From NCBI GenBank assembly GCA_964036045.1, contig OZ038378.1:174220001-174284000 (forward strand): 64,000 nt of DNA, written 5' to 3'. The position numbers and the translations under genes are program-made. The stretch comes from Eutreptiella sp. 'Long Island Sound 2002'. Its lineage: Eukaryota > Protista > Euglenida. The notes beneath the pieces are model-generated. The model was given only the letters and a program-made list of their open reading frames with translations, had not been told where the DNA came from and did not search any database. Shown one piece after another: positions 1 to 64,000 of the stretch (position 1 is the first letter of the stretch; each line of letters begins with the position of its first letter).

Positions 1-2249
1 ACACTGCCCCCGACTTTGCCGACGTTGTCAGTGTAAAACCTGCCGTGTGCATATAATGCTCCAATTCTGAACCCACATTGGCTCTGTTCCGCCCATGCAC
101 TGCCCTACACTACCCCCAGACGTCTCCGACGCCTCTACAAAGCCACTACAGCGCCCCGACACAGACCAGCACTGTCCCAGAAAAGCCCAGAAATGCACAA
201 TAATGCCACCCGGCCGCCGAACGCACCACCATGACCGCACACCGTCGCGCAACAACCGCACCCGGCTGGCTTACCTGCACTCCGATGGGGTGTAATCAGC
301 ACGTACAGTGAGACTGTCGCCTATCCATATCCCGTTGATCATTCGCCAATCTGGAATGTTGACATCTAACCGTCGGTGCCACATCCCAAATAGCCGTGGC
401 GAATGCTGCGTCGTGCAATTGGGCTTGGTCACCATCTTTATCCCTGCGGTCGTGCAGGGTAGGGAGCCACAGCAATGCCACAGTCACCTTCATCGTCACC
501 GTCACCGTTGCTGCCGGTGTCCATCCTTTCCTGTCAGCCCTGAACTATCGCGAGTGATAGTGTCAACAACAATTTTGACCCCCACCCCTCATGCCTCAGA
601 ACGCTTTGTCCGAGCCCCCGCCAAAATTCATTCCACGCAGCTTCAGGTTCTCGCCACACCTCATTTTGTGCGAGCGGGGAGCTATTGCCCACACCTCATT
701 TCGACCACGAACCATTCTTTAGGCCATTGTCAAACCTCATCTTTGCAGTGTTCACGTTTGCGGCCGTTGTCGAGACAACACGTTGTCCTAAAGGCTGTGT
801 GTCTATGTGGTTTTCAACTCTTGAACCATGGTTCTACTCGATGGTTTGTGGTATGACTTGTTGGCGAGAAGGTGCCAGCGTGACGGCTTGAGAGCTGTAA
901 TGACAAACTAATAATCAGAAATTGAAATAGAATTTGATGTTTGAAAGGCCACGACGCTGACCTCATTCCACTACCGCCGACGGTGGAGGGTTGCTTTAGC
1001 AAATGCGAACGGTGCAGAGCATGCAGCGGATCGCACAAAACCAAAGAAACACAAGACCAAGCCTTCGTGGAATACGACACAAAGGTTGTGACGGTACGGC
1101 TTCGTTGTCCATATTATGGGTTGGACGGACCTCATTTTGCTGAGAAACTCAACACTGATGCAATTGAGGAGAGGAGACAGGCAAACATCACCCAGTATGA
1201 AATTCGTGAGATGCCATTCTCAACGGATGAGATGCCACTCTGCTCTGTGCTATGCTATGAATGTGGGCAGAACAGAAAGAGAACAAACAAAATTTCTCTC
1301 TTGGAAAAGCAGTGGAGACCTTTTTCCCCATGCTAGCAGCAGGGTTTACATCCAGGCCATCCAGAATTCCCATCAACTTGCTTTATTTGTGCCTGCCTTC
1401 TTCGTGTTTGCATGTCTGTGTTGTTTGTGCATGTCACAAATGCCTTGAACATTCCAAGGTTTTTGGGCACCTGCGGGGTTTTGGTTATTTTTACTGCAAA
1501 ATCCGCAGAATCCGCACAATCTGCATAATAAGTGGGGCTCCGCCAGGCTAGGATCCACAACATCACGAAACCTCCCCAGCATTGTTGCCTGAATACCCAC
1601 ACGTTGACGTGTGGCACTGATTCCCCGACATGCTAAATTGGGTCAGTGCAGCAACAGCACGATTGCACTACCAAGGAGAACACCCCAGTCAATGTTATGC
1701 TTGAGTGCGATGAAGTGCAGGCCTCTGAGCCCTTCGTAAATGTGAAGGCACCCTGCATGCCGGCACACAATGCACAGGGGAAGGGACCACCACCGTGCCA
1801 TGCTGAAAGACGTCTGTTTCTTTGTCATCAGATACTGTCTATTATAGGAATGCACACGCAACGAGCCCCCTTGAGTTTGCACTGGATAAGCACCCATTTT
1901 GGGGCTTTGGCACAGCGCTTCGGGGGGCTTCCAGCAAGCGCCCAAACCCATTGGTTTTGCAGACTGTGCGTCCAAACGGTCAAAACAACATAAATTCGGG
2001 TGTGGTTTTCATAGAGTATAGAGCGTGCGTAACACACACAGACAGATGCCCACGCCTGTGATGGGACCCCTGCTGGATGAGGCTAATGACTTGCTCACGT
2101 ATGCCCCACACACATGGCTGTGTAAGCTGTGGGGCCTTTCCTGCGCACAGGGTAAATCTGTGCTTAAAGTGGGATGTTGGGTATGACTGACTCATCCGAA
2201 ATGTATGTTGCCCAGACGGGGGGCAGAGGTACCCTGAAACAGCTCGTTC

Positions 2250-3400
2250 AACGTTGGAGACAGCACGGACATTCAGCACAAGCATGGGGCAGGTGATTCC
2301 ATGACGGTTGGGGTTCCAGAAGTGGTACGTCCTGCCACTGCAAGAGTGCCATCCCCACAACTTCAGGTTGGAAAACCGGTGGATTCAACACGTGGGAGCG
2401 GCGTTGAATAGGCGCGATCTGCCGCATACATGAAGAAAGTACCACATGCCTTTTGAAAAGGGACTGGTCCTTGATGTCACGCACAGTGAAATCATCCCGA
2501 TGGTGCCCAAAATTACCACGTAGCTGCAGTGTACAATGCCAATTGCGCAACAAGTGCTGGTGAACGGAAAGCGAACACAGGATGGCCCCACACTTTCCAA
2601 GCTTTTTCAGATCTGGGGGCTGACATGCAGCCTCTAATGGGGACACCTGCATTGAACTACCACCGGGCTTCAAGGAAAGGAATGGATGATCCCGTATTTT
2701 CAAACTTGACCTTCATGTAGGTGTTGGGCCATTGGGTTTGATCGCCATTGAGAGAGCATTGGTTTGGTTTGATGGAATGCGACGACGTAGTATGTAAAAT
2801 GGGAGCTGCACATGAACACTTCACAATGGGTCCTTTAGTCCTAGAACAGGGCTCTGCAGGTGTCCCCATTGGAAAAGGCGACAAGTGAGAAGTGAGGAGT
2901 ATGGGAGCAAGGGATACCCGGGTCGTACTCCACCACCAAGTCGAACTGTGCCACCTTTGTTCCGGCGTCGAGGCTGTGCGGAGAGCGACCTTCCATGGGG
3001 CACTTATGCCGGTTATCTGCGCTGTAGTTGTACACGCACCAAAAATCATACAACGTTTCGGTGCACTCTGCCATCAAGAACGCATCCACGACAATCGTGT
3101 GCCCCAAGGGTAGGATCAACGCGGGAAAGTGGCAATTATATGTCCCGTTTTGCAAGTCCTAGGTATGGCAACGGCGACTTTGGCGGAAGCACATAAGCAT
3201 GAGACGCTTGGTCTCCTCAACACCTTCGCAAGCAAAGCAAGAGGTGGGCTTCCCCAAGCCAAGTGTGCGTTAGTCCCCGCGTTCATTGTCCCAGTCTTGA
3301 CATGTGGCAAATACGCAATTCGCAACAAGTTGTTGCGTAGCAACGATGACACTTGCACACCTCAACGTCTGCCGTGAAAGTTATATTCGCATTCATGGCC
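2250..3400 (-). pseudogene. Decayed Penelope-like reverse transcriptase remnant
   Basis: Across frameshifted minus frames, in the expected order: VAQFDLVVEYDPGIP (motif A-like), FPMGTPAEP (GxPMG-like), YYVVA (degenerate YxDD position) and MKVKFENTGSSIPFLE (PLE-like F..E....IPFLD). Motifs A and B are too close together, implying an internal deletion. Confidence 0.4.
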
Positions 3401-5399
3401 CGAACAAGGTATATTTGCCCCCTCCGTTTGGCATGAAATAACACCGAAAAAGGTGCAACATCTCCGGCGGATGATGCGGGTGCATGGACTCGTTCCTTGT
3501 CAAATCGAGGGCGCCCCGTGCCTTGCTCGCACTCTATGCGATCAACGTTTAGCCTTGTCTCTCGCTTGAGAATATCTATTGCTCGACTACAACGAAGAGC
3601 GACAAGGAACATGTTCGGGGGAAGAGGAAGAGGCCTAACTGCCGGTCCTCTCTCAGGGCATCAGTCCCTAGAGTGCGGGTTGCATCCCAGGCAAAGCGAG
3701 TGATGCGAAATTCCTCTTCGTGTTTTGCAAGGCCCATCGAGAAGCAACAGACACATAGGTTCGTCATAAAGCGTCGAGGTAACCTACTCCAGGCACAACC
3801 AAGCAAGCATGACCTCCGAGAGTCGGATGCAGTCAAGGCGTTGGGTTGGGTCGGCTTCACGTTTGGACCAACGTTGTCGTGACGACTCGGTAGACTCCTG
3901 ATTTGCGAGGGCATTGGCTCGCGAGGCACCCTATGATTTGGTTTACATTTAGCACCACACACGTCTATGTGCTTTCTCATTCCCTTGACACGGAAGCTCG
4001 ACAACATGTGGACACAGTGAAAGCGAAGCAGGCGTGCTGGTGCCACATCCATGATGTGCGAATGGCAAACCTACGAGTGTGTTTGCGTATCGCCTCTGAA
4101 GTGCTGCTTGACTTCCACTTGATTGCCGATTCAAGATCGTCTGAATCATACAGAGGAGCCAATTCGCCGTGTCGTGAACCCGAATCCGACGGGAGCAACA
4201 CCCTCACCAACATGTAAAAAAGGATAAAACATGGTATGGAGGTCACACAACATAACTTGTGTGTCGGGCGACCCCCCATAAACTGAAACAAAAGGAACGG
4301 CATCAAGATATGCGACCGATCTCCAATTTGCATCTTGGCCCTTGGGGTTTTTGGGGAAACCCAAACACGGCTCTCCGTGTTATGGGCTCACCCATGTGCA
4401 TGATCAACCCTACACTGCCTCGAGGACGCCCCTTAGGATTGCTGCAGTGAGCTGAGGGGCAAGGGAGCATGTCAGCAAGTGACAGCACAAAGAAGGCTCG
4501 TCAGTGGTACATATCCATAGGCACCTTTCGCTGTGATAGGGAGGCAATGTGCAAAGCAGTGGATGTAGTGCACAGGTCCCTGATCACAGCCATAGACCAA
4601 AGCTATGGTCATGCGGTGACAACCATTCTACACAATGTGGTAGCGGTACACCGAGGTCATCGCGAAGCTATCACTGTGAACCCGCGATCTGTCCCCATAC
4701 CTGTGCCCCCCACCCCGGCGCGCATGCCTTGTGCCACCCGCGGCACCGACAACTCAACAATTTTGTGCACCCCATATTTTGCTGTGCAATGTCAACTTCC
4801 GCATGGGAGGAAAAATTGCATGAGCTCGCTATTTGTGTATGACATGTGTATGCTCACGTTCCCCCCAAACCAAGCGATTCGGCCCAGCTTGATCACACTA
4901 CTCTTGCCCGTGTTGCTTTGCCCACACCTTGTACCATGGGGTGTAGCCTTGGTTGAACCCGCATGAGGTCACACTGCCTAGGGACATTGAGGAACCTTAC
5001 TTCATGAGAGCATGCTTGCAGACCCACCCACCGGACTGTGGGGTAGCCTTATCTTGTCATCGCATGGTCACGGGCAAGTTGACGCAACAAAACAAAGCAG
5101 GCTCGTCATTGGCCGGCCATAGGCTAAGTGCAAACAAAAGGGTTGGTACAATGAACCAAAGCGACCAAGAGTTGCTATTCCTCATGCTACGGGTCACGAC
5201 ATGCACACATTGCATAATGCAGATGCCCAACATTGGTACAAGGGAACGTATTGCTTGTTTGGCATTGAGTAGGATAGCGGTTGCGGCCGCGGATTGGGTT
5301 GAAGTGATAAGTGACATCTTGCAGCGTGCTTCGAATATATAGGTGTTGGAGCTTACCCATGTCATGACACGTGTCGCGGCACACTTTCCGATGCCCCCC

Positions 5400-5548
5400 C
5401 CCCCCCTCCATGTCATGGTGGGACAACCAGCACAGGTGACGCAAGTGACGGAAGTGCCACTCATCCCAGAACATGAACCATTGCGCCACCCCCCCCCCCT
5501 CCCCCCCTCCCCCCCCCATGTCATGGTGGCACAAGGGACATAGGTGAC
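5400..5548 (+). repeat. Diverged ~110-bp tandem duplication
   Basis: cccc..catgtcatggtgggacaaccagcacaggtgac (~5400-5439) recurs as ccccccatgtcatggtggcacaagggacataggtgac (~5512-5548). Confidence 0.65.
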
Positions 5549-6235
5549 ACGAGACAAGTGCACAAGCACAAGCATGCCTCCACAAAACACAAAACCCAAT
5601 TCTTCATGCAAATTGCAACACGCTATCCAGCATCATTATTTTGTAGCCCCAAACAATGGGCCTCAACCGAATCGTGCCATATGTAGTGCACTAATACATA
5701 TCTCTCGGGGACATTCATAAGGTGCCAACACGGAGCAAATTCACATTTTTTCAGGTTTTTCTCAACTTTTGGTCTAATGCACCAAACTGTCGTTCTCTTG
5801 GGGCGGGTATGTGTATGCTTTTCGAAATCTGTGAGAAAAGGCCGTTTCAGAAATGTATGGGTTGGGGGGGGGGGGGTCACAGTTTTGCGCACAGAGCTGT
5901 AAACGGGACACATGCACCCTATTGCAAGGGAACATGGTGGGTTCCAATGCCCACTCAAAGGCCATCCGCCCTTCCCTAATTAACCTAATTACATAAACAT
6001 GACAAACATAGGTACACGGTGAAGAAATTGTGCCAATACTTGCATTAGCCACCACCATCATCATGTGATCTAGAGAGCAAGGGCAAAGAGGCAAAATCCA
6101 AAGCCCAACAATCTCATTCTTTGTCCTGCAGCATGCTGTTCGGTTGTTTAGCTCGAACGCGCACCTTCCCGGTAGAGGAGGTGGCCCATGATTTCGTGTT
6201 GCCCCCGAAGTCTTCTTATTTCGATAGAAAGCTCG

Positions 6236-6429
6236 ACACAACACAACACAACACAACACAACACAACACAACACAACACAACACAACACAACACAACACA
6301 ACACAACACAACACAACACAACACAACACAACACAACACAACACAACACAACACAACACAACACAACACAACACAACACAACACAACACACCACAACACA
6401 ACACAACACAACACAACACAACACAACAC
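6236..6429 (+). repeat. (ACACA)n pentanucleotide microsatellite, ~39 units
   Basis: Read directly; near-perfect, with one CCACA variant. Confidence 0.97.
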
Positions 6430-6727
6430 CTAACACGAGAGCGGGAGGCTCGTGACACAACACAGCTCAAGTGGCGGCCCCGTGACACGACATAGCCCCC
6501 CCCCCCCTCCCCCTCTGTGGCTGGGTAAGCTCTGTTGTTAGGGAAGTTGGAGCTGTAATTGTGCTGAAATTCTATTGCCTTCGGTGGCGCACCTTGAAGA
6601 GAGGCTGACAGTCAGCCAATCGGTCAGTTAGCCAGGCCAGCAGTCGGTCAGACAGAAACACACAGGTTGGGTTTTTTGTCAGTGGCAGACGCAGCCCCAA
6701 GCAGTGGGGAAAACTTCTGACTTCAGA

Positions 6728-6798
6728 CAAGCAATGGCCGAATGGTAATGCACCTGACCGCAAACTTTTTGGTCGGTGGTTCGAACCCCGGTCGTGCT
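6728..6798 (+). pseudogene. tRNA-like / SINE-head sequence with A and B boxes
   Basis: TGGCCGAATGGT (A-box-like) lies ~45 nt before GGTTCGAACC (B-box), with ctgacc-GCA-aa at the anticodon position. Acceptor, D and T stems pair poorly, so it is not a functional tRNA. Confidence 0.4.
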
Positions 6799-6829
6799 AA
6801 AATGGCGGCAGTGCCGGCGACGACATTTG

Positions 6830-6897
6830 ACCGACCAGGATTCGAACCGCCGACCCAAAACTTTGCATTGGCTGTATTACCATTCAACCGGCGTTTG
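6830..6897 (-). pseudogene. Second tRNA-like / SINE-head copy, inverted
   Basis: The reverse complement reads ggttgaatggtaatacagccaatgcaaagttttgggtcggcggttcgaatcctggtcgg, which aligns with the 6728-6798 copy. Confidence 0.4.
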
Positions 6898-7160
6898 ATG
6901 TGACAACACTGAGCCACCCCACTACTTGGAGCCTTCTGAGCGAAAACTTTTGACCCCCCCCCCCCAGCCCCACCCCCCCTCAAAAAAGTGATATCCAGTT
7001 TTAGGGGATAGAGGCCTCAGAATTAAAAAATCCATTGGGGGATGGTCTTATTGGGCAAAATAATGATTTTACAGGGGGTTGGACATCAAATATCATGCCT
7101 TGGGGTATGCTACGCGAATGACCCCAAAACAGGGGGTATACGGCGCCCGCGCCTACCGCG

Positions 7161-7197
7161 CCTGCGCTTGATCTAACAACTTATCTTCGAGGTGATT
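7161..7197 (+). repeat. Dispersed repeat terminus shared with 62504-62540
   Basis: cctgcgcttgatctaacaac-ttat-cttcgaggtgatt versus cctgcgcttgatctaacaac-ctct-cttcgaggtgatt; both are preceded by ggggtata-like motifs. Confidence 0.8.
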
Positions 7198-7564
7198 TTC
7201 AACTTCGCTTGTGGTGGCAGGGGAAAATCTTTCACTTGTCGTGTCTTGGGCTACTCACAAAGCACTACTGGTATGTCGCGGACATTGATTGCAGCAATGT
7301 CACAATTTGGGGGGAGGTTTCCTTCACAACCACAGTTGTCAACAATTCCAAGAAGATGTCCTGATCCACCCACCTAACCTCACTACCAATGAAGTAGCAA
7401 TCCCCCACTTTTTCACTAGCAATGTTGCTAGGCCAAGAGTAATTGTTGGGATGAATATACGCGGGGGGCCCGCAACGTCCATTTGCAAAACCCCAACCCA
7501 CAACGGTAACCCACTTGGGGAGAACTCGAGGGAAAGGGCACAGACTGGTTGCAACAAAGCAAAA

Positions 7565-8650
7565 CCGGAAGCACTGGAATATATTCCGGAGGATGTACCG
7601 GAATATATTCCAGATCCTACAGAATACGTTCCGGTGGTTCCGGAATATACTCCGCAAGATGCGCATTGTATTCCGCTATTTGCGGAATACAATGCGCATC
7701 TTGCAGAATATACTCCGGCTGCAGCATCCGGAATATATTCCCCAGGATCTTGTATATGTACCGGAAGCACCGGAATATACACCGCAATATATTCCGCAGG
7801 ATTTGGAATATACTCCGGAAGCACCAGAATATATTCCCAGGGTCCGGAATATATTCCAGTACTTCCGGAATACATTCCGCTGGTTCCGGAATACATTCCA
7901 GTGTTTGCGGAATATATTCAGCATCCTGCGGAATATATTCCAGATCCAGCATCCGGAACATATTCCCCAGGAGCAGGAATATAACCGGAAGCACCGGATA
8001 TACACCGGAATATCTTGCACAGTATCTGGAATATATTCCAGCAGCGGCGGAACGTATTGCAGAGGCACCGGAATATATTCTGTAGGATCCGGAATGTATT
8101 GCGGAAGCACCGGAACATATTCCCAGGATCCGGAATATATTCCACTACTTCCAGAATAAGATCCGGATCCTGCATAATATATTCCAGTGCCTCCGGAAGA
8201 TAATCCGCTGCTTCCGGAAGATATTTCGGTGCTTTCGCAATACACTCTGTATCCTGCGGAACATAGTCCAGATGCTGCGGAATATACTCCGGTGCTCCCA
8301 GAATATATTCCGGTGGTTCCGGAGCTTCCGGAATATAATCCGTTGCTTTCGGAATATATTTCCGTGCTTCCAGAATACAATACGGATCCAACAGAATATA
8401 TTCCGGTGCTTCCAGAATGTATTCTGGCGCTTCCAGAATAAACGCGGCACTTCCAGAATATATTCCGGCGCTTCCAGAACATATCCCGCAGCTTCCGGAA
8501 TATATTCCGGATCCAGCAGAATATACTCCGGTGCTTCCGGAATATATTCCGGATCCTGCGGAATACATTCCGAATCTTGAAGAACATATTCTGGTGCTTT
8601 CGGAATATATTCCGGTGCTTCCGGAAGATATTCTGGATGCTGCGGAATAT
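7565..8650. repeat. Degenerate ~21-bp minisatellite built on the palindrome CCGGAATATATTCCGG
   Basis: Units such as ccggaatatattccggtgctt and its reverse complement recur throughout; PEYIP-like ORFs appear on both strands. Confidence 0.92.
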
Positions 8651-8659
8651 ACCCCCCCC

Positions 8660-9160
8660 CCCCAAATGCACCTCCAATGGCCCCCAGCGGCCACGATAAT
8701 TCCTTCTTGATGACCACACTGACCCCCCCCCCCCCCCCATGACCCCGAAATGACCCCCAAATGAGCCCCAATTGCCCCCCAACACCTCCAAGTGGACACC
8801 CAATGACCCCCCAACAACCACCCAATGACCCGCCAACGACCCCCGACTAAGCCTTCCATGACCCCCGGTTGACCCCCCCCGCCATGACCCCCTGATGACC
8901 CCCTGATGACCAATAAACCCCCAACGACTCCCCCATGGAACCCCCATTGACCCCCTAATGACCCCCCAACAACCCACCAAAGACACCCCCATTGACCACC
9001 CATTGACCCCCCAATGACCCATCGACGACCCCCTAAATGACCCCTCAACAACCCCTCAACGACCCCCATATGGCCCCCCAACGAGCCCCCATTGACCCCC
9101 CAACAACCCAATGACCCCCCAATGACCCCCTCCAATGACCCTCCAATGACCCCCCCCCCC
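8660..9160 (+). repeat. C-rich minisatellite (~11-12 bp, caatgaccccc-like)
   Basis: Dozens of atgacccc, ttgacccc and acgacccc units; the minus strand is G-rich. Confidence 0.85.
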
Positions 9161-10601
9161 GTGTGTTTGCGCGCGACACATACCACGGGACACATGTTGC
9201 AGACATATGCCAACCCTACACCTGAAAACACACTTATCCTCATCTGCGATCCAGGGGGGCATCATGCTCTTGTTCACGACCATTGTGCTCATACACAATG
9301 CGAATATACCACTCACATAGAGGGACCCAAAACTCGAGCAGGCGCAAACTCATTGTTCGGATGCCACTGGTATGTGACAGGAAGCCTAGCAGCAGAAAGA
9401 GAAATGTTCATGACTATAAAATGATGCCCAACAGAACAGCATACAAACCAGCACACAAGAGCACTTGCACCTACACCAACACTTTGACACCCAAATTGAC
9501 CGCTTCTGCAGCCTGCACAAAGCTACAAACTACATCCGCTTAGAAGGAATCACAAAAATCATGGGTCTAAAAAAAGGCCCAAAAGTGCGGAAACACTTGG
9601 TCTTAGTACAAGGGCGTTGGTACAAGGGGTAGCTTGAATACTCGATCCAGCGCCTTCCTGCATTCTCTCCAGACCACTGTCCTGCACCATTATATAAATC
9701 TGTACAGGTACCCCGGGGGGTATAATGCCGACTGATTTCTTGTGCTCCACAGCAAGACACCCCATGCAACGCAATTGACTCGGCAAAGATAACAGTCACC
9801 ATTCAACCATTCAGAGAGGCAGCATCCTTGCGGCAAGACGGCATGCTGCAATATGCTGCAGAGCCAGTGTCAGTTCATGCCAGCAGATGCAGTGCTCAAC
9901 TGCAGCTTTCGACCAAATACCTAACGTGCCCCTCCTTATCCAAGAACACCAAAATCACCCCGACTGACGTGTTGACTTATGTGGAGGAGAGGACGGTTGA
10001 GGACAATCTGTTGCCAATGCGCGCAAACGCATGGGCCACGGCGCACGCTGGCGGCTCTGTGCCGGCGCGGGCGTTTATGTTGCTGCTGGGGCTTGCGCAA
10101 AGAAGGCAAAACGTCGAAATATGGGTTCACAGTTCTGGCCCACCCCAAATGCAGTCCACAGGGACCGACCCAACCCCCAAGAGGTGGGCAGTTGTTGTTT
10201 ATTGAATGCCGTATTGGTGGTGCCAACTGTAAACAATGGAACAACAACCACTGTTGATAATGCATCCAACACCATCAAATACCCAGGGAACCACAGTAGA
10301 TTGGGTCAGGTCAGGGCTATGATGGCAAACGCATTTGCACACGGCCAATATGGTATACGAGGTCAGGACAGGGCGACTCTGGTACAGGAATTTAGGCCCA
10401 GGGAGTTACAGCACGAGAAGAAAAGCCAGTACAGGCGTCTGGCCAAAGCTTTTGTTGCACGATGCTGAAAATTCCACACAAAAAGGAAAAGGTGACAGGA
10501 CAGTACAGTAAAATTTGACGGCAGATACTCCCCCGATATTGTGCATGGTTTTGGCCCCCTTATGGCCATCATTCCATTGCTAGACTCAGCGAAATTGTGC
10601 C

Positions 10602-10676
10602 GTGCATGTGTGTGTGTGTGCGCGCGCGTGTGTGTGTGTGCGTGCGTGCGTGCGTGTGTGTGTGCGCGCGCGCGCA
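10602..10676. repeat. Mixed (TG)n/(CG)n alternating purine-pyrimidine tract
   Basis: Read directly; Z-DNA-prone composition. Confidence 0.9.
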
Positions 10677-10867
10677 AATGCTGCTTTCTGGGCCCCTTCG
10701 GGTATACACAATTTGGAACGCTAAATGCAAGCACTGCACATCCGACCGGATCCAGCCCCTGGCTAACCACTCAACCTCTTTTTTTTTGCTTGCAGACCCC
10801 CTAACAAATGGTGGGGCTGCCAGGTCGTTTCTCCAGGGATCGTAGATTGGTCCCTGCACTAACCTAC

Positions 10868-10937
10868 CTGTTTTGAGGTGGGCAGGTTGGCTGAAAATTT
10901 TCGATCTTTGGGCGATGCCCGTAGACTCCCAGAAGGC
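10868..10937 (-). CDS. Tentative 70-nt exon of the coiled-coil/DPF gene (GLLGVYGHRPKIENFQPTCPPQN)
   Basis: Acceptor cccaag|GC and donor CAG|gtaggt. Open in phase 1, matching the upstream exon end, after a 118-nt intron. Confidence 0.35.
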
Positions 10938-11055
10938 CTTGGGACGAGTTTGGTTTGGGATGGGGGGGCTATTAGGTGAGTGTAACTAAACTTAAAATAT
11001 TCCTTTCCTTTGCTGTGTTGTTGCGATGTGCAAATACAAATGATCAAAGCTGTAC

Positions 11056-11355
11056 CTGTTCCTGGACCTTGACCTTGAGCAGTCCATGAACAAAGTTCAT
11101 GGACTGCTGTTAAGGAGCTTGAACAAGTGCTCGTTGGTATCCCAAGTTCCCAAGTTATTGGTGTCCCACTGGGTGCACAAAGGGAGCTGCTTTCTGGGTC
11201 GACTTGCTTCAACTCCTTGACAATAAAGTGAACGGCATCCTTCAAACCTTGAGGGCAGTCAAATTCAACGGCCCTAGGTACCTTGCCAACCGTTTCGGGT
11301 TCAAAGAAGTGTGCAGATGTCATTTTTGCCAGGGTTTGAACAATGCCCAGGCTGT
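11056..11355 (-). CDS. Internal exon of the coiled-coil/DPF gene (DSLGIVQTLAKMTSAHFFEP...GQGPGT)
   Basis: Polypyrimidine tract ttctctttttttctctgctattttaccaag| and donor CAG|gtacag; 300 nt, phase 1-1, which fits the phase-1 end of exon 16875-16068. Confidence 0.6.
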
Positions 11356-12503
11356 CTTGGTAAAATAGCAGAGAAAAAAAGAGAATCATAAGAATACGTG
11401 AAGGGGGCCCAGATTTACATCAATATGATGGTGAAGTGCCTTCAACCCAAGCTGGTCACTTGCATTCAAGCATCGGGCACACAATTGCGTAATGCACACA
11501 TACTTGGTACTGGTCTTGCAACCATAAGCCACCTATCTCCCATCCAAGCCTTTCGACCCCCCCCCAAAAACTCCCATCATGTGCCCATGCAACATCCACC
11601 CACGTTGATCATGTATGTGCTGCAGTATTTTTCATAGAAACCTCATAGTCGTTGGAAAGGAAAATATGTAGAAGGTTGGAGAAAGATGGACATGGACGTA
11701 TGAAAGATGGCCGTTCATAGGGCCTCTTTCATTGCACAAGCTCGGGCTTGAATAAACTGAATCAAAAAGGGAGCAAGACTGGCATCAGAAGAATATGTGG
11801 TGGGAGGACTAGTGTCAGCATTGGCTGTAGTTCATAGAAATAAAAGCTGGGCACGGCGTCACAAGGAGGCCAAGGTCAACAATACCATCGTCAATCATCG
11901 CCCTCTCCATGTGCCCGCTTCCCAATCAATGGAATGCCACGAACCCTGGTAATGGGGACTGCCCAGGCACTAGCATAGTGGGGGCAGGAGAGTGAGTGGC
12001 CCTTTATAGCGTGTGCTCAGGGCTGCTTTGCACCTTGGGGCCCAGGAGCCTTTGGCCGAGAGAAGATTGTTGGGCGCGGCCGTGGGTCCATTGAGTGTCG
12101 TGTGTCTCTGGGACCCAATTTCTCCATCAAGAACTGGATAACCGATTCCTTTTCATTGACTGCAGCATTGAGCTCAGCAACTTTGTTCCGCAGAACTGCA
12201 ATATCTGTGAAAGAACAGACACAATCAGTCAGATATGCGAAGTTCCTATCCAGCCACCCCTATCAACATGCCAGTCATGCCGACATGTAGTCACCCTCCC
12301 AAGCTACATCCACAGCTGGCCCACCACCAACTTCGGCAGCCAACACATTGGCAAGCAACCCATGAAGCTATCCACATGTGCATTCACCCATCCAGCAATC
12401 CATCAGACCTGCTCAAGCACATGCGCACAAACCACACCCAGCTACCCACCCACCCTGGGGCCCCACAGACACGCAGACCGACACAACTTCCTACCACCCA
12501 CCT

Positions 12504-12504
<1 letters not shown>

Positions 12505-12565
<61 letters not shown>
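12505..12565 (+). repeat. (CA)n microsatellite
   Basis: Read directly. Shorter (CA)n tracts also occur at ~12986-13005 and ~15203-15227. Confidence 0.95.
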
Positions 12566-12568
<3 letters not shown>

Positions 12569-13199
12569 TGCAAACAAATAGACGAGCACAACGCAAAGTC
12601 CAAATGTCAATCTCCTCATCAGTTGGCAAGTCAAACAAGACAAAGCATGTTCAGCGCCAATAGGCTCCTTTCCATGTGGACAGACACACAGCAGAACTGG
12701 TCAGCCGACCTGCAAAGCAAGAATGGCGAGGCGCAACCTCTCTTGTAGAGCTGTCACGAAGCATGACGATGTCACGGCAATCACATGAGATGCAAACTGG
12801 GATCCATGTGCACTATGCCACGTATGCGTGTGATCACGAACATTCACACCATTGCAGGTGATGGATCGGTTCTATGCAAACCCCCTCCCACATCACCGCG
12901 CCTCCAAGGATTGTGGTGGCATCTATTCAACCTAGATTCACCAGGCAAATCATGAAAGAAAAGTACACCATCATTGGTGCACCACATACACACACACACA
13001 CACACGTTGAACAGTCAGCCGGACCTGCAGAGGCACCACTCTATCGTGTAGAGCTGACCACATTGATTGCCTTGCATTTTGGGGTGCCCGCCATTGCAGG
13101 TGTTGTGTAGCCAATAGGATTTCGCTCCACCATGGGCGCTCCACGAAGGCGGCAGTTATGTAGCCACATTGATTGCTTACCACGTTGAGGACCCCGAGA

Positions 13200-14050
13200 T
13201 GGCTGGTGCTATGTAGTCGAATCGATTGCTCTCACATTCGGCCATGCATCTGAGTTAGTTTGGAGTGTGCACCACATGCATTCACGACTAGATAGAGCGG
13301 GTAAAGCAAACCGGTGGGGTTTTTGCTTTGTTGCCCATGAAGAGCTAACTGCAATTGTAAAACAGGAATTGACACGAAATAATGGATGCTTCCGTGTCGG
13401 TAAGGTATGGTGCACCGAGTGTCTTCCAATGCGCGGGACATTTTCCACCCTAGAAGCGGATCTACACTCCGTGTGGGGTGCATATGTAGAAAGGAATGCA
13501 TTTCACCCGTTGGGCCGGCTAGAAATCAATCTTGAAGACTTGCCCAGGTGGCACACGACCTTTGGCTGTGTGACTTTGTGCTAGTTCAAGGATAATATTT
13601 TGTTTGCTACAGATGCACAACCACAAGATAGGGCAGAGGTTGTAGAGCAAGTCAAACATGTGCTGAAGGGTTGGTTGAATGCAGCTGTATCACTAAAGAG
13701 GTCACAACATGTGCAGGGTGTTGTGGACCGGTGACAAAAGCAGTGGGTGTGGTTATGGTATTGGCAGGCGAGGGAGGGGCCATGGCATTTGCAGAACCAG
13801 CTGCACTAACCATCGATTGGGATCTGAAGTTAGGAGCACCACTAATCAGCCCACATAGTTCCTATCAATGGTGCCTGTGATCCATTTTCACGGGAGCGTT
13901 GAAGAAAAACCTACCATGGGCGTGCATTTGGTTGTCACAAATATTTGGTGCTAGTGCGTGGCTATATATACAGGTGATATTGCTGTCAAGGTTCCGGAGA
14001 ACAGAGGCCATGAGGGCTTTGCATAGAGCTGTCACCAGAGCATACACTGG
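13200..14050 (+). pseudogene. Decayed Penelope-like RT remnant (motif B to C-terminus)
   Basis: CFRVGKVWCTECLPMRGTFSTLEADL resembles F..G..Y.Q..G.PMG..S..ADL. It is followed by *FKDNILF at the YxDD position, then frameshifted coding-like sequence ending AMRALHRAVTRAY. Confidence 0.5.
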
Positions 14051-14119
14051 ATCTGCAGCAAAATGAGTATTCTAGGACCCACAAATACCATCAACGGTCA
14101 GTGTATGCGGAAGGATGTG

Positions 14120-14590
14120 GGACGAGTACAATCTATTAGCCCAGTAGGCATGCCTTTTTCAACTATCTCCCCACTATCGCACCCGATTGGCACCGTTTCA
14201 TGGGCATTCTGTGGGATAAATGATGAAAACATTTATAGGTGGCGCTTCGTGAGCCAATCAGTGCATGTGGTTAAATGATCGCATCTCGTTTGAGGCTGGA
14301 TATTGTTGAACCGCTCTTTGCAGTCCAGCGTAGCAATGGCTGTCATCCCCGATCTCCCACACCAGTGTTAGCAATCTGCCATATCCGATGCCCATAGTCG
14401 TAGAAAACTTGTTCGAGTTTCAGTCACCAAATATTGCCGTAAACGCATGAATGCTCTGACACAGACCTTCAATTTGGACTGAGAAATAATTGGAGTGGGG
14501 GATGCAATAATGGGACGCCAGAGCCACCCTTTGTTGGACCACAGACTTTTGGCTTTGCCAATAACATACATCCTGGCTATCATGGCCTTT
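14120..14590 (-). pseudogene. Second decayed Penelope-like RT remnant (N-terminal motifs)
   Basis: In order across frames: MYVIGKAK...WLWRPIIA (Y.LPK.HK..RPI-like), AIATLDCKERFNNIQP (motif A-like) and VEKGMPTG (motif B-like). Confidence 0.5.
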
Positions 14591-15194
14591 GAATTCTGAG
14601 GGAAGGATAGGTGTTTGACATTGCAACCAACATTCTACATATATTCAGTAACTATCTGGCGGGTTGGGGTGTAGCCACCTTCCTTCATAGGATATTGAAA
14701 GGCACACAACCCAGCGGAGACAACATTCTCAGTAAAATTGTGTATTAAATGTGTGTTGGTCCTGTCTTTGGCGGATAGCTCAAAAAGTGCCCAGGCATGA
14801 GGTTTTCCCTTTTCATCGCCTGTGGAGACCACCTTTTTTGATGTCGTGTATGGTGTGTAATCTGCTTGTGGGGCTAAAACACAAACAGGGGTCTCTTGGT
14901 GTGCAATGGGGAGCACATGCAGGATGGGGGCTGCTCCCTAGAGCCCTAGTTTCTCTAATACCCAAGTGAGCTGAAAAATGCTCTTTCATAATGAATTGTA
15001 AGGTGCGTAGTAAACGAGACCATATGCCACAGCCAGGTATGCAGGTACCTAATAAAAAGAGGGGAAGATACCAGTGGTGCATGGAGCATTATTCACATGC
15101 CTGCATAGTAAACCCTTGGAAGTTCTTGGATGCATGGCGCTGCATTCCAGTGGCTGCTAGGAGACAAGCATAATTGCATGCTGACAAACACACC

Positions 15195-15227
<33 letters not shown>

Positions 15228-16067
15228 CCTCTCTCTCTGTCTCTGGAGAGTGCATCGGCACACTACTCATTGACAGTCCCACCAGATGTGGTCGTCGGTG
15301 CAATTGCGACCGTACAGTGTTCAAGGGCCTCAATATCAGCATTCTATACCCGCGATGTGCTGCTTTTTTCGCAGAAAACAAACCCTTCAGCAGAGACATT
15401 GCGTGCCCCACCCCCCTACACACAGCTGACTAGGCATGGGTTTGCACCAATTGGGCCCTTTCCAGCCCCAAGTGCGCCTCCCAGGGGCCAGTGGGGCTGC
15501 CAGGATTTGGCAAGATTTGAACACCTGTAAAACGGCTGACAGCAACAGCAACAAAACAAAACCTGCAGAATGCCTTCACAACGCTGGAAACAGACCGTCC
15601 TCCTCATCCAACACAGCAGTTCACGTGGCATAGATATTGTGTTTGAATTCCACAGACACACAACGTGGATGCGTTCATACAGTGCCCATTTTTGTGCAGT
15701 GCTCAAGGACACACACACTTGATGGGCCAGAGTGTAGATTTTACTTTAACCTCCATCTCCAGTTGGGAAAGGAAAACTGGTGGTCTTCTGAGTTTTTGAA
15801 AACCCCTCCCCTGCTTGAGCAATCAATGATGCCTCAACAAGAGTGCGTATCCACAAGTTCCGGGGGCTGAAAATATATGAGGCAGAAAACATGACAGATA
15901 AAAGGATGATTATTTTTGGCAAAAAGGGGGTGAGGGTTACACAAGGCGAGAGGATCTCTTCATCATGTTTGAATCCACTAATGTAACGTCTGTACTGGAC
16001 CCAGTGTGTGCCCTTCCCTGTGGCATGCCCTTCAGCTTCGTCAACCAATCCTGAAACAAAGCGCAAC

Positions 16068-16875
16068 CTGAATTCTCCAGAAGTTCGCCAGACAGCCGCT
16101 TAACGGCCCTGTCCAGTTCACTGCGCTCGGCTTCCCACTGATCCCTGTGCACCTGTAGCTCCACCTCTGCCTTCTGGTGCACCTCCTCGAGCTTCTTCTG
16201 TAGTGCTGCAAGGCCCGCCTCCGCCTGCGCCAACTGCTCCGCGCGCTCAGTGGCATGGGCCGTCAGCTTCTCAATCTCCGACTGGGAATCTTGTGCCACG
16301 CGATCCAACTGCTGCTGAACACTGTGGAGCTGCGAGGTCAATGTCTCCACCTTCGCCTCGGCCTGCACCACAGCCTCTGCCTGTGCCGCTACCTGCCCCT
16401 GCAGCTGCACTACCGCCCCTGCATGCTCCTGCACCTGCGCCTCTGCCTCCGCCTGCGCCTGCACAGCCACTGCAACCTTTGCCTGCGCCTGCGCAGCGGC
16501 CTCTGCTTGCGCCGCAGCCCGCGCCTCTGCTTGTGCCTGCGCCTGTGCTGCTGCCGACACGCGCTCATGCGCGTCCTCTACGGCCTGCTGCGCCGCATGC
16601 GCCTGCGCCTCAGCTGCAGCCTGGGCACTGCGGGCAGCTTCCATCTCCTCCTGCGCCTGTACCTTAGCCTGGACAGCTGCGGCTGCATCAGCTTGGGCTT
16701 GTGCGACTTGTGTGGAGGTCTGTTGGGCGGCGTGCGCAGCCTCTGCGCTCTCACGACTGCAGACCTCAGGAGACTGACCGAGTGGGTCCTTGTCTTTCGT
16801 CATCGCTGTCAATTCAGCCACCTGAGTTGCATTTTCATGCACCAACTGTTCGTTTGTGTTCTCCAATGCAGCTAC
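16068..16875 (-). CDS. Large Ala/Gln/Glu-rich coiled-coil exon
   Basis: 808-nt open exon with a heptad-like sequence (VAALENTNEQLVHENATQ...ELLENS). Acceptor cctcaaag|GTA is phase 0 and donor CAG|gttgcg is phase 1. GC3-rich codons. Confidence 0.9.
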
Positions 16876-17029
16876 CTTTGAGGACAGAAACACGGGCCAA
16901 GGGGCATAAAAGAGTGGCCCTGGGTTGCACCGCGCTGGCAGTCCAAACGCCGCCTGGTGCTTCTGCAGTCACTGCACAGGCACTGCACTGCCCCCCCACC
17001 CCCCCGCGTTGAGAAATACCAGGCAGGGC

Positions 17030-17110
17030 ATGACAGTATCCCCACACTCCCGGGGAAACATACCCAAAGTGACGGTATCCCCGCCTCCCAGGGGAAATAC
17101 ACGGGTGGGT
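17030..17110 (+). repeat. Dispersed repeat family (cacac..gggaacatacccaaagtgacgg)
   Basis: The same core occurs at ~40497-40540, with a variant at ~43952-43990. Confidence 0.65.
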
Positions 17111-17828
17111 GTTTTTGTTTTAAACCTGCCCTCTTCACCTCTAACCCAACGGGTGGGCAACCAACCCAATTATCCACGAGAGGAGGATTCCCCTCTCAAA
17201 AGGCGAACAGGTGCACACACCCAGAAGTACCAAGCAGCACACTCTTTCGGCCTTTACAGCACCCCTCCCCCCCCTTGATTGCGAGAGGTGGGCAGCCTGT
17301 TGGGCTACCTAGTAGCTGGGAAAACAATATTTTTACTACATGGGACTGTGAGAGTGGGACAGTTGTCCCGCTACTCACAAGTGCTGCTTCTACCCCTTGG
17401 CATCCCTCCCACACTGGCGCCAGCATGCTCCACACAAAGTCTTTCCCAAGACAGTGAAGTGTGGAGGGGGCTCACCACCACTGTTGTGGGCCCTGCGGTG
17501 GGGCCCAGGACGTTGCAGTGGGTGTTTGTCCAACCAAGGCTCCGCAGTAGGGCTTAGGCAGGGGAGGGGGTACTCTCGTTGCTGCACAGGTAATGCATTG
17601 CCACTGCCAACGCATGCGCTTGCCACTCCCAGTCCACCTGCACAGATGTTGCGGTCCCAGTACCCATCCCTGCCATGTGTCTGCGCCTGAGGCTGCAATG
17701 GCAAGACTGTGCATCAGGGTGGCAGGTGGTTTGCATGGTGTGTGTGGTGTACATGTTTAGTATGTCTTGCCTGCTGTGGACAGGAGCACATTGGCAGGAG
17801 CACATGCAGCCCTGTCCCTACGACACAC

Positions 17829-18547
17829 CTGACGCTTGAGGTCTGCCACCTGCACCTCCAAACCTCGTGACAGTCGCATGGCTGTTGCCAATTTGTTCTC
17901 CAGCTGCTTGCGCTCCCTTTCCCACTTTAGGCCCGGCTCCTGCGGATCCTCAGCGCGCGTATTCGCCTCCTCGGATTTCTCTGGCCGCTTTGCCGGGTGA
18001 CTACCGTCAACGCCCAGGCCCGAGAATGGGTCACCACTGCCCACAAACAATTTAGCATCGGCCACCGAAGGCGAGGTCTCGGGGACCAGTGCCCTCGTGG
18101 GGCTTGGGGCGGGCGATGGAGAAGGTGGCACACCCTCAAACCCCAAGAAGCCAAAAGGGTCCGGGGGGGGGGCCTGCAGCACCGGCTCCATTTCAGCAGG
18201 GGGCGTCACTATCGGCTCCCCGAATGGATCTGTCGGGGCACGGGACAGGGAAGCCTCCGACTGCCTTGCAGGTGGGTCCCCAAACTCCAACCCCATGAAT
18301 GGGTCCAGGGCAGCGTGCCCCCCAATGTCCAGGTCTGCAGACAGCCTCCGCTCCTCCGGCTCATGCTCTGTGGTACATAGGCTCAGCGTGCGGTCCCCAA
18401 GCTGGTGCAAGCGCTGCAGGGCCTGTGCATGCTCGTTAATCAAGTGCTCCCGCTCTGCATCCCACTGTCCCTTCTCCTCTTCGTACCGGGCTGCCAACTC
18501 CGCCAAACGCTCATGCAATGCAGCCTCGGCGTCCGCCAACCTGTCGG
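17829..18547 (-). CDS. Coiled-coil exon with a Pro-rich linker containing four DPF motifs
   Basis: Acceptor ccttctgctcctgccactcacag| (phase 1) and donor CAG|gtgtgt (phase 0). The join to the next exon reads LEVQVADLKRQ|VAALENTNEQL, a continuous coiled coil. Confidence 0.9.
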
Positions 18548-19317
18548 CTGTGAGTGGCAGGAGCAGAAGGGGAAGCAGAGGCAACACAGAACACACAGAG
18601 GCGGAAGAAGGGGCAATGCTCGACCGGGAAAGCAGAGGCACGTCTGATTAAATGGCATCAAGAGGCAGGTCTGGATGGATAAGACAGGCAGTCCTGGAAG
18701 GGCAGGAGGGGCGCAGAGGTGTTTGTGCAATGAACCCATGAAATCATTAGCTTCAGTGTTCTGAAACAAATGCCTCGATGCACCACAACACAAACTGGAT
18801 ACATGAATTCTTGCAAAGCTGTTTACTTTGTATTCCATAATATCAACATGATTGAGCTACTGTTATTGCAGTATTTGGTGTTTCTATTAATGTCTCAAAC
18901 TCACCTGAAGGAGCATTTGGTGCAAGAATGGCTGATTCAAAGCTACTCAGTCTCATCATTTTGATTTTCTAGTCACTGGATCCGAATTGCTTGCTGATAC
19001 CTCCGAAGAATTTCCCCAAAACAAACCACAGAAAGAACATGGGCATGAGCAGCTTCGGTTTAATAGTGCCATTGAGTTGAGAAACATTTGGGAGCAGCAA
19101 ACAATCGCAACAATGATGCAACAAAATTTATCTCACGGCAAAAAAAAATGGGACCACAACAAAAAACTCTTGCAAAATACCCATGGAACAAAATTTCTTG
19201 ACATTGATTTTCTCCAACTGCATGACAGTTAGTAACGGCTGACTGCTGGCAGTTTTCCACAACAAATCACGCAGGCAGAAAAGGACCCCCCCAAGAAGAA
19301 AATGCTGCATGACAAAC

Positions 19318-19556
19318 GGTGGTGTGGCATGGTGTGATGCGATGTGGTATGGTGTGGTGTGGTGTGGTGTGGTGTGGTGTGGTGTGGTGTGGTGTGGTGT
19401 GGTGTGGTGTGGTGTGGTGTGGTGTGGTGTGGTGTGGTGTGGTGTGGTGTGGTGTGGTGTGGTGTGGTGTGGTGTGGTGTGGTGTGGTGTGGTGTGGTGT
19501 GGTGTGGTGTGGTGTGGTGTGGTGTGGTGTGGTGTGGTGTGGTGTGGTGTGGTGTG
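19318..19556 (+). repeat. (TGTGG)n tract 1
   Basis: Perfect from ~19350; the left edge is degenerate. Confidence 0.97.
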
Positions 19557-20540
19557 CCGAAGGCGCTGTTACCAAAGGGCAAAAGGCCGGGATGTCTACC
19601 CACGGGTAAAGGTAAACGGGCTGGGCTGTGTGTGTTGTGTGCGCGCTGTGCGTAAGTGTGTAGGCCTCGGCAGGGGGAGGGGGAGTCGGGGAGACCTGGT
19701 GAGTTCGCCTCTGGCGACCGCGCTTTTTCCAGGAGCTCCCGCTGCACCCCTTCCCTTTCTGCTTGCTGGTGCAGGCGTAGCTCCTGCAACGCCCACGCCA
19801 TCGTGCTGCCCGGGCCCAGGCAGTGCAACTCCTGCAACGCACTGCCGCACTACCTGGGAGCGGCGGGCAGTGCAACTCCTGCAATGCACTGCCTCACTGC
19901 CCGAGGGCAGTGGACAGTGCAACTCCTGCAATGCACTGCCTCACTGTCTGGGGGCAGTGGGCAGTGGAACTGCTGCAATGCACTGCCTCACTGCCCTTGG
20001 GCAGTAGGCAGTGCAACTCCTGCAATGCACTGCCTCACTGCCCTCGGGCAGTAGGCAGTGCAACTCCTGCAATGCACTGCCTCACTGCCTGGGGGCAGTG
20101 GGCAGTGGAACTCCTGCAATGCTCTGCCCCACTGCCTGGGGGCAGTGGGCAGCGCAACTCCTGCAATGCACTGCCTCACTGCCTAGGGGCAGTGGACACT
20201 GTAACTCCCGCAGTACACCGCCTCACTGCCCGGGAGCAGTGAGCAATGCAACTCCCGCGACGCACTGACTCACTGCCTGGGGGCAGTGGGCAGTGGAACT
20301 CCTGCCATACACTGCCTCACTGCCTGGGTACAGTGGGCAGTGCAACTCCTGCAATGCACTGCCTCACTGCCCTCGGGCAGCAGGCAGTGCAACTCTGTCT
20401 ATGCACTGCCTCACTGCCTGGGGGCAGTGGGCAGTGGAATTCCTGCAATGCACTGCCTCACTGGCTGGGGGCAGGGGGCAGCGCAACTCCTGCAATGCCC
20501 TATCTCACTGCCTGGGGGCAGTGGGCAGTGGAACTCCTGC
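19557..20540 (-). mobile_element. Short copy of a putative (CCACA)n-associated element carrying the 47-bp satellite
   Basis: Conserved ~105-bp terminus (19557-19660), nearly identical to 22094-22198. It is followed by a GC-rich segment and ~15 satellite units that run straight into (TGTGG)n tract 2. Confidence 0.6.
19820..20540 (+). repeat. 47-bp satellite, short array
   Basis: Same unit as the 22.4-33.3 kb array. Confidence 0.95.
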
Positions 20541-20605
20541 GTGGTGTGGTGTGGTGTGGTGTGGTGTGGTGTGGTGTGGTGTGGTGTGGTGTGGTGCGGT
20601 GTGGT
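20541..20605 (+). repeat. (TGTGG)n tract 2
   Basis: Read directly. Confidence 0.97.
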
Positions 20606-20609
20606 CCTA

Positions 20610-21800
20610 GGGATGCCGTGCCACTCCACCTACTCGTGCAGCTGAAGGTCCTGCAAGCCTAGGCCATCGTGCTTTGGGCCCCGAACAGGCCTTGATGAGG
20701 CCGACGTGTGCTCTGGCGTGGGCTAGTTCGACCTTCTGTGACTCTGAGAGCACCTACTGGATGAACTCTGTCCCCGTGTCATGTTGTCCAGCTAGCTCCA
20801 TATGCGCGCCCGTAGGGATGGTGTTGTGATGGCCGCCAACCACTGCTCAAGGACTGCGGAGTCCCACAACTAACTTTGCGCCTAGGCCCCACACAGGTGC
20901 TCAGCCATATGTACAAGTGATGCTAGGCCAAGCGCCACTCATAGGACTCCACCGGGCACTCCCATAGGTGCCGGGCCGTCTCCGGGTTGCCTCCACACAG
21001 CAAGGACCGCGTGCATAGTTGCACGTTCTGTGCTCGGAGCGCTCTGCTGGCACCATCATAGTGGGGAGGTTGTGCATGCGATGGGCCACCACGTGCCTCT
21101 GGTAGTCACTGGTAAACCACTCCAGGGGTAGCCCGAGGCCCTGCTGGTAGTTTTGTCCCCACCAGTGCTCATATTGCACCCCAGTCGGGACATCCGCCTG
21201 TTCCAAAGCCACTCGTGCAGGTCTGTTGGGGTAGTTGCAGTGGCGGTAGATAAGCGCAGGGGCGGCACAACATCCAAGTGAGGTGCACCTATGGATCCTC
21301 CTTGGTTGCGTCGTCCACCCGCACGTTGATGGTGGTGATCTGGTGCGAAGGCGTGACCACAATGGTGATTGCGGCCTTTGGGGTCAAGCGCTTGGCTTGC
21401 AAAGTATGCACATACAAGCAATCTATGCCATCCCTGCGGTGCTTGGACTCCTCATAGGTGCATAGGGCGCCTACGGCGGACTCTAAGTCCGGGACGACCC
21501 AACATGCCCTTCCACGGCGCCAGTTGGCAGACACAAAGCAGCAGGGTCATTGCCTCACCGTCGTGCAAGGTTCCCACTCCCAAGGCTACGTGGGGTTGCA
21601 TTGCCCATGTGCTTGCTCATACGCAAGCGCCATCGCCATCCTTGCGGGGACAGTGCCCGCGTCACTACGATGGCCCCTCGGATCATAGCAAGTGGCAGCA
21701 AGTCGTGGAACCAGATATTTGGCTCTGTACATGGTTGTAGATACAAAGGTGCCGATGTAGATCCTCGGTGAGGATATAGTGTGGTGTTGCCCCCGCAAGT
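20610..21800 (-). pseudogene. Decayed coding remnant, possibly the C-terminal part of a non-LTR retroelement ORF
   Basis: Protein-like minus-strand fragments in consecutive frames (YVHTLQAKRLTPKAAITIVVTPSHQITTINVRVDD; WWGQNYQQGLGLPLEW, which resembles the GGLGLP motif). No unambiguous catalytic motif. Confidence 0.3.
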
Positions 21801-22007
21801 GCATGGGTCTACATGGCCGGGTTCAACTATGATGGTAGTGCATCCACAACATGCAGGGCCATGTAAGGGCCCCTTGTTGGGGTGCCCTAGGCAGCTATGT
21901 GTCAGGCACCGGGCCAGGGACTTGAAACGCGGAACAGCCCCAGTCTGAAGTTCGATCCACGGCTCTGGCGGCTCCGCACTGGTGACTTTGAGTACGGTGT
22001 GCTATGC

Positions 22008-22093
22008 GGTGTGGTGTGGTGTGGTGTGGTGTGGTGTGGTGTGGTGTGGTGTGGTGTGGTGTGGTGTGGTGTGGTGTGGTGTGGTGTGGTGTG
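22008..22093 (+). repeat. (TGTGG)n tract 3
   Basis: Read directly. Confidence 0.97.
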
Positions 22094-22399
22094 CCGAAGG
22101 CGCTGTTACCAAATGGCAAAGGCCTGGATGTCTACCCACGGGTACAGGTAAACGGGCTGGGCTGTGTGTGTTGTGTGCGCGCTGTGCGTAAGTGTGTTGT
22201 GGCATAGCCGGACCAGTGCACTCTCGCACTTGGCCGACACTGCCTTGCCGACGCCTGCGCGCAGTCACACAGGGTCTCATTTGCCCACTGCACCCTGCGT
22301 GCCGCGCTGCACCACCAGTGCCTTCTGTGTGGTGCCGCACTGCTTGGTGCTCTGCACTACACTACACTGTGTGTGCCCTGCTGCACTGTTGTTGTGGGC

Positions 22400-25300
22400 A
22401 GAGGGCAGTGGGCAGTGTAACGCGCTGGTAGGCAGCCTGGGGGCTGTGGGCAGTGGAAATCGTGCGTCGCATTGCCGCATTGCCTGAGGGCAGTGGGGAG
22501 TGGTACTCCCGCCGCTCACTGCCTCCCTCCCTTGGGGCAGTGGGCCAGGCATCTCCTGCAATACACTGCCGCCCTGCCTTGGGCAGTGGGCAGTGGTACT
22601 CCTGCGACACACTGCGCCACGGCCTGGGGCCAGTGGGCAGTGGACCTCCTGCAACGCACTGCCTCACTGCCTGGGGGGAGTGGGCAGTGGGACTTTTGCA
22701 ATGCGCTGCTCCACTGCCTGGGGGCAGGGGGCAGTGGTTCTCCTGCAATGCACTGCCTCACTGCCCGGGGGCAGTGGGCAGATGAACTCCTGCAATAGAC
22801 TGTCCCACTGCCTGGAGGCAGTGGGCAGTGGACCTTCCGCAATGCACTGCCCCACTGCCTGGGTGCAGTGGGCAGTGGAACTCCTGCTGTACACTGCCTC
22901 ACTGCCTGGGGGCAGTGGGCAGTGGACCTCCTGCAATACACTACCTCACTGCCCGGGGGCAACGGGCAGCGGACCTCCTGCAATACACTGCCCCACTGCC
23001 CTGGGGGCAGTGGGCAGTGGACCTCCTGCAATGCACTGCCTCAGCGCGTGGGGGCAGTGGGCAGTGGAACTCCTGCAATCCACTGCCTCACTGCCTGGGG
23101 GCAGTGGGCAGCGCAACTCCTGCAATCCACTGCCGCACTGCTTGGGGGCAGTGGGCAATGCAACTCCGGCAATACACTGCCTCACTGCCTTGGGGCAGTG
23201 GGCAGTGGAATTCCTGTAATGCACTGCCTCACGCAGTGGGCAGTGGAACTCCCGCAATACATTGCCTCATTGCTTGGGGGCAGCGGGCAGTGCACATCCC
23301 CCAATGCACTGCCCCCATGCCTGGGGGCAGGGGGCAGTGGACTTCCTGCAATACACTGCCTCACTGCCTGGGGGCAGTGGGCAGTGGACCTCCTGCAATA
23401 CACTGCCTCACTGCCTGGGGGCAGTGGGCAGTGGACCTCCTGCAATACACTGCCTCACTGCCTGGGCGCAGTGGGCAGTGGACCTCCTTCAATGCACTGC
23501 CCCACTGCCTGGGGGCAGTGGGCAGTGGACCTCCTGCAACACACTGCCTCACTGCCTGGGGGCAGTGGGCAGTGGACCTCCTTCAATGCACTGCCCCACT
23601 GCCGGGGGGCAGTGGGCAGTGGAACCCCTGCAATGCACTGCCTCACTGCCTGGGGGCAGTGGGCAGTGCAACTCCTGCAATGCACTGCCTCACTGCCCTG
23701 GGGCAGTTGGCAGTGCAACTCCTGCAATGCACTGCCTCACTGCCCTGGGGCAGTGGGCAGTGCAACTCCTGCAATGCACTGCCTCACCGCTTGGGGGCAG
23801 TGGGCAGTGCAACTCCTGCAATGCACTGCCTCACTGCCTGGGGGCAGTGGACAGTGCAGCTTCTGCAATGCACTGCCTCACTGCCCTGGGGCAGTGGGCA
23901 GTGGAACTCTTGCAATACACTGCCGCACTGCCTGGGGGCAGTGGGCAGTGCAACCTCTGCAATGCACTGCCTCACTGCCCTGGGGCAGTTGGCAGTGCAA
24001 CTCCTGCAATGCACTGCCTCACTGCCTGGGGGCAGTGGACAGTGCAGCTTCTGCAATGCACTGCCTCACTGCCCTGGGGCAGTGGGCAGTGGAACTCTTG
24101 CAATGCACTACCCCACTGCCTGGGGGCAGTGGGCAGTGCAACTTCTGCAATGCACTGCCTCACTGCCCTGGGGCAGTGGGCAGTGGAACTTCTGCAATGC
24201 ACTGCCTCACCCCCCTGGGGCAGTTGGCAGTGCAACTCCTGCAATGCACTGCCTCACTGCCTGGGGGCAGTGGACAGTGCAAATCCTGCAACGCACTGCC
24301 TCACTGCCCGGGGGCAGTGGACAGTGCAACTCCTGCAATGCACTGCCCCACTGCCTGGGGGCAGTGGGCAGTGCAACTCCTGCAATGCACTGCCTCACTG
24401 CCTGGGGGCAGTGGGCAGTGGAACTGCTGCAATGCACTGCCTCACTGCCCTGGGGCAGTTGGCAGTGCAACTCCTGCAATGCACTGCCTCACTGCCCTGG
24501 GGCAGTGGGCAGTGCAACTCCTGCAATGCACTGCCTCACTGCCCTGGGGCAGTGGGCAGTGCAACTCCTGCAATGCACTGCCTCACTGCCTGGGGGCAGT
24601 GGACAGTGCAGCTTCTGCAATGCACTGCCTCACTGCCCTGGGGCAGTGGGCAGTGGAACTCTTGCAATGCACTACCCCACTGCCTGGGGGCAGTGGGCAG
24701 TGCAACTTCTGCAATGCACTGCCTCACTGCCCTGGGGCAGTTGGCAGTGCAACTCCTGCAATGCACTGCCTCACTGCCTGGGGGCAGTGGACAGTGCAGC
24801 TTCTGCAATGCACTGCCTCACTGCCCTGGGGCAGTGGGCAGTGGAACTCTTGCAATGCACTACCCCACTGCCTGGGGGCAGTGGGCAGTGCAACTTCTGC
24901 AATGCACTGCCTCACTGCCCTGGGGCAGTGGGCAGTGCAATTCCTGCAATGCACTGCCTCACTGCCCTGGGGCAGTGGGCAGTGGAACTCCTGCAATGCA
25001 CTACCCCACTGCCTGGGGGCAGTGGGCAGTGCAACTTCTGCAATGAACTGCCTCACTGCCCTGGGGCAGTTGGCAGTGCAACTCCTGCAATGCACTGCCT
25101 CACTGCCTGGGGGCAGTGGACAGTGCAACTCCTGCAATGCACTGCCTCACTGCTTGCAGGCAGTGGACAGTGCAACTCCTGCAATGCACTGCCTCACTGC
25201 CTGGGGGCAGTGGGCAGTGGAACTCCTGCAATGCACCGCCTCACTGCCAGGGGGCAGTGGGCAGTGGAACTCCCGCAATGCACTGCTTCACTGCCTGGGG

Positions 25301-28300
25301 GCAGTGGGCGGCGCAACTCCTGCAATGCACTGCCTCACTGCCCTGGGGCAGTGGGCAGTGGAACTCCCGCAATGCACTGCCTCACTGCCTGGGGGCAGTG
25401 GGCAGTGCAACTCCTGCAATGCACTGCCTCACTGCCCGGGGGCAGTGGGCAGTGGAACTCCTGCAATGCACTGCCCCACTGCCTGGGGGCAGTGGACAGT
25501 GCAACTCCTGCAATGCACTGCCTCACTGCCTGGGGGCAGTGGGCAGTGCAACTCCTGCAATGCACTGCCTCACTGCCCGGGGGTAGTGGGCAGTGCAACT
25601 CCTGCAATGCACTGCCTCACTGCCTCGGGGCAGTGGACAGTGCAACTCCTGCAATGCACTGCCTCACTGCCTGGGGGCAGTGGGCAGTGGAACTCCTGCA
25701 ATGCACTGCCCCACTGCCTGGGAGCAGTGGACAGTGCAACTCCTGCAATGCACTGCCCCACTGCCTCGGGGCAGTGGACAGTGCAACTCCTGCAATGCAC
25801 TGCCTCACTGCCTGGGGGCAGTGGGCAGTGGAACTCCTGCAATGCACTGCCCCACTGCCTGGGGGCAGTGGGCAGTGGAACCCCTGCAATGCACTGCCTC
25901 ACTGCCTGGGGGCAGTGGACAGTGCAACTCCTGCAGTGCACTGCCCCACTGCCTGGGGGCAGTGGGCAGTGCAACTCCCGCAATGCACTGCCCCACTGCC
26001 TGGGAGCAGTGGACACTGCAACCTCTGCATTGCACTGCCTCACTGCCCTGGGGGCAGTGGGCAGTGCAACTTCGGCAATGCACTGCCCCACTGCCGGGGG
26101 GCAGTGGGCAGTGGAACCCCTGCAATGCACTGCCTCACTGCCCTGCGGGCAGTGGGCAGTGCAATTCCTGCAATGCACTGCCTCACTGCTTGGGGGCAGT
26201 GGGCAGTGCAACTCCTGCAATGCGCTGCCCCAATGCCTGGGGGCAGTGGGCAGTGCAACTCCTGCAATACACTGCCGCACTGTCTGGGGGCAGTGGGCAG
26301 CGCAACTCCTGCAATGCACTGCCTCACTGCCCTGGGGCAGTGGGCAGTGCAACTCCTGCAATGCACTGCCTCACTGCCTGGGGGCAGTGGGCAGTGCAAC
26401 TCCTGCAATACACTGCCGCACTGTCTTGGGGCAGTGGGCAGTGCAACTTCGGCAATGCACTGCCCCACTGCCGGGGGGCAGTGGGCAGCGGAACTCCTGC
26501 AATGCGCTGCCCCACTGCCTGGGGGCACTGGGCAGCGCAACTCCTGCAATACACTGCCGCACTGTCTGGGGGCAGTGGGCAGCGCAACTCCTGCAATGCA
26601 CTGCCTCACTGCCCTGGGGCAGTGGGCAGTGCAACTCCTGCAATGCACTGCCTCACTGCCTGGGGGCAGTGGGCAGTGCAACTCCTGCAATACACTGCCG
26701 CACTGTCTTGGGGCAGTGAGCAGTGCAACTTCGGCAATGCACTGCCCCACTGCCGGGGGGCAGTGGGCAGTGGAACCCCTGCAATGCACTGCCTCACTGC
26801 CCTGGGGGCAGTGGGCAGTGCAATTCCTGCAATGCACTGCCTCACTGCCTGGGGGCAGTGGGCAGTGCAACTCCTGCAATACACTGCCGCACTGTCTGGG
26901 GGCAGTGGGCAGCGCAACTCCTGCAATGCACTGCCTCACTGCCCTGGGGCAGTGGGCAGTGCAACTCCTGCAATGCACTGCCTCACTGCCTGGGGGCAGT
27001 GGGCAGTGCAACTCCTGCAATACACTGCCGCAATGTCTGGGGGCAGTGGGCAGCGGAACTCCTGCAATGCGCTGCCCCACTGCCTGGGGGCAGTGGGCAG
27101 CGCAACTCCTGCAATACACTGCCTCACTGTCTGGGGGCAGTGGGCAGCGCAACTCCTGCAATGCACTGCCTCACTGCCCTGGGGCAGTGGGCAGTGCAAC
27201 TCCTGCAATACACTGCCGTACCGTCTGGGGGCAGTGGGCAGCGGAACTCCTGCAATGCACTGCCTCACTGCCTGGGGGCAGTGGGCAGTGCAACTCCTGC
27301 AATACACTGCCGCACTGTCTGGGGGCAGTGGGCAGCGGAACTCCTGCAATGCGCTGCCCCACTGCCTGGGGGCAGTGGGCAGTGCAACTCCTGCAATACA
27401 CTGCCGCACTGTCTGGGGGCATTTGGCAGTGCAACTCCTGCAATGCACTGCCTCACTGCCTGGGGGAAGTGGGCAGTGCAACTCCTGCAGTGCACTGCCC
27501 CACTGCCTGGGGGCAGTGGGCAGTGCAACTCCCGCAATGCACTGCCGCACTGCCTGGGAGCAGTGGACAGTGCAACCTCTGCATTGCACTGCCTCACTGC
27601 CCTGGGGGCAGTGGGCAGTGCAACTTCGGCAATGCACTGCCCCACTGCCGGGGGGCAGTGGGCAGTGGAACCCCTGCAATGCACTGCCTCACTGCCCTGG
27701 GGGCAGTGGGCAGTGCAATTCCTGCAATGCACTGCCTCACTGCCTGGGGGCAGTGGGCAGTGCAACTCCTGCAATACACTGCCGCACTGTCTGGGGGCAG
27801 TGGGCAGCGGAACTCCTGCAATGCGCTGCCCCACTGCCTGGGGGCAGTGGGCAGCGCAAGTCCTGCAATACACTGCCGCACTTTCTGGGGGCAGTGGGAA
27901 GCGCAACTCCTGCAATGCACTGCCCCACTCCCTGGGGGCAGTGGACAGTGCAACTTTTGCATTGCACTGCCTCACTGCCCTGGGGGCAGTGCGCAGTGGA
28001 ACTTCTGCAATGCACTGCCCCACTGCCTGGGGGCAGTGCACAGTGCAACTCCTGCAATGCACTGCCTCACTGCCCTGGGGGCAGTGGGCAGTGCAACTCC
28101 TGCAATGCACTGCCTCACTGCCCTGGGGCAGTGAGCAGTGCAACTCGTGCAATGCACTGCCCCACTGCCTGGGGGCAGTGGACAGTGCAACTTTTGCATT
28201 GCACTGCCTCACTGCCCTGGGGGCAGTGGGCAGTGGAACTTCTGCAATGCACTGCCTCACTGCCTGGGGGCAGTGGACAGTGCAACTCCTGCAGTGCACT

Positions 28301-31300
28301 GCCCCACTGCCTGGGGGCAGTGGGCAGTGCAACCTCTGCATTGCACTGCCTCACTGCCCTGGGGGCAGTGGGCAGTGCAACTTCAGCAATGCACTGCCCC
28401 ACTGCCGGGGGGCAGTGGGCAGTGGAACCCCTGCAATGCACTGCCTCACTGCCCTGGGGGCAGTGGGCAGTGCAATTCCTGCGATGCACTGCCTCACTGC
28501 CTGGGGGCAGTGGGCAGTGCAACTCCTGCAATACACTGCCGCACTGTCTGGGGGCAGTGGGCAGCGGAACTCCTGCAATGCGCTGCCCCACTGCCTGGGG
28601 GCAGTGGGCAGCGCAACTCCTGCAATACACTGCCGCACTTTCTGGGGGCAGTGGGCAGCGCAACTCCTGCAATGCACTGCCTCACTGCCCTGGGGCAGTG
28701 GGCAGTGCAACTCCTGCAATGCACTGCCTCACTGCCTGGGGGCAGTGGGCAGTGCAACTCCTGCAATACACTGCCGCACTGTCTGGGGGCAGTGGGCAGC
28801 GGAACTCCTGCAATGCGCTGCCCCACTGCCTGGGGGCAGTGGGCAGTGCAACTCCTGCAATACACTGCCGCACTGTCTGGGGGCAGTGGGCAGTGGAACT
28901 CTTGCAATGCACTGCCTCACTGCCTGGGGGCAGTGGGCAGTGGAACTCCTGCAACGCACTGCCCCACTGCCTGGGGGCAGTGGGCAGTGCAACTCCCGCA
29001 ATGCACTGCCGCACTGCCTGGGAGCAGTGGACAGTGCAACCTCTGCATTGCACTGCCTCACTGCCCTGGGGGCAGTGGGCAGTGCAACTTCGGCAATGCA
29101 CTGCCCCACTGCCGGGGGGCAGTGGGCAGTGGAACCCCTGCAATGCACTGCCTCACTGCCCTGGGGGCAGTGGGCAGTGCAATTCCTGCAATGCACTGCC
29201 TCACTGCCTGGGGGCAGTGGGCAGTGCAACTCCTGCAATACATTGCCGCACTGTCTGGGGGCAGTGGGCAGCGGAACTCCTGCAATGCGCTGCCCCACTG
29301 CCTGGGGGCAGTGGGCAGCGCAACTCCTGCAATACACTGCCGCACTTTCTGGGGGCAGTGGGAAGCGCAACTCCTGCAATGCACTGCCTCACTGCCCTGG
29401 GGGCAGTGGGCAGTGCAACTCCTGCAATGCACTGCCTCACTGCCTGGGGGCAGTGGGCAGTGCAACTCCTGCCATGCACTGCCCCACTGCCTGGGGGCAG
29501 TGGACAGTGCAACTTTTGCATTGCACTGCCTCACTGCCTCGGGGGCAGTGCGCAGTGGAACTTCTGCAATGCACTGCCCCACTGCCTGGGGGCAGTAGAC
29601 AGTGCAACTGCTGCAATGCACTGCCTCACTGCCCTGGGGGCAGTGGGCAGTGCAACTCCTGCAAAGCACTGCCTCACTGCCCTGGGGCAGTGGGCAGTGC
29701 AACTCCTGCAATGCACTGCCCCACTGCCTGGGGGCAGTGGACAGTGCAACTTTTGCATTGCACTGCCTCACTGCCCTGGGGGCAGTGGGCAGTGGAACTC
29801 CTGCAATGCACTGCCTCACTGCCTGGGGGCAGTGGACAGTGCAACTCCTGCAGTGCACTGCCCCAGTGCCTGGGGGCAGTGGGCAGTGCAACTCCCGCAA
29901 TGCACTGCCGCACTGCCTGGGAGCAGTGGACGGTGCAACCTCTGCATTGCACTGCCTCACTGCCCTGGGGGCAGTGGGCAGTGCAACTTCGGCAATGCAC
30001 TGCCCCACTGGCGGGGGGCAGTGGGCAGTGGAACCCCTGCAATGCACTGCCTCACTGCCTGGGGGCAGTGGGCAGTGCAACTCCTGCAATACACTGCCGC
30101 ACTGTCTGGGGGCAGTGGGCAGCGGAACTCCTGCAATTCGCTGCCCCACTGCCTGGGGGCAGTGGGCAGCGCAACTCCTGCAATACACTGCCGCACTTTC
30201 TGGGGGCAGTGGGCAGCGCAACTCCTGCAATGCACTGCCTCACTGCCCTGGGGCAGTGGGCAGTGCAACTCCTGCAATGCACTGCCTCACTGCCTGGGGG
30301 CAGTGGGCAGTGCAACTCCTGCAATGCACTGCCCCACTGCCTGGGGGCAGTGGACAGTGCAACTTTTGCATTGCACTGCCTCACTGCCCTGGGGGCAGTG
30401 GGCAGTGGAACTCCTGCAATGCACTGCCTCACTGCCCTGGGGCAGTGGGCAGTGGAACTTCTGCAATGCACTGCCCCACTGCCTGGGGGCAGTGGACAGT
30501 GCAACTCCTGCAATGCACTGCCTCACTGCCCTGGGGGCAGTGGACAGTGCAACTCCTGCAATGCACTGCCTCACTGCCTGGGGGCAGTGGGCAGTGGACC
30601 TCCGGCAATACACTGCCTCACTGCCTAGGGGCAGTGGACAGTGCAACTCCTGCGATGCACTGCCTCACTGCCATGGGGCAGTGGGCAGTGGAACTCCTGC
30701 AATGCACTGCCTCACTGCCTGGGGGCAGTGGACAGTGCAACTCCTGCAATGCACTGCCTCACTGCCTGGGGGCAGTGGGCAGCGCAACTCCTGCAATGCA
30801 CTGCCCCACTGCCTGGGGGCAGTGGACAGTGCAACTCGTGCAATGCACTGCCTCACTCCCTGGGGGCATTGGGCAGTGCAACTCCTGCAGTGCACTGCCC
30901 CACTGCCTGGGCGCAGTGGACAGTGCAACTTCTGCAATGCACTGCCTCACTGCCTGGGGGCAGTGGGCAGTGGACCTCCTGCAATGCACTGCCCCACTGC
31001 CTGGGAGCAGTGGACAGTGCAACCTCTGCATTGCACTGCCTCACTGCCCTGGGGGCAGTGGACAGTGCAACTTCTGCAATGCACGGCCTCACTGCCCTGG
31101 GGCAGTGGGCAGTGGAACCCCTGCAATGCACTGCCTCACTGCCTTGGGGGCAGTGGGCAGTGCAATTCCTGCAATGCACAGCCTCACTGCCTGGGGGCAG
31201 TGGGCAGTGCAACTTCCGCAATACACTGCCGCACTGTCTCGGGGCAGTGGGCAGCGGAACTCCTGCGATGCACTGCCCCACTGCCTGGGGGCAGTGGGCA

Positions 31301-33264
31301 GTGGACCTCCGGCAATGCACTGCCTCACTGCCTGGGGGCAGTGGGCAGTGCAACTCCTGCAATGCACTGCCTCACTGCCTGGGGGCAGTGGGCAGTGGAC
31401 CTCCTGCAATGCACTGCCTCACTGCCTGGGGCCGGTGTACAGTGCAACTTCTGCAACGCACTGCCCCACTGCCAGGGGGCAGTGGGCAGTGCAACTCCTG
31501 CAATGCACTGCCTCACTGCCTGGGGGCAGTGGGCAGTGGACCTCCTGCAATGCACTGCCCCATTGCCTGGGAGCAGTGGACAGTGCAACCTCTGCATTGC
31601 ACTGCCTCACTGCCCTGGGGGCAGTGGACAGTGCAACTTCTGCAATGCACTGCCTCACTGCCCTGGGGCAGTGGGCAGTGGAACCCCTGCAATGCACTGC
31701 CTCACTGCCTTGGGGGCAGTGGGCAGTGCAATTCCTGCAATGCACAGCCTCACTGCCTGGGGGCAGTGGGCAGTGCAACTTCCGCAATACACTGCCGCAC
31801 TGTCTCGGGGCAGTGGGCAGCGGAACTCCTGCGATGCACTGCCCCACTGCCATGGGGGCAGTGGGCAGTGGACCTCCGGCAATACACTGCCTCACTGCCT
31901 GGGGGCAGTGGGCAGTGCAACTCCTGCAATGCACTGCCTCACTGCCTGGGGGCAGTGGGCAGTGGAACTCCTGCAATGCACTGCCTCACTGCCTGGGGCC
32001 GGTGTACAGTGCAACTTCTGCAACGCACTGCCCCACTGCCTCGGGGCAGTGGGCAGTGCAACTCCTGCAATGCACTGCCTCACTGCCTGGGGGCAGTGGA
32101 CAGTGCAACTCCTGCAATGCACTGCCCCACTGCCTGGGGGCAGTGGGCAGTGCAACTCCTGCAATACACTGCCGCACCGCCTGGGGGCAGTGGGCAGCAC
32201 AACTCCTGCAATGCACTACCTCACTGCCTGGGGGCAGTGGGCAGTGGAACTCCTGCAATGCACTGCCCCACTGCCTGGGGGCAGTGGACAGTGCAACTTC
32301 TGCAATGCACTGCCTCACTGCCCTGGGGCAGTGGGCAGTGGAACTTCTGAATTGCACTGCCTCACTGCCCTGGGGGCAGTGGGCAGTGGAACCCCTGCAA
32401 TGCACTGCCTCACTGCCCTGGGGGCAGTGGGCAGTGCAGCTCCTAAAATACACTGCCGCACTGTCTGGGGGCAGTGGGCAGCGCAATTCCTGCAATGCAC
32501 TGCCGCACTGCCTGGGGGCAGTGGGCACTGGACCTCTAGCAAAACACTGCCGCACTGCCTGGGGGCAGTGGGCAATGCAACTCCTGCAATGCACTGCCTC
32601 ACTGCCTGGGGGCAGTAGGCAGTGGAACCCCTGCAATGCACTGCCTCACTACCTGGGGGCAGTGGAGAGTGCAACTCCTGCAATGCACTGCCTCACTACC
32701 TGGGGGCAGTGGAGAGTGCAACTCCTGCAATGCACTGCCCAACTGCCTGGGGGCAGTGGACAGTGCAACTCCTGCGATACACTGCCGCACTATCTGGGGG
32801 CAGTGGACAGTGCAACTCCTGCGACGCACTGCCCCACTGCCTGGGGGCAGTGGGCAGTGCAACTCCTGCAATACACTGCCGCATCGCCTGGGGGCAGTGG
32901 GCAGCGCAACTCCTGCAATGCACTGCCTCACTGCCTGGGAGCAGCGGGCAGTGCAACTCCTGCAATGCACTGCCTCACTGCCTGGGGGCAGTGGACAGTG
33001 CAACTCCGGCAATGCACTGCCCCACTGCCTGGGGGCAGTGGGCCTGGGGGCAGTGGGCAGTGCAACTCCTGCAATGCACTGCCGCACCGCCTGGGGGCAG
33101 TGGGCAGTGCAACTCCTGTAATGCACTGCCTCACTGCCTGGGGGCAGTGGGCAGCGCAACTCGTGCAACGCACTGCCTCACTGCCTGGGAGCAGTGGGCG
33201 GTGCAACTCCTGCAATGCACTGCCTCACTGCCTGGGGGCAGTGGGCAGTGCAACTCTTGCAATG
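22400..33264 (+). repeat. 47-bp satellite array, ~230 units (GGGGGCAGTGGGCAGTGCAACTCCTGCAATGCACTGCCTCACTGCCT)
   Basis: Period measured directly (cctcactgcc at 23641 and 23688). The translation cycles through a 47-aa repeat in all three plus frames. Units at the left edge (22400-22620) are strongly diverged. Confidence 0.98.
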
Positions 33265-34618
33265 GCTGGTCGGAGTGTCCTGCAGGGCCTGTGGGGATGT
33301 ACTACCCGGCGCACCAGCCTGGGGGGATGGGGAGTCCACCCCAGGGGGTGGTCGGGGCATCCTTCAGGGCCTATGGGGGGCCATCATCTTCGGAGAACCG
33401 GGCGCACCGGCCTGGGGGGGGACGGGGAGTCCAGCCCAGGGGGTGGTCGGAGCCTCCTGCAAGGCCCATGGGGAGCCAGCATCTTCCAAGAACCGGGCGC
33501 ACCGGCCTGGGGGGACGGGGGGTCCTGCCGAGGGGGTGGCCGGAGTATTCTTCAGGGCCCATGGGGAGGCGTCATCTTCGGAGAACCGGGCGCACCGGCC
33601 TGGGGGGGACGGGGAGTCCAGCCCAGGGGGTGTTCGGAGCCTCCTGCAAGGCCCACGCGGAGCCATCCTCTTCTAATAACCGGGCGCACCGGCCTTGGGG
33701 GGACGGGGAGTCCAGCCCAGGGGGTGGTCGGAGTATCCTGCAGGGCCCATGGGGAGGCATCATCCTTCAAAAACCGGGCGCACCGGCCTGGGGGGGACGG
33801 GGAGTCCAGCCCAGGGGGTGTTCGGGGCATCCTTCAAGGCCTATGGGGGGCCATCTGCTTCGGAGAACCGGGCGCACCGGCCTAGGGGGGACGGGGAGTC
33901 CAGCCCAGGGGGTGTTCGGAGCCTCCTGCAAGGCCCGTGGGGAGCCATCTTCCTTCAAGAACCGGGCGCACCGGCCTGGGGGGGACGGGGAGTCCAGCCC
34001 AGGGGGTGGTCGGGGCATCCTTCAAGGCCAATGGGGGGCCATCTGCTTCGGAGAACCGGGCGCACCGGCCTGGGGGGGACGGGGAGTCCAGCCCAGGGGG
34101 TGTTCGGAGCCTCCTGCAAGGCCAATGGGGAGGCATCATCTTTCAAAAACCGGGCGCACCGGCCTGGGGGGAACGGGGAGTCCAGCCCAGGGGGTGGTCG
34201 GGGCATCCTTCAAGGCCAACGGGGGGCCATCTGCTTCGGAGAACCGGGCGCACCGGCCTGGGGGGGACGGGGAGTCCTGCCCAGGGGGTGTTCGGAGCCT
34301 CCTGCAAGGCCTATGGGGGGCCATCTTTGTCAGAGAACCGGGCGCACCAGCCTGGGGGGACGGGGAGTCCTGCCCAGGGGGTGTTCGGAGCCTCCTGCCA
34401 GGTCAAGGGGGGGCCATCTCCTTCAGAGAACCGGGCGCACCGGCCCGGGGGGCACAGGGAGTCCCGCCCAGGGGGTGTTCGGAGCCTCCTGCAAGGCCGA
34501 TGGGGGGGCCACCGTCTCCAGAGAACCGGGCGCACCAGCCTGGGGGGGACGGAAAGTCCTGCCCAGGGGGTGTTCGGAGCCTCCGGCAAGACCCGTGGGG
34601 AGCCACCTTCCTTCAAGG
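33265..34618 (+). repeat. 94-bp satellite, ~14 units, with A/B alternation (188-bp higher order)
   Basis: aaccgggcgcacc recurs at spacings of 95, 93, 94 and 94 bp. The variants gtggtcggggcatccttc and gtgttcggagcctcctgc largely alternate. Confidence 0.95.
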
Positions 34619-34659
34619 CCCCTTACCCCTAGTCCCATTACGCTAGGCAGCAAGGCAGT

Positions 34660-34890
34660 AGGGCAGCAGTACCGGGGGTCATAACCCCGGGGTAGCAGTA
34701 TCAGGGACTCAACGTGAGTCCTCTTAACCACGAACAACCCCAAATACCGCCGGGGCTTAACTCCCGAACGTAACGGTATTTGGGGCCCCCGTGGGCCTTA
34801 TTAGCCCACGGAGTGTACTGAGGCGTGGCTACCAGCACTTAAAGTCTGGCCTGCCATACCCATTTCTGGGCTCGCCTCAGTACGGCCGGT
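34660..34890. other. Cluster of adjacent perfect stem-loops (candidate structured RNA or DNA element)
   Basis: Stems at 34705-10/34716-21, 34738-49/34774-85, 34789-96/34804-11 and 34815-25/34873-83. Confidence 0.6.
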
Positions 34891-36276
34891 CGGGTCCGGC
34901 TCTGGGGGGCTGCGCACTAAACTGGCACCGGGAGAGGGCCATTTACCCGGTTAAGCATTATTTACGGCGGTAGGCACTAATCATTACATTAGGGAATTAC
35001 TCAGCGCATTTGTTTACCCCGCAGACATGCCCCTCCAGTGGTGCGCTCACCTTTGGGGCTGCCTTTGGGGGATCGGGGGCTGTTACCCCTCCCGGACGCC
35101 CTCCCTGGTGTTGGCGCCGGGGTGGTGGCCGGGGGGCCTTATACCGTACCTCAAAGGATGTCGGATACCGATACCGGGGCGTCCAGCCGGACGGGGACAG
35201 GGATGGCTCCATCAGTAACTTGACAGTCAAATAAATCCCACCATTCCTCAAATCCACAATCCACTTTCCAATCCACTTACAATTCAAAAACTGCGGTCGT
35301 TGGGCCTGGAGCGTATAAGGGCAGCGTGGCCTCAAACCGCTCCACCAGCGGGGCCACGCTGCCCTTCCGGCACTGTGCTGGCAGCCGCTCTCTGGACGGC
35401 CCCTCAGGCTTATAATCGCAGGGCGGGGGGTCATAGTTGAGGCCCCCCGCGCATGTCTGAGGCCACAGGCCCTCCTGGCGCTGTGGTGCCGCTCTTCTCT
35501 CTCTGCCTACAACAAATAAAGGAAAAACCCGAAGGGAAGGCGCTAACAGGCCCGAAGGATCCTGCATGAGGCTATGCACCCCTACAGGCAGTCGCGCAAA
35601 TAACAGGGAGGAAAGAACAGGAGCAAACAGAACCAGAACAGGAAATCACCGGCCCCGGCGCAGGCCGTCCCGTGGGGGTCCCGTAGTCTCTCAAAAACTC
35701 ACACCCACTCACACACCCATCATACCCCTGTTGGCCCTGCAGCGCCACTGAAGCCCCTGCATGGGGGTCTCCTCGGTGTGGCTGATACCCTCACGCGGCC
35801 GGCCGCCGATGCGGGGCCCTGGGGGCGCGCCGCACGGGCGCTGCCGGCCTGCAAGAGGAGTAGGGTCAGGGAGGGTTTTGGGATAGGTGAGGCAGCAGGG
35901 GGCGAGGAGAGGAGGCGGCGCAGGGGGGAGGGGCCGACGGGGCGCGCGTAGGGGCGGCCGTGGGGGGGCTGGGGCAGGAGCGCGGGGAGGGGCGCATGTC
36001 TGGGCTTCGGTGTGGGCCCGGTGCGTGGGCGGGCGTGCAGGGGGAAGAGAGGAGGGGGAGGCTAGGTCAGCCGTCCTCTACTGGGGGTCGCTGACCGTTC
36101 CCAGGGCCGAGGCGGCCGGTACTAGGGGCCGCGGGGTCCCTGGGGATGGCGCTTGGCACTGGGACGTGCGCGCACCCGACACTGTTAGTACACCGCCTAT
36201 TGGCAGTGCCCGGGCCCTGTCGTCCGGGGCTTCGCACCCGGCACCCAGCCCGTGGGTAGAGCTGGGGAGTACTCAG

Positions 36277-36422
36277 GGTGTGGTGTGGTGTGGTGTGGTG
36301 TGGTGTGGTGTGGTGTGGTGTGGTGTGGTGTGGTGTGGTGTGGTGTGGTGTGGTGTGGTGTGGTGTGGTGTGGTGTGGTGTGGTGTGGTGTGGTGTGGTG
36401 TGGTGTGGTGTGGTGTGGTGTG
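36277..36422 (+). repeat. (TGTGG)n tract 4
   Basis: Read directly. Confidence 0.97.
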
Positions 36423-36530
36423 CTGAAGGCGCTGTTACCAAATGGCAATGGCCAGGAAGTCTTGCACACGGGAAAATGCGAAGCACAAGGGCTGTGTGTC
36501 TGAGCGCGTGCTGTGTGTTGTGTGTTGTGC
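36423..36530 (-). mobile_element. Third, diverged copy of the (CCACA)n-abutting terminus
   Basis: ctgaaggcgctgttaccaaatggcaa matches ccgaaggcgctgttaccaaatggcaa at 22094; the downstream gggctgtgtgt..gcgcg..tgtgtg segment is also similar. Confidence 0.75.
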
Positions 36531-36579
36531 ACTTGAGGCTAGGGCCCGAGCCTCCCCGCGACCTCAATTCAGGTGATTC

Positions 36580-36768
36580 AACCGCCACAGCCTCTAGCCT
36601 TGAGAGTCGGGCGCTCTCATGATCCACCAGAGTGACCCCACCAGGGCCTATGTACCAAATGTGGCAAAACCGTGGCCCATTTGGTGAAGGGCCCACGATA
36701 GTGGCCAACACATGTGCACCGAGTGTGCGTGAGTGGTACCGTACACGGTCACCGGGAGAAAACACCTT
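36580..36768 (-). pseudogene. Small beta-rich (SH3/Tudor-like) coding remnant
   Basis: VFSPGDRVRYHSRTLGAHVLATIVGPSPNGPRFCHIWYIGPGG has a GDRV..A.I.G pattern typical of SH3/Tudor/KOW barrels; a homologous motif sits at 39826-39925. Confidence 0.4.
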
Positions 36769-37190
36769 GGGTCTGAAATAGCAACACAACACACCCATAC
36801 AATGCCTTTGGAGAGAGAACATCACAGAATACACACAGGTGATTGATTTGAAGTATTGGGAAAGCAATGCAAGGCCATGTGTAAAGCAGATGGGCACCAC
36901 AAACCAGCGCAATAGATGTTTACTAGAAAAACATGGAAGTGGCGGTCTCCCGGCCGGGGGTGGGAGATTGCAAAGGGGGGGGGGGGGTAACTCGTGTACA
37001 AAAAGATCGTCAAGTCGTGTAATTTTTTCCTTTGCGGTAAATGCATGTGATTTTGTTTTCGGTAATCCATGTAAATTATAAAAAAATATTGTAACACTGA
37101 AATACATGCAACTTTTGCAATAAGTGCGGAATATGTACAATTGCCGGTTCCGTACAGCACCCCATAGCAACATGTACACGACGTCGACGA

Positions 37191-37350
37191 TGGGCTTGGT
37201 GGCTACATAACCCGTGCCATCTTGGGGGGTCCCCAACGCTTCAGAGCGGGGGACAAAATCGGCACTGGCCTACAAGTGGGCCTGGTGGCTACATAACCCT
37301 TGCTGTCTGTCCTGGGTTTGCAATGCCGCAAAGCGGGGGACAAAATCAGA
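37191..37350 (+). repeat. ~87-bp tandem repeat (2 units) inside an AT-rich MITE-like region (36960-37620)
   Basis: tggtggctacataaccc...agcgggggacaaaatc occurs twice. The flanking region has a 14-bp inverted repeat, cggtaaatgcatgt (~37035) and acatgcatttaccg (~37588). Confidence 0.75.
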
Positions 37351-38465
37351 AGTGGCAGATTGGCTACATGCATGTAACTTTTTTGTTCGATAAAATGGTG
37401 TCATGTTTTTTTATTTGCAATAACGTCATGTATTTTTTTTGCAGTAAAGTTGTGTAATTTGTTTTGCGGTAAACGCGAGTACAAAAAAATTGTCACGCCG
37501 TGTAATTTTTCTTTGCAGTAATTGCGAATACAGGTTTACAAGTAATTACTGCAAAAAAAAATTACACAATGTGATGATTGTTTTGTTACATGCATTTACC
37601 GAAAAAAAAATACAACATACACCCTTCCCCAACTGCACGTTCAGCAAGTGCCACAGGCCCTTCTCCCTTGCTGATGGGAAAAATGTGCAGCTGTTCAAGA
37701 CTATCTGGGACCTCAAGAGGATATTTTACACTGTCCCTGTTGAGAAGAAGGGGTAGGCAGAAAACTGATGAATGGATGCAGTGCATTGAGAATTTTGCTT
37801 GTTTGCATTATGTGCATGGCGCCATCAGCATCTCTGCATGTCAACATGTTTCCTAGATCCTTGGGCGACCCACAGCAAGCCAGCAACTGTCCATGAATTC
37901 TACATAGTATGCCCCAGCAAGTGGTTGGTCAGCAGTGGTGTCCATTTTCTTTGGGGGGGAGGGCGTCAGTTGGCGACGGTCCCCATGGGGTTTGGGGGGA
38001 TCGTTGTCCCTGGGGGATGGATATGGGGGAGTGAGGGTACGTGCAGCCCTGTACAAGAGGGGGGGGGGGGGGGTGACTGATGAATGAATTTGCTGACCTT
38101 CATTTGCACCCCCACCATGAAAACTGCCGTGCAATTTTTTCTTGAGTCAGATAGCAAAAAAACCAACAATGCCCCAGCCACCACTGACATGGTCTGATGT
38201 TGTACAAGTGCGTACACATCAAATCTCTGGTGCAATCAGTGCACGCGACTATTGTGCACCCCACAACCCACAATCCATACAACATCCGACCAACACTTCC
38301 CATTGCACTGTTGATGGCAAAACTCGCTTAAACAGAAATTGTGGCACAGACAGACCTATGTACCAAGGTTAAGGCTGTGAAATGGGCTTGGGGTGGGGTA
38401 TAGAGACATGCAAGCTCGGAAAACAAAAAAATCAAAAAAATGTGTTCAAAAAGGACTTGAGGCAC

Positions 38466-38693
38466 CTTTGGGTTTTGACATGTCTTGGAATGTGTGTGAG
38501 ACTCGGCTCGACGTCTGCTTGAACTTCCTAGAAAGCTGCGATTTGAGCGACTTGCGGATTCCGGCACTGCCCTTTGGGCTCTTATCAATTGACTGATCGC
38601 CATCCAGTGTCATATCTCCCCCCAAACTGCCGCGTGCAGCAGCTGGTGGGCTCATGGCATGGGGCCCAGTATCCAATGGTTGCTCTGACATGC
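38466..38693 (-). CDS. Probable exon (MSEQPLDTG...SLKSQLSRKFKQTSSRVSHTFQDMSKPK), possibly upstream in the coiled-coil/DPF gene
   Basis: Acceptor ctttgtttccctag| and donor AAG|gtgcct; 228 nt, phase 1-1, compatible with the phase-1 acceptor at 18547. The linkage is inferred. Confidence 0.55.
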
Positions 38694-39502
38694 CTAGGGA
38701 AACAAAGATGCAGAGTTCGGTTGAGGTTAAGGCTGGTAAGGGCTGGTCAGGGCCACCAAGCAATTTCCACCAACAAGCATCAACACGACCACACCAGGGC
38801 ATCATAGCATTCTCAACATGCAGGTGCTCATACAACCTCAGATGCCCAAATGAACATCCCAACACACACAATTAGCAGTGTAGGACATAACGCACGAAAT
38901 GATGAATTCACATTCTCTGCGGCCTGTTGTTCAGCGTCGAGCAGTTCAGCCACGAATCATAGAGAAACACCAAGGCGCACAAGCCTACCTTACTCTTGCC
39001 TTCTCAGGGCCACACCCAAGAAAAGTGTAGATTGTGGCGACATAATCCTAGCTATCTCGGGCCCATGCCACGAGCGAGCGTAGATTGTGGCGACATATCC
39101 TCAGCTGAAAAAATTGGTCCCTGTTGGTCCACGTCCAGGGGTGAATGATGGCACATTACATCATAGGGTTGCAGCAGGCAACTGCTTGGGTATATGCAAA
39201 GGCCAAACACACCATGTTCCGCAGCGAGAGCAAGGCGGTGCTGGACATTGAGTAGCAAGTGGACGAAAGAGGAAAGGTACTAGGGCCCAGTTTGGGAACA
39301 CCCAGAGCACACTTGTAACCCCCCGCCCCCCGTGTCCAACGAACAATTTGCTCCTCAAAAGATACGGTCTGAACGGGAGTGTTCGTTGGACACGCCGTTC
39401 GGTGTGGGCGACAATAGGGCGAAACAGTAGTAACACATCCCTAGGCACAAGACACCAAGCCCATTGAAAGCACAAAGCGATGGAGGCCTCCGATATGCTG
39501 GG

Positions 39503-39579
39503 GGAGGTTTCCCGTTTGGTGTGGTTCACATAGAACACACGTCCATCGGGGTTTGACGTTGCTCCCAACTAGGTGGAAG
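39503..39579 (-). pseudogene. Frameshifted WW domain
   Basis: LPPSWEQRQTP in one frame continues as PDGRVFYVNHTKRETS in another, with the shift inside a 4-nt C run; the second Trp is absent. Confidence 0.7.
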
Positions 39580-39825
39580 CGAAAGACATGATGGGGGACA
39601 GGTGCAGCCGAGAGAAGGGGGCTGTGGTGCCTCCTCCGATGATGCTGATGACATCGGCAATGGTGAGCGCAAATGGAACTGCTCAGCACTGACCAGGGCT
39701 GATAGAGTAGACATGGGTAAATTTATAAAGCAGGATGTGAGGGAATGGTGTCCCTCAGCCAAAGGACCTCTATTGCCCACCATGACTGATTCCTTGCTTG
39801 CACCTAGCCGGGAGGTGCTATCCAA

Positions 39826-39925
39826 GCGGTACCACACTGGTGAGCTAGCCACAATTCTTGGGCCTTCCACGGAAAGAGATGACTTTGTACGCCTGAAGTA
39901 CACAAGGAATGGGTGTGATTATGAC
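39826..39925 (+). pseudogene. Second SH3/Tudor-like motif fragment
   Basis: KRYHTGELATILGPSTERDDFVRLKYTRNG aligns with RYHSRTLGAHVLATIVGPSPNGPRFCHIWYIGPG. Confidence 0.35.
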
Positions 39926-40755
39926 ACTACAACGCCTCATTCCCCAATCCTTTAGCCTGAAAACCTCGATTGTGAAGCCCGGTACATAGTTAAGTACGTA
40001 ATTAATGATGTCCTCAAAAAATACGGTCCGAACGGAAGTGTTTGTTGGACACGGCATTCGTTGGACACGGGGGGTAGGCTTTGGTGTGTTGGCTTTCAAG
40101 GGTTGCAAGGTGGGATTGGCACAGGCACACACCCAAGAGTACGTAGTCAAATGCACTTATAGTGAACGATTGCAGCTTGCATAGCCACATGAGGGATATG
40201 GCAAATGGGGATTGGATAATGAGGGACCCACAGCATACTTGGTCTTGAGGACCATGGCCATGCACTTGGAGGGATTGAGGTGGTGGAGGATGGGAATGCC
40301 CACTACCTTTAAGCAACACGAGTTGGTAGGCTTGCCACCAACTATTTGAGTCGATGGCCAACTTGAGCCATGGTGAGTTCAAGCACCGTGGCACGGACTG
40401 CCCAGTTTCGTATTGGGAGAGGTGGACACACAGCCCGTCGTTGTTGTACACCCCCCCCACACACACGGAATAGTAACCACGTGCGCGCGGCGGTTTCCTC
40501 ACACCCCCAAGGGAACATACCCAAAGTGACGGTTCCACACACCCTCTTCAACCATGCCCCCCTGCATGTAGACTTCCGCGCAGACATGCAATGAGTGACA
40601 ACCAGATTTTTTAGAAACCCCCAGGTTGCAAACCTTAGTTCCAATGTTGATTTCTCAGGGGGAATGTTTGCCCGGCGCGCGCCCGGCGCATGCCCGGCGC
40701 GCTACCTTTGTACCCCCCCCCCCCCCCCCCCACGTGCCCAGGAACCGGCAATGTT

Positions 40756-41300
40756 CGACCGCGGAACCAGGGGGCGGTTCTTGCGTACGCTTTTCCCCCG
40801 AAATTTGACCGCGGAACCAGGGGTTGGTTCTTGCGCATGACCGTGGGCAGCCCCGTCCTGCGGAAAAAAATTTTGCGGCGCATTGCACCAGGACATGCGC
40901 GCCCTCTCCTTTCCCACAGTTAAGTTAACTACTTTGACAAATGAACACCAAAGGAGTGAATCTCAGCTGACTGGGCTGTAGTGTGCCTTCCAACATGCAT
41001 GGGATGATCTACTATTCAACTTGCTTAGGCGTGAAACCCTTCTTCCTGTGATACACCATCCTGAATTCCTGTCTGCGCTGCCCCTTGGGGCCAAGCTTCG
41101 GTGTTGCGGTGGGCTTTGGAGCTGGCTTCGGCTTAGGCTTAGGCTTGGGTTCTAGGACGTTAAAATGCTTGGGGACTGCATCATCATCCATGATGATAAT
41201 GATGATGATGACGATGTCCATGACGAAAACCCCAATACCCTAGTAAAATAAAGTTGTGCGAGAATTCGACCGCGGAACCAGGGGGCGGTTCTTGCGCAAG
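40756..41300 (+). repeat. Three copies of gaccgcggaaccagggg(g)(c/t)ggttcttgcg
   Basis: At ~40757, ~40807 and ~41268; each has an internal gaacc/ggttc hairpin. Confidence 0.8.
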
Positions 41301-41899
41301 GCGGTTCCTAGGCGCAGGGGGCCATGAGGCAACGGAAACTGGGCTCGCATACGCCCCCGTGTCACAGGCGCATGGTCATAACCACATTGTTCAGTGTTTT
41401 GCTTGCTGCACTGCAGCGTAGACCAGTTCTGTACCACACCAGGTGGTTGCTTGCTGTGCATTGGCACTGGTCCTCTGGACATTGAGGTCAGCTCGCACCC
41501 ACCACCCACCCACAGTGCCGGTTAGTGCCCGCAGGGGGGGGGGGGTATTAAGTATCTCACTTCTAGCCCCAAGTTTATCCTCACCGTGGGAAGATCCCCA
41601 AGTAGACCACACTAGACTGCAAACCTTCTCTGCAAGACACCTTGTATAAGCCGAAATATGAGAATTTAACAACACAAAATGTCACTTACACCACTTCCAA
41701 CCACCACCCTAGCCATCGTCATAAACTGGGTGCAAGGGATGGGCCAAATTCTGAGACACGGCGAGAAGGTACTCCAAATTGTTTGGGGAGGTGGGGGCAA
41801 AAACAGGCACGAGTGGGGAATGGTCAAAAAAAGATGCCACCAGCCACCAGCCACCAGCCCCGGCCAGTGGTGGGTGTTAAATTTCAAGCGTATTAAAAT

Positions 41900-42245
41900 T
41901 TGATAGTATTGTATTTCAATACGCTGCCTTTCGTAATTTGGCACTCAAAGCAGATTCCACCGACATTTTTTGGCCAGTTTTCATTCACACTATAAAAAAA
42001 AACAGCTTAGATTGGTGGGGTGCGTTTGAAATTTAATGCCCAACATTAGCCACCGCGCAGCCCTTGCGGATTTCCACTCACTTGAAATCCAAGACCCTTT
42101 TGCAACTTCCGCAGGAGCCAAACAGATTATGGCACAATATCAACGAGAATTGGGGTTGGGCATGGCTCACATGTATTGCTTCGAGATAGACTCGATGCAC
42201 ATCCATATGACATTTGCAAAGAAGAACTTTGAGGGGGAGCGTTAG
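41900..42245 (+). pseudogene. Possible hAT transposase C-terminal (dimerisation domain) remnant
   Basis: SLDWWGAFEI, a frameshift, then MPNISHRA...FATSAGAKQIMA resembles the hAT pattern L.WW....P.L...A.......ATSA..ER.FS. Confidence 0.4.
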
Positions 42246-45200
42246 CGCGCCGGGCACGCGCCGGAAGTAGGTGGTAACATAGACACATCAATTTCATCAC
42301 GATAGATAGTGATAGATAGCGTTTTTATTGGCAGTAATGTTCCTTTGCCCCGAAAAGCCAAAGCCTGTCTTGGCTGTAGCAAGGCAAAATTGTGTCGCAC
42401 ATTGCCTCTTCTTCATTGCTGTATTGCTATGCCTGGCACCACAACACCATGACACTCCAACCACATCTACAAATCTATGTTGCAGTGTCGATCCCTTATT
42501 TGTAGAACAACAACCTGTTTAGTCACAGATTTTCTACCCAAGTCGCAGGCTTCATTTGCCATTTCCCCTTTCTTAATGGCCACATCATACTGTGGACAGA
42601 AGTCTGCATTGTTCTTTTTTTTTTGGGGGGGGGGGGCTGCCAAGTCTTCTGCCAAGCCTGCGCCCAAAGCTGCCAAACCTCGTGCCAAACCCTCCACCAA
42701 GAGTGCTGCCAAACCTGCCGCCAAGGTGGCAGCCAAGCCTGCAGCCCATCCTGCAGCTGGAGAGCCCATTCCTGTGGCCCCTGTTGAGCATGTGCAGCGC
42801 TTCAAAGTCAAGTACTCCCGCTAGAAAAAGTGGAGTAGAGCTGAACATGCATACACAGGTCAGATAGTCGCATCTCTGGCCTTGATTCCAATGGAAGTGT
42901 TGAAGTCCGGCTCTACACCGTAGATCTGATTGCACATTTTGTTTCTGCACAACAGCCAGGGTCCTGCGCGCTGTGCTTGAATTCAGCTGTTTTGGACCCC
43001 CAACTCAACCAGAAGTAAATGCAGCACATGCCACTGGACTTGCAAGCTGACACATTGATGGGAGAACACTTGACACGGTGCACCCGGCACCCGGCACACC
43101 CGGCACATGGCAGATGCCAGCCAGCCATTGGTTTGAAGAGCTTTGGGCATTGCAACTTTACTAAATGAAAGTCTCAGAGCCAATTGGGATACAGAATGTG
43201 GTGTTGTATTTTCCTTACTTATGAGAACGTTCTTTGTAACCAAGGAACTCCACTTGAGAGTGTCTTGCTGCCTGCTGGTGGGGCTCCTTTCATGCATAGG
43301 AAAATGTTTCCCAGTGAAAATCAATACGGTGCACCCAAGAATTTCGTACCCCCCTTGCATATGAATCGCTCTTGCATAGTAAGCGGGGGGGGGCGAGGGA
43401 ACCATCACTTTCCATGTTGCAAACGCCGGACGGGGACTGGAAAATGTTTTTTCCAACGGAAAATTTGAGGCAAACTGCTTGCCATAGGGGCTGGACAGAC
43501 TAAGATGAGCTGGCGTAGCCCGCTCACTTCACAGTACTGGAGATAACCTCTCGGGATCAAGGTTCACCGCTGTCCGGTGCCACAATGGCGTGGTAGCGGA
43601 TCTGACACGTAGTGAGGAGTAGCTGAGTCTGAAACCAGGTTATGCAGTGGGAGACTGCCACGCCCGTAGGTTTGCCAGAGTGCACGAGGCACAAAGACTG
43701 TCAACAGAATTCTGCATTGCTCTGTCAACCTTTGGAGCAAAGTTTATTGCACGTACCACCGATGAGAAGCGCTGAGCAGGGTACATTGTTTTGGACAATT
43801 AGACACACGATCGCATTTTTCAATGATAACCTTTTTTTCATTTTTATCAAAATAGCCTGTGTTGGCCAAAGTAGGTGTTAAAATAAGGACCAAGCTGTGA
43901 TGAGGAAGTAACCCCCCCCCCCTTGCATAGTAATCCCTGCGCGCTACGGTATCCTCGCACCCCAAGTGACGGTTCCCTCACACCCCCGATTACCATGCAA
44001 AGGACGCCCAACACAAAACAAGTCATGCAGACACGAGGGCATATGAACCACAAAATGAGCCAAAATGAACTGCCTGTTGGGAGCACCCATGTGCGTGCCT
44101 GACAACCACCGCATGCTGCAACATGTTCTGTAATCATGTGGAAACACACACATAGACCACCCTCAGGGAGCATTCCCAAATATCAAAATCCCCCTGCCCC
44201 CTTCTTACTCAAGCGACAGCAAAAGTACCACATGTGCCACAACTAACCCCTTGTGTCGCTCGTGCAGGGGCATTGCTGGACCTGCCACTAGCATGCGGTA
44301 GAGCAGCAGTGTCTCATTACGGGTTAGCCCTGTGCCAAGCGCCACTCAGTAACACTTGCATCCTGCACATACGGAACTTAGTGCAACCTACTTGCGTCCA
44401 GCGGATGACTGAGTAGGACCCACCAAAACCCGATGATGTTTGAGGTGGCACACCCGGGCGTTCCCAACCTGTTATTGCCCTGGACCAAGGGACATGGTGC
44501 ACTACTCACAAAATCAGGGGGCGAAATGTGTCGAGCAAGCTCCCCCGTGTCCCTCCTTGTCCTTGTCCAAGATAAGGGTGTATCTTGTTCGTAGTGGTCA
44601 AAACCTAATTTGTACCAGGCCCCGTGAAACCAAATCATATTTATTCCAATCGGTTCAAATGGTGCCGTTCGGCGCCCAGATGGGCACCACATCTCGCAAC
44701 CACCAAACACTCCTCGTCAGGAACGCCCGCAAAAAAATGGGTGTCGGACCAATAGGAATCCGGAGGGAAAACCCGAAAGTCAAATCCCTGTCTCGTACTA
44801 CCGGTGGCGGTGCGACCAGTGCCATCCCTTGCGTAGCACCGAATCGGCCTTAATGTACCCATGTCGGAAAAACGGTTGCTGGTAGGCCATATCTTGGACA
44901 GGGAAAATGGCACGCGCATATTGAATTCGTGGGTTTAGGCATTGCTTGGGCAAGAGGGGGAATCGAAGGTGTACGTTGAGTGATCTGTGCCGATGGACCA
45001 GGACGTCTCTACATACTCAATCCACCCCCAAAAAGTGGGAGGCAATCGAATATCACGTGGGACGAACAAAGCGACGAGCCAACATCAGCAAGCCGCCCGA
45101 GGACCCCTTCACACTCGCCTACGGTGGCAAGCGGGGAAAAGACGGAGTCCTTCCTGCAAGTGGCGTGCCCCGCATTTCGTCCGCACAGTTCACCAATTAC

Positions 45201-45639
45201 AACACCTGGAGGGCAGCCCATTGTGATCACCGGGTCACCCATGCCTTTGCAAAGGTCAGGGCTGACCCCAATGCTTGAGTGGAGGCGATGCCATGTGTCC
45301 CTCAAATGCGATACCGTCTGTTTCACTTCTTTCTTAAATTCAGTGTGCTGTGAGCATATCGTACACACCTCAGGAGCACCAGTAGCGCAAGGCTCCAAGA
45401 TATGAAGGGAGGAGCAGAAAGGGAGGCAAAAAAGGTCTATGCATACATGCAGGCGTCAGACTAGAAGGCTATGCACCGTACGTCTGCAATCCTTTGCAAC
45501 GCAAGCATTATTCAGCCCAAACCCCGCACTGACATAAGGCCCTTGACATGAAGCACATAACCCCACAACGTGTGTGACTATTGTAACAACAGGATGCAGA
45601 GCCCACGGTCAGCCACACCAAGACAGGTGTCGGTGCCCA

Positions 45640-46560
45640 GCCACCTATACCCCGAGAATTAAGGCCAGTTATGAACGCCAACGTCGGTTGGTACGTGCAA
45701 GCCACATGAGCACAGTACACTTTCAAAAATCTGGGTAAGCTTGAAAGCATCATGAGGTCTCACGTCGACATAAAATATTGATCGCAAGCGGCAAGTGGCA
45801 CGCATGTCTGCACACCCTGACTTGCGGTCATGCTACGCTGCGTACGCTGTGCAGAAACCCAAAATCAGTGATCATCCGGTGCCACACAGCATAGAAATAA
45901 TTACAGCTCCGGCATCTGCAAGAAATTACAACGGTACCTTACGCGATCCAGGAATGCATCCTGGTAGCGGTGTAACGGTCTTATATACTCAGTCATAGTT
46001 TGAGATGAAACATATTGGCAATCTCAGATAAATATGTGGCACACCGCACCTTCGCAGCCACAAAGAGAAGATCAGCAGTTCAATGCGTTTGAGCCGCCGC
46101 AAATTGTATGCCCCAGCGAAATCGAGGGAAGTGAAGGCAACGCCCCATCCCACACTCTCGGTGACGTGTCCAAATGCTTGCGATGAATGCCAAAAAGGTG
46201 AGGACCAAATGCCAACCCTTTTGGATGCAAGTCTGAGTGTCCCACTGCGTCGCAACTTGAAATGACTGTCCTGAAACTTATGGCCAAAGTCTCGGCTACG
46301 CTGTTCTGCAGACCCTTGGCTGCCCACGACGACCTTCCCCTGGCCCTGCGCACAGTTGCACTGCAGGACCGAGCACCCATTCCAACAGCAATGCCATTGC
46401 ACAGGAGTCCCACAAATAGACTCCCAACAACACATTCAGGTACAACCGTTGTTCAGGTAAGCAGAACGGTGATTTGGGGCCCTACGACTTCAACTTTGAA
46501 AGCTTCGTTCCCAATTGATCCCCCAGAAGTCGGCTTACCAGACCCACAAAAAACCGCCCT
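45640..46560 (-). pseudogene. Decayed non-LTR (LINE) reverse transcriptase
   Basis: In LINE order: GKPTSGGSIGNEAFK (K.PG.DGI.NE-like), FTSLDFAGAYN...LRRCGVPHIYLRL (motif A and the G.P helix), a YQG/GCIP segment (QG motif), then FYVDV..SCGLHV (YxDD and GL.N positions). Many stops and frameshifts. Confidence 0.55.
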
Positions 46561-47700
46561 CCTTGGGGGCGCAAAAAAGCGGTGATGCCAACTATAGATT
46601 ATAATACTTGCCGAAGGGTTATTCTCTGGCCAAATGAAAATATATCACACGCTTTCCCCTCCTTCCACAACCACTTATATCATGCACGAACTTGGAGGTG
46701 CAATCACGGACCAGCCGCTAATTTCGGGCACGCACCACGATTGCGCTCTGATGAATGCCCCAAATGTTAAATAAATGCAGCAGATGCTTGCGATGGAGTC
46801 CTGCATAGACCCAAAACCCAACACGCAACCTCCGGCACCCACCGCACAAAAAAAACCAAACACAACACCCCACACACAAGACACCACTTTACACCCAATG
46901 CCCGACACCACTTTATAGCAACAATGCATCGCTTGCTTCGGCATCGTTTCGCGACATGGAGTAGCACCGTCGCAGTGAGCAACCATAGCAAGCTGGGGAA
47001 TGGGATAGATAGACCTTGGCGTCCAGAATACTGCCCACACTAACAGGATATTTGGCAGGCGGACTGTTGACCAACTTACTGGAAATTCATGCCCAAAGTA
47101 CCCAAACTGCCCACTAGCCCTTGGTCTACAACACCAAAGGGAAACAAAAGCAAACACAAAAGCTTCAAGAGCGTTACATCAAGGCCTGAGGGACCAACCT
47201 GTGTGCAATCACTAAGCACATGTGTTGGTCGTAGCAAGAGTTTGCGAAGTGAAACTTATAATCTCAAGCTTTCGAGCGTTGGGAACGACATGGCTGGCGC
47301 GTGGCATTGGATTGTAGTTGGCGACGTACCCAGGCCACATGCCGCACCCCCGGCCACAAAGACGAGGTGAAAGAAGAATCTGCTGCCAATGATTACCAAC
47401 AGCAGAGACACACAACAACACACTTGGAGCCACATGTAAGTGGTCAGCGTTTAATTCTCTCAGGACAGGTCTAGTTTCTGCACAATACTACACCCTACAA
47501 TGGTGCAATACACCATGAAAAGCGGGGAGGGGGGGTTGATTAGGAGATGTTGAAATGTTCGCAACGGTGTACGCACATTGGGTATTGCCCCCGCTTTGGG
47601 TCAACGATTATGTAGCATGTGCTCTCGACTTCTCACTGGAATGAGGCAAACCTGTTTTTTGTGGCGCTAAGGAGCGGCCTTAGGGATCGCGCAAATTGCT

Positions 47701-47740
47701 CAACCGCCGTCGGTTACCCTCCAAGCGCCGTCAGCCATAC
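47701..47740 (+). repeat. Dispersed caaccgccgtcggttaccctcca repeat family
   Basis: Related copies at ~48571-48585 (+), and in reverse orientation at ~49050-49105, ~51170-51190 and ~52110-52190. Confidence 0.6.
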
Positions 47741-49399
47741 CGCCCGAATAACATTCGGTGCGTGGTCGAAGCCCCCTTTTTTTCGGAATTAGGGAGCGAA
47801 TTCGGATGGCGTGTTGGCGCTGATCTGGCGTGACTCTGAAGAATTGTAGATTCGGGCTGCCTGCAGGCCTGTGCCCTACATGTGGGGTCACGCATGACCA
47901 CCCGCCCTGTCGTGAACAACCCTCGATATTGGCTTTGCTGAGGTTCAGAAAAGCTCCCGAGGTGACTGGTATGAGCAGTGGTTGAAAGTAGCAATTGTTA
48001 TCATGCCAATGAATATTGCCCAAACTAGTGATTGGCAACACCAGTGCAAGCCCCCATCCGATGGTACAACTTGGTGAATGTCGTCGATCCTGACTCTGTA
48101 CTCTGCTTGTGAATGCGAGGGACAGACGGGGTCATGGAAGCGCGCCCTGACGAAAGCACCCCCAAGTTCCAGGGTCCCAGAAATTGCGGAAACAACACCA
48201 AGTGTTGCTTGGACAAGGCGTTGTTTCTGCAGGAGTGGGGGGGGGGGGGGGGCAAGAATGCGCTTGTTGGGTGGGAGGGAACAGCCAGTGCCTGGACCAG
48301 CCTGCCTCATAAAACCTCCCACAGAGGCACTGCACAGGCGCCAGGATTACCAGGTTACCTGCGTCTTGCCCCAAGGAAAAACAGAGTAGGATGCAACCGC
48401 GTGGCATGTGGGCTTCGCGGATGAGGATGGGGCTGAGCTTGTAGACTGCACAACTGGTAGCCTTGGCACGCTGCAGACTACCCCCCCCCTTACGCATGCC
48501 TTTACCTATGACTTCCCTGTGCACCCTACAGCTGCCTTGCAGCTGCCACCTCGTCGCCGTCGTTACCGGCCAACCGCCGTCGGTTTCCTTTGCAGGATTG
48601 TGGAGAGCAAACGGCATGGGCATGGGCATGGGCATGGGTGTTGACTGACATCAAAGCTCTGCTGCAGGACTCCCGCCCATCCGTAAGAGTTTCTTGCACA
48701 GCACAACACTGCGCATACACAAAGTGTTGCAGCCAGTTTCGTGCCACACTGTTGCTGAGACCGGACCATTCAGACGCCTGACCCCAGCCCCCTTTGCGCC
48801 TCTTAGGCAAGTAGCGGGAAGCCGTTTGTGGCCATGCCGGCAATGCATGGTGTCTTGTATCCCATCAAGGATGTTGAGCGGCTTGGACCAACCACCAATC
48901 CAACCCTCAACCCAACCACCAGCCCAACGTGAAACGCTTTACAAAAACAACAACGAACGTCCTGTCCGTCAAACAGGACGGTCTCAGAGGGCAAAGGAAA
49001 AAGAAACACTGCTGGCGTCCCAGCCCGACGGTTGGAGAGGAACGGGGATAGCGGTTGGAGGGTCGCAGACGGCTGTTGGAGGGTAGCCGACGGCAGTTTG
49101 ACGGGAACTACAACGCCAGTAGCAATATGCACAGGCCTTCAACAGCCCGACCACCATCTCTGAAGTTGACTGAACTGAAGGCCGGCACACGGCAAAGTGC
49201 CATGCCGCATCATTGCGCTGACGCCTATTGGCGATTGGCTTGGTGGGCTATGCATTCGTTTGGTCGGGGTAGATCCTGAAGAACGAAAACCAAAAAAACT
49301 TGTGGGCGTACTTAAGGACCGCCGTAACACACGGTCATCCCCCGAGGCATTAAACCGTCGGAGAGCGCAAGCGGACCCGGCCCCTGTGCCTCCACCGCC

Positions 49400-50034
49400 T
49401 CAATCGCGGAGCTTCGCTGAGGCAGCACTGCCGGCCGCACTGTACCCGGCCGTCCAATTGGACTCGCTGTCCCGCGGGGTCTCCGCGTCGCCCCCGTACC
49501 CCCGCACCCCGCGGAACCGGAGCCCGTCGCGGGTCTCCGGGGCCGCCGCGATGGCGTCGCAGGCGGTGCCGCCGTCCGCGGGGCAGAGGCCGCCCGCCCC
49601 GACCGGCGCCCCGTCGCCCACGGGGCACTCGGGCACCGCATCGTCGACCGGACACTCGGGGAGGCCGAGGGGCTGCGCGACGCGTTTGTTGTAGAGGTGA
49701 TTGAGGGCGACGCTGACGAAGAAGTTCGGGGCCGCGAAGAACAGCATTTGGGCCCCGGGGGTCGCGAAGAGGCGGTAGCAGACGAGGGCCACGGGGGAGT
49801 GGAGGCAGGTGACCAGCAAAGTGTTCCGGAAGTCCTGCTGCAGTTTGCGGAGGACGGTCCCGAAGCCCCAGTTCCGAATGAACTCGACGACGGCGGTGTT
49901 GAGGGCGAAGAAGAGGGGCGTCAGCACGAGGCCCAGGAGCGTTTTGAGGGCCGCGTGCGGCCACGAGAGCTCTTTGGGGATGGAGGTGTTGATGGTGGTC
50001 AGGAACCCGAGATTGAGGACGCCGGTGACGACGC
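49400..50034 (-). CDS. Last exon of an Mpv17/PMP22-family membrane protein
   Basis: AALKTLLGLVLTPLFFAL..LRKLQQDFRNTLLV..PVALVCYRLF..QMLFFAAPNFFVSVALNHLYNK follows the Mpv17/PMP22 TM2-TM4 layout. Acceptor ttttgcgtctcttcag| (phase 1); TGA at 49402-49400; strong GC3 bias. Confidence 0.85.
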
Positions 50035-50276
50035 CTGAAGAGACGCAAAAGGGCCTCAATAGGTCAGGTGTGGACCCGCCACTTAGCTCCAGCCGCGCCT
50101 GCCGCCTGCCTCACGACCTTCATTGCCAACTCAGTTCCATGATTGTGCGTGTCACGCGGACAGTGCGATGCAGTTCTTGTCCCTTCCCTCCGCCCTGAAT
50201 GGGGTAAGAGTTGGGCTGCATCTACGGTTCTGGGCTTTGTCGCCTTTTTGGACTGAGTTCGGGGCGTAGTGTTAAA

Positions 50277-50327
50277 GGAACCCGAGATTGAGGACACCAG
50301 TGACGACGCCTGAAGAGACGCAAAAGG
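50277..50327 (-). repeat. 51-bp direct duplication of the Mpv17 acceptor and exon start (copy of 50002-50052)
   Basis: ggaacccgagattgaggac(g/a)cc(g/a)gtgacgacgcctgaagagacgcaaaagg occurs twice, 275 bp apart. Confidence 0.92.
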
Positions 50328-51489
50328 GGGGGGGGCAGGGGGGGGGGGGGCTCAAGGGCTTGCGTACCAAAAATGGCCCAAAGATTTCCTTCCTTTTACA
50401 CAATTTGATTTGCCCAGAGGAATCGTTTGTCAGACCCGGGGGGGGGGGGGGCAGGGCTGTGCCTAAAAGGGGCGTTGGGGGGGGGGGGGGGTCTGGAACC
50501 CAAAAATACCAAAAATGGCCCGACAAGATTTTCCCAACGGCAAGGCTTCACGGATTCCCCCGGATCCCGCCGCTCGGGCAACGCGATGGGTACGCCGCTG
50601 GTTTCCGGTCCATCTCTTGAAAAGTGCTGCCCCCGAGGGGGACACACCCGCACCCCCTGCGCCCCGGTCATGAAGTGCTCGGAGGGCGACCCCCAGCCCA
50701 TCGATGGCATCGGCAAGAGGGCACAGGGCACCCTCGACGGAGTGGCCGGTGAGGCCCGCACCGCACTGCTCGGCACGACCCCAAACCCGCGAGTGTCAAA
50801 CGCGCCCTGGCCTCGGGGTGCGCGACCGGCCCCGAATGTTTTTTCGGCATGACACAATCGCGATCTGGTCGTCGTTGTCTGCGTGTCGCAGGCGCGACCA
50901 GACAATGGCACGGGAGGGCGCCGAAGGCCCCCTTCACAAAAAGGGCCCGATATCGCCGTGTACCAGTGCACATGGGAACGTCTGTCGCCAGTCTGTGGCT
51001 GTGGACACTGCCTGCGACAAGTGGACGCGATGTGCTCATTGTGGGCACCGCCTGCACGCCGCAGACGAGAGGTTTGTTTTCAGTTGTGAGGCGGGGGGGT
51101 GGGGCCTCGGGGGGGGGGGGGGGGGGCTCTTCGTACGTACAACGTGACCGATGGACGTTGGCGCCGATCGACAGTTGACCAACGGCGGTAGAACGAGGGT
51201 TGGCCCGTAATCGCGTGCGGTCACGGCGGTATCACAGCCGACCGCCGGCCAAATAAGCAACACCCGTTCTGAGTCGAGGTCCTGGGGACAAGGACCCGAT
51301 GTCGTGAAGACCGGCGCCGAGGCCTCGGGGGACAATTTTCCAAAACAGAAGTTTGGCAGCGCGTCCGGGGGTTTGTGGGTCACGAAGGGCTGGGGGAAGG
51401 CAATCGCCGCCCCCTCATACCACCGAGGTCTGCGCGTGCCCGCGCATGATTATCAGAGTTCAAGCGGGTCATCAAAGAAGGGGAAATAC

Positions 51490-51610
51490 CTACAACGGCC
51501 ATGCGCCCTGTCCGGACGCTGTCCCATTTGCACCAGGCCACTGTGATGCAGCTTCGGTTGTCCACAACCTGCAACTGCTCATCCGGCCTCTCTTCCTCAA
51601 TTTTCAGTAC
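51490..51610 (-). CDS. Mpv17/PMP22-family exon (VLKIEEERP...WDSVRTGRMAVVG)
   Basis: Acceptor tgtgcag| and donor TAG|gtattt; phase 0-1. Contains the family D..RT.R....G motif. Confidence 0.8.
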
Positions 51611-51812
51611 CTGCACAAGACACAGTCCGAGACTTGACCGTCGACTTCCATCTGACTGCAAATGCCCCGGCCCACCAGAATGCGTTTTTTGTGGAATCGT
51701 GCGATCAGCACGTGAAATGTTACGATTTCGTCGAACTAAACCGCTCAATCCCTCACTTTGGCGGGGCCGCTCCGCCAATTTGTCGGGACCTTCAAAAGCA
51801 GAGGGTGCGCAC

Positions 51813-51938
51813 CTTGAGCTCCATCCACTGTGTGCATACGTCCACGACACTTGTGTACACAGCTGTGCCCCAGATCACGAACGAAGGGTGCCCAACGAGA
51901 TCCCGGACGGCCACCAACATATCCTCAGACGGTAGCGC
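51813..51938 (-). CDS. Mpv17/PMP22-family exon (ALPSEDMLVAVRDLVGHPSFVIWGTAVYTSVVDVCTQWMELK)
   Basis: Acceptor gaccag| and donor AAG|gtgcgc; 126 nt, phase 0-0, with an in-frame stop just upstream. HP...D...Q..E matches TM1 of the family. This exon is not in the supplied ORF track. Confidence 0.75.
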
Positions 51939-53381
51939 CTGGTCAACACGGGCTCATTGTGGAACTGGACACAACAGCAGCGGGAAACATAGTCGATATT
52001 GAGGAGAGGGTGGGGACGTAGTCCGTGTGGTTTCAGAGTTGTCCCAGAGTGGTAAGCATCGCTGATTCACAACTCTCAGTCGGGTGACTGAGCGGCCGGT
52101 ACGGGTTTCACGACGGCGGTTGGCGATTGATCGACGGCAGATGATGCTACCTGCTGGCACCAGGTGACTGACGGTGGTTGGCAGCATAGTCCGTGGGGCT
52201 GGATTGGTACTGATCCTTTTTTTGTGAAACATCCTGCGGGTGGGTGAGGCATTTCCAGGGAAACTGCAACCCCGCGTCCGTTGCTTCATGACTCTGAGGG
52301 GTTCGTGAAGGCTGTTGGGGGTCCATGAAGTACAGATGATGTCCAATGCTCTGCATTTTTGTGTGCCCTGCTGTTGGATCATTTGATGGAGGTCGTCTGT
52401 ATCGCTTGAGAGTGGGGGGGGGGGAGTCTTGGGGACTGATCTGTGGGAATGCTGATCACATTGCTCAACGCTGCGGCATACTGCCCCCATGGTGTCTCAT
52501 CTCTGCCGGCGCCAGCAGGCTTCACATGCAGTCACTCCAATGACCATGAGGTCGGACACTGTCCTCTGTCCTCCACAACTGATGCGGGCCGGAGGGTCCC
52601 ATATCACCAGGTGCCACCCATAAGTGGTGCACTGCGTTCCCAGGCACTTGCCCTTGGTGTTAGCAGCGTTGGACTATGGCCACTTGCAAGAGGGCCGAGG
52701 GGCATGCAGTGTGTCTTGTCTCATGCTCCCTGCACCCTGCACCTGGCTGGGCATAGCTCAGCGGTCTGCACTCAGGTTGAGGGTCTACGGACCCTGCAGC
52801 CCAGACGCAGAGCCATTGCTGGGCCGGGCATGGTGGAAGGGGGATGTGGCGGGTTTGTCTGGTTCTGTGACTGCCCCATGGGTGCATTCGATGCACCGGG
52901 CAGGTTTTCCTGTGCCCATTGCCTATCCCTGTTGCGCCTGCATTGGTCCTACCCTGGACTGCTGGGCTACTCTGGCAGCTATGAAGGTTCGGGGTTCAGC
53001 AGGCAGTATTGAGCACTGCACAATGGGTAGACATTCGAACGGGCGGTCCCTTGTGCTGAGGGATTGGGGACTGTGGTGTTTTTTTTTTGTTGAATGGTGG
53101 CCAGTGGGTGGTCGGTAAGGACTGGTTGCTAATCAGTTCAATTACGCAGCCTCGCACGAGGAGCAACTCCATGCTAATGTGCATATCCACCTCCACCCTG
53201 ACACCTTTCCCTGGCTTGGGGAAAAGGGGCAGGGCAGGGCGGGGCAGGGCAGCAGAAGATGGAGAGACAGATCCACATCAGAGTGGGGAAGCGCAGCCCC
53301 ACTCTTCAGAACTGCCCCCACGTGCGAGTGCCCTGCTGTATCAGTGTTGTACAATAATAAGTATGCCAAACTCATTCCTAC

Positions 53382-53563
53382 AGTAAATGATGTGCAAAAT
53401 GGGGAGCTCATCGAGATCCTTTGGCGGCCGGACAAAAGGGGCCGACTGATGAAGGAGGGAACAGGCCTTTGCAGACCAGGCCAAAAAGCTAGCCGCGAGG
53501 TGGGGATCATTCCTAACTTCAATATGGCAGGTGTCCTATCCTTGAGCGCCGATCCAGAAACTG
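53382..53563 (-). CDS. Candidate upstream Ser/Arg/Pro-rich (targeting-peptide-like) exon of the Mpv17 gene
   Basis: Acceptor ctctcacctatccaccccactag|cag and possible phase-0 donor ACT|gtagga. Composition resembles a transit peptide. An alternative later donor exists, and the antisense strand is also open. Confidence 0.25.
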
Positions 53564-56500
53564 CTAGTGGGGTGGATAGGTGAGAGTTGGACAGGTGTCC
53601 CTCTGAGAACGAGTGCTGCCACTGCCATCCTGGCGTCAACTCCCATGCTGGCATAGTCCAAGGGGGCCGTTTGCCATGAGGGCGAAGTAAGGGGCCAAAG
53701 GGGGGCTGGGGGGGCTGCGGGGCTTTGCACATAGGGCCCGACTGCCACTCTGTGTGTGCACCACTTCCGGGGTCAGGTCTGGGGATGGGGACTCGCAGAC
53801 ATGTATACATATTTTGGACATCAGTGGACTTGTGTGTGACGCCTCAGCTTCTGGGCAACCTGCCACATAGCATCACACATCTCTTGGTCACTCTTCAAGC
53901 GACCACCAAAGCCAGGAGGCCCAGAAAACCCCACACCAAAGGTCCCCACAGTGAGGAGAAATCAATACAGCCCCATAACCCCAGATTACAGGGTCCCCAT
54001 AGTGGCGAGAAATCAAGATTTTTTCGTATACTTTGGGGGGGGGGGGGGTCGGCAAAGTCTGAGGCCATGGGCCGTATTGATTCCTCGCCCTATAGGGCCC
54101 TTGTTTTGGGTTTTGGGGCCATATCAATTTCTCCCTTGTCTGGGGACCTCTTGGGTTGGGGTTGGTGGACCCCCGTAATGTACCAAAAAACGGCCCAGAA
54201 TATCCCAAAATAATCCCCGATTCTTACCAAAAAAAAACCCAAAACTTGCCAAACACCCCCCAACCCCCAATTCTTACAAAAAACCCCAAATTTTACAAAA
54301 AAAAGGACCTGACCAAACAAAAACGCATTCTTAGCAAAAAGACACCCCAGAACCAGGGGGGGCACCCCGTTTGAAAAGAGAGACAATAATGTGTTGAAGA
54401 ATTTTGGGGGCTCCGGAGGGGGGAGGGGGGGTCCGGCCTAGGGCCAGCAGGGGCCAAACAAATTCACCCAAACATACATCCCTTAAAATGATCAGTGCGC
54501 TGCGCTAATCATTTTGGCATGTTTGCCCCTCCAAGGGAGGGGGAGGGGGATGGTCAAGCAGCCAAAATGATGGGTTGGGTTGGGGTGAGGGCGGGTATCA
54601 AACTATTTTTTCATGTTTTTCATACATATTTGAAATATCCATAAAACTCTGAGCATTTTGAGTGTACACATATGGGCTGAAAAATTTTTTGTTCCCTGTC
54701 TTACAACAAAAAAATTGGGGCATCTGGAGTAGGGGGGGAGGGGGGTTGGGTGTAGGCAAATCCCGGCCCGGATGCGGTCCCGTTTGTACGGGCGAATCCC
54801 AGGCAAATCCTGATAGCAAGCTGGCAATATGTTTGGTTCAATGGCCTCCTTGGCTTGCCCCCATGTATGCCCCCCCAAATGCTGTACTTACCCAACAATA
54901 TAACCTCATGTATTACCCCCCAAATGGTAGCTCTAGCAGGGAATATTCCAAGATGAGTGGCTCCCAATCCTGAGCATGCCATGCTAACGTGTCTAGGTAC
55001 ATGTGGTGCCCCCCTTGCCCAAAACCACCCAATGGTGATGCCAATGCTACTGCCAACCATCAAGGTGGTGCAACCAATGTTGCCCCAATTGAATGCAAAT
55101 TGAAAGATTTGGGTTGTGGGCAATACACCCATTCACTAGAATGGGCACAAGAATGGGTGCAGTGGACGGGGGGCGGCAGCTGGGGACCCCCCCCCCCCAG
55201 GGGGGTGATTTTGTTTAAAAAAAAAACCCCGCATATGTGTGTTCAAAATGACCAGTGCGACACGGGATCATTTTGAGGTCTGCATGTTGGGGTACCCAGG
55301 ACCCCTGCCCTCCAAAATGTTTAGGGGGTGTCAACGTCGATTCGACCAGGGGGCTGCACCTGGGCGCCCCACATTAGGGGGGCTGGATGGGGGAGGTTAG
55401 GGGTCAGAAAAATTTTTCATGTTTTGCATACATAGTTGGAATTCCCATCAATTTCCAAGCATTTCGAGTATGCACACTTCAGGTGAAAACGACATTTTAC
55501 CCCCCACCATATCCTAAAACAATTTCTGGCGCCTTTGGCGCCAAATGTGGTCGGAACCTTCTAAACATTTTCAGCATCTTGAGGGCGGGAGCGGGGGGGT
55601 CAACACCAAGGGCTGCAGCTGGGCGCCTTCGGTGGGTGAATTGCTTGCAAGTTCCAACGCTGACCTGCAAAAATTTGGGCATTTGTCAGGCCATGTAGGC
55701 TACCTCTTGCAACCAGTTTATAAACCAAAGGATCAGGAGCCTGCAACCAAGCAGCCCAGAATGAAAGTCTCACCAAGGTCAGCCATTGCTAAGCCTGCCC
55801 GGGCATGCTCCTCACAGGCGCTGCTAATCCTGCTTCAGCATGCTTCTCACAGATTTCACATCAGATCTCATTTTTGGTTGGTAGATCTGTCCCCATGGGG
55901 GCCTTGTGTGAACCACAGGGATGAAGAACCATGGCAACGGTAGAATTTGATGTGCAACACCAAACAGAGGAAGGCCAAACAGTGGCCTGGCTTTCTATCC
56001 CCAGATCTGAACTGGCATTTGCGTAGCCTCAAATAACATTGTTGTTGCATATTTGAAGCTTTGTACACACCTACAACCAATTTGGTGAATGCATTTTGGG
56101 AAAGCTGGCAGATAAATGCAAATATTGACATTTTTGAATACCCCTCTTTATTGTGCATCAGTCAATTTCATTGAGTGTGTTTTGTGGGTGTCTGCTGTGG
56201 GCTGCAACCCAACAGTCAACCCATCCCATCATCCTGTACATGTGTCTGCCATGGCAATTTCCGCAGAAACCGTGAAAAAGGAATTGCCAATCAGAAAATA
56301 TGTTTTACCACTTGAACGTCCACGCACAAGCAGCTGGTGTCCGAAAATGAACTGTAACACAACAACACATGGTGATTTTCAGTGTCATGTCAAACCACAT
56401 TGCACAACAGCAGCCATGATAGAGCGTAATATTTTGTTTTTCCCCGCCATTTCTTTTTATCTGTCTAAAATTCAAACAAATGCACAATCTACATATCACC

Positions 56501-57506
56501 GGCTGTTGTAATGAAAAAGTACATAGTACCAGTACATAGTACATGGCGACATAGTACTAATGTGTAGTTTGGTGGCTGTCATCTTGTTGGCAACTGAACA
56601 GTGGCTGCTTTGCTGTGTGCCAGTCTGGGCATCGCGTGCATGCAGAAAGCAAGGAAAGGTATGGGTGGTGGAGAGAAAAGAAGAATAGTACCCACACACA
56701 CTCAGGACAGAGCACTACTGGATACCAGAAAAGGAAAAGACGGACATACAGGGGGAAATAAGCTACGTCATGGTCGAACAGCACAGGGCGTACAAGAAAC
56801 TAATCAACAGGGCGACCAATCACTGAAGCATTCTACACAGCATTTCTCCACCACATGTTTCTACAGATCAACCAGAAACAACAATTCGAGCCAATCATCC
56901 CACTAGAGTGACAACAACTCTCCGCGCAACACCTGTGCCAAAAATAAATCTGTCATCTGTATGCTACCGTTGCATGTACACCGGGCACAATAATAGCCAT
57001 CCAAACCGTACGGCATCAATATGAACCAAATCAGGGCAACTGATTATGTAGGTTCGTGGTGTTGTCGGATTGTGTCAGTGTTTTGTGCAATGCATCCGAT
57101 GGCATGCAAGTCGTGCAGGGTGCCGATCATGTGTGACATGATGCAGGGCCACGTGCCGCCGTAAACTACCCTAAACAACTCGGGTAAGCGGCGGCCTCCT
57201 GACTTGTGCAGAGATGGAGGACCGCGAGTCAGACTGGCCTTGGGGTGGTGGGTAGCACTGCAACACAGACCGAACCAGGGGGTCGCGGTCGCGGCTTCAC
57301 AGCTATCCGACACTGCGCGCCTCGTCATGCAAACAATCCAACCCACAGGAATTGGCCCATTATGGGTAAGACGCCAAATCAACCGTCGATTTCCATCGAG
57401 GGTGCAACACTCCAGATTTTAGCTGAGCTTGACAGGTCACAAAAAACCCACAACATGAAATCGTAAACGTGCTCCTCGTCGTATTTGATACAACCGGGCG
57501 GACATG

Positions 57507-57898
57507 CGGCATGGGAAGAGAGTGAATCAATTGCTGGATAGCCAAACGCGACGTACGTCATCTGTAAATTGCAGGGCACTCTACCAAATGTCGATGAACC
57601 ACCCATATTCAGGCATCTTGGCAAATTGATTAGCATATGCAACAGCAACAATGTACGATGGAGAAAGGCCGTGGGGCAAAACGCATGACAACCCAGATCA
57701 CTGTGTGCCACTCAGATTTTAGACATTCGTCATGGCTTTGGTGGCCACAGCTCCACTTGAGCACAGGCGGGAGTGTGCTGGGGTGAAGAGTGCAGGAGTG
57801 CCCTCCCCCTCCATCCCGATCTGAATTCGGCGCCGCAGGTGTGGCGAAGCGCTGTTTGATGCAATCTCGCAAACTGTAGGCAATCCTGCACAAACCTA
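57507..57898 (+). repeat. ~390-bp near-identical copy of 61000-61380
   Basis: By eye it matches base for base over ~350 bp, plus a short indel near the right end; offset 3493 bp. Confidence 0.95.
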
Positions 57899-60469
57899 GA
57901 TGTATGCACCTGGAAACATCGGAATCTCTCAACTTTGCGCCCGACGAGTGCGAAGCTTTGGGGGTCTTGTCGCAAATTGGACCAAAAATCCAACAGAATT
58001 TGTCGCTTGAGGATGGGGGGGGGGTCACATACGCTCTTGAGAGGCAGGGGGGGTGATTTAACGGGATGGTGTTGAAGGTATCCAGGTATCCAAACAGGAA
58101 TACGGTACCAAGCCTTTGGTTGAGTGCAACGCAAAGCCCTTCGATATTACTGCTCAGCGTCCATTCCTACCCGACGCTTCAACTTCGGCAACTCGTACAA
58201 TCCAATTGTATACTCTACCACGGTCTCTACTCCCCTGAGTGTATGGCATGCTAGTCTAGCGAATTGGCCGCATGCTACCAGTTTTATTTCCTTCTTTTTG
58301 CAGCAGATAATGCGACAGCCAGCGCCGCTACTACCAACAGCACCGTGCCTCCGACTTTCAGCCATGGAACCTGCAGAAGACGAGGTGAGAAGGCTGCACA
58401 ACAATGCGTTGCGAAAAGCATCAAGAAACAGGCCACATGGGTGATTGGTTTGGGATGAATCGGGGGGACAGCGGTGTTTCATCGAGAGCTTGCCGATTGC
58501 TTCTGGTGCGCAGCTGATTCCAATAAGTATCTTTGGAGGACATGCACGATGCAGCTTGCGTGTCTGGCTGGTTGTGGAGTGCATGTCGTGCGTGTCATTG
58601 TGTGTTATGTCACCTGCGGGTTTAGTGGGCAGCCATGTTCAAAGGCGTTGCTGAGGGTATTTTCGAGCATCATAGTGCAAACAACTCTATCAAAATGGGC
58701 CGACAGATGGACGAGCTCTTGCCTGGCCGGCTTCCGCTCAGAGGCCAACTGGATGGCAAACTCATGTGTTCATCGTCATCATCTCTTGAGCGTTCACTGA
58801 AGCGTGAGATTTGCCTTGAGCAAAGATACCCCCTGCGCGCTGCCAGACCGAATGCCATTGTGACGGAGGGCCTTGGGGGGGGGAAGCAACCAACAGCCCT
58901 TGAGAGAATGTTGTTGGCAGGTGATAAGAGGCAGCGTCATGCTATTCAACGACACCCCTTCCTCTCTTTCGTGGCCAGCTGCGCATCCCGATGCTTCGAG
59001 TTGCCTGCCCCTGAACAGATCACCTTGGCAGCCATCGGTGCCGTGCCTGTTGGTTTTTGGGTGCTGCTCGTTCTTCATTGAGGTGAAGCAAAAAGGCAAA
59101 GTGTCATTTGGTCGGACAGACAGGCGGGCAGACAGACAGACAGACGTTGTGAAAGGACGGACGAACAGTACCCACGCATGGGGTGCTTGCACGACTCGCT
59201 GGCGCACGACTCCCGGAGGTGCAGCCAACCAAAGCTGCAGCACCAAAACCGGCGTCATCGCGGAGGTGGGGAGCCGAATCAAAAAAACAAATCCCCATCA
59301 ATTGCGTGCCAATCCCCGGAAACACGGCTTTGAATTACGTATCATTTCTGACAATGCCTTTCACTTATGCAGTGGACGGCTGCCGATTCTGGATTATTGC
59401 TGTTAATTCCTGGTGGGTTTTGTATGGTTGCTGCCCATACCTGCAGGCTTTTGATGGTTGGGTGGAGAGCGCGATGGTGGCTGACAAATCCTTAAACTTG
59501 ATGCCATTAAATCTGTTCAAATCCTGAAACGGTAGCTATTAATGGCATCCAAATCTCTGCACGAAATAAATATTTGCAGTTTTTTTACGGCGAATTACCC
59601 CCGGTACCTTCACAATAATGACTGACTGAGTACCACCGCTGACACGCTGGCCGTGTTTCCAACCATGGGTGTCAAACAACGGGATCGATCCTACATCCTC
59701 TAGGTCGGGCTTTCAGGATGTTCGGGATTGTCGGCTTAATTCCTGGAGCCCTACCTAGGGCTCGATCCCGTGATCTTGGCTGTAGGACCCAGGCGCTTGA
59801 ACCACTCAACCAGCCGGGGCCTCCTGGCAGCCGTGGGCTAATCGACAGCGGTTGGCAGGGGCTAGGGCAATCTTTGAAGGCGGCGGAAAGAAAGGAAAGA
59901 AACGTCGTCCTTAACCCCGTGAACACTACACCAACGTGGTGTCTTTGGTCACCAACATCTGTTGCAATCGAAATGTAGCTTTCATTGTGGGTCCAAGATC
60001 TCAGAGGTTGGCACGGGGCTCGTGCTCCATGACGGACTGGGAAATGCAGGTTTGGGGTTCGGGGGACTTCTGTCACTCGGCATGGCGCACGAAACTACGA
60101 GCAGCGAGACCTGGCTCGGGCTTGTTTGGGCTTGTTGAGCAAGGCGCGCCTCGTAAACTGCAAACCGCAGCATCGTGTTAACAGAAGAGGCTGAGTGTGC
60201 TGGACACCCGGACATGCACACGCGCATGAAATAACCCAGGATACGCACGTCGTCACACATGCAACTGCAAGGTACCCTCTACGAGCAAGCAGATTGTCAA
60301 TGTGAGTGTGGCACATCCCTCGTTCCCCACTTATCGCTAAATTCCCCCACTTTCACGGCATCTTCTGTTGTGGTGTGCTCTCATGTGAACTACTGAAGGG
60401 CGTGGGGTATTTGCAGTAGGCTATGTTCGAGTATGGTATGGTAGTCCCAGTATGCAGCGCGCATGGAGT

Positions 60470-60640
60470 TCCCATTCCCATTTGCATCCTCCCAACACCC
60501 CATTCCACCCCCATCCCATCCCCACTCCATCCCCACTCCATCCCCACCCCATTCCCACCTCATCCCCATTCCACCCCCATTCCATCCCAAAGCATCCCCT
60601 CACATCCATCGCATCACACGTTACATCCCATTCCATCCCC
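60470..60640 (+). repeat. Degenerate (CCCAT/CCCCA)n low-complexity tract
   Basis: Read directly. Confidence 0.8.
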
Positions 60641-60892
60641 CAAAGCACCAAGACGAAAGACCCAGCCCTCGGTGATGGCTGCACGTCCACATTACAGACT
60701 ATCACCAGGTCGGGTCCATCATGCAGGGAGAGCAGAATCCTTAGCTCGATGCCTCGCCGCCAGACGCCTCAATACGTCGGAGAGTCTGCCTTGATAAGCG
60801 GGTGGCTGGGCTGGATACCCCAAGGCGGACCGAAGACTCCAGTATTCTCGTTGCACTCGAACTTGCTACCGCAGTCGGCTCTGCCTCGTTCA

Positions 60893-60996
60893 TCAGGTCT
60901 GACCAGGCCGACCCTCTTCGGGGGTGGGGGGCACGGGCTGGGGCACCAGAAGGGGACGCAGCACAGGCCCGGGCGCATGCGGAGAGATGGCAGATA
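60893..60996 (-). CDS. Terminal Pro-rich exon of the LRR gene (SAISPHAPGPVLRPLLVPQPVPPTPEEGRPGQT*)
   Basis: Acceptor ctcttcccatgccgtag| in phase 1 matches the micro-exon end; it ends in TGA. Confidence 0.55.
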
Positions 60997-61379
60997 CTAC
61001 GGCATGGGAAGAGAGTGAATCAATTGCTGGATAGCCAAACGCGACGTACGTCATCTGTAAATTGCAGGGCACTCTACCAAATGTCGATGAACCACCCATA
61101 TTCAGGCATCTTGGCAAATTGATTAGCATATGCAACAGCAACAATGTACGATGGAGAAAGGCCGTGGGGCAAAACGCATGACAACCCAGATCACTGTGTG
61201 CCACTCAGATTTTAGACATTCGTCATGGCTTTGGTGGCCACAGCTCCACTTGAGCACAGGCGGGAGTGTGCTGGGGTGAAGAGTGCAGGAGTGCCCTCCC
61301 CCTCCATCCCGATCTGAATTCGGCGCCGCAGGTGTGGCGAAGCGCTGTTTGATGCAACCGTAGGCAATCCTGCACAAAC

Positions 61380-61407
61380 CTGTCGACGGCACTGACCGAT
61401 GCCAAAG
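61380..61407 (-). CDS. 28-nt micro-exon of the LRR gene (LWHRSVPST)
   Basis: Acceptor ttttcctgcag| and donor CAG|gtttgt; phase 0-1, bridging the flanking exons in frame. Confidence 0.55.
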
Positions 61408-61657
61408 CTGCAGGAAAATTTTGGGGCTGCACCGAGGCACCCCAGTCAGAGAAAAAGTGTTACCCTTCGCGAAACAAGTGGGGCGGGGTTCATGGGACTT
61501 TCACAACTGGGGACCAAGGCATCCACACGGGGATGAGGGGACGTCGGGACGTGGGTGAGGAGGGGATGGGCTTGTCAAGAAATAAAAGACCAGAGGAAAG
61601 AATGCAGCCAAGGCAAGAACGGTGGGTGGGTGGGGAGGGGGGGGGGGGGTGATCTAC

Positions 61658-61969
61658 CGAAACAAATAAAGAGGGTGTGGACTGTTTGAGGGGCAGTGTT
61701 TGGTAGGCCGTCCTTTGCAACGCAGGAGATATGACGTCTGTCAACACGGTCGCCTCTTTCCCCGTCGCAGGTGCACAGGTCTGGGGGGCATGCGTCGCTG
61801 GGACCGAATGGAGCGGCAGGGCACGACCTTCCCGATTTTTCCTGAATTTCTCAAAAATAGTCTCCATCGCCTCAATGTCAAAATTGTCATTGCACATCAG
61901 CCCCAGATCGGTGAGGGTTGAATTGTGTGCCATTGCATCCTCTAGGGCTGCCGCACAACCATTGTCAAG
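61658..61969 (-). CDS. Exon of an RNI-like leucine-rich-repeat protein
   Basis: LDNGCAAALEDAMAHNSTLTDLGLMCNDNF matches the RNI-like LRR pattern G...L..AL..N.TL..L.L..N. Acceptor gtgttgcag| and donor TCG|gtagat, phase 0-0. Upstream exons were not located. Confidence 0.7.
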
Positions 61970-62039
61970 CTGCAACACCACGGCAAGAAGGATACATGCA
62001 CCAGTCCACAGCCCCCAACGCTACAACCGAAAAATCTCC

Positions 62040-62250
62040 ACCCCGTACACCCGTCACCAACCCTCAACAACCATACACCCTTTACAACCGTGTCCAGCCC
62101 TGTACAGCCCTGGGCAGCCCTCTATAACCCTGTACAAGTGTGGGCAACCGTCACCGGCCATCAATACATTCGCAAAAACCTTGACAACCCTCAACAACGA
62201 TCCACGTAGTCCTGCATCCCTCGCCAACTATCAGTGCAACTCACCAACCC
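62040..62250 (+). repeat. A/C-rich dispersed repeat, related to ~63590-63790
   Basis: The 20-mer gtcaccaaccctcaacaacc is identical at ~62053 and ~63625, in similar flanking context. Confidence 0.65.
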
Positions 62251-64000
62251 TTACTCACAGAAGGGGAAGGGGGGGGGGCGGTTGGAACGTCCCGCTACGG
62301 GGTGAGGGGCTGGGGAAGAGGGGGGGGGGGGGTTCAGGAGGCTGGAGGCAGAGGGGGCGTAGGGCGGGGTGGGGGGGGGATGCTTGGATTAGGTGCTTCG
62401 ATTGCTTCAGGATTCGGCCTAACCACAAAAAATAATCGGGGTATATTAAATGCCGCAGGGTATAATGAATGAAATGCCACTGCAAGCGTCCTGAGGTCTA
62501 AAACCTGCGCTTGATCTAACAACCTCTCTTCGAGGTGATTCAGCTATTATCCACGCACCCTCTCCCCCGTTTGACTGCAGGTATGTTGGCATGACCACAT
62601 GACTGACACATGTGTGCACCATATTGATGAGGAGATGCGGGTGCATAGGACTGTTAGATATGCTTTGTGCGCCTGCTTGCTTTGCATTTGGTGTTGTGGG
62701 GGCTGCACAGGGCGGATCAGGTCAGGGTGGAGATTGCTGTGCCCCGCTGCAGAATCCATGATGGCAGAAATGAAGGGGCATGGCACTTTGCAACGCAGCA
62801 TTGCTTCATGTTTTCGACCTGCCAACCCATAGTTTGCCTTTGCACTGCAATCAGCATTGCTTATTGTTCAGACGAGCGTCTCTGCATGTCCATTGTGTGT
62901 GCCATCCCCTGCTTTGGGGGGGTATAGCAAATACCCCCTGTCACTCAATAGACCCTGGGGGGCAAATTGAAAAGGGGGGGGGACTTAGAGCCCTACTAAT
63001 CCCAGCCCTCATCCTAAAAAGAGGCTTGGCATCAGCGGCAGCCTTGTAGCAGCAAAGCAGAATACAGAGAAATGTCCTGCCCTGGAAATCCACACAGAGC
63101 AAAATTTGCCCTATTCTGGAGTTGAACCTGGAATCCATCCCAACACATGCACATAGACCTTTTCAGCTAGCCCTAAATCTGTAAATTTGATGTTGTAATG
63201 CGACATATAGTGCAGACGTGTTTTTCTGTCACAGTTGAATACTACATTGAGTCCTGAGCAATTTTTGTATACACAAGTGGAGCAAAACTGAAAATCTACC
63301 TGTTGCTGTAGGCAGGGAAAATTTTTCCTGTGCCATTGTATAGCGGTCTAACGCCTTCAGTTGAGAGATGTAGAGGGTTTTGAAGACTTTTGAGGGATCG
63401 TTGAGGGGAGGTTTAAAGCTGTTAGGGGAGATAAAAAGATGTAGACAGTGAGCAGAGTTCCCGATCGATGCGGAAGGTCACAGAGAGCTGTCGTCAACAA
63501 TCGTGAACAACGCCTCCACCGCCCTCAAAATTCCTTGAGCAGGCCCCCCAACAGCCCCGCAGAATCCCCAACCCCAAACGCCACTCACCCTCAACAAACC
63601 TCAACAATCATCAACCCTTTATCTGTCACCAACCCTCAACAACCTTGCACAACCCTGTAAAACTCACAGTCGCAAAACAACCCTCTACGGGCGTCAATAC
63701 ACCTCAAAAGCACTGGACACTCTCTTTAAGACCCCACAACCCTCTTTTCGGCTCAACAGCCACCTGCAAACTTGCAAGCCCGCCGCGGATGGCAACCAGC
63801 CCTATAATTCTAGTCCTCTCCGTTTTGCGCGGTCGTCCCAGCCGATGCCCTTGGGTCAGGGATGCGCTTCAGGGGCGTAAAGGCTGAAGGGACTGCACAA
63901 GCAGGTGCAAAAACGGTTCCTGGCGATTGGCGGTTGGAAGAGCAGTTGGGTGCAGGGTTGGGTTGACTCAGTCAAGTCAATCACGAGTCACGATTTTTTG

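Follow-up and report, generated by a model that had tools for sequence, protein, structure and literature searches.

The region described here lies in a 64,000-nt window of euglenid DNA, the whole stretch that was analysed, and is organized around four (TGTGG)n tracts at 19319-19556, 20541-20605, 22005-22093 and 36277-36422. A 15-mer of this repeat has 95 matches, against 0.07 expected by chance. Three of the four tracts are accompanied by a conserved terminus which on the minus strand ends in ...ttgcc(a/c)tttggtaacagcgccttc(g/a)gcaca and then runs into (CCACA)n. Both the tracts and the three termini had been reported in a preliminary description of this DNA, and their coordinates and the terminus match confirm it; no terminus accompanies the tract at 20541-20605, also as first stated. 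The features between the single-copy left flank (18900-19318) and a repeat family unlike that of copy 3, which starts at 36572, are as follows.

19319-19556, minus strand: tail of copy 1, (CCACA)n of 47.6 units, the outer 35 bp degenerate
19557-19660, minus strand: T104 of copy 1, the conserved 3′ terminus
19661-19818, minus strand: 3′ UTR segment of copy 1, 158 bp, from the autonomous LINE
19819-20540, minus strand: 47-bp satellite (S47) of copy 1, 15.4 units, 5′-truncated directly against the next tract
20541-20605, minus strand: (CCACA)13 tract joined to fragment X
20606-22004, minus strand: fragment X (piece b), a degenerate remnant from a related but older LINE family
22005-22093, minus strand: tail of copy 2, (CCACA)17
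22094-22197, minus strand: T104 of copy 2
22198-22434, minus strand: U1, a 237-bp unique segment peculiar to the non-autonomous form
22435-33264, minus strand: S47 satellite of copy 2, 229.7 units, 10.8 kb, cargo replacing the ORFs
33304-34610, minus strand: 94-bp satellite (S94) of copy 2, 13.9 units
34611-36276, minus strand: U2, 1.67 kb, the 5′ leader common with the autonomous LINE; position 36276 is the 5′ terminus of the element
36277-36422, minus strand: (CCACA)29 tract separating the 5′ end of copy 2 from copy 3
36423-36571, minus strand: copy 3 (piece a), a 149-bp 3′ end of the old X family, with a T104-like terminus and 3′ UTR

Copies 1 and 2 are alike across 104 bp (19557-19660 and 22094-22197; about 105 bp had been estimated) and divergent beyond. 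The earlier outline of both copies also holds, with copy 1 made of a short piece and 47-bp satellite that stops at the second tract, and copy 2 extending 14.2 kb, rather than an approximate 14 kb, to the fourth. The region is probably a head-to-tail pile of minus-strand non-LTR retroposons that belong to a single LINE clade of a Euglena-type genome.

An autonomous LINE and its satellite-laden derivative

The anatomy of the family, its copy numbers and its reverse transcriptase (RT)-encoding partner can be read from loci across the genome. There are at least 813 T104 candidates on many chromosomes, and the best 40 are 97-100% identical; in all 40 copies read, a GT-rich pentanucleotide tract directly adjoins T104, so the proposed pairing of terminus and repeat extends genome-wide. 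T104 is the 3′ end of a dispersed repeat, lying on the minus strand here. Copy 1 is 99.1% identical to the autonomous LINE where positions 1-350 of locus L031 align with window positions 19472-19821, a span made up of T104, 3′ UTR and 85 bp of tail, and T104 with its tract is common to this LINE, copy 1 and copy 2.

The autonomous element, seen in loci L031 and L034, is about 16 kb long; besides T104, S94 and U2 it has four large ORFs on the minus strand. Its parts, in 5′ to 3′ order, are the U2 leader (1.3-1.7 kb), kilobase-scale S94, an ORF1-like ORF, ORF2, the 3′ UTR, T104 and a (CCACA)n tail, and ORF2 comprises AP-endonuclease-like, RT, RNase-H-like and CCHC parts. The RT part is ORF D (L031:535-3996, minus strand), which has 826 relatives. 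ORF D has no Pfam match of its own; one of its relatives, P0133 (E = 1e-31, 43% identity), matches Pfam RVT_1 at 32.9 bits, above the cutoff of 29.6. The language-model neighbors of ORF D in the Atlas are RVT_1+RNase_H clusters (0.95-0.96), and its translation contains FFDVI, GTPQG and VDD in the order of RT motifs A, B and C. By this transitive route, ORF D probably encodes a reverse transcriptase.

ORF C, which shares one frame with ORF D, is separated from it by a single stop in the L031/L034 copy and read through in another copy. Its Atlas neighbors are Exo_endo_phos clusters (0.95, but with just 145 shared features), and endonuclease-like motifs occur in the order LNVRG, LAEAQ, TDTN, SRID and SDHH (pattern N...E...D.N...D...DH), with SDHH almost invariant among 16 relatives. 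Pfam and PDB sequence searches gave no match for ORF C or its relatives, and neither the endonuclease nor the RNase H part matched a Pfam or PDB profile; both AlphaFold models were too poor for use. The endonuclease and RNase H identities, drawn from motif order and language-model neighbors only, are tentative. The RNase-H-like part and a C-terminal CCHC come after the RT, where a weak zf-RVT match is found (E = 0.033). A member with RT and endonuclease-like ORFs, which the preliminary description had suggested seeking, is therefore present. The RT region has at least 631 candidate copies, the best 40 of them 99-100% identical, and the family appears to be young and very abundant. It has a constant 3′ end, variable 5′ truncation and no terminal repeats, the two ends of the element being unrelated. 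No target-site duplication was seen by eye in non-repeat flanks, and inside a microsatellite one would not be recognizable. The element is of a known kind, with unusual satellite cargo.

In copy 2 (22094-36276), the LINE's 5′ leader (U2 and S94) and T104 are retained, and the hairpin satellite S47 occupies the position of the genes. In copy 1, a 5′-truncated relative, the LINE 3′ UTR is joined straight to S47. Both unique segments are abundant, with at least 1203 candidates for the U2 end (best 40, 99-100% identity) and at least 1366 for U1 (best 40, 97-100%). The order T104-U1-S47-S94-U2 is colinear across loci, and 5′ ends vary by copy, falling within S47, within S94 or at full length, which bears out the variable truncation proposed earlier. 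Two copies 5.4 kb apart, L007 and L008, are cut off at one identical point in S94, suggestive of a local duplication. When S47 arrays of different loci are compared in register, they are 84-92% identical, with values of 90% or more in 7 of the 24 long copies; off-register pieces of the same array are 78-86% identical, so that in-register identity is usually higher, by a modest margin and not in every locus. Because some copies are truncated within S47 or S94 and in-register identity is usually higher, the satellite seems to be copied along with the element.

U2 and T104 are both present in satellite-carrying members and in the autonomous LINE, and the satellite-bearing elements are thus non-autonomous members of the family, as had been proposed. 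A SINE identity for this form was rejected: it starts with the LINE's own U2 and not with a pol III-type head (tRNA, 7SL or 5S), and Rfam returned nothing above threshold for 34500-36500. As for T104 itself, its single-sequence fold is no better than those of shuffles (z = -0.77), and the fold predicted jointly for 19 termini of two subfamilies contains 17 pairs, 3 with compensatory changes, and has a covariation term of -0.36 kcal/mol, faintly suggestive of a recognition stem-loop.

Junctions with microsatellites and the history of the stack

Pentanucleotide tracts lie next to the family at both ends. At the 5′ side, such a tract adjoins all 24 full-length ends sampled, and most truncated ends likewise abut one. 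Perfect (TGTGG)6+ tracts amount to 58,153 overlapping 30-mers, or roughly 0.02% of the 2.28-Gb genome. Beyond the 24 tracts lies another family copy in 13 cases and non-family DNA in 11, with tracts of up to about 330 bp. At locus L011, two copies are embedded in a (TGTTG/TGCTG)n array of more than 3 kb that continues on either side; a 22-nt higher-order motif of the array recurs on both sides of the copies and between them, and their 'tails' are TGTTG and not TGTGG, which indirectly suggests that the host array is older than the insertions. Locus L010 pairs a 14-nt tail with a composite tract of about 370 bp on the 5′ side. None of five unselected (TGTGG)n tracts carries a family copy, so unoccupied targets are available. 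Exceptions are the 5′ junction of copy 3, in non-repeat DNA, and that of L024, at an (AGG)n run. Given the 24 tracts, the 11 that end in non-family DNA and the array on both sides at L011, targeted insertion into such microsatellites, older tails included, appears well supported, in keeping with the microsatellite-targeting retroposon family envisaged at the outset.

The preferred explanation, to which we assign a probability of about 0.75, is that a LINE and its satellite-laden derivative insert by target-primed reverse transcription into pentanucleotide microsatellites. The LINE protein would bind T104, in cis or in trans, and the (CCACA)n end of the RNA would anneal to the nicked GT-rich strand at a pentanucleotide microsatellite, and the tail of an older element can serve as such a site. 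cDNA synthesis would begin at the annealed end and often halt early, giving 5′ truncation and junction microhomology of 1-4 nt. The expected outcome would be a tract on either side of every copy, stacks of uniform orientation, and satellite spread by the kilobase to over a thousand sites. Trans-mobilization, targeting by annealing and the order in which elements entered this locus are steps that we infer. Since copies end in a pentanucleotide repeat and would land in such repeats, kilobases of satellite are scattered through the genome.

The older pieces of the stack have a more intricate history. Fragment X covers the C-terminal ~380 codons of ORF2, with 35-42% amino acid identity to the young LINE and 4 stops within the 621-nt stretch 20881-21501, and is without its family's T104-like terminus. 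Copy 3 had been thought to carry a coding remnant. This was not borne out: similarity to its family stops at 36571 after 149 bp of 3′ UTR and terminus, and tblastn with the LINE ORFs found no match across 36423-64000. Copies of the X family are 72-86% alike among themselves, and no near-identical source copy of X was found in the genome. Copy 3 ends no more than 4 nt from the family-consensus position where X begins, and the nearest relative of both a and b is the same locus, L109. On this comparison, the two are neighboring parts of a single old LINE, related to the young one, in the permuted order b...copy 2...a, so the local history is more complex than simple sequential insertion. The insertion of copy 2 into the tail of copy 3, as first proposed, is thus only one possible order of events.

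This permutation bears on two other explanations. One, which we consider unlikely, dispenses with target preference: flanking tracts and stacks would arise in one integration event by template jumping, in which the RT, at a 5′ end or pause, switches to a second RNA at its (CCACA)n tail, slips, and either continues, giving a stack, or aborts, giving a bare tract. Slippage of this kind, on a tail of pentanucleotides, has been documented in the eel LINE UnaL2 (PMC1636434), 13 of the 24 tracts run directly into another family copy, junctions and repeat share microhomology of 1-4 nt, and a single multi-template event could leave a and b on either side of copy 2. It accounts poorly for the 11 tracts, up to about 330 bp long, that end in non-family DNA, for the short tail and long composite 5′ tract at L010, and for L011, where an array of a different unit with its own higher-order pattern lies on both sides of two copies. 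The ages within the stack also differ, with 72-86% similarity among X-family copies against 97-100% identity of copies 1 and 2 to their counterparts elsewhere, and X has no near-identical source from which to be copied.

Somewhat doubtful, though deserving more weight, is a partial contribution from DNA-level rearrangement between identical tracts, by unequal exchange or by excision and re-integration of a circle. It would suit the order b (20606-22004), copy 2, a (36423-36571) of pieces that abut in the consensus and share L109 as nearest relative, and the apparent local duplication at L007/L008 points the same way. The breakpoint coincidence has a probability of about 0.7% by chance but was noticed post hoc among many features, and rearrangement cannot explain over a thousand dispersed copies, non-family flanks or the combination of constant 3′ and variable 5′ ends. 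Very improbable is the proposal that the elements are Penelope-like retroelements, a group known for tandem or stacked copies and microsatellite preference. The head-to-tail stacks at microsatellites resemble these; however, the two element ends are unrelated and form no pseudo-LTRs, no ORF matched GIY-YIG in Pfam, GIY-YIG families are absent among the Exo_endo_phos-type Atlas neighbors of the endonuclease-bearing ORF, and the RNase-H-like part, CCHC and weak zf-RVT match after the RT also argue against it.

Relation to known retroposons

LINEs specific for simple repeats occur in the R1, Tx1, R4, NeSL and HERO clades, and the TRAS and SART elements target (TTAGG)n. Reportedly, Waldo targets (ACAY)n, Mino (AC)n, Kibi (TC)n, Koshi (TTC)n and Dong (TAA)n. 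Togen, in (TG)n, and some HERO families target microsatellites as well (PMC4640811), and microsatellites as LINE targets are treated as a general point in the same paper, citing Kojima & Fujiwara 2004. The Eutreptiella family is like these LINEs in having the same repeat at both junctions, a 3′ end that runs into the repeat and co-oriented arrays. It differs in its targets, a GT-rich pentanucleotide class (TGTGG, TGTTG, TGCTG and others), in its euglenid host, in an RT so divergent that Pfam misses ORF D, and in its huge satellite-laden non-autonomous partner.

In the eel 'stringent' LINE-SINE pair UnaL2/UnaSINE1, a conserved 3′ terminus is held in common and followed by a pentanucleotide repeat (PMC1636434). 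The same arrangement is found here: in both systems, autonomous and non-autonomous forms have a conserved terminus of ~60-100 nt and then a pentanucleotide repeat, at which reverse transcription would start. Unlike UnaSINE1, the partner is a 13-26 kb derivative that keeps the LINE 5′ leader and is not a pol III SINE; unlike those of UnaL2, the tails reach hundreds of bp, and the stem-loop is a weak candidate.

The hominid SVA (SINE-VNTR-Alu) elements are mobilized by L1, have poly(A) tails and carry a repeat load under 1 kb. Similar to SVA, the derivative has a body of mostly variable tandem repeat, would depend on a LINE for copying in trans, and frequently has its 5′ truncation within the repeat. 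Its body appears LINE-derived, with both ends in common, whereas SVA is assembled from unrelated pieces; its satellite load is ~10 kb as opposed to under 1 kb, and its tail is a microsatellite where SVA has poly(A).

Within Euglenozoa, the known APE-type LINEs are ingi and L1Tc of trypanosomatids, which have poly(A) ends and, to our knowledge, are not microsatellite-specific. The host supergroup is the same, and the putative order endonuclease, RT, RNase H and zinc finger is alike. The APE homology of L1Tc is cited in PMC1636434. What sets the Eutreptiella family apart from ingi/L1Tc is its microsatellite tail and its probable targeting of microsatellites.

Stacked copies and their common 3' terminus

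The genome measures 2.28 Gb, and the window belongs to one of its contigs, 201 Mb long. A pattern search together with Tandem Repeats Finder locates four (TGTGG)n tracts in the window. The preliminary description had counted four such tracts, three of them abutted by one conserved terminus, and a reading of the sequence agrees, with tracts 1, 3 and 4 running into that terminus on the + strand. The roughly 105 bp that it had assigned to copies 1 and 2 in common proved to be 104 bp, with divergent sequence beyond. This terminus, T104, is the conserved 3' end of minus-strand retroposons. The bodies attached to it comprise a 47-bp and a 94-bp satellite (S47 and S94), a 5' leader (U2) and a segment unique to the non-autonomous form (U1).

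Features of the stack, in window coordinates
19319-19556: tract 1, (TGTGG)n
19557-19660: T104 of copy 1, minus strand; beyond it 158 bp, then 15.4 units of S47, which stop at tract 2
20541-20605: tract 2, (TGTGG)n
20606-22004: fragment X ("b"), minus strand
22008-22093: tract 3, (TGTGG)n
22094-22197: T104 of copy 2, minus strand; the copy totals 14.2 kb and ends at tract 4
22198-22434: U1 of copy 2
22435-33264: S47 of copy 2, 229.7 units
33304-34610: S94 of copy 2
34611-36276: U2 of copy 2, unique sequence, adjoining tract 4
36277-36422: tract 4, (TGTGG)n
36423-36571: copy 3 ("a"), minus strand

Candidates for T104 number at least 813 and are spread over many contigs; the best 40 show 97-100% identity. 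A GT-rich pentanucleotide tract lies directly before it (+ strand) in all 30 fetched loci and in 10 further termini; the unit is mostly (TGTGG)n, at times (TGTTG)n, (TGCTG)n, (CGTTG)n or a composite. Among the 30 loci the longest GT-rich run at T104 is 363 nt, and in three (L006, L010, L015) the tract is degenerate or very short, its clean run measuring just 4-8 nt. Past the tract, the sequence is non-family DNA at some loci and the 5' end of a further family copy at others, and locus L007 holds three copies in series with a tract between each. The order T104-U1-S47-S94-U2 is colinear among loci, while the 5' ends of copies fall at many points, within S47, within S94 or at the U2 end. Such a pattern marks a minus-strand retroposon: the fixed 3' end, simple-repeat tail and variable 5' truncation invoked in the preliminary description are seen across the fetched loci, T104 always standing beside a pentanucleotide tract. 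The feature is real, and its earlier interpretation was essentially right. At least 1203 candidates match the 5' end of U2 (99-100% identity) and at least 1366 match U1 (97-100%), which occurs in the non-autonomous form only. Pairs of T104/U1 and U2 on one contig point to a full length of about 13-26 kb for non-autonomous copies, an estimate that presumes no nested insertions.

A consensus fold of 19 termini from two subfamilies contains two hairpins plus, right before the tail, a small C(UUCG)G-like one; 3 of its 17 pairs are altered on both sides, and the folding energy of T104 as a single sequence is no better than that of shuffles. The predicted fold would be compatible with a recognition stem-loop such as that of UnaL2 (PMC1636434). 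An Rfam search with the 5' leader returned sub-threshold chance matches only.

Elsewhere in the window, a perfect (CAACA)38 at 6236-6429 on the + strand, equivalent to (TGTTG)n on the minus strand, has upstream sequence unrelated to T104 and could be a tail belonging to some other + strand element. Dense tandem repeats of 21, 42, 63 and 11 bp overlie long minus-strand ORFs at 7700-9150.

The autonomous LINE and the satellite cargo

A second sequence type follows T104 in copy 1, L006, L007 and L011. At G000:C6:5918200-5936200 (loci L031 and L034) it extends into four large minus-strand ORFs, a 5.2-kb S94 array and U2, and this run from T104 to U2 therefore defines a LINE of about 16 kb. The LINE and copy 2 have in common the 5' leader (U2 plus S94) and the 3' terminus, and copy 1 at 19472-19821 is 99.1% identical to the LINE tail, T104 and 3' UTR. 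The preliminary description had proposed to look for members with an RT/endonuclease ORF, and this LINE is one with a reverse transcriptase (RT) ORF. Its ORF D (1153 aa) has 826 relatives in the representative library, one of which (P0133) passes Pfam RVT_1, and its Atlas neighbours are RVT_1+RNase_H clusters. Read directly, the translation displays RT motifs A, B and C as well as a D-E-D-H-D series like that of RNase H, and it has a CCHC at its C-terminus. In ORF C the motifs follow the AP-endonuclease order, and Exo_endo_phos clusters are its neighbours in the Atlas; no profile search confirmed this identity, and the endonuclease is putative. Both ORFs lie in the same frame, with a single stop between them in the L031 copy that the predicted protein of another copy reads through. 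The RT region has at least 631 candidates, the top 40 at 99-100% identity.

Other protein searches were less informative. Pfam gave nothing above threshold for the four ORFs, whole or in pieces (the sole hint being zf-RVT, E = 0.033), and no matches for 35 C-terminal and 10 endonuclease relatives. PDB searches with ORF D and four family profiles found nothing meaningful, and a protein homologue search returned close relatives only, all from one ENA source and none with informative Pfam labels. The AlphaFold2 models (pLDDT 33 for ORF D, 48 for the RT core) were unusable and so bear no evidence on fold; Foldseek with the RT core model gave no match at E <= 0.001. Within the endonuclease-like region of ORF C, the L031 copy carries a low-complexity insertion at about 4870-4950 (FWNFFFFWNFLEFFF...), missing from other copies in the A5 consensus and probably a microsatellite expansion within coding sequence.

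Truncated copies stop inside S47 or S94 against a tract, and the satellite arrays are therefore part of the copied unit. The arrays of other loci are colinear with copy 2 at 84-92% identity (at least 90% in 7 of 24 long copies), and off-register pieces of the same array reach 78-86%, an in-register margin that is modest and at some loci absent. To judge from these comparisons, inheritance of the array from a master fits better than independent local growth; array length clearly varies after inheritance. The LINE 3' UTR carries a motif, ctcctgcaacgc (window 19780-19818), that closely resembles the S47 core, ctcctgcaatgc, and related LINE families have a similar motif at the same position (L033, fragment X). 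These resemblances hint at this motif as a possible seed of the S47 satellite.

Tracts as probable landing sites and the permuted order

To sample 5' ends, the final 177 bp of U2 served as a query that stops at the element end, and 20 flanks were read among its 40 best matches; four further ends (copy 2, L012, L013 and the LINE) were added. A GT-rich pentamer tract adjoins 24/24 of these full-length 5' ends, and beyond it lies another family copy in 13 and non-family DNA in 11, with tracts of up to about 330 bp. Perfect (TGTGG)6+ accounts for 58,153 overlapping 30-mers, or about 0.3-0.4 Mb, so that at roughly 0.02% of the genome chance adjacency is negligible. No family copy accompanies the five unselected tracts read at the beginning of contig 1, and free target tracts therefore exist. 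Most 5'-truncated copies adjoin a tract as well, the exceptions being copy 3 (non-repeat DNA), L024 (an (AGG)n run beside another repeat) and one complex case.

At two loci the evidence favours a host array older than the insertion. L010 has a tail of 14 nt and a composite tract of about 370 bp on its 5' side, while at L011 a (TGTTG/TGCTG)n array of more than 3 kb encloses two copies, TGTTG adjoins T104, and a 22-nt higher-order motif recurs at six places on both sides of and between the copies. Composite tracts at L017, L023 and L030, with TGTGG beside T104 and a different unit farther out, are as expected if a tail brought by the element was joined to a host repeat of another kind. On this evidence we judge insertion to be directed at GT-rich pentanucleotide repeats, including older tails, which upholds the earlier proposal of a microsatellite-targeting retroposon family. 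The aim could be taken through endonuclease specificity or through annealing of the RNA tail. No paralogous empty site was found, the left flank being single-copy and the right flank another repeat family.

The 5' sides of L034 (auto coordinates 16178-16210) and L024 (oriented 2698-2725) adjoin the same other repeat, which opens on a short (GGA)n/(AGG)n run and continues as "gcgcctgcc..."; the two copies are independent, one a full-length LINE and the other a 5'-truncated satellite copy, and the shared repeat could represent a (TCC)n tail from a separate retroposon family that also serves as a landing site. At L043 (oriented ~1890-1915; G000:C1, near 2.418 Mb) about 330 bp separate a free-standing (TGTGG)n tract from a string closely resembling the spliced leader of Euglena (ctgagtgtctattttttttcg).

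By tblastn, fragment X encodes the last ~380 residues of an ORF2 on the minus strand, with frameshifts and stops, at 35-42% identity to the young LINE. Its relatives are only 72-80% identical in DNA and therefore represent an older family, X, whose intact copies carry a T104-like terminus plus about 165 bp that fragment X lacks. Copy 3 is precisely the part absent from fragment X: it corresponds to the terminus and 3' UTR of the X family, with 87.6% identity to L033 in its first 113 bp. The preliminary description had ascribed a coding remnant to copy 3, and none was found past 36571; from 36572 a different repeat family (~1965 candidates) takes over, noted here as far as about 36990, whose longer copies (L071-L074) start with a G/C-rich end that recurs as its reverse complement near 36950-36990, which suggests a small DNA-transposon-like element with terminal inverted repeats. 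In consensus coordinates copy 3 stops no more than 4 nt from the start of fragment X, and among 21 members L109 is the best match for both; on these grounds the two appear to be halves of a single old element. In a natural stack the order would be tail-a-b; the actual order, b-copy 2-a, is circularly permuted.

This arrangement may preserve either a circular DNA intermediate that re-integrated or a multi-template reverse transcription. Possibly, recombination between identical tracts released a circle that was opened at the a/b position and re-integrated. The other route would run from internal priming through a jump to a second RNA and back to an RNase-H-spared 3' fragment of the first; a single event of this kind is disfavoured, since the genome holds no near-identical X source and the members of the stack differ in age. 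An assembly error could also lie behind the permuted order. Chance coincidence of the a and b breakpoints is possible too, at about 0.7% for a feature noticed post hoc; in a sample of 43 matches, biased by score ranking, no hot spot appeared at the a/b position.

Significance and known repeat-specific LINEs

The present analysis describes a LINE family specific for pentanucleotides, together with its autonomous partner and satellite cargo. Two bolder readings, a self-reinforcing loop in which the clade both lays and seeks tracts, and the a/b pieces as a recorded intermediate, have about one chance in four. If the first is true, every insertion is a new landing pad, satellite-rich, co-oriented islands are built, and the family is a main carrier of 47-bp and 94-bp satellite DNA across the 2.3-Gb genome. 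Microsatellite-aimed retroposition of a LINE derivative with a satellite body would give a concrete mechanism for the dispersal of long satellite arrays in a very repeat-rich protist genome. T104 and its tail also offer a natural 3' module for testing RNA and target recognition by repeat-specific LINEs, and the family accounts for part of the co-oriented stacks found at microsatellites in this genome.

The family works like simple-repeat-specific LINEs. TRAS and SART are LINEs that reside in telomeric repeats, and the satellite-bodied partner recalls SVA. Families and targets are reportedly named by Kojima and Fujiwara, among them Waldo, Mino, Kibi, Koshi and Dong. Microsatellites are listed among LINE targets, and the (TG)n-specific Togen and some HERO families are described, in PMC4640811, which refers to Kojima & Fujiwara 2004 on the general point. 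In the published Euglena gracilis assembly, "unclassified" repeat makes up nearly a third (PMC11252322), and our literature search found no description in Euglena of LINEs with pentanucleotide tails or of the present family. The short list of repeat-specific LINEs gains a pentanucleotide-specific, apparently active member from Euglenozoa. UnaL2 and UnaSINE1, a stringent LINE and partner pair, likewise have a common 3' terminus and a pentanucleotide repeat (PMC1636434).
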